A DNA stretch of 64,000 nt from Chiloscyllium plagiosum (lineage: Eukaryota): contig NC_057760.1 of NCBI RefSeq assembly GCF_004010195.1, positions 2,146,343 to 2,210,342 on the forward strand, read 5' to 3'. The notes below the pieces were generated by a model that was not told the origin of the DNA, did no database searches, and saw only the letters and a list, made by a program, of their open reading frames with translations. Position 1 is the stretch's first letter. Each line of letters begins with the position of its first letter. Below, piece after piece: positions 1 to 64,000 of the stretch. A program made the translations under genes and the position numbers.

Positions 1-660
1 GGGGTTCTTTCCTATGACACCCGGCGGCCCCCCCCCCCCAAACCCTCTCAACTTTTCTTCCCCAAACGCCAAGACACGCGGGGGTGGGGTTTCCAAAGCC
101 GTTAAGGCGGGCGTTCCGACCCCGCCCACACGCCCCTGGGGCGCACGCGCGGACGTCGAGACCACGCCTCCCCGCCGCCCATGCCACGCCCGATTCCACG
201 AAACCCCGCCCACACATCGCGCCGTTTTCACTCAAACCCCGCCTCCGTTGACGCCGCGCCCACTAACCCTCGTGCCCCGCCCACTTGCCCTCTAATCCAG
301 TCACGCCCCTTCACCCTCAGCACACGCCCACTCTTCAACAGCCGCGCCCATTCGCCCTCTGACACGCGCCCCCTTTTCAACGATCCCGCCCCTTTCGGTT
401 CAGGACACGCCCTCCTTCAACAATCCCGCCCCTTTCTCTTAAGGACGCGCCCACCTTCAACAATCCCGCCCCTTTCTCTTAAGGACACGCCCTCCTTCAA
501 CAATCCCGCCCCTTTCTCTTAAGGACACGCCCTCATTCAACAATCCCGCCCCTTTCTCTTAAGGACACGCCCCCTTGCGACAAACTCCCGCCCATCCCTT
601 CCCCTCAGAACACGCCCCCTTTTCGAATCATATGATCCCTCCTGTGAGGAGTCCATTCGG
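1..660. promoter_or_regulatory. CpG/GC-rich region with a 40-bp tandem repeat of GC boxes; probable promoter of the next gene to the left
   Basis: High CpG; unit CAATCCCGCCCCTTTCTCTTAAGGACACGCCCTCCTTCAA x~5.5 at 361-600. Confidence 0.5.
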
Positions 661-1129
661 CCCCTCACGCTTACCACTGACCCTCCAAAGCCATCCCACC
701 CAGCCCCAGAACACCATCCACTCCGCATTAGCCCACCTTTTATCATGACCCCTTTCCCCATGGGATTTGAACCACTGGCTGATGTTCAAACACCCCACCG
801 CCTAGTTTTCACAGACCAGCTTCCCAAAATGTGATCAATATCCCCGTGATTGGTTGTGAAGTGCTGGGTGAGAGATTAACGGCCATGCCATGGCGAACTT
901 GCCTGCTCTTCTTCAAAATAAGAGTCGAGAGCGTGGTGCTGGTAAAGCACATCCCGCTGAAGAGCATATGCTTGAAACGTCAATTCTCCTGCTCCTCGGA
1001 CGCTGCCTGACCAGCAACACCCTCAGAGTCTGATCTCCAGCGCTTACTTTCTCCCTTCTTCAAAATAAGGCGGCGCGCGAAATTGTCAGCCAACCATCCG
1101 GACGACACGATAGCACCATGGGCAATTCA

Positions 1130-1620
1130 GTGCTGAACCCTCAGCGCTGCACCTCCGACAGTACGGTGCTCCCGACACAGTGCGGCCTCCCTCAGCACCG
1201 ACTCTCCGACCGTGTGGCATTCCTGCAGCACTGACCCTACGAGAGTGCTGCACTCCCAAAGCACTGACTGTCCAACTGGGAGGCTCTCCCTCAGCACTGA
1301 CCCGACAATAGGGCAGCTTTGCCAAAGCACTGACCCTCCAACAATGCAGTGCACCCATCAGCACTGACCCTCTGATAGTATCTACTCCCTCAGCGCTGAC
1401 CTTTTGTGCAGTAGGGCACTCCTTCAGCACTGACCGTCTGACAGTGCCCACTCTGTCAACACGGACTATGACAGTAGCTGCTGCCTCAGTCGAGGCCCTT
1501 GGGCAGTGCGGCACTCACAAAGCACTGACCCTCCAACAATGCAGCACTCCCACAGCACTTACTCTCCAACAGTGCAGCACTGAACATCCAACAATGCTAG
1601 CTCCCTCAGAACTCATCCAC
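1130..1620 (+). repeat. Degenerate ~32-bp minisatellite (CAGCACTGACCCTCCGACAGTGCAGCACTCCCT-like)
   Basis: Repeated cagcactgaccc motif; related units at 53988-54080 and, inverted, at 11210-11385. Confidence 0.75.
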
Positions 1621-1659
1621 CAACAGTACAGCCCAGCCCAGCCCCCCCCCCGCCAAACA

Positions 1660-1981
1660 GGGTGGCACAATGACTCAGTGGCTAGCATTGCCACCTCAGC
1701 ACCAGGCTCAATTCTAGCCTTAGGTATGCATCTGTGACATTTACACATTCTCCCCATGTCTGTGTGGGTTTTCTCTGGGTGCTCCAGTTTCCTCCCACAG
1801 TCCAGAGGTGTACAGGTTAGGATGGATTGGCTATGCTAAAATGCTCATAGCCTCTATATGAACTAGCCATGGGAAATGCAGGGTTATAGGGTAGGGGAAT
1901 GGGTCTGAGTGGGATGCTCTTCAGAGGGAGGGTGTGGACTCAATGGGTCAAATGGCCTGCTTCCACACTGTAGGGATTCTG
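1660..1981 (+). mobile_element. HE1-type tRNA-derived V-SINE
   Basis: tRNA-like head, V-domain (gtgctccagtttcctcccacagtcc), CR1-type tail (aatggcctgcttccacactgtagggattct). Confidence 0.8.
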
Positions 1982-3061
1982 TCAGGGCTGACCCTTTGAC
2001 AGCGTGGCACCCCATAAGTATGTTATTGCACAACTGCCAACTCAGCATAGATTCTGGATTAGTGATGCTGGAAGAGCACAGAAGTTCAGGCAGCATCCAA
2101 GGAGCAGCGAAATCGACGTTTCGGGCAAAAGCCCTTCATCAGGATAGAGTCATAGAGTCCACAAGCATGATGGGACTACTACTAACTGACACGATGTAGA
2201 CAAGATTTCAAGACTGGGGGCATATGTTTAGAGTGACACAAGAAAGACTTAGAAAAGTCACAGGGGCATCCTTTTCTTCTCCTCAAAGAGTGGTCCGTGT
2301 GTGGAATAAAGTTCCGGAGGAAGTGGTTACAAGGTTTAAAAGACATTTAGATAAGTACATAAGTAAGAAATATTTGGAGGAATATGGGCCAAAAGCAGGC
2401 AGGTGGGACTAGTTTAGCTTGGAATTATGTTCGGCCTGGACTGGTTGGACTGAAAGGTCTGTTTATGTGCTGTCTGACTCATTTTTTCAAAAAAATACTG
2501 GTTCACGGATGGGGATCGGGTTAGTTTTAAATTTCCTGGGAAAAGCAGTTCCTTGTTCTAAAATCTAACGGAAGAAAGCATCGAGTTGATCTGCGTAATT
2601 TCCACAGGCGCTGGTATTTGTTTTGCAGGTTAATTCATTCTGGCCCACCCGATCAGATTAGCCTTTCCAGCCATGACAATGTGATGCCCTGTTGCCTCAA
2701 CCACGAATGCAGCACTCACCTGAGAACCTAGCTCGATACAGGCAGGGTGTATTGCAAAGATCGAATATGGGATCTTGCTGCTCAGTGGCGCAGGCAGCCA
2801 TGGACAGATTGCTGTCAGGCAAGGCCACCTGATAGAGGCCAGCCGTGATCCAAGGAACAGGGACATGATCAGGTTCCAGGGTCGAATGATCTCTTCGCTC
2901 TCCCACGCTAAGACAGTACAGACCCCAATGACAAGAGGCCACCCAGGCAGATGTGGAGCTGTTCAGGTATGTTGAAAAGCAAGGATGAATGGCAACTACA
3001 GAAATTTGAGAGAACATCATGGAAAACCAACTATGGACTCCACTTATACTTCCCATTGTTG

Positions 3062-3395
3062 CGGAAAGCCTGCCAACATCAAAGACCACTCTCCCACCCC
3101 GGTAATGCTCTCTTCCAACCTCATCAGTCTGGCAGAAGATACAGGAGCTTGAACACACGCACCAGCAGATTCAGGAACAGCTTCTTCCCTGTTATGAGAC
3201 TGCTGAATGGATCGATCTCACTTCAAGTAATGTTGATCTTGCTTTGTGCCCCTCCTGTGCAGCTGTGACCCCTGTGTGTCTCGCTCTGTCCAAGCTCCCC
3301 AGGATCTCCATGTCCCTGTTTGCTATGATCTGCCTGTACTGCTCGCAAAACAAAACCTTTCACTGTACTTAGGCGCACGTGACTACAATAAAATG
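3062..3395 (+). mobile_element. 3' fragment of a Rex1/Babar-like non-LTR retrotransposon
   Basis: Encodes SGRRYRSLNTRTSRFRNSFFP; second very similar copy at 50107-50445. Confidence 0.65.
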
Positions 3396-3474
3396 AAGAG
3401 GCAACTGCTACATTGCTGCTGAGGACACAGACTTCAGTACACTACACTGACACTTTAGAAAAAAATAATTAGTC

Positions 3475-3480
3475 TTTATT
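3475..3480 (-). terminator. Candidate PRPF3 polyadenylation signal (AATAAA)
   Basis: tttatt on + strand, followed on - strand by U-rich and GU-rich sequence; would give a ~2.4 kb 3'UTR. Not verifiable without transcripts. Confidence 0.45.
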
Positions 3481-5852
3481 ATGAAACTCCGAGCTGTAAC
3501 CCTCTACAGCACAAATCGTATCTGAGCAGCTTCTCTTCTTTTTACAGGCCGTTGACACAGATTCTCGCTTGAAAGGTAACAATGGCTGTTAATGGGAGAT
3601 TATTCAGGTCGAGCACAGAACAGGATATAATGAGGGGGTCACCTTAATACCAGCACTTGTCAGCGTTCCAAATTCAGGATATGGTAGAGCTGCAACAATT
3701 TCACACAGGAGATATCACCCCCCAGAGTCAGCATGAAATCATCTCACTGCAGTTACAGCACAGGGTTAGATAGAGTCAAGCTCCCTCTACAGTATTCCCC
3801 CTCCCAGGACAGAGGCGGCAATGGGTTACATAATAAGTAAAGTTTTATCTACACTATCTTCTCCCCCCCCCACTGCCAATCCAAAGCCCCCAAGAGAGGG
3901 GCAGCAGGGAATTAGATATAGAATAAAGGCTCCTCTACATTGTTCCCATCCAACATTCCCAGGATAGGTGAGACATGAGGTTAGATAAAACAGTCATGTT
4001 CTGTGACTCAAAGAAATAATCCACCTTAACCTCAGTGTTAGGAACAGAACCACTACAGCTGACAGAGGTCTCACAAAGCTCCTTGGTCCTCTCCAGTTCG
4101 AGGTGCAGTAAACTTCCATGAGCAAACAGGGCTGTGGCTCTCCTCAGAACGAGGGGCAATGAGCCATCAGACCAGAGAGATTTACATCTCACTTCTCTGT
4201 GGCAACGTCAGGGTCACTCCACTGCAGCTAGTACTCACCTGTCAACCAGAATACCTCGCCATCAGCAGACAGGACAAACAGAACAAAAACACGTCAAGGC
4301 CCAAGTGCGGGGGAGGGGGAGGGGGGCGCCCACGAGAGAGAGAGAGAGAGAGNNNNNNNNNNNNNNNNNNNNNNNNNNNNNNNNNNNNNNNNNNNNNNNN
4401 NNNNNNNNNNNNNNNNNNNNNNNNNNNNNNNNNNNNNNNNNNNNNNNNNNNNNNNNNNNNNNNNNNNNNNNNNNNNNNNNNNNNNNNNNNNNNNNNNNNN
4501 NNNNNNNNNNNNNNNNNNNNNNNNNNNNNNNNNNNNNNNNNNNNNNNNNNNNNNNNNNNNNNNNNNNNNNNNNNNNNNNNNNNNNNNNNNNNNNNNNNNN
4601 NNNNNNNNNNNNNNNNNNNNNNNNNNNNNNNNNNNNNNNNNNNNNNNNNNNNNNNNNNNNNNNNNNNNNNNNNNNNNNNNNNNNNNNNNNNNNNNNNNNN
4701 NNNNNNNNNNNNNNNNNNNNNNNNNNNNNNNNNNNNNNNNNNNNNNNNNNNNNNNNNNNNNNNNNNNNNNNNNNNNNNNNNNNNNNNNNNNNNNGGCGGG
4801 AGAGGAAGGAAGGAAGGAAGGGAGAGAAAGAGAGAGAGAGAAATAAAGAAAGAGAGAGAGAAATAAAGAAAGAGAGAGAGAGGGAGAAAGGAATAAAAGA
4901 GAGGGAGAGAGAAAGTGAGCATGCAAGGTAAAAAGGGAGATGAATGACTTTCTGGGGAAAAGGACTGCAAACCGAAGGTCGGGAATGACATATTGCAATG
5001 CACTCATCACTGAACTTGAATAGAATGAGGGTCTCAAGCCTCAGCCCTGGCTGGAATAAAATACCAAAACTTTCTGATCAACCTTCTAAACCGAATTTGT
5101 CCTAAAGGTATTCAGTGGGTAAAAGTGACATGGATCATTCCAGAAACCTGTTTGACCGACCTCAACAAAGGCAGGTGCCAATTTCTTTTACAGGGGTGAA
5201 GATTCTTTCCGGGCGGGGGAGGGGGGGAGGAGGAGAGAAAATGATCACACCGACCCCACGACCTTTCTGCCCCCCCCCACCCCCCTACCAACCCCAGTCT
5301 CTGCTCTCTCCACTTGTTTTACTTGTAACAAACATGCAAACCAGGGTGGACAGCGCCAGGGAAGCAGCTGGTTCCTAACAGGATCCCCCCGGCTCCAAAG
5401 AGACTAGAAGCTGTTCGGAAAACAATTGAGCTCAAAAGCATCAGAATCGTCAAAATGGACCGGAATAGGGATTATGAGAACCCCTTTCTCTTTTCATGCT
5501 GTGACTGGCCACTGTATCACATTTGTAACGCTCAATATTACTTTCCCCGGCAGATGTAAGCACTGTCAGAAAGGACTGCACATCTTTCCAGTCTCCTACA
5601 TGCTCTGGCGACACGATAGCTGTACGGAGAATGGCGTGTACAAGAGAATAGCGGTACCTATATCTGGAGGCAATATTCAATTCCTGCATTTTGGATCAGA
5701 GAGCCCTGGAGCTCTTGGCTTCCTCCCAGCCCTAGACGAAAGCCCGTCTCACACCAAGACACCATCTCCTCTCACCCTCCCAAGCCCAACACCCGTGAAA
5801 AATCCAAAATGGCCACAGACAGTTGGAAGACACGGAGCGGAATGCTGCCACC

Positions 5853-6002
5853 TCAGTCCTCTGTAACCTCCAGCACCGATTCACTGATGGCTAGGTCCCA
5901 GTACTGCTCCACTCCGTGTTTCTTGAAATGCTCCCGTGCCATGCTCTCTGTCGGACACTGTTTGAATTTCATGTCGCCAAAACTCCTCTCCTTCGCCGTT
6001 CC
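5853..6002 (-). CDS. PRPF3: PRPF3 last coding exon ([49 protein letters not shown])
   Basis: 150 nt ending in TGA; all 15 exons sum to 2055 nt = 684 aa + stop. Confidence 0.97.
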
Positions 6003-6731
6003 CTGGTTTGACAGGAGAGAAAAAGGAGGCAGGGGTGTCACACACAAATAGCTCCGTGTGTCAGAATCAAGACCCCGGAGAGCAGTTGCTGAACCCCGTG
6101 TCAGTGCTCCCTCATGCCAACGACAAAAATCAAGGCAAGTCCTGAAAATGACAACCCACCACTTGATGACTTGCATCGATGTAAGCAGTTTTAGCGTCCC
6201 ACAGAAGTGCACCCAAATTTAATTTGACACCGAGTCACTTGAGGGATGGCTATGGAAAGAGGTCAGGTTCTTGAAGGGGAAGAGAGCATGAGCTGGGGAG
6301 GGGCAGCGCCAGCGGGGGAGACAGCGCGGGCAGAGCAGAGGTTTCGGAAGGTGATTCCAGAGCTTGGGGCTGAGGTGCAGAAATCGTGTGACGAGCAAGG
6401 GTCCAGAATTGGGTCTCCGAAAGGCCGCAGAGGCTGAAGTTACAGCAAATACACTACTTAATTAAATACATCAATTAGCAGCATCGTCAAAGGCTTTGGA
6501 GAGGTGTGGCTGGTCGACACAGGCAGGCAGCTGCTCCAGTTCGACTCAGTGTCATCAGCCTGAGGGAGTCGGGCCAGCCTGGGCTTCCAGAGACTCCGCT
6601 GAGCAGACAGGCTCAGTTTCAGGTGGTGGCCAAGTCACCCCCGGCTCTGGTTTTCAAACAAAGGGGACAAGCCATCAGGCCGGGAAGCTGTGGGGTCACA
6701 GGGAGCTGTAATTGATGAAAACACGGCTTAC

Positions 6732-6793
6732 CTCCCACACCAGCACACACTTGTTCACCTTCTTCACAACCTCATCGTCTGATCCGTCTTCGT
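6732..6793 (-). CDS. PRPF3: PRPF3 coding exon 14 (DEDGSDDEVVKKVNKCVLVWE)
   Basis: 62 nt; AG/GT; NKCVLVWE motif. Confidence 0.95.
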
Positions 6794-6929
6794 CTGAGAG
6801 GGTGGAAGGGCAAAAACACACTATTACAAGCCCGGGCTTAACTCGCTCCAAACACTGAGCTGCAAGCACCCAACATCCTGGTCCTTTGACTACCTTCCCT
6901 GTACACCGCACAGAAGGTGCCCGCACTCA

Positions 6930-7730
6930 AATGCAACGAGATCTGGACGATACCTCCAGGCTTGGGCTGACAAGTGGCAAGTAATATTCGCGACACAAAA
7001 ATGCCAGGTAATGACCATCACCAATAGGAGACACTAACCACCGCCCCATGACATTCAACGGTATTCCATCACTGAATCCCCATTGTCAACATCCTTGGAG
7101 TTACCATTGACCAGAAACTCACCACAGTGACCAGTGGCTACAAGAGCAGATCAGAGACTAGGGATACTGCGACAAGTAACTCACCTCCTGACACCCCAAA
7201 GTCTATCCACCATTTACAAGGCACAAGTCAGGATTAGGATGGAATATTTCCCGCTTGCCCTGGACGGGTGCAGCTCCAACATCACAAGAAGCTTGACACC
7301 ATCCAGGACTAAGCAACCTGCTCGATTGGCACATCTACAAAACATTCAATCCCTCCACCTCCTAGCAGCAGTGTGTATTATCGACAAGATGCACTGCAGA
7401 AATTCAAAGATCCTGAGACAGCACCTTCCAAACCCACGACCACTTCCACCTAGAAGGACAAGGGGCTGCAGGTACGTGGGAACACCCACCTGCAAGTTCC
7501 CCTCAAAGCCACTCACCACCTTGACTTGGAAATATAACCGCCATTCCTTCACAGTCATTAGATCAAGATCCTGGAATTCCCGCCTACCGGCATTGTGGGT
7601 CAACCCACAGCAGGTGGACTGCAGTGATTCAAGAAGGCAGCTCACCACCCCCCCCACCTTCTCAAGGGACAAAGAGGGATGGGCTATCAATGCTGGCCAG
7701 CCAGTGTCGCCCAAGTCCCACAAATGAACC
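6930..7730 (+). mobile_element. Degenerate CR1/L2-group LINE RT C-terminal fragment
   Basis: QRLGILRQVTHLLTPQSLSTIYKAQVR..MEY with frameshifts; related copies at ~13770-15120 and ~16250-16620. Confidence 0.7.
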
Positions 7731-7909
7731 AAAACAAATTCAGCCTCTCATGTTTACGTCTCAGAGCTTTACCATTCCCTTTCACTGTGTCCCCCTGCTC
7801 TCTTTACATGCTGTAGACTTCAGCAGGTCTGTGTCCTGCCCCTTCAGACCGCATCCCCGCTGGAGTTCCTCCCGGAGGAGGGAAGCACGGAACCAACATC
7901 ATGACTCAC

Positions 7910-7993
7910 CGTCGTCTCGAGAAGTGGCAGTCTGCTCAGCCCACTTTATACGATGCAGCATCAGACGCTTGAATTTCTTCTGTGCTTTGGGAC
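7910..7993 (-). CDS. PRPF3: PRPF3 coding exon 13 ([28 protein letters not shown])
   Basis: 84 nt; AG/GT. Confidence 0.96.
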
Positions 7994-8207
7994 CTGATTG
8001 GAGAGGAGAGGAGAGGACAGCCTTGAAAACTGGGAATCGCAGCTTTTAACAACACTCCCTCTCTGCCCACAGACACACTTCAAAAGGTGCAGAGAAGGGG
8101 CAGCATCACCATCTCCTGCACTCACAGCAGCATTACTCCCAATACCCTGATCCCAGCAAGAACCCTTTTAAAACTGAAGGTCCCTCGACTCATCTAAAAC
8201 AAACAGG

Positions 8208-8750
8208 ATCTGGACCAGATGGGCCGAGAAGTGGCAGATGGAGCTTAATTCAGATAAATGTGAGGTGCTGCATTTTGGGAAAGCAAATCTTAGCAGGACT
8301 TATACACTTAATGGTAAGGTCCTAGGGAGTGGGGCTGTTTTCCCTGGAGTGTCGGAGGCTGAGGGGTGGCCTGATAGAGGTTTACAAAATCATGAGGGGC
8401 ATGGATAGGGTAAATAGGCAAAGTCTTTTCCCTGGGGTCAGGGAGTCCAGAACTAGAGGGTATAGGTTTAGGGTGAGAGGGAAAAGATATAAAAGAGACC
8501 TAAGGGGCAACTTTTTCACACAGAGGGTGGTACGTGTATGGAATGAGCTGCCAGAGGAAATGGTGGAGGCTGGTACAATTGCAACATTTAAGAGGCATTT
8601 GGATGGGTATACGAATAGGAACAGTTTGGAGGGATACGGACCGGGTGCTGTCAGGTGGGACTAGATTAGGTTGGGATATCTGGTCAGCATGGACGGGTTG
8701 GACCGAAGGGTCTGTTTCCATGCTGTACATCTCTATGACTTTATAACTCT
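8208..8750 (+). mobile_element. CR1 (HER1-type) LINE 3' end
   Basis: LFSLECRRLRGGLIEVYKIMRG...FFTQRVVRVWNELP; ctctatgact tail. Confidence 0.85.
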
Positions 8751-8875
8751 AAAAGTTAAGATGCCTTTACACAGTCGCCATCAAATTCCTGGACAGACAC
8801 AGCTTGGGATTACAGACATAGTAAAGCCCCCGTACTCTTCTGAACTACAATCAAAGCTGTCTCTACACTATCCAC

Positions 8876-9108
8876 TATCAAACACCCCAGGGACAGGGAC
8901 AGCACGGGGTTAGATACAGAGTAAAGCTCCCTCTACACTGTCCCCCCCCAATCAAACACTCCCCAGGACAGGGTTAGATACAGAGTAAAGCTTCCTCTAC
9001 ACTGTTCCCCCCATCAAACACTCCCAGAATAGGGACAGCATGGGGTTAGATACAGAGTAAAGCTCCCTGTACACTGTCCCCCATCAAACCCTCCCAGGAC
9101 AGGGACAG
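8876..9108 (+). repeat. ~70-bp minisatellite (catcaaacactcccaggacagggacagcacggggttagatacagagtaaagctccctctacactgtccc)
   Basis: ~3.5 copies; same unit at 17203-17653; degenerate at 3750-3990. Confidence 0.85.
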
Positions 9109-9160
9109 GATGGCCTGAAACTCAGGGCACCAACACAAACTCAGCCCAAATCTTCCTCAC

Positions 9161-9279
9161 CTCCCTCTACCACCACCACGTTAACATCTTTGTGCAGGAC
9201 TACAGTTCCCGTCAGGTACAGCTGCCCCGCATTGGTTTCCACTTTGAACTTCTTCGCTGAGTTGCTCAGGTTTCGGATT
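9161..9279 (-). CDS. PRPF3: PRPF3 coding exon 12 ([39 protein letters not shown])
   Basis: Hand-translated; C-terminal ferredoxin-like domain; 119 nt; AG/GT. Confidence 0.96.
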
Positions 9280-9986
9280 CTGAAATTAGCAGAGGATCAG
9301 TTAGGGCAATTCCACAGCAGTTTTCAGTGGGGACGATGCCCTACAGATTAACATTAAACATATACAGAGTGTCATAAATCTGTGCTGTCAGAGGGTCAGC
9401 GCCGAGGGACGCGACGCACCGGGAGTAAAGTTCAAAAGCGTTTGCTGGCAGCGAATACACAAATAGCTTTGCGAATTGTTGCCAGAGCTAATCAGACAGT
9501 GACATCCTAAAGCTCTTCGGCTTCGATGTGCATCGCAGCTCCCACCGCTGCTCCAACAACGTGCACGACCAGACATAACATGTTGAAAGTAACGGCAAAC
9601 CCATTGATGCCTGGCAGGAGGTGCCGTCCCTGGACTAGCACCGAGTCAGGCAGATTGAGGGTAGGCTCGACTGCCAGCAATGGGCTGACCCCAGCTGAAC
9701 CAGGGCAGCCGTAGTGGGGGAGCAGCAGGTATGCAGGGCTGGCAGAGGGAGCGAGGGGGCATTGGAAATCCCTGGCACAGGATCACCATTCAGCTCAGCA
9801 CCCACACCCTGCTGGACAGGCAGGGCACCTTCAACCCGATGCCCTGGACAGTCGAGCAGACCGTGGGGAGTGCTGACATTTCCGATGGGTACCTCAGGCG
9901 ATGGGGTGGAATAGGCAGCACCCACACAGGGGGGGCAATTCGGAGGGTGAGGAGTGGCAGAGGTGAAACCTCGCGGCCGGACTCAC

Positions 9987-10100
9987 CGGTAGACTGCGAT
10001 GTGGACGCCCAGGGACACGTCTTCCTTCAGCTTCTTGATCTTCTTCTCTCTCCGCTGGTCAGCTGTCAGCTTGCGGGCACTGTTGGCGTCCTGATGAGCC
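9987..10100 (-). CDS. PRPF3: PRPF3 coding exon 11 ([38 protein letters not shown])
   Basis: 114 nt; AG/GT. Confidence 0.96.
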
Positions 10101-10586
10101 CTGCAACGAAACACGGGGTCACCCAAGGCCTGCGACACTCCACCCAGCTGGTTTCTTGAGCCAGCCCTTGCCTTCCGCTGCCTCAGAGGCTGCGGCTCAC
10201 TCTCGCCACGAACTCTCCCCCTCCAACACAACTCCAGCCCACTCACCGCCCGGCAGTCAGCTGCACTCCTGCCCTCTGAGCCCACGCTCGCCTCCCTCCC
10301 AGGGAGCAGGAACAGCACAAACCCCTGCTGGGATCACCAATTCAAGGACAAACCCATCCCCCCCCCCCCCGCGCCACCACTTCTGACGATGGGTTGGTGA
10401 GGTAGCCTGCCCGCTGGTCCCTGACCGCGAAGTCATTTTCCCAGCAACCTCATCGCATGCACCAATCTGACTCGCGTACCATCCACTAGCCTCTGCTCTC
10501 TCCTACCCTCGCTAACTGTTCATCCTTGCAATCCCTCAGGCCCATTCAGCTTTCCCTGCACCCCCCCCCCCCCCCACAACACTTAC

Positions 10587-10686
10587 TTTAACCTCTTGGC
10601 CATCTGTGCCCTGACGTGAGCCTCCACCTTGGTTGGATCCTGCACAGCTTCTGTCCCGAGAACCCGCATCAGGTTGGAGATCCGCA
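10587..10686 (-). CDS. PRPF3: PRPF3 coding exon 10 ([34 protein letters not shown])
   Basis: Highly conserved Prp3 segment; 100 nt; preceded by a 105-nt intron. Confidence 0.97.
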
Positions 10687-10791
10687 CTGTGGGGAGACAA
10701 AGGAGGCCCCGATGTGAGGAAGGGGGACAGAGATCTGGTGGGTGGGAGTGGGGGATAAAAGAAAAGCGAGACAGTTCCACTGGCTGCTTAC

Positions 10792-10935
10792 CCTTTGGCT
10801 CAGGAGGAGGCATGAGCCCCAGACGTATCTTCTCCTGCATCTCCTTCAGGCCCTCCCGCCGAGTCTGTCGTCGCAGCTTCTTCTGCTCCTTCTTGGTCAG
10901 GTAAACACCAAGCGTCACCGGCTTGTCTGTGTCAA
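10792..10935 (-). CDS. PRPF3: PRPF3 coding exon 9 ([28 protein letters not shown]...[10 protein letters not shown])
   Basis: Prp3 domain motif; 144 nt; AG/GT. Confidence 0.97.
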
Positions 10936-11209
10936 CTGTGCACACACAACGTGGAGGGGGTGGACAGACAAAGACGGTCAGTCAGCCAGAGCCAGACCAT
11001 TGGGCTCTCTCCAGCAGCCACCCTGCTCACGCAGAGGATGCTCCACAGATAAAACCCCACGTGGCCACGCAGCCAGCGTGCCAGCTGCAGCTGTGCACAA
11101 AGGGTGGATGTTCAGTCCCTGACATGTACCCACTCCCTCCTCCACCCAAGCCAGAAGATCGGGCCCCAGATTTGAGCACAAACTCCAGACACACCAATGT
11201 CATCACAGG

Positions 11210-11385
11210 CAGAGCGCCGCACCGTCGGGAGGGAGGGCGCCCAGGCACGGCGCCGCACCGTCGGGAGGGAGGGCGCCCAGGCAGGGCGCCGCACCGTCGG
11301 GAGGGAGGGCGCCCAGGCACAGCGCCGCACCGTCGGGAGGGACGGCGCCCAGGCTCAGCGCCGCACTGTCGGGAGGGACGGCGCT
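11210..11385. repeat. 36-bp GC-rich tandem repeat, ~5 copies (PRPF3 intron)
   Basis: accgtcggga recurs at 11221, 11257, 11293, 11329. Confidence 0.9.
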
Positions 11386-11646
11386 GAGAGAACGCGTCGC
11401 TTGGCCACCACATTTCTTACATCCCTGTATTATTTTGAATGTCCCCCAGTAGCTGTGAAATACTTTGGGTGGACCTGAAAAGCCTGTTCTTTCCCTGTTA
11501 GACATAACTAAAACAGACTAAAACATAGAGACCGACCTCGAGGGGGGAAATGTCCGAACTGGGGAAAGGGTGCGCAGAGCAGAGCAGGGAGTTAAAGCTG
11601 GGGCTGGCCTGCAACGATAACACTCATGCCACCGTGGGGCTCGTAC

Positions 11647-11729
11647 CGGGAGGGCTGATTTGAGTCGGATGCTCCACCAAGTTTGTAATGCCGTGGAAAT
11701 TCTGTTCATTCTTCAGATTCTCCGTTGTC
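11647..11729 (-). CDS. PRPF3: PRPF3 coding exon 8 (TTENLKNEQNFHGITNLVEHPTQISPP)
   Basis: Conserved GITNLVEHP motif; 83 nt; AG/GT, phases fit. Confidence 0.93.
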
Positions 11730-11865
11730 CTGAGCATGCGTTTAAATTCAAAACAGAGGCAGAGAGATACAGAGGAACATCAAGACAAGTGCAATGCTGC
11801 TCGCTCGCTCTCCTTTTTACTCAAGTTATTAACGCAGGTAATTTAGTACGCGACGTGGCTGCCCG

Positions 11866-12111
11866 AGCCAATCCACCCTGACCTGCACATCTTTGGAACT
11901 GTGGGAGGAAACCGGAGCACCCGGAGGAAACCCACGACCCTGACCTGCACATCTTTGGACTGTGGGAGGAAACCGGAGCACCCGGAGGGAACCCACGCAG
12001 ACAGGGGGAGAGTGTGCAAACTCCACACAGTCAGTCGCCCGAGGGTGGAATCGAACCTGGGTCTCTGGCGCTGTGAGGCAGCAGTGCTAACCACTGAGCC
12101 ACCGTGCCGCC
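11866..12111 (-). mobile_element. HE1-type V-SINE with internal duplication
   Basis: Reverse complement of gcggcacggtggctcagtggttagcactgctgcctcacagcgcc head; V-domain segment duplicated. Confidence 0.85.
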
Positions 12112-12331
12112 CACTTAGGGAAAAGGATCAGCAAGCCAGGCAATCGACCAGATTTCACCACGTTTTGTGGGGTTTAAGAGTTGCAAGCGTGTGCACACCG
12201 GTGGATAGCCCAACGACACAGCCGGGAGTTCTCACCCAGGCCACGCCTGCGTTAAGCACCCCACCTCGCCTAGCTGCCTCGAGACTCAGCCCTCAGAACC
12301 TCACTCCCCACCCAGCGTCCAGGCAACTCAC

Positions 12332-12498
12332 AGCTCGATCCCGCTCTGAATGATGTAGGAATCCCACCACTCGATTTCCGGCACCTCGCCCTCCCTCAGC
12401 TCCTTCTTGGGGGCGATCAGTGCCAACTTGGTCGAGGTCTGGATGCCCGTCTTCTTGGCCGCCTGTGCGATTTCGGTCTGCAGTTTCTCCAGCTGCGC
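12332..12498 (-). CDS. PRPF3: PRPF3 coding exon 7 ([50 protein letters not shown]...)
   Basis: Hand-translated (absent from ORF track); conserved IEWWD motif; 167 nt; AG/GT. Confidence 0.95.
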
Positions 12499-13308
12499 CT
12501 GAACACAGAATGGAGAGGGCAGGGGTGGGTTTGGGGGGGAGGGGGGGGTAACTGCGTTAAAGATACAGCACCAGTGGAGTCGTGCCCTCCTCAGCTCCTT
12601 CCCGCATCGTCACCCACTTCCACTCATGAGATTGTGGGATACGAGGGTCGCATCATTTTCCAGCCCCCAACCCCATCTCTGCTTGCTCTTGCCACCCCAA
12701 GTCAGCAACGCTACAGCGGGAAAGACTCCAGCGTGAACCTGACGGGGTTTTCCAACACCTTTTACAGACCCCTTGCCTGATTCTATTTCCAAATTTTTCA
12801 ATAAACTGGATCTCTCAAAACGCCTGGCCGTAGAGTTTGGACTTTTCGCTGGATTATTAAATCAGTAACATCTAATCACTGTGCTGCCTACCCAATAGTT
12901 TCCTTTTTCAAAAGCACAGGGCTTACGCTTTCAAAAGGAAAGGCAGAGGGAGGCGAACTGAGAGATCAAAGGGGGCTCCGTTTCCCCTTCACCGGGGTCA
13001 CTGGAGTTTTACCATCCACCAAACATTCACGAGGGATTCAATCAAACAGCGAGGGGGCTCAATCCAAACCATCGCAGCTTTTAGCCTGCTGGGGGGAGCC
13101 GACACTATAAGAACAGCGTTTCATCTCGCTCTTCATCCTTACTCTTAAATAATTCAACTCTGCCGCTATTCCCTTTCAAGTCCCAACCCCCTCCCACCCA
13201 CCCCGTCTGATTTCTCTTTCGCGAGGTGGGGGGGGGGGGGGGGTTGAGGGGAAACGGAGCCCCCGCCCCTCTCCCACTGCTCGCTCGTCCCAGGCCGGCC
13301 GCCGCTAC

Positions 13309-13618
13309 CTTGGTGCGTATCCTCTGGGCTATTTTCTCAAACTTGCCCCTCTCATGGAAGCGGAAGATCCTCTTCTGGCGCTGGGAGGGCAGCACGGGCA
13401 CACGGGGATCGTAGAAGGTGTTGGCCTCCAGGTCATCGCTGGGCTTCTCCCTCAGCAGCAGCTGCTTGAACTGCTCCCGCTTCACCGCCCGGATGTTGGC
13501 TTTCAGGGTGGGCATCCGGTGGGTCAGCTCCACCTCCTTCCCAGTGGCGTCCACCGTTCGGCCCTGGTCGTCCAGTATCAGCGGTGTCGGCTTCAGGTGC
13601 TCCTTCAACTCCACTTTG
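13309..13618 (-). CDS. PRPF3: PRPF3 coding exon 6 ([43 protein letters not shown]...[12 protein letters not shown])
   Basis: Prp3 sequence, AG/GT boundaries, 310 nt. Confidence 0.96.
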
Positions 13619-15866
13619 CTGCCAACGGAAACAGGACGTTAGTCTGAACAAAAAACACATACCAACACCTCAGGTTCCACCATCGGCAGCGGGGATGCAA
13701 CTGTGGTTGTGCCAAGTTTCTTTTTGGGAGGGGGCAGACAATTGGGCTGAGAAGTGGGGGGCACTGGTGGTCAAGTCAGCAATTTGGGCTGACACATGGC
13801 AAATGGCATTTGTACCACACAATTACCTGGGCAAAGACCATCATCAACAAGACAGAATCTAACCATCTCCCCATGTCATTCATTGCCATTAGCAACGTGA
13901 ATCCCAACCCCTAACTATCAACATCCATCTCATTACCATCTCCCAAAAGACAGAATCTAACCATCACGCCCATGACATTCAATGGTGTTACCAACCCAAA
14001 CCTCCCCCTCTATCAAAATCTGCGTGGTCACCATCTCACAAGGGACAATCTAACCATCGCCCCATGACATTCAATAGTGTCACTATGATTGCATTCCCAC
14101 TATCAACATCCTGGGGTTCACCATCTCACAGGAGACTATTAATAATTGGTCTTTGGAGTTCAATGGCACTACCATCACTGAATCCCCCACTATTAAAGTC
14201 CGAGGAGTTACCATTGACCTGAACTGGAGCAGCCATATAAATTGTGCCCCACAATAGCAGGAGGGGGGCTGGGAGTCCTGCAACCAGTAACTCACCTGCT
14301 GACTCCCCAAAGCCTGCCCCACCATCAACAAGGCACATGTCAGGAGCACAGTGGAATACTCCCCACTTGCCTGGATGGGTGCAGCTCCAACCACACTCGA
14401 GGAGCTTTGACACCATCCAGGACAAAGCAACCCGCTTGGTTAACATATTCATTCCCTCCACCACTGATGCTCAGTCGTAGCAGTATGCACCATCAATAAG
14501 ATGCACTGCAGCAACTCACCATGACCTTCCAAACCCATGACCACTTCCATCCAGTACAACAAGGGCAATTGATACATGGGAACATTGCTGTCGCCCCCCC
14601 CCACCCCCCGCAATCCGGAGTTGGAAATATACTGTTTCTCTATGCTACTTTCTCCACACCCCCACCCTCCTCTCATTTATCTCTCCACCTTTCAGACCCT
14701 CTGCCTGTATTCCTGATGAAGGGCTTTTGCCCAAAACATCAACTCTGCTGCTCCTTTGATGCTGCCTGCACTGCTGTGCTTTTCCAGAGCTGGAAATGTG
14801 TTGCTGGAAAAGCGCAGCAGGTCAGGCAGCATCCAGGGAACAGGAGAATCGACGTTTCGGGCATAAGCCCTTCTTCAGAAAGCCCTTTTCCAGCACCACT
14901 CTAATCTAGACTCTGGTTTCCAGCACCTGCAGACGTTATTTTTATCTAATATATTATTTCATCACTAGCACTGGGTGTAAAGTCCTGGAATTCCCTCCTT
15001 AAAGGCATTGAGAGTCATCAACCATAGTTCAAGAAGGGGAGCTCACCACCACCTTCTCAAGGGCAACTAGAGACAGGCAATAAATGCTGACTCAGGCAGC
15101 GCACCAAATCCCATGAGTGAATTTTTTTTTTAAATACCAAATAAAGGTAAGTCCCAACTGGCCAAATACTGTGCTTGCTAGTGTGCTTGCTAGTAGAGAC
15201 AAGATTCATCTGTGGAGAGGCAACACTGACAGAGAAATTATATAAAGCTTACGGACTCTCGGAGAGACAAGATCAGCGCAGCGACTGGGCAGTGGTCTAG
15301 TCTCCACATGATAAAAGGACACAAAGGTGCAAGAGCAGAATTTAGTAGATTGAAACAGAGAGGCTGAGAGATTTCTGGTGACCAGTCACATCAAGGGATA
15401 TGGGGACTGCGTGGGTAATTGGCGTTGAGGTGGACCATCAGCCATGATCGAGAATGGTGGAGCAGGCTCGAGGGGGCAAACGGCCTTCTCCTGTTACTGG
15501 AGTAGGGGGAAAACAGAGGACATGCTCTCACGGGGAACAGGGCATCTGCTCCCACGCAGAAATATTTCACGCAACAGTGAAAAATACCATGTCAAGGAAT
15601 GACAGCAACTGGAGGACTGCCAACACGTTACAGTTACGAATAAATGGGAATCAAGGAGAAATGTCTGTGTATCCTGAGAGGGAGAATGTGGAATTCACAC
15701 CCATGGGACGTGGTCGAGGTAAAGAGCAGGATAGGGGCAACGTGAGGGAGAGAGGGTTCCTTCACCAAGTGTCCGAGAAGATGCACCCCCCCAACCCTCA
15801 GTCAGTGCAGGCTAGGACCACTCACTTTCTCCCCATGGGGCAGCACACTGCAGCACAGATACTCAC

Positions 15867-16087
15867 GGGGGTGCGATGCCCATGGCGTGCAGATTGGCGA
15901 GGCCCACCAGGTTGGTGCTCTGCAGCAGTCCGGGCTTCAAGGAGAGCTGGGTCTGGATCCGGGCCTGCAGTTCGGCCGCCTTCTTGGCCTTTTCAATGGC
16001 ATCGTTCATAAAGGAGGCTGCCTGGGAGGGCTGGATGGTCTGACCCATCGGAGGCAGGTCAGCGTTGGGAGCCAGGGCCGAAACCCG
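15867..16087 (-). CDS. PRPF3: PRPF3 coding exon 5 (...[30 protein letters not shown]...[12 protein letters not shown])
   Basis: tgcag| acceptor, CC|gtgagt donor, 221 nt. Confidence 0.95.
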
Positions 16088-17001
16088 CTGCAGAGAAACA
16101 AGGTCACGTCAGGCAACAGCGAACAGCAGAGAGCTCAACCAGAGAGACGCCCATTTCTGCAGCACCTCTCACCACCTCAGCTGGCCCCAGAATAGGTCAC
16201 AGGTTGACATCCAGTCAACATTGGGCTGTGGCACCTCAAGACTACAGCCTGCTTGATGGACACTCCATCTATCACCTTCCTTCATTCATTCACTTCCTCC
16301 ACCAGTAACGCCCATTCGCAGCAGGGTGTACCATCTACAAGATGCACTGCAGCAAATCACCAGGGCTCCTCAGACACCATTAATATCTAGAAGGACAAGG
16401 ACAGCAGATACATGGAACTGTAAGTTCCCCTCCAATCCACTCACCATACTGCCTGGACGTATACAGTCGTCCACTCACTCCCTTACAGTACTGTGGGTGT
16501 CCCCTACATCACCACAGACTGCAGCAGTTCAAGAAAGCGACTCACCATCACTTCAATGGGCAACCAGATATAGCAACAAACACTAATCCAGCTAGTGACA
16601 CCCACCTCCCGTGCTCAAAGAGAACCCGCAGCACCTCACGTGTGCACAGCGATACGAGAAATCGTGACACAATGACGATCACATCACCTTTGACTGAACC
16701 GATGCCAGCCAGGGAAGGGACGGCCCTCCGCGATCTCTCTTGCCTCTTGCACAACCCCTCCCTGTTCCAAGCACTCAGTCCAAAGACATTGCCTGAAATT
16801 ATCTTGAACTCCACTGAGATGGATGAACAGAAGTCCCTGGTTAACTCCAAGGACTTTCCTTCCAACTCCGCAATGGAAGGGATAACTGGAACCCTCCCAT
16901 ACCCAACTTTCTCTCCCAAGCAGGGGTGCCCTGGAGTGCAGCAATGATCAGGCACAGCAGAGCTCCACCATCACAGCTGCTGTTGTGACAGTACCCGTTA
17001 C

Positions 17002-17085
17002 CTGCTGGAATGAAGGGGTGATCAGACTCAGCTGCCGCTTCCGTTCCTCAATCTGCTTTGTCGCCGCCTCCATCATCTGTTTGAT
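17002..17085 (-). CDS. PRPF3: PRPF3 coding exon 4 (IKQMMEAATKQIEERKRQLSLITPSFQQ)
   Basis: AG/GT boundaries, 84 nt. Confidence 0.95.
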
Positions 17086-17202
17086 CTGGAAGGCAAATAA
17101 GGAAAAGGAATGAGTAGATTCACAGCAAAACAACATCAGAATCAATAATCAAGCTTCCTCGGGGCCTTTCAGCCGAAGGTAAATCTTCCTCGACTCTGTC
17201 TC

Positions 17203-17653
17203 CATCAAACACTCCCAGGACAGGGACAGCACGGGGTTAGATACAAAGTAAAGCTCCCTCTACACTGTCCCCCCCATCAAACGCTCCCAGCACAGGGACA
17301 GCACGGGGTTAGATACAGAGTAAAGCTCCCTCTACACTGTCCCCCCATCAAACGCTCCCAGCACAGGGACAGCACAGGGTTAGATACAGAGTAAAGCTCC
17401 CTCGACACCATCCCCTCATAAAACACTCCCAGGACAGGGACAGCACAGGGTTAGATTCAGATTAAAGCTCCCTCTACACTGTCCCCCCCATCAAACACTC
17501 CCAGCACAGGGGCAGCACGGGGTTTGATACAGAGTAAATCTCCCTCTACACTGTCCCCCCATCAAACACTCCCAGCACAGGGGCAGCACGGGGTTAGATA
17601 CAGAAAAAAGCTCCCTCTACACTGTCCCCCATCAAACACTCCCAGGACAGGGA
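17203..17653 (+). repeat. ~71-bp minisatellite, ~6 copies
   Basis: catcaaac recurs at about 71-bp spacing. Confidence 0.9.
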
Positions 17654-18196
17654 TATGTCAACAATTCAGCTATTAGCTGTTGAGGTGGAGCGGTGAGATG
17701 AAAGAAGTTTATAAAATAATGGGGGATACAGATAGGGTTAATGGTGGTTGTCTTTTCATTCGGGTGGAGGAATTCAAGACTCGGGGGCACATTTTTAACC
17801 TTACAGGAGAGAGATTTAAAAAAAAGAAGAGGGACTTTCTTTTTAAACAGAGAGTGATTCGCACGTGGAATGAGCTTCCTGAGGAAGTGGTGGATGTGGG
17901 CACAGTTACAACACTTAAAAGACATTTGGATAAGGACATGAACAGGAAATGTTTGGAGGGATATGGGTCAGCAACAGGCAGGTGGGAGTAGTTTAGTTTG
18001 GGATTATGAACTGATTAGTCTGTTTCTGTGCTGGATGACCACGTTGTTACAGTTTTGCTCAATGATTCTGCCTTCCTATGGTTCATTAACAGTTCACTGC
18101 CGTGTGCTATTTAAATACTGTTATACAACACTTCGCACTGTAACAAGATAAACGTGACAATAAATAAATCAAATCAAATAGGCCCTGCAGGCCGGG

Positions 18197-18824
18197 ATCA
18201 AAAAAGTGTGGTGCTGGAAAAGCACAGCCAGTCAGGCAGCATCCAAGGAGCAGGAGGGTCGACGTTTCGCACAGAAGGCCTTATGGAGTTTAGAAGATTA
18301 AGGGGAGATCTAATAGAAACTTCCAAGATAATACATGGCTTGGAAAGGGTGGGCGCTAGGAAATTGTTTCCGTTAGGCGAGGAGACTAGGACCCGTGGGC
18401 ACAGCCTGAGAATTAGAGGGGGTAAATTCGGAACAGAAACGCGGAGACAGTCCTTCAGCCAGAGAGTGGTGGGCCTGTGGAATTCATTGCCGCGGAGTGC
18501 AGTGGAGGCTGGGACGCTAAATGTCTTCAAGGCAGAGATTGATAAATGCTTGATGTCACAAGGAATTAAGGGCTACGGGGAGAATGCGGGTAAGTGGAGT
18601 TGAAATGCCTATCAGCCATGATTGAATTGCGGAGTGGACTCGATGGGCCGAATGGCCTTACTTCCACTCCTATGTCTTATGCTCTTATGGTCTTATGATG
18701 CCTAATGAAGAGTTTATGCTCGAAACGTGGATTCTCCTGCTCCTTGGATGCTGCCTGACTAGCTGCGCTTTTCCAGCACCACACGTTTTGACTCTGATCT
18801 TCAGCATCTGCAGTCCTCACTTTC
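18197..18824. mobile_element. Inverted-repeat Penelope-like short element with a nested CR1 3' fragment (~18280-18697)
   Basis: 15-bp TSD gccctgcaggccggg at 18182-18196 and 18825-18839; inverted arms; CR1 ORF2-like peptide inside. Confidence 0.75.
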
Positions 18825-19042
18825 GCCCTGCAGGCCGGGCGCCATCCGAACAGGCCCTGTAGACTGGGTACTGCAGTGCCTTATCGACTCAGTTGATTGT
18901 ATCCAGTAGTGTGCTATTTAAGTAGACACAGCCTGCTGTAAAATACACTGCTTGTTGAATCCTGCTGTAAATCCTACTCTGCTTTGCCAACTCTTTGACC
19001 AGTCTGTGGTCTCAGTAGACATCACGGAGAAATCAGACTGAC

Positions 19043-19183
19043 CTGAATCTTTGTCAGCATGCCTGGACTCTCTGTGGGTGGTCCGGGGATAATGTCATTC
19101 TCCTCAACCTCTTCAAACCTCAGGATCCGTTTCCTCTTGGACGACGATTCCCGAGTGACCTCCGAATCCTCGCCAAAGACCTC
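19043..19183 (-). CDS. PRPF3: PRPF3 coding exon 3 (EVFGEDSE...[15 protein letters not shown])
   Basis: cag|GAG ... CAG|gtcagt, 141 nt in frame. Confidence 0.95.
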
Positions 19184-21400
19184 CTGCCAGCAAAAAAAAA
19201 AACGGAAAACAGTGAGGCACCCATTCAGGTTATTGCAGTCTGCAGGCAACAACAGCTCACATTCATACAACACCTTTAACAGCCCAGAGTGCTAAGCAGA
19301 GCATAAATTGGATCAAATTCGACCACAAGACACACAGGATGATATTAGGTAACCACAATTACGGCTAACAGTGGACAGACAGACAGGCAGAGGGGTATTG
19401 GGAGGGAATTCCAGGATGAAGTGCCGAAGGCAGTGAAGACGTGGTCATCAATCCTAGAGCAATTACAAATAGACAGAGGTGCTGGGAGCAATGTGCAGGG
19501 TAGAATATAGAAGTGCAGAGATCATGGAGGGTTGTAGGAGTTGGAGAAGGGCAGAGAAAGGGAGGTTCCTCATGTCTGAAGAAGATTTGAGATATGGAGC
19601 AGAGTAGAGGCTGAAGGGGATTAGAGAAATACAATAATGAATGCAGAGTTGAAGGCATTTACAGAGATAGGGAGGGGATGTAGGGGCTGGAGGAGATGTA
19701 GGGACTGGTGGGGGTGTCAGAGAAACGGAGGGGGNNNNNNNNNNNNNNNNNNNNNNNNNNNNNNNNNNNNNNNNNNNNNNNNNNNNNNNNNNNNNNNNNN
19801 NNNNNNNNNNNNNNNNNNNNNNNNNNNNNNNNNNNNNNNNNNNNNNNNNNNNNNNNNNNNNNNNNNNNNNNNNNNNNNNNNNNNNNNNNNNNNNNNNNNN
19901 NNNNNNNNNNNNNNNNNNNNNNNNNNNNNNNNNNNNNNNNNNNNNNNNNNNNNNNNNNNNNNNNNNNNNNNNNNNNNNNNNNNNNNNNNNNNNNNNNNNN
20001 NNNNNNNNNNNNNNNNNNNNNNNNNNNNNNNNNNNNNNNNNNNNNNNNNNNNNNNNNNNNNNNNNNNNNNNNNNNNNNNNNNNAATCGGAGGGGGGGGGG
20101 GGTGCGCGTTTCTCAGGAGGCTGGGGATGAAGGGTGCAGAGGGTAGGAGGAGGTGACATAGATAGGGAGGGGGTGTAGGGGCTGGAGGTGGTGACAGCGA
20201 TAGGGAGGGGGTGTAGGGATTGGAGGTGGTGGCAGAGATAGGGAGGGGGGTGTAGGAGCTGGATGTGACACAGGAATAGAGGGTTTGACTGGTAAAGATA
20301 GACTGGAACTTTTTTTTCCCACTGGAGCAGGGGAGGCTGAGGGGTGACTGAGGTTTACAAAATCATGAGGGGCATCGATAAGATGAATAGCCACAGTCTT
20401 TTCCATAAGGTGGGAACATATGTTTAAGGTGAGAGGAGGGGCAACTTATTTTTAAAAACACAGAGATAGGTTTGTGTGTGGAACAAATTACCAGAGGAAG
20501 TGGATACAGATACAGCTACAATGTTTAACAGATATTTGGATAGCTACACGAATAGGAAAGGTCTAGAGGGACATGGGCCAAACATAGGCAGATGGGACTA
20601 GTTTAGTTTGGAAACATGGTCAGAGTTCGATTAGTTGGACCGAAGGGTCTGTTTCCATTCTGTATGGCTATAAAAAAAAGGGGGGGGTGTTGTAGGGGCA
20701 AGAGGGGATGATAGAGATACAGAGGGGGTATAGGGGGAGGAGGTGAGAGACAGAGGGAGGCTGGAGGATAGAAAAAGACTGGAGGGGATTGCAAAACGAG
20801 AATTTTCAAATAAAAACGGTGGCCTCAAATAAATATTAATTTGTAACCTTGGAGAGAGAGTTGACCTTCATCACCCAAATATTTGCATTTCCTCAAACAC
20901 CTCAGAGGGGCTTCTGAGGTTCTAATCGAGTCAATGAGGAAGTGTTTCCTCGGGCAGGAGGGTCTGTCACCAGAGGGACACAACCTAGAGAATATTCAAA
21001 AGGAACCAGCGTATGAAAGGAGGACAGAGTGATTCACTCTGAGCTGAAACATGCTGCCGAAAGGAGTGGGGCAAGCAGATTTAACAGGAACGGACGGGGG
21101 GGCAGTGGTGTGGGAATGAAGGTGCTGTAGGGGACTGGAGGCTGAGAGTGGGATGCCTCTCACGCAATGAGACGGCATAAGCACAATGGGCTGAATGGTC
21201 AGTGATGTCGGATTTAACAGAAGCTTGAATCGGAGAGTGGGAGGCACAATCTGGAAACCCAGCGGGTTCAGTCATAAAGCAGAGAACACAAAACGGAATC
21301 CCACCTCCCCGCCATTGCCGGTGCCACATCTAACCAAGTGAGACAGGCACAGTACTGTAAACAGGCAACACCCCACATGAAATATTCAGTCAGCGCCAAC

Positions 21401-21531
21401 CTTTAGCTCCCTTTTCCTGTGTTTCTCCCCGCCGGATTTGGAGTGCCGGGTGTTACGACCTTCCTCCACCGCCTCGAACAGCTTGTCCACAAACCGCACC
21501 GTCGAGTCGTCCAGAAACGGTTTCAGGTGCT
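21401..21531 (-). CDS. PRPF3: PRPF3 coding exon 2 ([44 protein letters not shown])
   Basis: AG/GT boundaries, 131 nt, phase matches neighbours. Confidence 0.96.
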
Positions 21532-22652
21532 CTACGGAGGATTGGGGGGGGAGCACATGGGGAAAGACAGGCAGTACGCGTGGGAGAGAATGCGCGAGGG
21601 GAAGAGACCAACAGCATGGCAAGAGAGAGCGCGCGCAGCCACAGAGGTGTGGGGAGTCCGAGGGAGTATGGAGACAGAGAGCGCGAGCATGGGAGGAGAG
21701 AGAGAGAGAGAGAGAGAGAGTGATAAGGAGAGAGAAGACAAAGTTAGACACATACAGAATCACTTTCCATTTACTGCCTTTTGCCCACTTCATAGAAGAA
21801 TTACAGAATTGTTATGGTGCATGAAGCCATTCAGGCCACCATGCCTGCACCAGCCTTTCAAATGAGCATCATTACCTAATGCCAATCTCCTGCTTTTGCC
21901 CCATCATCCTGCACACGACTTCTAACCAAATAACTGACCAGCGCCCCTCTGGAAAGTTTCACTTGAACCAGCCTCTACCACATTTCCAGGCGCTGCATTC
22001 CAGTAGCAACACCCAGGGTTTGTTTATTGGTTCAGTTAGCTGGACAGCTACTTTGCTACACACTGAGGTCAACGGCATGGGTTCGATTCCCACACCAGCA
22101 GCCAAAGTTACCATGAAGTTCGCACCATCTCAGTCTCCTCTGAGACATGGGGTTAAACCCAACACCAATCACCTCTCTGTCTGTTTGTCTAACGAGAGAG
22201 CAGCCCCATGTTCTGCTGGGAATGCAGCAACATTAGTCTCTTTCATTGTTGGACCACCTGCCCGCTGCCAAAAAGAGGTAGGGCCAGATTGAGGGTGGTA
22301 CCTGTGACCATAGCACACAAAAAATGCCCAAAAGGTGACTTGAACAGGACAGCTTTAATTCCCAGGACTGACAAAGGGACCTTACATTAAGTGACAGTGT
22401 GCAAATAGACTGAACAGTCCTTTGTTGATAGACAATGCTCCATTCCACCAACGATCTCAGTCTAACTCCCAACCCAGGATCCCAGCAGTCGCTTTTTTGA
22501 AACTATTAGTGAAATCCAAGAACCAACATAAAAGGTAAACAGCCTCCCCCAGCCCCCGTAAATAGGGAGCACTTAAAAATGCTCAAAGCAAACTGAAGAT
22601 CAGATCAACCATGAAACAGCCGCTGGGGTTAGAAAAGGCACTACCAACTTAC

Positions 22653-22797
22653 CCACTGTTTTCTTTTTGTCCATCCCTTTGCCCACGCAGTTGAGTGCAG
22701 CCGTGACCACGGTCTGCTCTGAGAAGCCCAGTACCCTCTTCACTGTCTTCTCCACCCATGGTTTCAGTTCATCCAGATCACGTTTGGACAGTGACAT
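22653..22797 (-). CDS. PRPF3: PRPF3 first coding exon (PWI domain N-term, [48 protein letters not shown])
   Basis: Translation is recognisably vertebrate Prp3 N-terminus; ATG at 22797; donor G|GTAAG at 22653/22652; upstream acceptor cacag at 22809-22810 implies an earlier non-coding exon. Confidence 0.97.
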
Positions 22798-23189
22798 CTC
22801 TACTTAGGCTGTGTGGAGAGGGGGAGAGAGAAACAGAGCGAGCGTCAGGGCCACAAATTCAATCACCACAACCTACAAACTTGGAAAGGACGACTCCATC
22901 TCTGTCACACGCTTCAATCGGAGAATTTAAACCTCAGCCCGGAGACCTGAGTGACCATAACCCAGGGAGTTTGTACATTGTCACAGCATCACCTACTTTT
23001 TCATTTTAACATTGTGGTGCTTCCACAAGGGCACCCAATTCTCCTCAAAACAATAACATTTCCCAGTGTCTCATCCATTTAAAAAAAAAGCAAAGCATCT
23101 TTTCCCACCACATAGTCATGCACCTACAGTTACCTTGTCCAGGCTTACTGCGTTGTCCCCACAGCTTCATTTCCTACTTAGTTTCACGC

Positions 23190-25002
23190 AAAGTCAGAGC
23201 TGCACAACACGGAAAACAGACCATTCGGTCCAACTCAGCCAAGCTGACCAGATATCCTAAATAAATCTAGTCCCATTTGCCAGCATTTGGCTCACATCCC
23301 TCTAAACCCTTCCTATTCATGTCCCCATCCAGATGCCTTTTAAATGTTGTAATCGTACCAGCCTCCACCACTTCCTCTTGCAGCTCATTCCATCTACACA
23401 CACACACACCACCTTTCCTACTCTGGGGGAAAGACCTTGGCCATTCACCCCACCCATGCCCCTCATGATTCTATACATTTCTGTAAGGTGACCCCTCAGC
23501 TTCTGATGCTCCAGGAAAATAACCCCAGTCTATTCAACTTCTGTCTATAGGTCAAACCCTCCAAACCTGGCAACATGCTTGTAAATTTTTTTATGAATCT
23601 TTTCAAGTTTCACAACAGCCTTTCTATAGCAGGGAAATCATAATTGCCCGCTGTATTCCAAAAGTGGCTGAACCATTGTCGTGTACAGCCTCAATATGAC
23701 CTCTCAACTCCTATACTCAATGTACTGATCTATAACAGCAAGCATACCAAATGCCTTCTTCATTAATCTACCTACAGCTCCACTTTCAAGGAGCTATGAA
23801 CCTGCACGCCAAGGTCTCTATGTTCAGCAACACTCCCCAGGACCTTACCTTGAAGCATACAAGTACTGACCTGATTTGCCTTTACAAAATGCACCTTACA
23901 TTTATCTAAATTAAACTCAATCTGCCATTCCTTGGCCCATCTGATTAAGATCCTGTTGTACTCTGAAGTCACTCTCTTCACTGTCCACTATACCACCAAT
24001 TCTGAACCAAAATATATCACACTTAGGCACCTGTCGTGAAGACGGACTATAAATATTCAAATCACAGCATTACCAACTTGAAACTGACCAGTTCCAAACT
24101 GACTGTGTTTCCTGTCTTTTATTCAATCTTTTACCTAGCTGTCACTTTATCAGTGCTACATCCATGCTTCTGTATTAACCCCAATTAGTCATAGATAGAG
24201 TCATAGAGATGTACAGCATGGAAACAGACCCTTCAGTCCAACCTGTCCATGCCGACCAGATATCCCAACCCAATCTAGTCCCACCTGCCAGCACCCGGCC
24301 CATATCCCTCCAAACCCTTCTTATTCATATACCCATCCGAATGCCTCTTAAATGTTGCAATTGTACCAGCCTCCACCACTTCCTCTGGCAGCTCATTCCA
24401 TACACGTACCACCCTCTGCATGAAAAGTTGCCCTGTTGGTCTCATATCTTTCCCCTCTCACCCTAAACCTATGCCCTCTAGTTCTGGACTCCCCGACCCC
24501 AGGTAAAAGACTTTGCCTATTTATCCTATCCATGCCCCTCATAATTTTGTAAACCACTATAAGGTCACCCCTCAGCCTCCGACGCTCCAGGGAAAACAGC
24601 CCCAGCCTGTTCAGCCTCCCTATAGCTCAAATCCTCCAACCCTGGCAACATCCTTGTAAATCTTTTCTGAACCCCTTCAAGTTTCACAACATCTTTCCGA
24701 TAGGAAGGAGGCCAAAACTGCACGCAATATTCCAACAGTGGCCTAACCAATTGTCCTATACAGCCGCAACATGACCTCCCAACTCCTGTACTCAGTACTC
24801 TGACCAATAAAGGAAAGCATACCAAACACCGCTTTCACTATCCTATCCACGAGCGACTCCACTTTCAAGAAGCTATGAAACTGCACTCCAAGGTCTCTTT
24901 GTTCAGCAACACTCTCTAGGATCTTACCATTAAGTGTATATGTCCTGCTAAGATTTGCTTTCCCAAAATGCAGCACCTCGCATTTATCTGAATTAAACTC
25001 CA
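23190..25002 (-). mobile_element. Two tandem CR1 (HER1-type) LINE 3' fragments in PRPF3 intron 1
   Basis: WQIEFNLDKCKV / VRPLLEYCVQFW / QKRFTRMLPGL peptides; tails at ~23195 and ~24190. Confidence 0.85.
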
Positions 25003-25649
25003 TAAAATTCTATGCATCCTGCTTTAGAGTAATGGCCACATATGTGGCACTTTTATCAAATACTTTTTAAAAATCCAAAAACCCAAGACTTTCTTTACTC
25101 AGCCTAGAAGTAAACACTGGTGCATCTTTGTGCGCACATTAGAGAAGTGAACTTGAATCTAGCCTCCCAAGTCAGCACCCAAACTCTTTCCACTTGCCAT
25201 AGCTGACACACACAAAAACCTTTGCTTGACGTCTCTGCCATTTCCTTGCTCCCCACATTTACTTTCAGCAACTGATTCCATTTTACATATTTACAGAAGC
25301 CGGTTTTCATTTTTTCTAGATTTATGCATGCAATTTCCTCCACCAATCTTTTCTGTCCTTTGCTGAATTTTAAAATCCACCCAAGTCTCAACTTGATACA
25401 TTTCATTTAATCTAAATCAAACCTCACAACATCACATGGTTGGACTGTTTATCCTGTTTCATAGTTATTCCACAATACAGGTGGCTTTGGAGAAAAGTGC
25501 AGAATGCTACCTGGGTTAGAAAGACACAGGTTTGAGGAGAGGAAAGGCGGTGGGGAGGGAGGTTGGGGGGGTGACAGCAGGTGAGATGTGTGACAGGGTG
25601 AGGGGAGTTGACTGCAGGGCAAAAGTGGGGTGAGGGGCAAAAGGCAGGT

Positions 25650-26518
25650 NNNNNNNNNNNNNNNNNNNNNNNNNNNNNNNNNNNNNNNNNNNNNNNNNNN
25701 NNNNNNNNNNNNNNNNNNNNNNNNNNNNNNNNNNNNNNNNNNNNNNNNNNNNNNNNNNNNNNNNNNNNNNNNNNNNNNNNNNNNNNNNNNNNNNNNNNNN
25801 NNNNNNNNNNNNNNNNNNNNNNNNNNNNNNNNNNNNNNNNNNNNNNNNNNNNNNNNNNNNNNNNNNNNNNNNNNNNNNNNNNNNNNNNNNNNNNNNNNNN
25901 NNNNNNNNNNNNNNNNNNNNNNNNNNNNNNNNNNNNNNNNNNNNNNNNNNNNNNNNNNNNNNNNNNNNNNNNNNNNNNNNNNNNNNNNNNNNNNNNNNNN
26001 NNNNNNNNNNNNNNNNNNNNNNNNNNNNNNNNNNNNNNNNNNNNNNNNNNNNNNNNNNNNNNNNNNNNNNNNNNNNNNNNNNNNNNNNNNNNNNNNNNNN
26101 NNNNNNNNNNNNNNNNNNNNNNNNNNNNNNNNNNNNNNNNNNNNNNNNNNNNNNNNNNNNNNNNNNNNNNNNNNNNNNNNNNNNNNNNNNNNNNNNNNNN
26201 NNNNNNNNNNNNNNNNNNNNNNNNNNNNNNNNNNNNNNNNNNNNNNNNNNNNNNNNNNNNNNNNNNNNNNNNNNNNNNNNNNNNNNNNNNNNNNNNNNNN
26301 NNNNNNNNNNNNNNNNNNNNNNNNNNNNNNNNNNNNNNNNNNNNNNNNNNNNNNNNNNNNNNNNNNNNNNNNNNNNNNNNNNNNNNNNNNNNNNNNNNNN
26401 NNNNNNNNNNNNNNNNNNNNNNNNNNNNNNNNNNNNNNNNNNNNNNNNNNNNNNNNNNNNNNNNNNNNNNNNNNNNNNNNNNNNNNNNNNNNNNNNNNNN
26501 NNNNNNNNNNNNNNNNNN
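25650..26518. other. Assembly gap (N); others at 4353-4794, 19735-20083, 40522-41021
   Basis: Runs of N; this one likely hides PRPF3 exon 1/TSS. Confidence 0.99.
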
Positions 26519-26660
26519 GGGCTAGGGGGCGGGGCCGTGACCAGGGGGGGGCTAGGGGCGGGGCCAGGGGGCGGGGCCAGGGGCGGGGCCGTGGCCGGGG
26601 GGGCGGGGTTAGGGTGGCGACGCCCCCGTCGTCCTCCTGACCGCGGGAAGGCGCCAAAGG
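26519..26660. promoter_or_regulatory. GC-box (Sp/KLF) cluster / CpG-rich promoter, probably of PRPF3
   Basis: Multiple GGGGCGGGGC/GGGGCGGGGT boxes next to the N-gap upstream of the first coding exon; E2F-like GCGGGAA at 26643 and 26701. Confidence 0.7.
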
Positions 26661-26667
26661 ATCGCCC

Positions 26668-27921
26668 CGAACTTTCCAGACGCTTCTAGAACTTTCCAAA
26701 GCGGGAAGATCTGCTTTACTTTCGACAAACCCACAGCCACGATTATTTAAAAGTAGTTGGACGGTTTAAAAGGACTTTTTTCTCTCTCATAATGGTTCCA
26801 GAACACTCCACACGCCCCGTTGGATGATGTTCTAGAACATTCCAGAAAGGGATCCAGCCTTTACAGAGAAAACAGACAGAAAGGAACAGAGAAAAAAAAA
26901 TCTTTCTCCACGAAAAAAAAATTCCCAGGGAAGGGATGGGAATGTTACGTTAAATTATTTCAGAACTGGATCCGGAGGGGAAACGTTCTGGTGTGTTCTA
27001 GAAGTTTCCAAAGTTAAAAATCACACAGCACCAGGTTATAGTCCGAGAGGTTTATTTGGAAGCACTAGCTTTCGCAGCGCTGCTCCTCCACTCTATGACT
27101 CTATAAATCGGAATTCCGAGTGGAAACTGGCTCGATTTGGTCGACAGAACATTCTGGAATATTCCAGGCAAAGATCCAGAACTCTCGAAGTCCAGTTCCA
27201 GGGAAATATACAGACCGTTCTAGAATATTCCAGGGGGCAGCATCCGAAACTCAGAGTGATAAGGTCCAAATCATTCCAGATTATTTCCAGGGAAAGATCC
27301 GGAACTCTCGAAGATTGTTTCCAGGGAAATAAAAGAATGTTCTAGAATACTCAGAGGAACATCCGAAACTCAAAGAGATAAGGTCTGCATCATTCCAGAA
27401 TATTCTGGGGAACATCCAAAACTCAAGGAGTACGTTCCAGGGAAAGGTCTGGACCGTTCTGGAATATTCCAGGGGAATACCCCGACCCCTACAAGATCCG
27501 TTTTCAGGGATGCATTAGAACATTCTGGAAAATGTCATAAATAGATCCAGGGAATATTCAAGATTATCCTAGAAAATTGCAATTAAATTGTACTTGAAAA
27601 TTGCAAGTTGGGGGAGAGGGGGGAGGTTCCCAGAGCTCTATAAGATAGATTCCAGGGAAGATCTAGAACGTTCCAGAAAATTCCAGAGCTTTGCCGCAGA
27701 TTTGGCGATTGCCAAAAAAAAAACAGTCCAGGCACTCAAGGAAATGTCCAGACGTGATGGGATTTGACAAATTGAAAAAGGAAAATATTCCAGAATTTCA
27801 CAGAGAAGGTGCATCAAAATTTTCAATTTTGAATCCAGGATTCATGAGGTTCCTTAAATTTGAATAGATTTACAAATGGGTTTCCTGGGAGGGAACTAGG
27901 AAGTTCTGAAAATTCCTGAAA
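26668..27921. promoter_or_regulatory. Dense cluster of heat-shock elements (HSF-binding nGAAn inverted repeats)
   Basis: At least 11 perfect HSEs of 3 or more units, read directly (coordinates in findings). Confidence 0.75.
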
Positions 27922-28532
27922 TCTCACACTTGCAGAACAAAACAGAATTTCATCGGGGATTTCAACCTACCCTAGGATGTTCCTGATAAAATTGGAAATT
28001 TTCAGATCCTTCCCAATATAGGAATTTGCTTTCTTTCCTTTCTCCTTTGTAGATTTCATATCTGCTGCATCGTCTGCTGAAAATTCCAGGATTTGTAATT
28101 TAAATACCCAAAACTGAGACTTACTGTCCACGAGGCCATCCTACATCCAGTAGGAATGCTCTATCACTTCCCTGTGGGAGTAATGTTAAGGAGAATTGAG
28201 TGGCTGAATTTGCGACATTTTTAGTAAGTGCCACCTCAAAGTCAATGGCCGAGCCAAGATCCTAAGAATTTATTCATCGAAAATTTCAGAATTCAAATTG
28301 ATCGTATATGCAGATCAGTCACAATCTCAGTAAATGTCAGAACAGACTTGACGATCTTAGTCTGTTCCAGTTGTTTTGCCTCACTTGGGTAGCGTGCTGG
28401 AAATCGAGCCCCACTATTTCTGGGGTCAGCACAAAAATTAAAGATTTTATGGAAGTACCCGGGATTCCAGTTTACCTGACTTTCACACCCGGGTTGACAG
28501 AAAGCACAGGCCAGGTTTCTGCATTTATTTCA

Positions 28533-28749
28533 CAGTTAAAAATCACACAACACCAGGTTATAGTCCAACAGGTTTAATTGGAAGCACTAGCTTTCGGAGC
28601 GCTCTCCTTCATCAGATGGCGCAACCACCTGATGAAGGAGCAGCGCTCCGAAAGCTAGTGCTTCCAATTAAACCTGTTGGACTATAACCTGGTGTTGTGT
28701 GATTTTTAACTTTGTACACCCCAGTCCAACACCAACGTCTGCAAATCAT
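28533..28749. mobile_element. Palindromic short element with hammerhead-like cores (family B)
   Basis: Long inverted arms; TSD atttatttca at 28523-28532 and 28750-28759; relatives at 27011-27090, 32845-33063, 40330-40521. Confidence 0.75.
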
Positions 28750-29167
28750 ATTTATTTCATGTCGACATATAGAAATAGAATTAGGTGTTATTGTCACATG
28801 TACTGGAGGAGTTCCGTGAAAGGTTTCCAGTGTTGCCTCTCATGACACCATCTTAGATGCAAAGTACCTAGGTACAAATCGTTGATACAAAAAGAGGAAT
28901 AACTACTAAATAAAACTGATCCGATTACAAACCCCTTTAAACATACACAGAGGAAAGAAAAACATGGATGTTTTGGACGGAGGGAAAATTGAGAAAGCAG
29001 TTCAGTGCTTTCTGTTCACAGGGTCTGTTGAGACGGTTCTTGTGCTGATCAGAAAGCTGCTTCTCAATCTTCCTTCACCGGAGGTTTTCATTGATTTGAA
29101 GGAGGCTGGTTCATACTTTAAAATGTCTCTGACTCTTAAAAGTCACACCTTACAGCACTGCTAAAAG

Positions 29168-29436
29168 ACAGCACGGTACCTCAGTGGTTAGCACTGTTTC
29201 CCTCATAGTGCCAGGGACCCAGGTTCGATTCCAGCCTTGGGTGACTGTGTGAAATTTGCACATTCTCCCTGTGTCTGCATGGGTTTCCTCCCACAGTCCA
29301 AAGATGTGCAGGTTAGGGTGGATTACCCAGGGAAATGCAGGGATAGAGTATGGGGACGGGTCTGGGTTGGATGCTCTTCAAAGATTCTATGTGGACTTGA
29401 TGGGCCAAATGGCCTGCTCCCACACTATAGGGTTTC
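29168..29436 (+). mobile_element. HE1-type V-SINE
   Basis: tRNA head (cagtggttagcactg...ggttcgattcca), V-domain, CR1-type tail. Confidence 0.8.
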
Positions 29437-29949
29437 TTGAAATGAATCTCATCAAATACATAAACGTTTTTTTGGTTTATTCTGAAACATGGATAAATTG
29501 GTGGTATAAGCCTCTCTCGTAAAAACAAATCTGTAGGGTTAAAGAGGCTTTTGATGCAGAGAACACAAAAAGCTCCTGAGCTGGTGGTGATAAATGGCTT
29601 CTCCCCATTCTCGTTCACAACCCCCAAGCAGTTCAGCTGCTTGAGAACCTATCACATAGTTGTTGTCAGTTGAAGGCCTTTGTCATTGATAACTGGACAA
29701 TAGTCCACAGACCTGTTGCCCGACTGAATCTTCATTTGTACTCACCCTTGCCTGCACTGTGTCTGCATCTTCTCCAACTACTGTTTGAAGCAGCAGCTGT
29801 GTAAACAGTACTTCCAATGAGTGTCAAGTTGCTTGCTTTCAAAGAACGTGCAGTAGTTCCTCAGCAATCCTTGGTTTTTAAAACAGATTGTTTCCTGTTT
29901 CAGTCCACATTTAAAAGTACAGAATAATGAAAAGACGTACATTATTCTG

Positions 29950-31515
29950 TGTAATAGGCTTGAGGGGCTGAATGGCTTTCTCGTGTTTGTGTAGCAGACT
30001 GAAGGAGGGGCTGAATGGACTCTTTCTGTAACGAACTGAATGGTCTCCTGTTCTAATGTAATCGGTTCATACAGGCTGAATGACTCCTTGTGTAGCAGGC
30101 TCGAGTAGGGCTAAAATGTCTCCTCCTGTTCCTGTATGGCAGGCTGAAGAGAGGCTGAATGGCCTACTCTTGTTCCTGTGTAAGAAGTTCAAAGAGGGGA
30201 CTGAATGGGCTTCCTATTCCTGCACAACCGGTTTGATAAGGAACTGAACAATCTCCTCATTTTCCTGTGTCAAAGGCTCAAGGTCGCTGAATGAGCCTCC
30301 TCCTGTTCCTGTGTAACAAGGTTGAGAATGGGTTATGTTCCTAGGTAACAAACCTGAGAGGCTGAATGGCCCTTCTCCTATTCCTGTGTAACATACTGTG
30401 AGAAGGGGCTGAATGGCCTTTTTCAGTTACAATGTAGCAATCACTGATGGAGTTGAATGGCCTCTTCCTGTCCCTGTTTCTGTGCAACAGCCTGAAGGGT
30501 TTCAGTACACTCTTTCTGATCACATATAAGAGATTCAAGAAGGGCTGAATGGCTTCCTCTTGATCTTGTACAATGAGGCTGAATGTGCTCATCTTTATGT
30601 GTTGAAAAATGTGTTGCTGGAAAAGCGCAGCAGATCAGGCGGCATCAAAGGAGCAGGAGAATCGACGTTTCGGGCATAAGCTCTGAAGAAGGGCTTATGC
30701 CCGAAACGTCGATTCTCCTGCTCCTTTGATGCTGCCTGACCTGCTGCGCTTTTCCAGCAACACATTTTTCAGCTCTGATCTCCAGCATCTGCAGTCCTCA
30801 CTTTCATCTTTATGTGTAGCAGGCTCAAGTAATGAGTGGCCTTTTTCTCTTTTATCATTCATACATTGCTGGCTGGCCCAGCATTTATTAGAGCCACAGA
30901 GATAAGCAGAACTGAAGCTTGGTCCAACTCCTCCATGCTGACCAGTTATCCTAAATTAATCTAGTCCCATTTGCCAGCATTTGGCCCACATCCCTCTAAA
31001 CCCTTCCTGTTCATATACCAATCCAGATGCCTTTTAAATGTTTTAGTTGTGCCAGCTACCACCTCTTCCTCTGGCAGCTCATTCCATACACACCTCTGTG
31101 TAACAAAAGTGCCCTTTTAAATGTTACCCCTCTCAACTTAAACCTATGCCCCTCTAGTTTTGGACTCCACTACCCTTGGCTATTCACCCTGTCGCTACTT
31201 GCCATGTTGAAGGTGATGGTAAGCTGCCTTCTTTAACCACTGCAATCCTTGATTAACAGGTTCAAAGGGACAGAATGGCCTTCTGCAGGTTTTTGTATAA
31301 CAAAGGGCCTCCTTCTCTTCTGTGAACCAAACTCAAGGGGGCCACTTGTTCTCGTGAGACAAGTTTGAGAGGCTGAATGGGCTCCTCCTGTTCTTTATGT
31401 AACGCACTCAAAGGGCCTGGCTGGCTTCCTTTTGATCCTGTGCAACATTTGAAGAGTTGAATGGGCCTTCTTCTTATCCTGTGTGACATCCTTAAGGAGG
31501 CGAATGGCCTCCTGT
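29950..31515 (+). repeat. Degenerate ~45-bp tandem array (gaggggctgaatggcctcctcctgttcctgtgtaacaggct), interrupted by insertions
   Basis: ggctgaatggc / ttcctgtgta recur many times. Confidence 0.75.
30603..30803. mobile_element. Palindromic Penelope-like short element (family A)
   Basis: ~75-bp near-perfect inverted arms; TSD tcatctttatgtgt at 30589-30602 and 30804-30817. Confidence 0.8.
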
Positions 31516-34224
31516 GTTAGACCCAGAGAGAAGAACAAAGAGATGTCCTGAACATTTCAGTACCAGGATTATTGTGACTTCTAAATGTAACAGAACATAC
31601 AACCAGTCGATTGTGAATATGGGTTAGAAAGCAGAGACAAACAAAATTGAATATTGTGTTCCAGATTTATTGAAACTGTCTTAGAAATCATGAATTATCC
31701 AGACTAAAGTCCCCGGTTTTACTGATTTATCTTTAAACATTTACTGTGTTTTTTTTATTTGATTGGATATATTGTCAAATGTACCCAGGTACAGTGAAAA
31801 TTTTTGTTTTTCATGCAGTACAGGCAAATCATGCAAAGGTCACAACGTGATTGAACAAGAGCAAGGAATACAAAGGTATGGCTGCTAAGAAGGTGAATTG
31901 AGGTTTAAAAGTGCAGAATAATTGTAAAAAATGTGAGAATAAGATCTGCTGTGAGAGCCCACAAAGGGTCGGCCAGTGTCAGTGAATATTGAAGCAGAAG
32001 TAAATTGTTATCTGAGACCATTGCTGATCTCATGTCTCCCACACTGTCTAGAAATCAATCTTGGACTTGATCAGAGATTAATCAGCTAGCTAGGAAACTT
32101 GAGAGGGTTCAGAAAAGATTTACGAGGATATTGCCAGGGTTGGAGGGTGTGGAGGGATATAGGGAGAGGCTGCATAGGCTGAGGCTATTTTCCCTGGAGC
32201 TTCGGAGGCTGAGGGGTGACCTTAGAGAGGTTTATAAAATCACGGGAGGCATTGATAGGGTAAATAGTCAAGGTCTAGATTAGAATGATGCAGGTCAGGC
32301 AGCATCCAAGGAGAAGGAAAATCGACTTTTCGGGCAAAAGCCCTTCCTGATGAAGCATCACTCTAATCTCGACTCTGATCTCCAGCATCTGCAGTCCTCA
32401 CCTTTGCCTAAATAGTCAAGATCTTTTCCCTGGGGTGGAGGAGTCTAGAACGAGAGGGCATAGGTTTAGGGTGAGAGGGAGAAGATTTAAAAGCGACCTA
32501 AAGGGCAACATTTTCATGTAGAGGGTGGTGCATGACTGGAACAAGCTGCCAAGGAAGTAATGGAGGCTGGTATAATGACAACATTTTAAAGGCATCTGGA
32601 TGGGTATATGAATAGGAAAGGTTTAGAGGGATGTGAACTAATGCTGGTAAATGGGACAAGATTTCTTTAGGATATCTGTTCAGCATGGATGAGTTGGACC
32701 GAAGGTTATGTTACACGCTGGAGAGTGAAAGAAGTCCTAGTGAAAGTGAAAGAAATCCAAGCCTATCCAGCCTCTCCCAAACCACCCTCCATTCCCAGCA
32801 ACATCCTGGTAGATCTTCTAAACCCTCTCTAGCTTAATAACTTTGTGGAGGTGCCAGTGTTGGACTGGGGTGGACAAAGGTAAAATCAGACAACACCAGG
32901 TTATAGTCTAACAGGTTTATTTGGAAGCACTAGCTTTCAGAGTGCTGCTCCTTCATCAGGTGGCTGATCCTGCCCCACTAGCTACCTGATGAAGGAGCAG
33001 CACTCCAAAAGCTTGTACTTGCAAGTAAACCTGTTGGACTATAACCTGGTGTTGTGTGATTTTTAGCATAATAGTAGTCTTCCTATAACAGGGCAACCAG
33101 AACTGGAGACAGTACTTGAGGAGACGCCTCACCAATATCCGGTACAACCTCAACATGTCTCCCCAACTCCTATACTCAAAAGTCTGAGCAATTAAGGCAA
33201 TCATGCTAAATGCCTTTTAACCATGAACTTTTACAAGACAGAGCAGATGGCACAAACCTTTCCCTACTTGTGAAAGTGTCAAGAAAGAGACAACACTGAT
33301 TGAAAGTAATTCTCAAAAGAAGCTAAAACAGTATAAAATTGCATCATGTAAGTAGTTTAAGGTCTGAAATGCACTGTTTGGAGGGCACGTTCAGTTGAAC
33401 ATTCAGAAGGGAAATTCAGCTGTTACCTCGTTACGATCCTGGACCAGAACATAACTTTTATGTTACAAACTTGCTAGGGACTAGTGGCTTTTATTTTCAA
33501 AGTAGTCAAAGTGTGTGATGTCTGGGCACATAAACCAAGAGAATAAAGCCACAAGATTCCACTATGTTGAACAAATAATGAACTTTATTATACATTAGAA
33601 CTGTAATATGTTCTACAATATACGCACAATTCATATTTAACACCCAGAATTAACATGATAAATATGACAATAGACTGTGCCTGAACACTGCACAGTGCAA
33701 ATCAAATAGCAAATGTAATCAAAGCAGATCTCACAGATTTCTCACCCAGATACTAAAGACATGATGGTTCATCAAATCCAGTTTTCTAAGAGATTACAAT
33801 TCTTTTGCTAAGCTGTCCCTCTCACAAGTCGCTGTGTTGTGGACTGTCTCAACGACTGCTCCTGTTCTGGTTGATCACCTTCCTTTCCTAGACCTGAGCT
33901 CCCCCGGACTCCGAAATTGCAGGTCAGCACTCACTCGCAAGCATAACTCCAGCCCTCCACCAATAGTTTGAATCAGTCTTATCCCTGAGCTCTACTACCC
34001 CTTTCCACCATGCCCAGCCCAAGTTCCAATCTTGCTCAGCTATATTCAAGCAAATACTGCTTGAAACCCTACTCTCTCAGGTATGCTGAACCCTTAATTC
34101 TCCTGAGTCCTTCAAGGCTATCCCCCAACGCAAAGACAATGACCTTCCCACTTTCTCAGCTCTGCAGAAAATTAGCTATTTCTTTCTGAAGTATATTCAA
34201 TTACTTGCCTTTCACACATTTCTA

Positions 34225-34770
34225 AGGATGTTGAGATTGTACAGGGCGTTGGTGAGGCCTCCTCTGGAGTACTATGTCCAGTTCTGGTCTCCCTGTTACA
34301 GGAAGGATGTCATTAAGCTGGAGAGGATTCAGAAGAGAGTTACCAGGATGTTGTCTGGACTGGAGGGTTTGAATGATAAGGTGAGGCTGGATAGGCTGAG
34401 ACTTTTATCACTGGAGGGTAGGAGGTTCAGGGACAACCTTATAGAAGTTCATAACATCATGAGGGGCATGGATAAGGTGAATGACAGGCATCTTTTCCCT
34501 AGGGTTGGAATTTCAAGATTGGAGGCATATTTTTAAGGTGAGAGGAGAAAGATTTTAAAAAGGCATGAGGCACAATTTTTTTACACAGAGTGGTTTGTGT
34601 GTGGCATGAGTAAGGGTTGGATGTGGGAACAGTTACAACATTTGGATAAGTACATGAATAAAAAATGTTTGCACAGACATGGGCCAAGTGCAGGCAGGGT
34701 GGGACTAGTTTAGTTTGGGAACATGGTCAGCATGGACTGGTTGGGACAAAGGGTCTGTTTCCATGCTGTA
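34225..34770 (+). mobile_element. CR1 LINE 3' fragment
   Basis: LYRALVRPPLEYYVQFWSPCYRKDVIKLERIQKRVTRML peptide. Confidence 0.85.
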
Positions 34771-36879
34771 TGGAGAATCCTGCAGGTTCACCACCTGCTG
34801 AGTGAAGAAATGTTTTCTCATCTGTGTCCCAAATTGTTTCCTCTGTATCTTGAGATCCTTATTCTAGACTCTAGCAGCCCCCCCCGTCCCCGTCCCCGTC
34901 CACGAAACAAGGAAAACATCATCCCTGCATTAAGACTGCCCTTCCTTGCCTGGATTTGATATGTTTCAATGAAACCCTCTGTCATTATTCTAAACTCTGG
35001 TAAATACAGGTCCGGTCAACCCAATCTCTCATCGTATGACAACCCTATTCCAAAAGACTCCTCTCATCCTAAAATAACTGTGTCCTTTGGACTCCTCTTC
35101 CATGACCCACAGACTGTTCTGTGTGACCTATCATAAACCTTGCAATAATTCCCTCCCCGATCGCTGAACAGAATTGAGTGTTTCTAACATTTTGAGATAA
35201 TGGAACTGAGTGTACTCTGGAGGTTACGTTCTCACAGTGTGCTGGAAAAGAAGTTTTAACAACATGTCTTTTCCTTCAGCAATATTAAACTTTACTTGTT
35301 AAATAAAACACAGAAATGTGGGCAGGGTAGGGAAGTGCAGCTGTAGTGCAAATGGTTCCTGTCTTGCTAACACCGGTACTTACAAACGAGATCATGTACT
35401 GTTAATTTTAAAAATCCTATGAGTGAAACGAATGGACATATTATACTGCAGTGTTCCAATTTGCAGAAACATTGACTTACAAACGTACTCAGGATTGGAA
35501 CCCATTTGTAACCCAGGGACCTCCTGTATGTGGATGTTGGTGGACACCCGTATGGTCCCCTTAAGACCACAAGGTGTAGTAGCAGAAGCAGCCCGTTGAG
35601 TCTGCCCCTCCATTCATGGAGATCGTGGCTGATCTGATAATCCTCAACTCCACTCTACAGCATTTTCCTTATAATCTTTGATCCCTGTACTGGGTAAAAG
35701 TCTGAAATAACATTAGGAAGCTGGAGATCCGAAACATACAATTAAACGTCTTTGATCTTGATCTCACTCTTTGTGCACCTTCTCTGCAGCCATTTCACAC
35801 TATCCTTCACTTTGTTCTATTACCCTAATACACTTTGTAAAGTATGATCTGCCTGTACTGCACACAAAACAAAACTTTCACTGTACCCAGGTACATGTGA
35901 CAACAATGAATCAAATCAAATCAAATCAAACCTTGACCTTGAATATACTTAACAACCCAGCCTCTGCAGTCATCTCTAAGCTGAAGAATTCCACAAATTC
36001 ACTGTCTTCTGAGAAAATGAATTTCTCCTCATCTGTCCTAGAAAGGCACACCCTTATTCTGAGAGTATGCTTTCTGGACCTAGACTATCCCACAAGTGAA
36101 AGCAAGCTTTCTGCATCTACCCGATCAAATCTGATAAGAATCTTGTTTGATTCAATAAAGTCTCCTCTCATCTTCTAAACATCGGTAAGTACAGGCCAAA
36201 CCCATCATCCACAAATGCCATTAGTGTCTGCAGCTTGATGACCCTCAACTCCAAGAGTTGGTGCACTGACGTCTGAGCTTCAGATGCTGTGAAGCATCAG
36301 GGAAGGGGGGGGGAAGTTAGCTGAACACTTTGTTCCAAGGGGATCATTACACCTCGTGGATCAGGGGTCACGCCCAAGAGGGAGGCAGAAACGGAGATCC
36401 CAAAGGCAGTCGAGGAGGAACCTCAGCCCTTGAGGAATTGTTCATCAGGTTTGAGGTTCCTACAACCTGCGTGGGTAATAACAGTGGCCAAAGGGAGAAT
36501 GGGTAGACTGACAATGGCACCAAGCCATTCATGTTGGGGAGATTGTTCCTGCAGTGGAAGAACATTGCGTATAGGAGTTGGGAGGTCATGTTGCGGCTGT
36601 ACAAGACATTGCTGAGGCTACGTTTCCTACGTTCTAAGGAGAGACTGGATAGAATGGGACATTTTTCTCTACAGCATTGTAGGTTGAAGGGGTGACTTTA
36701 TAGGCTGTGAGGGGGGTGTCCTCAAAGCATTTCCTCTGCCCTCAGAACTGGTCATTACATGAAGTGGGAGCTTACATGTTGGAGGTGAAATATTAGCCTG
36801 GATAAAAGGATTGGCTAACAAACAAGAAATAGAAAGTTGGGATGAGTAGGTGATTTTCAGATTGGAAAACTGTAACTAG

Positions 36880-37595
36880 TGGAATATTGTGTTCAGTTCC
36901 GGTCTTCCTGCTTTGGAAATATGTTGTTAAATTTGAAAGTGTGCAGAAAAGATTTACAAGAATGTTGCCAGGGTTGGAGGGTTTGAGCGAGAGAGACAGA
37001 GACTGAACAGGCTGAGGCAGTTTTCCCTGGAGAGTCAGAGGCTGAGGAGTGACCTTATACAGGTTTATAAAATCATGAGGGGCATGGATAGGGTGAAGAG
37101 CAGAGGTCTTTTACCCAGGGTAAGGGAGTCCAAAACAAGAGGGCATGGGTTTAAGGTGAGAGGGCAGAAAATATAAAAGGGACCTGAGGGGCAACGTTTT
37201 CACAGAGGGTGGTGCATGTATGGAATAAGCTGCCAGGGGAAGTGATGGAGGCTGGTACAATTACAACATTTAAAAGGCTCATTAAGCAAGATTAAATTAG
37301 GATATCTGATCAGCATAGATGAGTTGGAGATGGAAATGTGTTGCTGGAAAAGCGCAGCAGGTCAGGCAGCATCTAGGGAACAGGAGAATCGATGTTTCGG
37401 GCATTAGCCCTTCTTCAGGCTAATGCCCGAAACGTCGATTCTCCTGTTCCCTAGATGCTGCCTGACCTGCTGCGCTTTTCCAGCAACACATTTCCATCTC
37501 TGATCTCCAGCATCTGCAGACCTCACTTTCTCCTCATAGATGAGTTGGACCAAAGGGTCTGTTTCTGTGCTGTACGTCTCTATGACTCTCTATGA
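36880..37595 (+). mobile_element. CR1 LINE 3' fragment with nested family-A palindromic element (37329-37534)
   Basis: 15-bp TSD catagatgagttgga at 37314-37328 and 37535-37549. Confidence 0.8.
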
Positions 37596-40500
37596 GTGCC
37601 ACAGGGATCTGTAAGGGGGCCACAACCTCTTACAGTCTACACAGCAAGATCCCATAAGAATGCATGCTCGGTCAGCTTTTCTTTCGTGGTATTAATGGGA
37701 ATGCTGGCCAGGGTGTAGGAAGCACTCCACCCCACCACCACCACTCTTCAGTAGTTGTCTGGGGTATTTACCCGAGAGGGCTCCTGGCTTGATGCCTGCA
37801 GTCTGGATGATGAAACCAACCATACTATCACCACAATTGCTAATGATATAAAGATAGGTAGGAAATCAAGCCATGAGGAGGATACAAGAGGTTTGTTAAG
37901 GCAAGTGAACGAAAATTGGACAAATGGAGTATGATGTGGGAGAATGTGAGGCTGCCCACTTTGGCAGGGAGAAAGGAAGAGCAGAATATTGTTTAAATAG
38001 AGAGAAAGTAGAGCATGTTACAGTACAAAAGAACCTGGGTTTCCTCATACACAAATCACAAGGCAGAAGGAATATTGGCTTTTATTGCAAGGGGCGGAGC
38101 TCAAAACAAAGTCTTGCTACAACCGCACAGGCTATTGGTGAGATTCTGCATGGAGTACTGTTACAGCTTCACCCTCCTTGCTTAAGAAAATACTCTCTCA
38201 CATTGGAAGAAGATTCACTCAGCTGATTGCTGGGCTGAAGGGTTTGTCACATGAAGAAAGGTTGAGCAGGTTGTCCCTCCCTGCATTACAGTTAAGAAGA
38301 ATGGAAGTTAATCTTATTGAAATGGAAGATTCTGAGGCAGAGGACTTGGTGCTGAGGGATTTTTCTCATGAACGACGAGGACTCTAAACACCAGAGGGCA
38401 TCATTTGAAAAGAAGAGGTCACCTACTAAAGGAGGATATTTTTTCTCTCTCTTTGTTAGCCGTTAGAATTCTCTCACCCAGCGGAGGTTAGGTCACTAAA
38501 TATATTCAGAGCTGAATTAGATTGAGTTTTGATTGATGAGGGTGTAAACATTGATGTGCTGCAAACAGGAAAGAGAATTTGAAGCCACAAACAGACCAGT
38601 CACGACCTTACCAAATGATGTAGCAGGTTGGAGAGGCTGAGTGACCCACTCCCACTTATATTCCCTACATCCTTATGTGTTTTGGCCAGGCACTGTCATG
38701 TGATCAGATAATACAAGCTGTTACTAGTGAAAAAAGTTAAGCACCCAACCCTTTGGCCTGTGCATGGGGTGGTTTATCAAAAATCCTTCACGTCTCACAC
38801 GGACAGAATGCAGACAAATTCTTTTGGGCAATTTGCTGGTAGGTTGGCCGTTTTTAAAAGCCCATAGCCAACATTTCCGTCCACTTAAACGTAAGCAAAC
38901 GGTCAGTAAATGGTGCGTAATTGTTACACTTGGCTGTTGGAGTGTTAGCAGATGGAACAAACATTTCAGACACAGCAAAATCCCATAAGAATGCATGCTC
39001 GGTCAGCTTTTCTTTCGTGGTATTAATGGGAATGCTGGCCAGGGTGTAGGAAGCACTCCACTCCACCACCACCGCTCTTCAGTAGTTGTCTGGGGTATTT
39101 ACCCGAGAGGGCTCCTGGTTTGATGCCTCCTCTGACGGACAGTGTACCAACAGTGCGGCACTCTCTCGGTATGGGCACTGCCAGTGTCAATCCAGCCAGA
39201 GGAAGGAGCTCAAACCTTCTCATGAAAACTGAGTCATCCCAGTTGGCACCTAGCCTCTCTCAAAGCAAAGGCGTATCATCAGTAAAGCATTCCGTAAATA
39301 ACCTTTTAACTGATCCTGCAAAAAAGGACACAAAGCAACCCAAGACTTACCACGTAGCTAAAAGGTACATGCCTTATCCCCCAGTCAGAACACTGCCTTC
39401 AGTATCATGCTGTACTCAGATCTGACTGAACACTAACTACAAACACACCGCACCCATCCAAAAAGAAATGATTAGTTAAATCTGAAGATGAGTTCAAGAA
39501 TTTATTGGAATTGACAAAATCTCAAGGATGTGATTGGCGTCTTTCACTCTGCACCTGTCTGTCCCATTGTGTGTGTCTCTGTCTCTGTATGTGTCTCTCT
39601 CTGTTCCCTGTATGTGTGTCTCTCTCTATCCCTCTGTCGATATGTCTGTCTTTCACTTGATCTGTATGTCTTTGTGTGTGTGTGTGTGTGTTGGTGTGTG
39701 TGAGTGTGTCTCTCTCGCTCTCTCTGTGCCTCTCCCCTCTCATCATTCTTTCAGACTCACCACCTCGTGCCATCAGTCTCTGTCCTTGCGCTACTCTGAA
39801 GATATTCAGACATCACGAAAATCTGAGGACTCTGTGTAGCTGCGATGAACAGCTAATCATATCACTCAGGTATCCTTGTGAGAGGGACAGACACCTGTGA
39901 AAGTGACCCCATTCAGCATCCCTTAAATGTATTAAAATTTATCCAAAGCAGAAACTACAAACCAGAGAATCAAGACATTTAATATTTCACTTTATATATT
40001 TGAATCGCTTGAAGACATCACCAACTGAACCACAAGGTTCCCCATGCCACTTAGAAATTATACCTAGCGGCCACTGTAATGTTGGACAGATAAAGTGTAT
40101 TGAAGCAGGACTCAGTGTCACGGGAGCAGCAATTCAGATGGTTTTTCCGAGTAGCATTTTGACTGCCACAGATGCGACTAAAGAAAGACCGTTTCTGTGG
40201 AAACAAGATGAGACAGTAAGGAGTCTCATTTGAAGTTTTACAGTTCTTTGTAACTTACTGTGATAATCTTTCCATCACGGCCATGATCAGGAATCACAGC
40301 CATGAGTCAGCTTCTCCTTTTGGGAATGATTTGGAGATGCCAGTGTTGGACTGGGGTGTACAAAGTTAAAAATCACACAACACCAGGTTATGGTCCAACT
40401 GGTTTAATTGGAAGCACACTAGCTTTCGGAGCGACGCTGATGATGAAGGAGCGACGCTCCGAAAGCTGGTGTGCTTCCAATTAAACCTGTTGGACTATAA

Positions 40501-42154
40501 CTTGGTGTTGTGTGATCTTTANNNNNNNNNNNNNNNNNNNNNNNNNNNNNNNNNNNNNNNNNNNNNNNNNNNNNNNNNNNNNNNNNNNNNNNNNNNNNNN
40601 NNNNNNNNNNNNNNNNNNNNNNNNNNNNNNNNNNNNNNNNNNNNNNNNNNNNNNNNNNNNNNNNNNNNNNNNNNNNNNNNNNNNNNNNNNNNNNNNNNNN
40701 NNNNNNNNNNNNNNNNNNNNNNNNNNNNNNNNNNNNNNNNNNNNNNNNNNNNNNNNNNNNNNNNNNNNNNNNNNNNNNNNNNNNNNNNNNNNNNNNNNNN
40801 NNNNNNNNNNNNNNNNNNNNNNNNNNNNNNNNNNNNNNNNNNNNNNNNNNNNNNNNNNNNNNNNNNNNNNNNNNNNNNNNNNNNNNNNNNNNNNNNNNNN
40901 NNNNNNNNNNNNNNNNNNNNNNNNNNNNNNNNNNNNNNNNNNNNNNNNNNNNNNNNNNNNNNNNNNNNNNNNNNNNNNNNNNNNNNNNNNNNNNNNNNNN
41001 NNNNNNNNNNNNNNNNNNNNNTGGTCATGGACAGTGCAGACCAGATGGACCCCAGCCCAGCTCCCTCACCCGTCTCCCCTGGGTCCGGGAGGTCGGTCTG
41101 GTCCCGACCGTCTGACCCAGGGTGCGGGGATATGCGTGCGCGCGCCCCCAACGCCAACACGTTACCTTCGACCCTTGCACGCCTTCCTGTCGCGCCGTCA
41201 CAGCGATGATGTCGGCTGTGGTCTCACAGGGCATCGCAGCTGAACCCGATCCAGTCCTCACTGGAATCACGTATGTGGACCTGCCTCCCAGCTGCACTGC
41301 GACCCCGTTTGACCCATCTCACCCCACTCCCAAAAAGGAGGGAGAAAGAAAGAGGGAACACACAAACAGCTACCTCCACGCTCCACCCTGCCTGGGGCAC
41401 TCTTGTTGTTGGGTCAGGCGCAGTCCTGGTCGAGTGAGACAGTAAAATGAAGGAAGGAGCAGAGTACTGGTGATTCAATACCAAACTTGCTCACCTCAGC
41501 TGTGGGGGCTTACCCACAGTGAAAGGTGAACGGTCTGGAAATATAAACTCCAAGGCTGTTAACCCATCGCCTGGGTTACTGAGGACCAATCAGCTCCACT
41601 CTGCCAGCCCCCTTCCTGTTTGGTCCTTCGGGCACAGAAAGGATGTATCACCAACAGTATTCCAGGATTAGTTCAGAAATGGGCTCAAGAAACCAAAGTG
41701 CCTTCTCCCCTGTGTGTGATTACTAAATACCCCATTCAATGTGTGATACAGGGTGCAGGGAAGGGGGGGGGGCTACAGGAACACAGGGGATTGGTCTTAC
41801 CCAGAGGCATCCTGCACTGGGCAGCTGCCAGGGTGAGATCGGGCAGACTCCATACGGCCTGGGAACGGGACTCAGTCCCTTCCAGGTCTGTGGGCTCTGT
41901 ACCAGACTGGGTAAACCACACCTCCCTCTCCAGTAAAACCCCCACGTCCCCCTCTCAGATTGTCACCCAGAAGGAGGGCTGAACTGCGAAAGAAGAGGTG
42001 GGGGGAGGGGGGGGGGTGGGAGATGACGACAATGAAACAAGGAGACTTGCTCTCCCCCTCTCGGGACCTTGCGCTCTCTGGCATTCACCCTGCCAGGCAC
42101 TATATAAATAAAAACATCCTTGTGAAAGTAAGCTTCCATCGACGTACTGGGCAC

Positions 42155-42595
42155 TTACTTATCCAGACCATTTTGCTTCGATTTGATAAAGGCCATCCCG
42201 TGTGTCCGAAAGTGCGTTTTTAACAACGGCACGCTCTCAAACAGCTTCCCGCAGACGTCGCAAATCACCCCGCCCTCCAGCTTGATCCACTCGGGGTCTC
42301 CCTTGTCCTCAGTTCCCTTTGGCCCCCCGGACTCTTTCAGTCCGTGCACGATGAAGAGGTGACGGTTTAACGAGAGCTGGGCAGCGAAGCAGAGCCCGCA
42401 GTGACGGCACTGAAACGATGAGCCACCGGTTCGGTGCTGGGCGATGTGCTTGTGGAAATCGGAGAAGCTGCTGCATGTCTGGCCACATTTCATGCATCGG
42501 AAAGGCGAGCTCCCGTTCAGCTTCCGGGTCTTGGCGCCTTCGGAGCCCCAGTGCTCCGGCCCGTCCCTGGAGCTCGGCCGCTTGCGAATGGTGGT
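42155..42595 (-). CDS. ZNF687: ZNF687-like last coding exon (three C2H2 fingers, ends ...KTHFRTHGMAFIKSKQNGLDK*)
   Basis: caacag| acceptor at 42595, open to TAA at 42155; THGMAFI C-terminal family motif. Confidence 0.9.
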   Translation of the reverse strand, partial: TTIRKRPSSRDGPEHWGSEGAKTRKLNGSSPFRCMKCGQTCSSFSDFHKHIAQHRTGGSSFQCRHCGLCFAAQLSLNRHLFIVHGLKESGGPKGTEDKGDPEWIKLEGGVICDVCGKLFESVPLLKTHFRTHGMAFIKSKQNGLDK

Positions 42596-43767
42596 CTGTT
42601 GAGAGCGAGAGAGAAAGAGAGAGAGAGAGAGAGCGAGAGAGACAGAGAGAAAGAGAGAGAGAGAGAGACAGGGAGAGAGTGAGAGACCGAGCAGGTGACA
42701 GCGAGTCGGACAGAGAGAGAGACATGAATGGTGAGCACAGGAGTGAACCGAACCGAAGTGGGTGGATACATGAGTGAGCCAGACAGACGAAGCCAGTCCA
42801 ATAGGGAGCCGTGCAGTAAGGGTATGATATTGGGCAGGGACATGCCAAACAGGCGAGCGGGGGGTGGGGTATCACGGAAAGACGAAGGGGAGTGGGCCAG
42901 GTGGAAGAGGAGGCGTGAAAGTGAGGGGGCAGAATGGCCAAGTGAGCCAGGCGTCGAGGGTGGGAAAGTGGCCAAAAAAGGTGATTGAGAGTGCAAGCCA
43001 GCGAGACAACGAGGGCACACCCATAAGTAGGCCGAAGGGGTATCAGGTGGGTGCGGTGTGGGACCAAGTGGGCACCAGATCGAGGGGAGAGCGAGAGCGA
43101 GCAGTCATGAGAGTGGACAGAGAGCGAGAGCACGTGTGAGTGAGGCAGCAGCAGGGGGCAGTGGGGGGGGGGGGGACACACGCATGATGAGAGTGGAACA
43201 GTGCAATTGAACCAGATAGCAAGAGCAAGCAAAGGAGACACAGAGAAAGTGAGGAGGGTAAGAGGAGAAAGTGAGGGCAGAACAGTGAGTAGGAGAAAGA
43301 GCAAGAGACCCAGAATGTGAAAGAGAGAAAAATAAAGATTTTTTAAAAACGTCATCACTAGCAGATTTGCTCAGTGTTGCTCCCGAAGTCTGTTGTACTG
43401 AAAGAGCTCCACAGTACAGGACCAAGACTATTAAACATGATTTACAACGCAGCACGAAATGACCATGGAAGGAGCATAGTGGAATCCAATCCAGTCCTGA
43501 TCAACACTTTAAACACTCCACTTCCAGTAGGAGTCTCTCAACAGCGATTAGCAGCAGAAACACTGGCTGCATTTCCCCTCCGTACCCCAGGATCGACCCA
43601 GACTGCTGCCTTGCCAGAGTTCCATTAATTCAGCGCAGACCAAGCATTGAACGAACGACCGCCTGGTCCAGGCTGTAATCTACAAGGTGCTTTTCTAGCC
43701 CAGCCACTGGGCGGAGGGGCTGTTACTCTGGAAGTCTGTAACGTACATTCTGTCTGAGTGGCGTTAC

Positions 43768-43900
43768 CTTAATGCTCACTCTCTCGAAGAGATTCTCCTG
43801 GTCCTGAGCGTGGTCTGCCATGTTAATACCGTGAATGACTTGCAAATGTTTCTCCAGAGTCAGGCGACTGCTGAACGTCCTCTTGCCTTCGCTGCAGTGT
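43768..43900 (-). CDS. ZNF687: ZNF687-like exon (HCSEGKRTFSSRLTLEKHLQVIHGINMADHAQDQENLFERVSIK)
   Basis: Hand-translated; EGKRTFSSRL.LEKH motif; 133 nt; bridges phases of flanking exons. Confidence 0.9.
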
Positions 43901-44859
43901 CTGAAATGACAGGCAGGATATCACAACGCTGCTCTGCACGCCTTCTAAATAACAAGACGACTTTGAGAGCAACTAAACGAGAAAAAGGAGGAACCCACAG
44001 TTTTATGAGTGAGTGCTATGGGCATGGAGTGTTTCATTAAGACTGTGCCTGAATCCTCTCAGACAGTTTCTCCATCACGAGAAAGTTCTTTCCCAGAGGA
44101 ACGCCACGTTACGTGGGAGGTAGATCAACATTCGCTACGTGACAATGCGGCACTCAAAGCAACAAACAAGGCTGCCTCGCAAAAATGAATCTCTTCGGTT
44201 GTAAAGGACAAGTGCGTGGGTACAATCATACGCTCGAGTGCTAAGGGTGCCTGGGGTGCAGTGGCAATGCTCCTACCTCTGAGCCAGGAAGTTCAAGTCC
44301 CACCTGCTCCAGAGGGGCGCAATACTCTCTCTGGAAACAGGGTGATTAGAAAATATCTGCACTCGAGTGCATGGAGATGTAGACCATCATAAGGAATAAA
44401 AAGGTGATGGCATGGTGGATGTGAATTTGAATGGATCGATCCAATTTGCCTGGATTAGAGAGTATGAGTTGTAAGGAGGGGCTAGAAAAACTCGGGTTGT
44501 TTGGAGCAGCAGAGGCTGAGGAGAGATTTGATAGAAGTCTATAAAATTATGAGATGCCTGGATAGGGTTGACGGTCAGACCCTTTTCCCAGAGTTGAAAT
44601 GTCCAAAACTAGGGAGCGTGCATTTAAAGCGAGGGGGGGGGGGGAAATTCAAAGGAGACTCAAGGGGCACGTTTTTGTTTTAATCACAGAGTGGTAGGAG
44701 TCTGTAACACATTGTCGGAGTGGTGGAGGGAGATACAACAGGGGTGTTTAATGGGCTTTTAGGTAAGCACATGCTTATAACAGGACCAGAGGGATATGGA
44801 AAAAGGGCAGGTGTCATGCTCAGCACAATATTGTGGGCCGAAGGGCCTGTTCCTGCGCT

Positions 44860-45635
44860 GTACGTGCGTGCGCGCGTGTCTCTGCATCTATATATATATG
44901 CAGAGACACGCGCGCATATATATATGCATGTCTCTGCATCTATATATGCGTGTCTCTGCATCTATATATATATATATATGCGTGTCTCTGCATCTATATA
45001 TATATATGCATGTCTCTGCATCTATATATATATATATATATGTCTCTGCATCTATATATGCGTGTCTCTGCATCTATATATATATATATATGCGTGTCTC
45101 TGCATCTATATATATATATATGCGTGTCTCTGCATCTATATATATATATATATATATGCGTGTCTCTGCATCTATATATATATATGCGTGTCTCTGCATC
45201 TATAGATATATATATGCGTGTCTCTGCATCTATATATATATGCGCGTCTCTGCATATATATATGCGCGTCTCTGCATATATATATATGCGCGCGTGTGTG
45301 CGCACGCGCGTGCGTGTGTGTGCACGTGCGTGCGCATATATATATGCGGGTCTCTGCATATATATATGCACGCGCGTGCACGCGCACGTGTAGGTGTGCG
45401 CACGTGTAGGTGTGCGCACGTGTAGGTGTGCGCACGTGTGCGTGCGCATACGTGTGCGTACGTGTGTGTGTGTATGTATAACGCACGCGCACGTGTAGGT
45501 GTGCGCACGTGTAGGTGTGCGCACGTGTGCGTGCGCACGTGTGCGTGTGCATACGTGTGCGTACGTGTGTGTGTGTATGTATAACGTGTGCGTGTGTGTA
45601 TACGTGTGTGTGTCTGTCTGTCTGTCTGTATATGT
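44860..45635. repeat. Compound microsatellite/minisatellite ((TA)n-GCGTGTCTCTGCATC units grading into alternating purine-pyrimidine CGTG/TGTG)
   Basis: Direct reading. Confidence 0.9.
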
Positions 45636-46898
45636 ATGGCGAAAGTAGGCACTGCAGATGCTGGAGATTAGAGTGGCGCCGGGAAAGCACAGCAGGTCAG
45701 GCAGCATCCGAGGAGCAGGAAAATCAACGTTTCTGGCAAAAGCCCTTCATCAGGAATGAGGCTGGGAGCCTCAGGGGTGGAGAGATAAATGGGATGGGGT
45801 GGTGGTGGGGGTGGAGATGGGAGGAAGGTAGCTGAGTGCGCAATAAATGGACAGAGGTGGGGGTAAAAGTGATAGGTCGAACTATCCAGGAAGCACAGTG
45901 ACAGTCAATGTCGAAAGCAGTACTGAAATCGGAATTGTTTTATATTCACTCACGCAGTGCGGGCACGCTGGGCTGGCTGAGTATTTGTTGCCTGTCCCTT
46001 ATTGCCTGGAGAGTAGTTAAGAGTCAGGCCCATTGCTGTGGGTGGGGAATGATACATAGGCCAGACCAGGCAAAAACAGATTTCCTTCCCTAAAGGACAT
46101 ACATGAACTAAAGGAACTTTAGGACAGATTTTATACCGTTGGCTAGCTTTTTAATCGCAGGTTTTTTGTTGAACTTAAATTTCCTCAATCTTCCACAGTG
46201 GGATTCAGACCCACACACCCTGAACTCTAGGGATTGGGCAGATCAAAAACAAGAAGTGTCCTTTTTAAATTCAGTCCCACTCTGCGAAATGTCAGCTTGA
46301 TTACTGAACTCGGAATCTTTATTGCATCCAGCCAGTAGAGAAACCTCAGTGCCCTTTGAAACTAATTAAAAACTCAAAACAACTGCAAATGCTGGAAATC
46401 AGAAACAAAAGCAGAAATTGCAATAAAGGCTCAGTGCATCTGCGGAGAGAAATCAGAGCTAACGTTTCGGGTTGAGTGGATCTTCCTCAGAACAGTTCAA
46501 AGGAAGGGTCATTCGGGCCGAAACGTTAACTTGGATTTCTCTCCACAGATGTGGTCAGACCTGCTGGGATCCCCTGGCAAGATCTGTTTTCGCTTGTATG
46601 CTTTCAGATATACTGGACTTGAGAATTGCCCAGAGGGTAAACCACCCTGTGGCGAAAAGAGTGAAGGAACAAGCACCGAATGAGGCTGGGAAGGACAAAA
46701 TAACTCTTAAATGATATCAACATGGAGCCTGAGCACCAGCAGAAGCGCTGCAAGAGGCAAACAGTGAAGGAAGCAACTCAACAACACTGAAAATCTGCTC
46801 AACCAGCGATCCAGAAATACGGCCACTCACCGTTACAGCAACCGGAAAATATCAAAGACCACACTCACTCACACCATTCAGGTGACAACACCTGACTC

Positions 46899-48212
46899 TG
46901 ATGATACTGTGGCTTTAAGAGGTGTGTTTTGTCCCGGTTTATGCTTTGAAGGGAGCTTGTAAGGCAGCGGGTGCTGAGCAGTCAACCAGAGCCACAGCTT
47001 CGGAGGGGGACTTGGGATTTTTTTCAAACAATAGAAGCAGCCTGGCTGGGTGTGGTCAAGCTCCCAGGAAACCAGGCCTTTTAGTTTGAGCTTTCAGCAG
47101 TTGCTGTTGGGAGTCTTGAAGAGGTAGAAGCTATGTTTCCCCCCGCCTCTCGGTCACAGCCAAAAGCTGAGGGCCATCCTCTTGTGGGAGTTACACATGA
47201 CACCACCTGCTTTTCTAATTTCCCCTTTTTTGCGAAGGGTGTGTTGACAGAACATTACAATAGTGAAACAGTTAATTAGTAATAGTTACTGCATAGAATC
47301 CCTACAGTGTGGAAACAGGCCATTTGGCCCAACAAGTTCACACTAATCTACTGAACAGCAACCCACCCAGACCCAATTCCCTACCCTATTACTCTACATT
47401 TCCCCTGACTAATGCACTGAGCCTAAATCTCCCTGAACACTATGGCTAATTTAAGACCATAAGACAAAGGAGTGGAAGTAAGGCCATTTGGCCCATCGAG
47501 TCCACTCCACCATTTAATCATGGCTGATGGGCATTTCAATTCCACTTACCCGCACTATCCCTGTTGCCCTTAATTCCTAGTGAGATCAAGAAATTATCAA
47601 TCTCTGCCTTGAAGACATTTAACGTCCCAGCCTCCACTGACAATGAATTCCATAAAATAATTTAGCATGGCCAATTCACCTAACCTGAACATCTTTGGGC
47701 TGTGGGAGGAGCACCCGGAGGGAACCCACGCAGACACAGGGAAAACATGCAAACTCCACACAGACAGTCGCCCGAGGCTGGAATCGAACCCGGGTCCCTG
47801 GTACTGAGAGTCATAGAGATGTACAGCATGGAAACAGACCCTTCAGTCCAACCCGTCCATGCCGACCAGATATCCCAACCCAATCTAGTCCCACCTGCCA
47901 GTACCCGGCCCATATCCCTCCAAACCCTTCCTATTCATATACCCATCCAGTGCTAACCACTGAGCCATCCAATAATTAGTAACAGTTACTGCATCTACTG
48001 TTAAGTTTTCTAATAGAGCTATTCCAACTATTTCTTTTGTTTGTTGCATTGTGACTATAATGGATGAATAAAGTGTGTTTTGCTTTCAATCTGGTAGGTT
48101 GACCAATCGAATTGCATCTGGAACACAACTTACATTCACCATTAAAATAAGAAAAAGCTAGGGTCTAGACTATCAACTGAATATTTTGAGGGGTCTGATC
48201 TGGTCCAAAACA
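46899..48212 (+). mobile_element. Possible solo LTR with nested HE1 SINE and CR1 tails (47295-47972)
   Basis: TG...ACA-like ends, AATAAA at ~48067; nested insert flanked by 22-bp duplication taattagtaa(t/c)agttactgcat at 47273-47294 and 47973-47994. Confidence 0.45.
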
Positions 48213-51007
48213 TGATTAGAGACCAAAAACATCATCTCCTTGCGGACCCCAGCAGAATGGGAGTCCTCCATGTTGGTTTTCACAAAGGGAGGAGGATGAG
48301 AGGCAGCGGCTACATCGGAACAGGATGAGAACCGATGGTGGTGGTGGTGGAGGAGGAGGAGAAATTAAGAAAGAGGGTCAATCATGAGGTCCACTTGGAG
48401 GTGTAGGGAAGCAAGGGCGGACAGTGAAGAGGCTGCAGTCACAATCTTCCAATCACTGCCTCCCCCCCCCCCCCGACTGGTGCCTTCAAATGCTATACCC
48501 CAGTCAGTGCAAGGTCAAGGCAAATCACATTGGATTAACTTGATGGGAGTTTCTAACGGAGGGCTCTTGCCTGCTCAGACATGGTCTGTTGAAACAAACA
48601 GACACAGGAGGAGAGATTGAAAATTACTTGGGAGCGGCAAGCATTTCATTTTGGATCAGGAGTAACACAAAGGACAAAGCTGTTGCCAGGGAGGGAATGC
48701 AGCGAAGGTTCACCAGACACACCCGCAGGGAGGATGGGACTGTCTTATGAAGAAAGATCGGAGAAACCTTCTCTGAAACGCTGAAGAATGAGAGATTTTC
48801 TCATCGAGACTTACAAAACAAAGCATGGACAGAGGAGATGCGGAAAAGGTGTTTTGCCTTGTTTGGGGAGATGAGAACCGAGGCACGATGAAGGGCTTTC
48901 CTGGTGAAGGACCCCGGCCTGAACCGTCGATTTTCCTGCTCCTCGGATGCTGCCTGATCTGCTGTGCTTTTCCAGCACCAAACTCTTGACTCGAGAGGAG
49001 AATCAGGGGCACGATTTAAAAATAAGATAGATAACACTTGAGACAAAGACGAGGAGACTTCTTTGTTTTAACTCCGAGGAATTCCCTGCTGAAGCGGGTT
49101 GGAAAAGCTTCAGTCTTTGAGAACGTTGAAGGTAGGGATTGATAGATTTCTCATTCCCAGTGCTGTACAGGGTTAGGAGGACGGGGCGACTAAAAGGCAT
49201 TGAAGTGTTCGATCAGCCACGATCGTATTGATTGGTAGGGAAGGATCGAATGGCCTGCTCCCGTCCCTACGGTGTTGAACTAAATGGTACAAGGCACTCT
49301 CACAGTCATTTACAGAGAAACGAGATTACAAACGCAAGCAGACTGAATATGATTTACTTTCAAAAGCAAAGCACTTGTTTGACCTTGGCTGTGGGGTTGC
49401 TTGCAGGCTGTAGGAAGGACATCAAGGTCACAGAGGGACAGCAGGGGGAGACATCCTCCAACAGGACCGGTGTGTGTGTGTGTGTGTGTGTATTTTGGGG
49501 GGGGAAAAGAGTTGAGGAGTTCAATTCACACTGAGGATCAGTGATTGATCTCTACATACAGGAGGAAACTTGATAATGGTTTTCAAAATCACACCGGAAG
49601 TTTGTAGCTCAGATAAACAGGGAATTGTTGACAGTTCTGGGCGGGGCGGTAACTAGAGGGAGGGACAGAAATTTAACATAATTGGCAAAAGAACCAAAGA
49701 TGACTCAAGGAAGCTTTTTTTTGTTTAAAAAGCAGAAGCAGTGGGATGTTGTGATCTGGGCCGTGCTGCCTGACGTTCAATAGGAGCTTGCAAAAGAAAC
49801 AAAAATGGGGAATTCGGGGAAATACACTTGCAGGGCTACGGATCCAGGATTATGGGGACTGATCTACCAAAGGGCTAGCATAGGCACGGTGGGCTAAATG
49901 GCCTTGTCATCAATGCCACCAATTCACGGTGTGCCTGAACCTCCCTTTGCCACCAGCTGGCTTCTACTGAAATATAGGGACAGCTGCTGGGAGGTCAGAT
50001 CCCAAAGCTTAAATTTCAGGAAGAGATGACCGGAACAGGGGGATGCGGCACCCGGAAAGATCTTGGAATCACAGTTTTCACAATAGGAAATATTCTTGTT
50101 GCCATGGAAAGTCTGCCAACATCAAAGACCACTCTCCCACCCCGGTAATGCTCTCTTCCAACCTCATCAGTCAGGCAGAAGATACAGAAGCTTGAACACA
50201 CGCACCATCAGATTCAGGAACAGCTTCTTCCCCTCCCCCCACTGTTATTAGACTGACAAATGGATCGATCTCACTTCAAACAATATTGATCTTGCTTTGT
50301 GCCCCTCCTGTGCAGCTGTAACCCTTTGTGTCTCGCTCTGACCAAGCTCCCCAGGATCTCCATGTCCCTGTTTGCTACGATCTGTCTGTACTGCTCACAA
50401 AACAAAACCTTTCACCGTACTTAGGCACACGTGACTACAATAAATCGAACCCGGTCAGGCCGCACAGAGGTCAGCCACGGGCTGAATGGACTCGTGCCGA
50501 CCGCAGGAGATGCTGAAGGTCAGCCTTTTGGGGGTGCTGGCTGAGAGTCTGACAGAACAGAGAGACTGGCTGCTCAGCTCAGCCCAGGGAGAAGAGTAAA
50601 GAGTGGGCCAGGGAATCACTGGGCTGGAGCCAGTGAACGGTTCCCAGACCAGGGCCTGGCACAGTGGGCTTCGTTTGTGAAGGAATTCCTAGCGACCAGC
50701 CGGTATAGCTCCACGGTCACCACCACGGAGACCCACTTTCCGTTTCCGAATTTAAGCCGTGCTTGCAATTCTCAGCCCGCTGCTGCCAGGGTGAGTGGAG
50801 GAAACGGGCTGGGGTGTACTGCAGTCAGCTGTCTTGCTGAGAGTCAGACCCTGGCTTGGGAGGGGGAAGGGGTGAGACACTAGGCCGCAGGCTGCACCTG
50901 GACGGCTCCCCTCACCCCCACGCCCGACCCTCAGTGCGAGCAGGGCCCTGGCCGTGATAACCACTCCACCCCGGAGAGAAGCTTTGAGCTGGGAGCGGTT
51001 GGCTTAC

Positions 51008-51120
51008 CTGCAGCTGTAGACGCGTTTAATCCCCTCGTGGTTGACCCGGACATGCCTTCGCAAGCTGGGAGCGGAGCAGAATGATCTCTCACAGAGTCTG
51101 CACGGGAACTTCTTCATCGC
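51008..51120 (-). CDS. ZNF687: ZNF687-like exon ([38 protein letters not shown])
   Basis: Hand-translated; near-identical to the recalled ZNF687 finger; 113 nt; AG/GT. Confidence 0.92.
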
Positions 51121-52069
51121 CTGCACCGACAGGAGGGGACAAAAAAAAAAACACACCAGAAACTAACGTTAGCGCTCTGGGGCAACACCCTCCCATCTCA
51201 GAGAAAACCTCCTCAAGCTTCACCATCAACTACTGCGAACCTTGGCCCCAAACGTCACATAAAACAGGCCATTCAGCCTGCTCTGCCATTCAATACTATC
51301 ACAGCTGATGGGCCAACACAGTCCCCTGCTTTGCACTCTCTCTCCAACTCCAAACTATATCCAAACATTCAATGTTTCGGCCCCGACCACTTTCTGTGGC
51401 AGAGAATTCCCGACTTTCTGGATGAAGACATTTCTCCTCATTTGAGTCTGACTCTGAAACGTTGACTTCTCCACCTCCTGATGCCGTCTGGCTCGCTATG
51501 TTCTTCCAGCCTCCCGTTTGTCTACCTCCTGGTTCTGGTCTTCTCAGTCAGTGAGAACATCCTTCCTGCATTCATGTCAATTTTCCTGCTCCTCGGATGC
51601 TGCCTGACCTGCTGTGCTTTCCCAGCATTACTCTTAATCTTGACTCTAATCTCCAGCTTCTGCAGTTCCCACTTACACCTACGGTCACAGCCGGTCAGAC
51701 TTTTCTAGGTTTCTCTGAGATTCCCACCCCTCGTTTTCCTAAACTCCAGTGAACACACTCCTGACTGAGCCAGTCTCTCCTCATATGTCACCCCAGGGAT
51801 CAGTCTGGTTCGAAACCACTTCAAACAGAGAAAGATCCCATAAACAATAGCGAGGTGAATGTCATTCATCTCGTTCCAGGACTAAAGGCTTACCCTCTGA
51901 GGGAAGGCTGAGCCCCTGCCGGGGTGGGGGGGGGAGAGTGGTGGTGAGAAGATACCGAGGTGACCTTATTGAAACGTGCCCAAGTTGCAGAGGAGACGAG
52001 AGGAGTCAGATACAGGGGGATGTTTCCACTTTAAAGTCTGCCTACTCCCTGGTACTCATTTCCCCCCTT

Positions 52070-52778
52070 TGGGGTAGCACTATGGCTTAGAGATTCTGCT
52101 GCCTCTCAGTTCCAAGAACCTGGGTTTGATTCCACCCTCGGGGCAACTGTGTGTGGAGTTTGCACATTCTGCCACCGTGCCTGCATGGGTTTCTTCCAGG
52201 TGCCCCAGTTTCCTCCCGCAATCCAAAATGTGTACGTTAGGGTGGATTGGCCATGGGAAATTGTCCCATAGTGCCCAGGGATGTGCAGGTTAGGGTGGGT
52301 TGGCCATGGGAAATTGTCCCATAGTGTCCAGGGATGTGCATGTTAGGGTGGATTGGCCATGGGAAATTGTCCCATTGTGCCCTGGGATGTGGAGGTTAGG
52401 GTGGATTGGCCATGGGAAATTGTCCCATAGCACCCAGGGATGTGCAGGTTAGGGTGGATTGGCCATGGGACATTGTCCCATAGTGTCCAGGGATGTGCAG
52501 GTTTAGGGTGGATTGGCCATGGGAAATTGTCCCATAGCACCCAGGGATGTGCAGGTTAGGGTGGATTGGCCCTGGGAAATTGTCCCATAGCACCCAGGGA
52601 TGTGCAGGTTAGGGTGGATTGGCCATGGGACATTGTCCCATAGTGTCCAGGGATGTGCAGGTTAGGGTGGATTGGCCGTGGGAAATGCAGGGTTATGGAG
52701 GGGATGTGGAGAGAGGAGTGTTGGTGTGGATTCAATGGGCCGAATGCCCTGCTCCCACTCTCAAGGACTCTATGATGA
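52070..52778 (+). mobile_element. HE1-type SINE with internal 53-bp unit amplified ~8x
   Basis: ttagggtgg recurs at about 53-bp spacing over 52236-52682. Confidence 0.85.
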
Positions 52779-52976
52779 TTGAAGGGGAAACCAGTCAGTC
52801 AATGAAATGTTGAGAGAGAAAGATGGAGAATGTGTTTCTCTTAGAGGCTGGTTACCCCCTGGAATTGTCTTTGTCAGAAGGTGGTGGAGGCTATGTTACT
52901 GGACGTACTCAGCGCTGAGTTAAGATAATGGTGAAGGGTGAGGGAGAGGGTGGAGACATCACTGCTGGGCACTGAC

Positions 52977-53240
52977 CTTGCCGTGGTCCTTCTTCATGTG
53001 GGTGACATACTCCTCACGCTCAGGGAACCACATCTGGCATTGTCCACACGTCCAGCCAGCGTTCTTCAGCTTCAGCCTCATCTCCTTCCTGCGCTGGAGG
53101 CTCAGCACGGCCTTGGAGCTGGTGGAAGACTCATCGGTGGAGACGTCGGTGGAGTCCGGGCTGGACTTGGCCGTGCCTTTCTCAGGTGGCATGGTCCAGC
53201 CGGGGGCTGCATCCTCACTCTTCAAGTTGGAATGGGTGCT
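52977..53240 (-). CDS. ZNF687: ZNF687-like exon (STHSNLKS...[27 protein letters not shown])
   Basis: 264 nt in frame; GWTC..C..WFPER.EYV.HMKK.HGK finger. Confidence 0.9.
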
Positions 53241-53486
53241 CTGAGGGAAGACAGGCAACCATTACTGATTTGATCAAAGCACAAGAGAGCAAGAGATGAA
53301 CCCGTTCAGCCTTCCCTCCCTCCCTGGGGTTGCTGATGTACCAGGAGATGCCCTCTGCCTCCTCAGCCACATGTCTCAGCAATGGCAGATTTGCTCCCTT
53401 TCCTGTCAGCACAGTGCTCTTGTCCCGTCCGGACATTTCACGGCAAGGCATTCCCAGAGTATCCAAGAGTCTTGACAATCATGTAC

Positions 53487-53804
53487 AGGTGGCCCAATGG
53501 TTAGCACTGCTGCCTTACTGCGCCAGGGACCTGGGTTCAAATCCAGCCTCGGGCGACTGGAGTTTGGACATCCTCCCCATTGTGTCTGCGTGGGCTTCCT
53601 CCCACAGTCCAAAGATGTGCAGGTTAGGGTGAATTGGTTATGCTAAACTGCCCATGGTATTCAGGAATGTATAGGTTAGGTGCATTGGTCAGGGGTAAAT
53701 TTAGGATAATGGGGGAGGTGAATGGTTCTGGGTGGGTCTTCAGACTGTCGGTGTGGACTTGTTGGGCCAAAAGGCCTGTTTCCACACTGTAGGGATTCTA
53801 TGAC
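53487..53804 (+). mobile_element. HE1-type V-SINE
   Basis: Head, V-domain and ctgtagggattctatga tail. Confidence 0.8.
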
Positions 53805-54243
53805 CTTAGTAAGTGGGAAAAATCTTTATTGCCCAACAAAGCACATTCAGGCCCCACACACTCCAGAGTGAGAGCCGAAAACAGGTGATTAAACAGAAGG
53901 ATGGCACAGCCGACATCACATCCAGTATCCTCTGGAATAGGCAGCTCAATAACCAGGCTCCTCGGAAAGACAACACCTCCATACTACCTCAGCGCTGACC
54001 CTCCGACAGCGCCCGCTCCCTCAGCGCTGACCCTCCGACAGCGCCCGCTCCCTCAGCGCTGACCCTCCGACAGCGCCGCACCAGCAGTGAACTATGGGGT
54101 TTGAAATAAATTCTCATGCTAGAACCTGCCATATCGGATTTCTCCATTGTGCCCAGCTAAACCAACATCTCCTGGTTTATGGTCGTGGAGGGAGGTGATT
54201 GCAGGAGGAGCAGATGGAAGATGATGGTATTTTCTGTGCTCAC

Positions 54244-54406
54244 CTTGATGTGCTCCATCATGGTCCTTTTCTGAGCGTAAAGCACTGGGCACTGAGGGCA
54301 CTTGAAGACGTTGACCCGTTGCTTGGTCAGGTGTTGGTCAAAGTGGGAGCTGAGCAGTGGCTGATGGGTGAAAACTGTATCACACATGGCACACTTATGG
54401 ATCACT
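54244..54406 (-). CDS. ZNF687: ZNF687-like exon ([54 protein letters not shown])
   Basis: [20 protein letters not shown] as recalled for ZNF687; 163 nt; AG/GT. Confidence 0.9.
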
Positions 54407-54418
54407 CTGTGGGTCAGC

Positions 54419-57400
54419 GAGAGAGAGAGAGAAAGAGGAGAGAGAAAGAGGAGAGAGAAAGAGGAGAGAGAAAGAGGAGAGAGAAAGAGGAGAGAGAAAG
54501 AGGAGAGAGAAAGAGGAGAGAGAAAGAGGAGAGAGAAAGAGGAGAGAGAAAGAGGAGAGAGAAAGAGGAGAGAGAAAGAGGAGAGAGAAAGAGGAGAGAG
54601 AAAGAGGAGAGAGAAAGAGGAGAGAGAAAGAGGAGAGAGAAAGAGGAGAGAGAAAGAGGAGAGAGAAAGAGGAGAGAGAAAGAGGAGAGAGAAAGAGGAG
54701 AGAGAAAGAGGAGAGAGAAAGAGGAGAGAGAAAGAGGAGAGAGAAAGAGGAGAGAGAAAGAGGAGAGAGAAAGAGGAGAGAGAAAGAGGAGAGAGAAAGA
54801 GGAGAGAGAAAGAGGAGAGAGAAAGAGGAGAGAGAAAGAGGAGAGAGAAAGAGGAGAGAGAAAGAGGAGAGAGAAAGAGGAGAGAGAAAGAGGAGAGAGA
54901 AAGAGGAGAGAGAAAGAGGAGAGAGAAAGAGGAGAGAGAAAGAGGAGAGAGAAAGAGGAGAGAGAAAGAGGAGAGAGAAAGAGGAGAGAGAAAGAGGAGA
55001 GAGAAAGAGGAGAGAGAAAGAGGAGAGAGAAAGAGGAGAGAGAAAGAGGAGAGAGAAAGAGGAGAGAGAAAGAGGAGAGAGAAAGAGGAGAGAGAAAGAG
55101 GAGAGAGAAAGAGGAGAGAGAAAGAGGAGAGAGAAAGAGGAGAGAGAAAGAGGAGAGAGAAAGAGGAGAGAGAAAGAGGAGAGAGAAAGAGGAGAGAGAA
55201 AGAGGAGAGAGAAAGAGGAGAGAGAAAGAGGAGAGAGAAAGAGGAGAGAGAAAGAGGAGAGAGAAAGAGGAGAGAGAAAGAGGAGAGAGAAAGAGGAGAG
55301 AGAAAGAGGAGAGAGAAAGAGGAGAGAGAAAGAGGAGAGAGAAAGAGGAGAGAGAAAGAGGAGAGAGAAAGAGGAGAGAGAAAGAGGAGAGAGAAAGAGG
55401 AGAGAGAAAGAGGAGAGAGAAAGAGGAGAGAGAAAGAGGAGAGAGAAAGAGGAGAGAGAAAGAGGAGAGAGAAAGAGGAGAGAGAAAGAGGAGAGAGAAA
55501 GAGGAGAGAGAAAGAGGAGAGAGAAAGAGGAGAGAGAAAGAGGAGAGAGAAAGAGGAGAGAGAAAGAGGAGAGAGAAAGAGGAGAGAGAAAGAGGAGAGA
55601 GAAAGAGGAGAGAGAAAGAGGAGAGAGAAAGAGGAGAGAGAAAGAGGAGAGAGAAAGAGGAGAGAGAAAGAGGAGAGAGAAAGAGGAGAGAGAAAGAGGA
55701 GAGAGAAAGAGGAGAGAGAAAGAGGAGAGAGAAAGAGGAGAGAGAAAGAGGAGAGAGAAAGAGGAGAGAGAAAGAGGAGAGAGAAAGAGGAGAGAGAAAG
55801 AGGAGAGAGAAAGAGGAGAGAGAAAGAGGAGAGAGAAAGAGGAGAGAGAAAGAGGAGAGAGAAAGAGGAGAGAGAAAGAGGAGAGAGAAAGAGGAGAGAG
55901 AAAGAGGAGAGAGAAAGAGGAGAGAGAAAGAGGAGAGAGAAAGAGGAGAGAGAAAGAGGAGAGAGAAAGAGGAGAGAGAAAGAGGAGAGAGAAAGAGGAG
56001 AGAGAAAGAGGAGAGAGAAAGAGGAGAGAGAAAGAGGAGAGAGAAAGAGGAGAGAGAAAGAGGAGAGAGAAAGAGGAGAGAGAAAGAGGAGAGAGAAAGA
56101 GGAGAGAGAAAGAGGAGAGAGAAAGAGGAGAGAGAAAGAGGAGAGAGAAAGAGGAGAGAGAAAGAGGAGAGAGAAAGAGGAGAGAGAAAGAGGAGAGAGA
56201 AAGAGGAGAGAGAAAGAGGAGAGAGAAAGAGGAGAGAGAAAGAGGAGAGAGAAAGAGGAGAGAGAAAGAGGAGAGAGAAAGAGGAGAGAGAAAGAGGAGA
56301 GAGAAAGAGGAGAGAGAAAGAGGAGAGAGAAAGAGGAGAGAGAAAGAGGAGAGAGAAAGAGGAGAGAGAAAGAGGAGAGAGAAAGAGGAGAGAGAAAGAG
56401 GAGAGAGAAAGAGGAGAGAGAAAGAGGAGAGAGAAAGAGGAGAGAGAAAGAGGAGAGAGAAAGAGGAGAGAGAAAGAGGAGAGAGAAAGAGGAGAGAGAA
56501 AGAGGAGAGAGAAAGAGGAGAGAGAAAGAGGAGAGAGAAAGAGGAGAGAGAAAGAGGAGAGAGAAAGAGGAGAGAGAAAGAGGAGAGAGAAAGAGGAGAG
56601 AGAAAGAGGAGAGAGAAAGAGGAGAGAGAAAGAGGAGAGAGAAAGAGGAGAGAGAAAGAGGAGAGAGAAAGAGGAGAGAGAAAGAGGAGAGAGAAAGAGG
56701 AGAGAGAAAGAGGAGAGAGAAAGAGGAGAGAGAAAGAGGAGAGAGAAAGAGGAGAGAGAAAGAGGAGAGAGAAAGAGGAGAGAGAAAGAGGAGAGAGAAA
56801 GAGGAGAGAGAAAGAGGAGAGAGAAAGAGGAGAGAGAAAGAGGAGAGAGAAAGAGGAGAGAGAAAGAGGAGAGAGAAAGAGGAGAGAGAAAGAGGAGAGA
56901 GAAAGAGGAGAGAGAAAGAGGAGAGAGAAAGAGGAGAGAGAAAGAGGAGAGAGAAAGAGGAGAGAGAAAGAGGAGAGAGAAAGAGGAGAGAGAAAGAGGA
57001 GAGAGAAAGAGGAGAGAGAAAGAGGAGAGAGAAAGAGGAGAGAGAAAGAGGAGAGAGAAAGAGGAGAGAGAAAGAGGAGAGAGAAAGAGGAGAGAGAAAG
57101 AGGAGAGAGAAAGAGGAGAGAGAAAGAGGAGAGAGAAAGAGGAGAGAGAAAGAGGAGAGAGAAAGAGGAGAGAGAAAGAGGAGAGAGAAAGAGGAGAGAG
57201 AAAGAGGAGAGAGAAAGAGGAGAGAGAAAGAGGAGAGAGAAAGAGGAGAGAGAAAGAGGAGAGAGAAAGAGGAGAGAGAAAGAGGAGAGAGAAAGAGGAG
57301 AGAGAAAGAGGAGAGAGAAAGAGGAGAGAGAAAGAGGAGAGAGAAAGAGGAGAGAGAAAGAGGAGAGAGAAAGAGGAGAGAGAAAGAGGAGAGAGAAAGA

Positions 57401-58532
57401 GGAGAGAGAAAGAGGAGAGAGAAAGAGGAGAGAGAAAGAGGAGAGAGAAAGAGGAGAGAGAAAGAGGAGAGAGAAAGAGGAGAGAGAAAGAGGAGAGAGA
57501 AAGAGGAGAGAGAAAGAGGAGAGAGAAAGAGGAGAGAGAAAGAGGAGAGAGAAAGAGGAGAGAGAAAGAGGAGAGAGAAAGAGGAGAGAGAAAGAGGAGA
57601 GAGAAAGAGGAGAGAGAAAGAGGAGAGAGAAAGAGGAGAGAGAAAGAGGAGAGAGAAAGAGGAGAGAGAAAGAGGAGAGAGAAAGAGGAGAGAGAAAGAG
57701 GAGAGAGAAAGAGGAGAGAGAAAGAGGAGAGAGAAAGAGGAGAGAGAAAGAGGAGAGAGAAAGAGGAGAGAGAAAGAGGAGAGAGAAAGAGGAGAGAGAA
57801 AGAGGAGAGAGAAAGAGGAGAGAGAAAGAGGAGAGAGAAAGAGGAGAGAGAAAGAGGAGAGAGAAAGAGGAGAGAGAAAGAGGAGAGAGAAAGAGGAGAG
57901 AGAAAGAGGAGAGAGAAAGAGGAGAGAGAAAGAGGAGAGAGAAAGAGGAGAGAGAAAGAGGAGAGAGAAAGAGGAGAGAGAAAGAGGAGAGAGAAAGAGG
58001 AGAGAGAAAGAGGAGAGAGAAAGAGGAGAGAGAAAGAGGAGAGAGAAAGAGGAGAGAGAAAGAGGAGAGAGAAAGAGGAGAGAGAAAGAGGAGAGAGAAA
58101 GAGGAGAGAGAAAGAGGAGAGAGAAAGAGGAGAGAGAAAGAGGAGAGAGAAAGAGGAGAGAGAAAGAGGAGAGAGAAAGAGGAGAGAGAAAGAGGAGAGA
58201 GAAAGAGGAGAGAGAAAGAGGAGAGAGAAAGAGGAGAGAGAAAGAGGAGAGAGAAAGAGGAGAGAGAAAGAGGAGAGAGAAAGAGGAGAGAGAAAGAGGA
58301 GAGAGAAAGAGGAGAGAGAAAGAGGAGAGAGAAAGAGGAGAGAGAAAGAGGAGAGAGAAAGAGGAGAGAGAAAGAGGAGAGAGAAAGAGGAGAGAGAAAG
58401 AGGAGAGAGAAAGAGGAGAGAGAAAGAGGAGAGAGAAAGAGGAGAGAGAAAGAGGAGAGAGAAAGAGGAGAGAGAAAGAGGAGAGAGAAAGAGGAGAGAG
58501 AAAGAGGAGAGAGAAAGAGGAGAGAGAAAGAG

Positions 58533-58573
<41 letters not shown>

Positions 58574-58581
58574 AGAGAGAG
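54419..58581. repeat. Perfect 13-bp tandem repeat (GAGAGAGAAAGAG)n, ~316 copies, with (GA)n flanks
   Basis: Direct reading; no visible variant units. Confidence 0.95.
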
Positions 58582-60534
58582 TGAGCGTGTGAAGGAACTC
58601 AGTGAAGATTAACACCGTAAAGCAAAAAACTGACAATACACTCAGGACATGGATTGAGCCACACAGTTTGGGCAGCAGGAGGCCATTTGGCCCATCGAGC
58701 CTGCTCTGCCATTCCTTACAATCGCGGCTTTCAATGTTTGTGGCTTCACCTTCACTTTGCAGCCTGGCCCCTGTACCCTTCAGCCCCCTGCTCAATCAAA
58801 AATCTCTCTTCAATGACCCAGCCTCTTCTGCCGGTCTCTGGGGAAACACTCCCACAGGTTTGTCCTCAGAGAGAGGAAATCTCTCCTCGTCTCGGTCTCA
58901 AATGGGAGAGCTCCTGGGTTTTAACCTCTGAGGCCTAGCCTGAGAGAGAAGACACATCCTCCCAGCATTTATCCCATCAAGCCCCCTCAGAATCCCTCGA
59001 TTTTCAACACGATCACCTCTCATTGATCGTCACACAAACCCCTCATCACTTCCAACGCAAGTCCACCAAACATGATTCAAGGCTTGTGATTAATAGATAT
59101 TGCACGTTCTTTAGCTTGCAATTTGGGTTTTGAACTAGTGGAATGTAGGTTTCCAACTACAAAAGAGATTTAACGATGAACTGTGCGGGCTTTCAGGAGC
59201 CATGACTTGATTTAAGAAGAAAAGCAGACTGAGAAACAATTTGAAGTAACAAGATTTTGTTTGCATTCGGACAGCTTTGACAAACACAGGCTAAACACTG
59301 AAGTGTTTCCAGTAAGGAGGAACTGGAATAGTTATTTTTTGGCTTAGGGGAATACCCAGAGTTTCGATGGGTCTTTGCAATCGATTCACCACTCTCCTGG
59401 TTGAAGTCAGATGCATGAAACCACTTCTCCAAGCGAAAGGAGAGAAGTTAGAACAGTGAACGAATAGGTCGCCTCAGAATGAGAGGTTTAGTTTGAAAGC
59501 TCCTGACCGGGAATGTTTTGATATAAGCTGAAGAGGCTATTCCAAGCTGAGAAAGTCGCTCTTCAGTTGTGAATACTCAAGGTCGAGACCACCAACTTCC
59601 CAAGACTGGAAACGTAACACCACAGTCAATTCAAACTGAAGAGTTTGAGAAGGGAATACTCTGTTGTCTGTAACCGCAAAGTGGGATTGTTGAGATTGAT
59701 ACAACACTTGGCAGGGTCGCTTGACCTGAAACGTTAACTCTGATTCCTCTCCGCAGATTATACCGGATGTGCTGAGCTTTTCCAGCAATTTCTGGTTTTG
59801 TTCGTGATTGTATTTTACCGTGAAGGTCAAAGTCTTTACAGATTGGTTTACTCTACGTCATCTCCATTTCTTTTGGGCAAGAATGTTTAGCTTCATTGTT
59901 AAAACCGAATCTGCAACACTGTGGTCATTTTTTTTTTACTGAAACACAAGCTTGCAATGTTAGAATTCAAAAATAAAACACGATCCACTAAGCCAGACTT
60001 CAGTCCTTTAGGAAATCCAGATACACAATATCCCCCAACTTCCACCAACCTCAAAGGCCTCAGGAAACTGGGTTTAATAGTCCCCAAAGTCATGTTGACT
60101 CCGGCAGATAGTTCAGTCATTTCGAAGCCTCTCTTTACGAATGGGTTTGTTAAATCTCTCCCAGCCCGGATTGAGGAAGATGGGGTCTCACAGATAAACA
60201 CACGCAGGAGAGGAGGCCAGAAAGACAGGAGGAATGAAAGTGAGGGGGGACGAGCTTTAAGATGTCTAGAGCACAAACACTGACATGGAGCAGAGGTGTC
60301 AAACAAACGACATGCTCCATGCTGCACAGGAGACACTGCATAATCCCAGATACACCACTGCCACCCTGCCTGACAGACACATCTTGAGGGGAGGATGGGA
60401 TGGTCTCTAATGCATGGCTCGCTCACTCGTTCAGTTGAGGATGCACTGGCAGTAAGGGTGGAGGGTCAGAAGACAAATTAAGTTGCACACTTCGTGTTTG
60501 CTATCATGTATTCAGTGGAAGAGATCACCTGATG

Positions 60535-60680
60535 CACAGGGAGGGGCCCCCTCGGAGATCGCCCGATACACAGGGAGGGACCCCTCCGAGATCACCCGAT
60601 ACACAGGGAGGGGCCCCCTCGGAGATCGCCCGATACACAGGGAGGGGCCCCTCCGAGATCACCCGATACACAGGGAGGCC
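60535..60680. repeat. 33-34-bp tandem repeat, ~4.5 copies
   Basis: cacagggagg recurs at 60535, 60569, 60602, 60636, 60669. Confidence 0.85.
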
Positions 60681-60760
60681 CCCCCCACTCTCCGAAATCA
60701 CCCCTCCACCTGACCTCCAACAGCACTGTGACCACTTGGTGTTCCCACAGCATCACTTAC

Positions 60761-60937
60761 TTGGCCTGCTGATTGCTAACGCCTGGGTGCTGTGTATAGA
60801 TGTGCGAGTGTGCACTGGGGGCAGACTTGAATGCCATGGGGCATATTGGACATTTGTGGAACGCCTCACAGTGCACGTCCTGAATGTGTGACTTGATCGA
60901 GGTAATCCCTCCATACACAACTCCACACTGAGGGCAC
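60761..60937 (-). CDS. ZNF687: ZNF687-like exon ([59 protein letters not shown])
   Basis: Hand-translated; [13 protein letters not shown] motif; 177 nt; AG/GT. Confidence 0.9.
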
Positions 60938-62726
60938 CTGAGGGAGGGAAAAACATCAACACATTACAGAAAGGAAACAATCACTGCAGGCACACAAATA
61001 CCGTAAGATATAGCAGCATGGAGACCGTGTCCGATCTGATTATCTTCAATAACAGCTTGTACTGCTGGGGCTCTTTTGGGCTGCATTTGGAACATTGTGA
61101 GCTGCTTTGGGCCCGGTCTCCAAGGAAGGATGGGCTGAACTTGGAGGGGTTCCAGAACAAAGCTGGGGATGAAGGGCTTGTCATATGAGGAGTGGTTGAG
61201 AGGATCTGAAACCTGAACACAGGCTGAGGTAACTAGTTTATTGTCAGGAACAACCACTTTACAGATACTCTTCATAACCTGGGTAGCAATAAGATGGCTT
61301 CTCAATGCTTCTCCTAGGCTGCAAACTGACAATTCTGCTAAAAGCTGTAGAGAATGGCTTTTAATTCTGCTATAGCTGCATAACTGACTCACCACAGTCT
61401 GCTTCAATACAGATTAGCAGACAATGCTCCCTTTTCAGCACAGAGATAACTAGACGAGGTAAGACATTACTGGCCATCCGAACTGGCCTTCAGATGCAGG
61501 TGCAATGGCTTGGTTAGTGAGATAAGGGTGGCCTGAGTGTTAGAAACCAAACCAGGAAATTGCACTGGACCAAGTCCCTGTCAAAGAAAGCAGAATCGTG
61601 TGTTGGTGGGTAATTGTCTGAACGTACTATGCGATCATGGCCTGTACCTATCTTTAAGAGCAGGATAAAAATGTCTCTGTTTTAAGCCATGTGTACAGCT
61701 CCTCCAAGGAATACAGATGTACACAGCCTCTGTGTTTCTGTACGCTCTATACACGGCCGTATGAAGAAATAAAGAATGAAGACGTAAAGAACCAGATCAA
61801 TTGTGAACGCTTCTTGACCGATCATAGATCAGAGAGACCCACCTCACCACCCCGTTCCCACCCCCCAATCCAGATCTTCAGCTGACAACTCCAGGTCTGG
61901 ATCCGGATGGGAGTTTAGGAGGATGAGGTGGAATCTCACGGAGACTGACAGACATGGAGAAGACGCTTCCTCTCACCAGAGAGAGAGAGAGAGACGAAGA
62001 CCCAAGAGCGCAGCCTCAGAGCCAAGGGACGGCCTTTTAGAACTCAGATGAGGAGGAATTTCTTTAGCCAGAGGGTGGGGACTGTGTGGAACCCCAATGC
62101 AGCAGAGGGCAAGTTGTTGAGTGTCTTTAACACCCAGGTAGATAGGTTCTTGATTAGTCAGGGAAACAAGGATAACAGGGAGAAGACAGGAAACTGGAGT
62201 TTAAAAAACACATATCAGCCATGAATGAATGGTGGAGTAGATTTGATGGGCCAAATGGCCTAATCCCACTCCTAGATCTTAGGCTCCTTGTCACTTAAAA
62301 ATGACCATTTATAAATCCCACTTTTCTTTCCTTCCCTGTACATTGTCCCTTCTGTTCAGGGATCCTCAATGCATGTTTGGGGGGGGGGGGGGGGGTTGGA
62401 GGGGGGCAGAACCTGAGTATATCCAACCCCTCCCATTCCAGCATTGCCATTCAACCCCACCCCGCTCCACTAAACCCAGAGCTCCCCACTTCACCATCAC
62501 TGGCTGGCTCCAGCTGAGAGGGGGCAGCACTGGGTTTAGTCCCGACGTGCCCCAGACCGGCCCGAGGCTCAGGTTGCGAGCGTGGATGCCAAGGGTGGAA
62601 GGAACCGCAGAGCCCACACTCTACCCATCAGCCTGGTGAGAGTTCAAAATGCAGGAAAACCGTCAAGAGATGCAAGAATAGTCAGAGGTACAGAGGGCTC
62701 AGAGCTCTTGGCAGCAGGTCACCTAC

Positions 62727-62905
62727 TTGTATCCGATCTTGCGGGCATAATGACAGCAGACGTCTTTGACGTGGGTCTGGATGTGTGCAGCACGACAGAC
62801 CCCTCCACATTCAGGGCAGATGTACGGTGACTTGCTCTTGTGTAGACGGTAGTGAGCAAAGAAGCTGCACTTTGTGGGGAGTAACATCTGACAGAGCTGA
62901 CACAC
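62727..62905 (-). CDS. ZNF687: ZNF687-like exon ([60 protein letters not shown]); upstream exons outside window
   Basis: C2H2 fingers typical of the ZNF532/592/687 family; tag|GTG ... AA|gtaggt; 179 nt. Confidence 0.88.
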
Positions 62906-63104
62906 CTAGGCAAGGAGGAAGGATAGATATAAGGATTTAGCAGCTACACTCCAGTTTAACTCCGATCTACATCAAAACCAGCCCCACACCCAACTCTCTC
63001 ACACAGGGTTTCCAGTACACACAGCACTAACACCAAGAGCGCCGGGTCTTCTAACCCACAGGACACTTTTGGGAGAACAGTATTGCCTAGCATAACAGGG
63101 CAAC

Positions 63105-63714
63105 AGTGTGAGGGAGCTGGATTAACATCAGTAAAGATACAGTCAGGAACACAGGGCGCTGGGTAGGGTAGAGGGGTTACTGAGTGACAGTGTGAGGGAG
63201 CTGGATTAACATCAGTAAGGATACAGTCAGTAACACGGGGCACTGGGGGGTGGGGGGGTTACTGAATGGTAGTGCGAGGGAGCTGGATTATTGAGTGACA
63301 GTGTGAGGGAGCTAGATTAACATCAGTAGGGATACAGTCAGGAACACAGGGCGCTGGGGAGGGGTAGAGTGGGTACTGAGTGACAGCGTGAGGGAGCTGG
63401 ATTAACACTGGGAGAATGTGCAAACACCACACAGACAGTCACCCGAGGCGGAGATCGAATCTGAGACGCTGGCGTTGTCAGGCAGCAGTGCTAACCACTG
63501 AGCCACCGTGCGCTCGTGTCTGTGTGGGTTCCCTCCGGGTGCTCTGGTTTCCTCCCATAGTCACAAAGATGTGCAGGTTGAGGTGGATTGGCCATGCTGA
63601 ATTGCCCAGAGAGTTAGGTTCATTAGTCAGAGGGAGATGGGTCTGGGTGAGAGTCGGTGTGGACTGGTTGGGCCGAAGGGCCTGTTTCCACACTGTAGGG
63701 AATCTAATCTAATC
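63105..63714. repeat. ~85-95-bp tandem repeat followed by inverted/rearranged HE1 SINE halves
   Basis: gtgtgagggagctggattaacatcagta repeats; SINE head on - strand (63412-63511), V-domain and tail on + strand. Confidence 0.7.
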
Positions 63715-64000
63715 TGATAACATCAGTAGAGATACAGGTCAGTAACAGGATGTTGGATTACTACTGTACCAAATTGGTTTGAAGAGTTTTTTTCTGTGAA
63801 ATCCTGATGATGTCATTCTGATTCACACATCAAGAATTTCCCATCTGAATGACGGGGTGGAAAATTTCCAAAATCCGTCTCCACTGAGTACCTCACTGAC
63901 CGGAGGAGAAAGTACCTCATCATTGTAGGATCCCTACAGTGTGGAAACAGGCCATTCAGCCCAACGAGACCACAGTGACCAGCTGAGGAGTAACCCACCC

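Follow-up and report, generated by a model that had tools for sequence, protein, structure and literature searches.

A dense array of heat-shock elements, with a decayed tandem repeat at its core, adjoins the predicted PRPF3 promoter of Chiloscyllium plagiosum

The gene nearest to the heat-shock element (HSE) array among those identified in this region is PRPF3. The window, meaning the whole 64,000-base stretch of Chiloscyllium plagiosum DNA that was analysed, carries this gene on the minus strand, and the features around it are collected in Table 1. A preliminary description of the same DNA had named the gene from its letters, and the name holds: exon 22654-22797 matches solved Prp3 chains in the PDB (phmmer, E=9.8e-25) as well as the PWI domain of Pfam. 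No GGT[AG]AG splice donor is present on the minus strand in 26519-29700, and the non-coding exon 1 of PRPF3 probably lies inside the 869-N assembly gap. The DNA at 26519-26720, 3.9 kb upstream of the first coding exon, has five GGGCGG boxes, a GC content of 0.72 and a CpG observed/expected ratio of 0.77, compared with 0.28 in the intron DNA at 22000-25600. The earlier placing of the array beside the promoter stands in so far as this GC-box and CpG-rich DNA adjoins the HSE block; the promoter itself is predicted, with the gap lying between it and the first coding exon.

Table 1. Features of the array and its surroundings (positions in the window)
Feature	Position	Strand	Remarks
PRPF3 first coding exon	22653..22809	-	ATG at 22797; start of PWI domain; splice sites read in sequence
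869-N assembly gap	25650..26518		probable location of the PRPF3 start site and its non-coding first exon
GC-box/CpG-rich stretch, predicted PRPF3 promoter	26519..26668		adjoins six-unit HSE
Candidate low-level divergent non-coding RNA	26612..28495	+	organism D contigs, stranded reads
Six-unit HSE, five units perfect	26669..26696		promoter-proximal; best site; 17/18 core letters, top score of the window
Two-unit HSE with imperfect third unit	26796..26808		perfect three-unit HSE in organism D through a difference at 26806
Four-unit perfect HSE	26830..26847
Three-unit perfect HSE	26996..27008		abuts repeat insertion
High-copy short interspersed repeat fragment, 87 bp	27004..27090		inserted in array; itself free of HSEs
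Only TATAWAW match in 26519-30500	27102..27108	+	possible core promoter of plus-strand RNA
Decayed tandem repeat	27134..27690		monomer about 53-66 bp, dimer period about 122 bp, recurring TTCCAGGGAA word
Three-unit perfect HSE, distal	27908..27920		imperfect sites carry on at 27995 and 28279

Open frames of at least 62 amino acids in 22900-42100 (98 of 101 scanned against Pfam) give four weak matches, all under the cut-off, and none to any family of heat-shock proteins. The possibility that hsp70 or MRPS21 is a neighbour was considered and rejected, as six-frame searches with short motifs give no convincing match and the scanned frames give none, in a coverage of the longer exons outside the gaps. 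A protein-coding repeat was likewise rejected: the open frames of the array have no Pfam match, and no ATG-started frame longer than 58 amino acids overlaps 26668-27921.

A probable ECM1 exon and a zinc-finger gene lie on the other side of the array from PRPF3. The probable last coding exon of ECM1 (40057-40195, minus strand, 12 kb from the array) has a stop at its end and a pyrimidine tract with a CAG acceptor before it; its Pfam match is weak (E=5e-4, 19.5 bits against a cut-off of 25) and reaches the end of the profile. Human ECM1 lies close to PRPF3. Next to this exon, 40522-41021 is exactly 500 N, unlike the remaining three gaps (442, 349 and 869), and is probably a scaffold join of undefined size in which most of ECM1 is lost from view. 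Whether the zinc-finger gene on its far side is a true neighbour is therefore doubtful. That gene is a multi-exon C2H2 gene on the minus strand (42161-62902), presumably ZNF687-like. One of its introns holds a 4.2-kb pure-purine array at 54420-58581 (13-bp unit, 320 copies, 99% identity), which is either genuine or a product of the assembly. The part of a human HSF1 data set that is available lists an HSF1 peak at the ZNF687 promoter, with no HSE noted there (PMC8709578). At the opposite end of the window, positions 1-600 are GC-rich, carry numerous GC boxes and hold a tandem repeat with a 40-bp unit (5.4 copies). They probably serve as promoter for the gene that lies downstream of PRPF3.

The array has the geometry expected of heat-shock factor (HSF) sites. 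An HSE consists of inverted nGAAn units, according to the sections available of PMC9226494. A regular-expression scan of the window finds 14 overlapping perfect three-unit matches, which make up 11 arrays, each of three or more inverted pentamers in 5-bp phase. All lie within 26684-27920 and none outside, so that the 11 arrays of the preliminary description were found again where it had placed them, together with its six in-phase promoter-proximal units and its remark that nothing comparable occurs elsewhere in the window. Six-unit registers with at least 14 of 18 core letters number 20, every one inside the array, and the best starts at 26669. Followed further in the 5' direction, the array at 27457-27469 covers six in-phase units over 27442-27469, of which four are perfect and two have one mismatch. 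A spacing of exactly 5 bases is the commonest both from GAA to TTC (15 pairs) and from TTC to GAA (14 pairs), with counts of 0-2 at adjacent spacings, and the STAT-type motif TTC-N3-GAA is absent from the array; both results point to HSF geometry. When 26640-27930 is shuffled with preservation of k-lets (k=1-5), the mean number of arrays is 0.01, 0.06, 0.24, 0.54 and 1.64, and none of 5,000 shuffles reaches 11, the maximum being 7. In the proximal part alone (26640-27008), the observed three arrays are reached in none of 6,000 shuffles.

The arrangement resembles canonical heat-shock promoters in its sites and differs from them in number and setting. In vertebrate heat-shock protein promoters the strongest HSE lies beside GC boxes, and there are typically few HSEs. 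The same perfect inverted arrays of three to six units are found here, again with the best site beside GC boxes, whereas there are eleven arrays in 1.25 kb, the nearest gene encodes a core splicing factor instead of a chaperone, and its heat induction is a prediction.

A different factor, or a different target, is an improbable explanation of the array. A STAT6- or EBF-type factor could act on the recurring TTCCAGGGAA word, since TTC-N4-GAA, which resembles STAT6 and EBF sites, has six copies in the array where the remaining window would predict 0.3. However, the 5-bp HSF phase dominates with 29 pairs, and the TTC-N4-GAA copies follow from a 2-bp phase break in the repeat. Alternatively, the array might serve a short gene concealed by the 869 N, where the sequence is missing, or a distant gene such as the one with the ECM1-like last exon. 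The gap must also accommodate PRPF3 exon 1, though, and offers little room if its estimated size is correct; the ECM1-like gene turns its 3' end to the array.

The core of the array is a decayed minisatellite with a unit of about 60 bp, and most units carry an HSE. Self-BLAST aligns 27134-27421 with 27258-27541 (71% over 295 bp, offset 124), and cutting by HSE position, with 27576-27658 excluded, yields eight units, 53-66 bp long, whose HSEs fall in register when the units are aligned. Perfect HSEs at 27147, 27218, 27335, 27393, 27457, 27518 and 27666 lie within the repeat. Tandem Repeats Finder reports nothing in 26609-39567 and so misses it. Since seven of the 11 arrays are inside the repeat, the HSE sites are not independent. 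The preliminary description had remarked that some copies arose by duplication; the duplication is real, and its extent was underrated. The three proximal arrays and the array at 27908 give no BLAST alignment to the repeat, and 26640-27003 has no self-match. An odd third unit, GAC, is common to the proximal six-unit site and to repeat units at 27203 and 27442, suggesting a common origin in which the flanks would have decayed and the cores been kept.

A second repeat is inserted in the array. The fragment at 27004-27090 has five more matches in the window (86-93%), and in the DNA of organism B, one of the organisms used for comparison, its summed contig depth is 2.0 million, against about 9.5 on the array. 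One strand of this short interspersed repeat has an AATAAA, both at 27036-27061 and in other genomic copies. Poly(A)-primed reads from the copies, in their hundreds, end 8-20 bases beyond it, and the family would appear to be a widespread source of polyadenylation sites. Short repeats also occur as near-perfect inverted pairs, at 28528-28719, 30616-30760, 32875-33065, 37340-37500 and 40361-40521. The pair at 28531-28714 has 73-nt arms that are 99% identical. Such pairs form long hairpins, and these account for sub-threshold microRNA matches.

The array is apparently single-copy and is found in related organisms. Four public sequencing runs, out of 24 listed, were compared with 26519-28520. For organism B, with about 64% of its DNA run read, a single long contig spans 27061-27623 and another spans 27628-28505, with depths of 9.5 and 7.8 and with 27 and 44 differences, and most of 26653-26987 has no cover. 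Organism D has four contigs over 26612-28495 at 95-96% identity, which reach into both flanks of the insertion, and organism C has three short pieces with more than 99% identity. No second copy of the array is present in the window. The preliminary description had allowed that the block might prove to be a high-copy dispersed repeat or satellite, or to be missing from related species. Neither is the case: array depth in organism B is that of a single copy (8-9.5), with the 87-bp insertion as the one high-copy part, and two other organisms have the array at about 95% identity. One contig per segment in B, and identities of about 95% in B and D, indicate a single-copy array older than the split from these organisms. 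The repeat copies are 71-78% alike, compared with about 95% between organisms, and so are much older than that split. A metagenome scan for orthologous upstream DNA of distant vertebrates gave two short partial matches among 360 candidates, which were set aside. At 27374, outside the HSE cores, the window has A where both reads of its own species, B and D have G; this is an allele or an assembly error.

An HSF-sequestering platform like the human SatIII stress bodies, as the preliminary description had proposed, is very improbable. The array shares with SatIII a tandem-repeat origin and HSF-type motifs. It is HSE-dense and possibly transcribed, and the RNA of 27095-27700 beats all 20 shuffles in fold score (z=-3.1). 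This fold is, however, expected from the palindromic HSE words in the repeat, and the proximal part scores only z=-0.65. SatIII is a pericentric satellite built of pentamers that can reach about 27 Mb, as given in the available text of a review (PMC9032817). In contrast, the element described here has about 0.55 kb of decayed units of about 60 bp at single-copy depth, in a 1.25-kb array at a promoter-like site, and its roughly 11-20 trimer sites would be too few to titrate nuclear HSF. The proposal thus finds no support.

Selection on the HSE letters is suggested, and the tests disagree. Perfect three-unit HSEs are retained in six of seven contiguous units, for which a neutral-decay model gives p of 0.002-0.04 at non-core identities of 0.70-0.80, taking the copies as independent and the ancestor as perfect at a locus that was picked for its HSE count. 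The HSE-anchored alignment matches the majority letter in 67 of 72 core cells, compared with 218 of 330 elsewhere; in its units 1-6 a second block scores equally high (0.94). The three proximal arrays, which shuffling does not reproduce, also speak for selection. Dimer alignments made without anchoring give 54 of 63 core matches and 209 of 285 non-core matches (0.86 vs 0.73), close to the prediction of neutral decay, and the cores do worse in one of the three pairs. Between species, one change falls in HSE cores among the 38 of 131 differences taken in (40 rows minus two in the insertion), against 4.0 expected (p=0.075). Organism D has gained a site, its perfect three-unit count rising from 3 to 4, and in organism B the core at 27230 is broken and the compared stretch falls from 6 to 5 matches.

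Neutral origin is a live rival because the core is a decayed minisatellite, although an unlikely one. The repeat unit would by chance have carried an HSE, and HSF may bind the array without a selected effect. The seven arrays within the repeat, the unanchored contrast, the non-significant test between species and the tolerated insertion all fit this reading. It sits less well with copies that are so diverged and yet mostly retain a perfect element, with four perfect arrays outside the alignable repeat, and with a best site that abuts GC boxes.

Clusters of this density are rare, are absent from human and mouse, and are not unique among vertebrates. Garrigues et al. (2019) described HSE clusters borne by Helitrons in Caenorhabditis (PMC6927752). 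The sections of that paper available state that high-density clusters are absent outside Helitrons, yet its own table lists vertebrate 1-kb bins with more than 10 HSEs: none in human or mouse, one in Xenopus, two in zebrafish, seven in lamprey, nine in mouse lemur and 13 in rabbit, with cartilaginous fish outside the survey (PMC6927752). The best 1 kb of the array has 13 overlapping matches (10 separate arrays) and so exceeds 10 per kb, in an approximate comparison, as the survey used fixed bins and a printed pattern unlike the canonical HSE whereas a sliding 1 kb was used here. The sporadic bins above 10 in several vertebrate genomes show that dense clusters arise and may be neutral. Like the Caenorhabditis clusters, this one is repeat-derived, dense and near a gene that does not encode a heat-shock protein, and may be a lineage-specific addition to the heat-shock regulon. 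It differs in being a decayed vertebrate minisatellite, apparently present once, and not a member of a dispersed Helitron family; the contigs of organism B, one to each segment in about 64% of its run, and the lack of a second copy in the window argue against a dispersed multi-copy transposon.

The cluster looks lineage-restricted, since human and mouse have no bins above 10 HSEs and mouse Prpf3 is not heat-induced in one data set. In the portion of that data set available, the log-ratios of Prpf3 after heat are -0.89, -0.26 and +0.31, and Prpf3 is absent among the ChIP rows listed (PMC3711851). PRPF3 has no HSF1 peak in the human list of 3,717 rows, which comes from oestrogen-treated and not heat-shocked cells; a PRPF3 peak in the accessible part of the same source was rejected as evidence, as it belongs to the oestrogen receptor (PMC8709578). 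The gene is also absent from 12 of the 13 supplementary files of a zebrafish Hsf1 study, and it was not found in the available supplement of a human HSF1 study, where gene names may not be given. No published description of the element was found in the literature covered, which excludes subscription journals and several supplements. The earlier idea of a lineage-specific HSF super-cluster survives in part: the cluster is extreme, and none so dense occurs in human or mouse; binding by HSF is predicted from the motifs.

Transcription across the array, on the plus strand, is suggested by a trace of reads. An RNA-type run of organism D, whose label is a guess and whose strand is undefined, gives four contigs whose depth declines with distance from the GC boxes (12.1, 8.0, 5.5 and 4.6). 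For the window's species, about 2% of a poly(A) single-cell run was read; three of 1,891 records fit fully, and 27122-27456 is covered at a depth of 1-2 by about three stranded reads, every one with the first mate on the minus strand. Poly-T loose ends at 27036-27048 lie just beyond a minus-strand AATAAA at 27056 in the inserted repeat. These ends put the first mate opposite to the RNA, so the reads at 27122-27456 would represent plus-strand RNA, divergent from PRPF3. A trace of this size fits ordinary upstream antisense transcription. Plus-strand AATAAA signals are present at 27328 and 28909, and contigs of RNA-type runs also cover DNA upstream of the TATAWAW match. A known structured RNA was ruled out, as Rfam has no match in the array; 22 sub-threshold matches lie elsewhere in 22000-42500. 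The supposition that Heat, a mouse lncRNA, or else C920021L13Rik might occupy the orthologous place was dropped. The divergent RNA of the preliminary description is thus seen as a trace, in about three stranded reads and in unstranded contigs of two RNA-type runs, and may be stress-inducible.

A heat-induced divergent RNA of the enhancer or long non-coding type as the output of HSF binding, with PRPF3 uninduced, is a somewhat unlikely reading. The uniformly plus-strand reads, the tiling contigs of D with their falling depth, three short contigs of C, the lone TATAWAW match and the AATAAA signals all speak for it. On the other hand, the contigs have no strand and may be DNA, the falling depth also fits PRPF3 transcripts initiated upstream, and three reads would be expected from the ordinary upstream antisense output of any CpG promoter. 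HSF1-driven enhancer RNAs and single-locus lncRNAs are documented in the available text of one review (PMC9032817), another covers the lncRNA Heat (PMC9065632, also available in part), and the mouse Prpf3 values fit an uninduced gene (PMC3711851). The array resembles such loci as NEAT1 and Heat in being HSE-rich non-coding DNA with signs of transcription; theirs is driven by HSF1, whereas here the RNA is only a candidate.

The preferred reading, to which we give a probability of about 0.4, is that the array is a repeat-born HSF enhancer that makes the predicted promoter heat-inducible, PRPF3 included. An old tandem repeat with an HSE-bearing unit would have expanded next to the predicted promoter and decayed since, leaving eleven perfect HSEs. 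After heat stress many HSF trimers would load on the array and raise transcription from the promoter, including that of PRPF3. The benefit would be a resupply of this U4/U6.U5 tri-snRNP subunit when heat impairs splicing. The motifs and their phase, the decayed repeat, the identity of the gene, the apparent single copy and the presence in related organisms are the observations on which this reading builds. Beyond these, it supposes that transcription starts within the gap, that the HSE letters are selected, that HSF occupies the array, that PRPF3 is induced and that this brings a benefit. In the few stranded reads the divergent RNA is visible and PRPF3 is not. Functionally the element would be of a known kind, an HSE enhancer, and its origin by repetition would resemble that of the Helitron-borne clusters.

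A bolder form of this enhancer reading is doubtful. It holds that a vertebrate lineage wired a core spliceosome gene into its heat-shock regulon, through a minisatellite-seeded cluster at the PRPF3 promoter whose letters are selected and through which heat strongly induces PRPF3 and so replenishes the tri-snRNP. This form would also rank the array among the densest HSE clusters of the genome, and its circuit is absent from the mouse data checked.

The array is instructive whichever way it is read. If it is neutral, it warns that decayed minisatellites, unseen by Tandem Repeats Finder, can yield striking motif clusters. If it is functional, it would be a vertebrate heat-shock target gained by local expansion of a tandem repeat, where the published model is that of Helitrons in nematodes. 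It would also tie HSF directly to a core tri-snRNP gene, and would offer a simple test of whether splicing withstands heat better when one of its factors is kept in supply.
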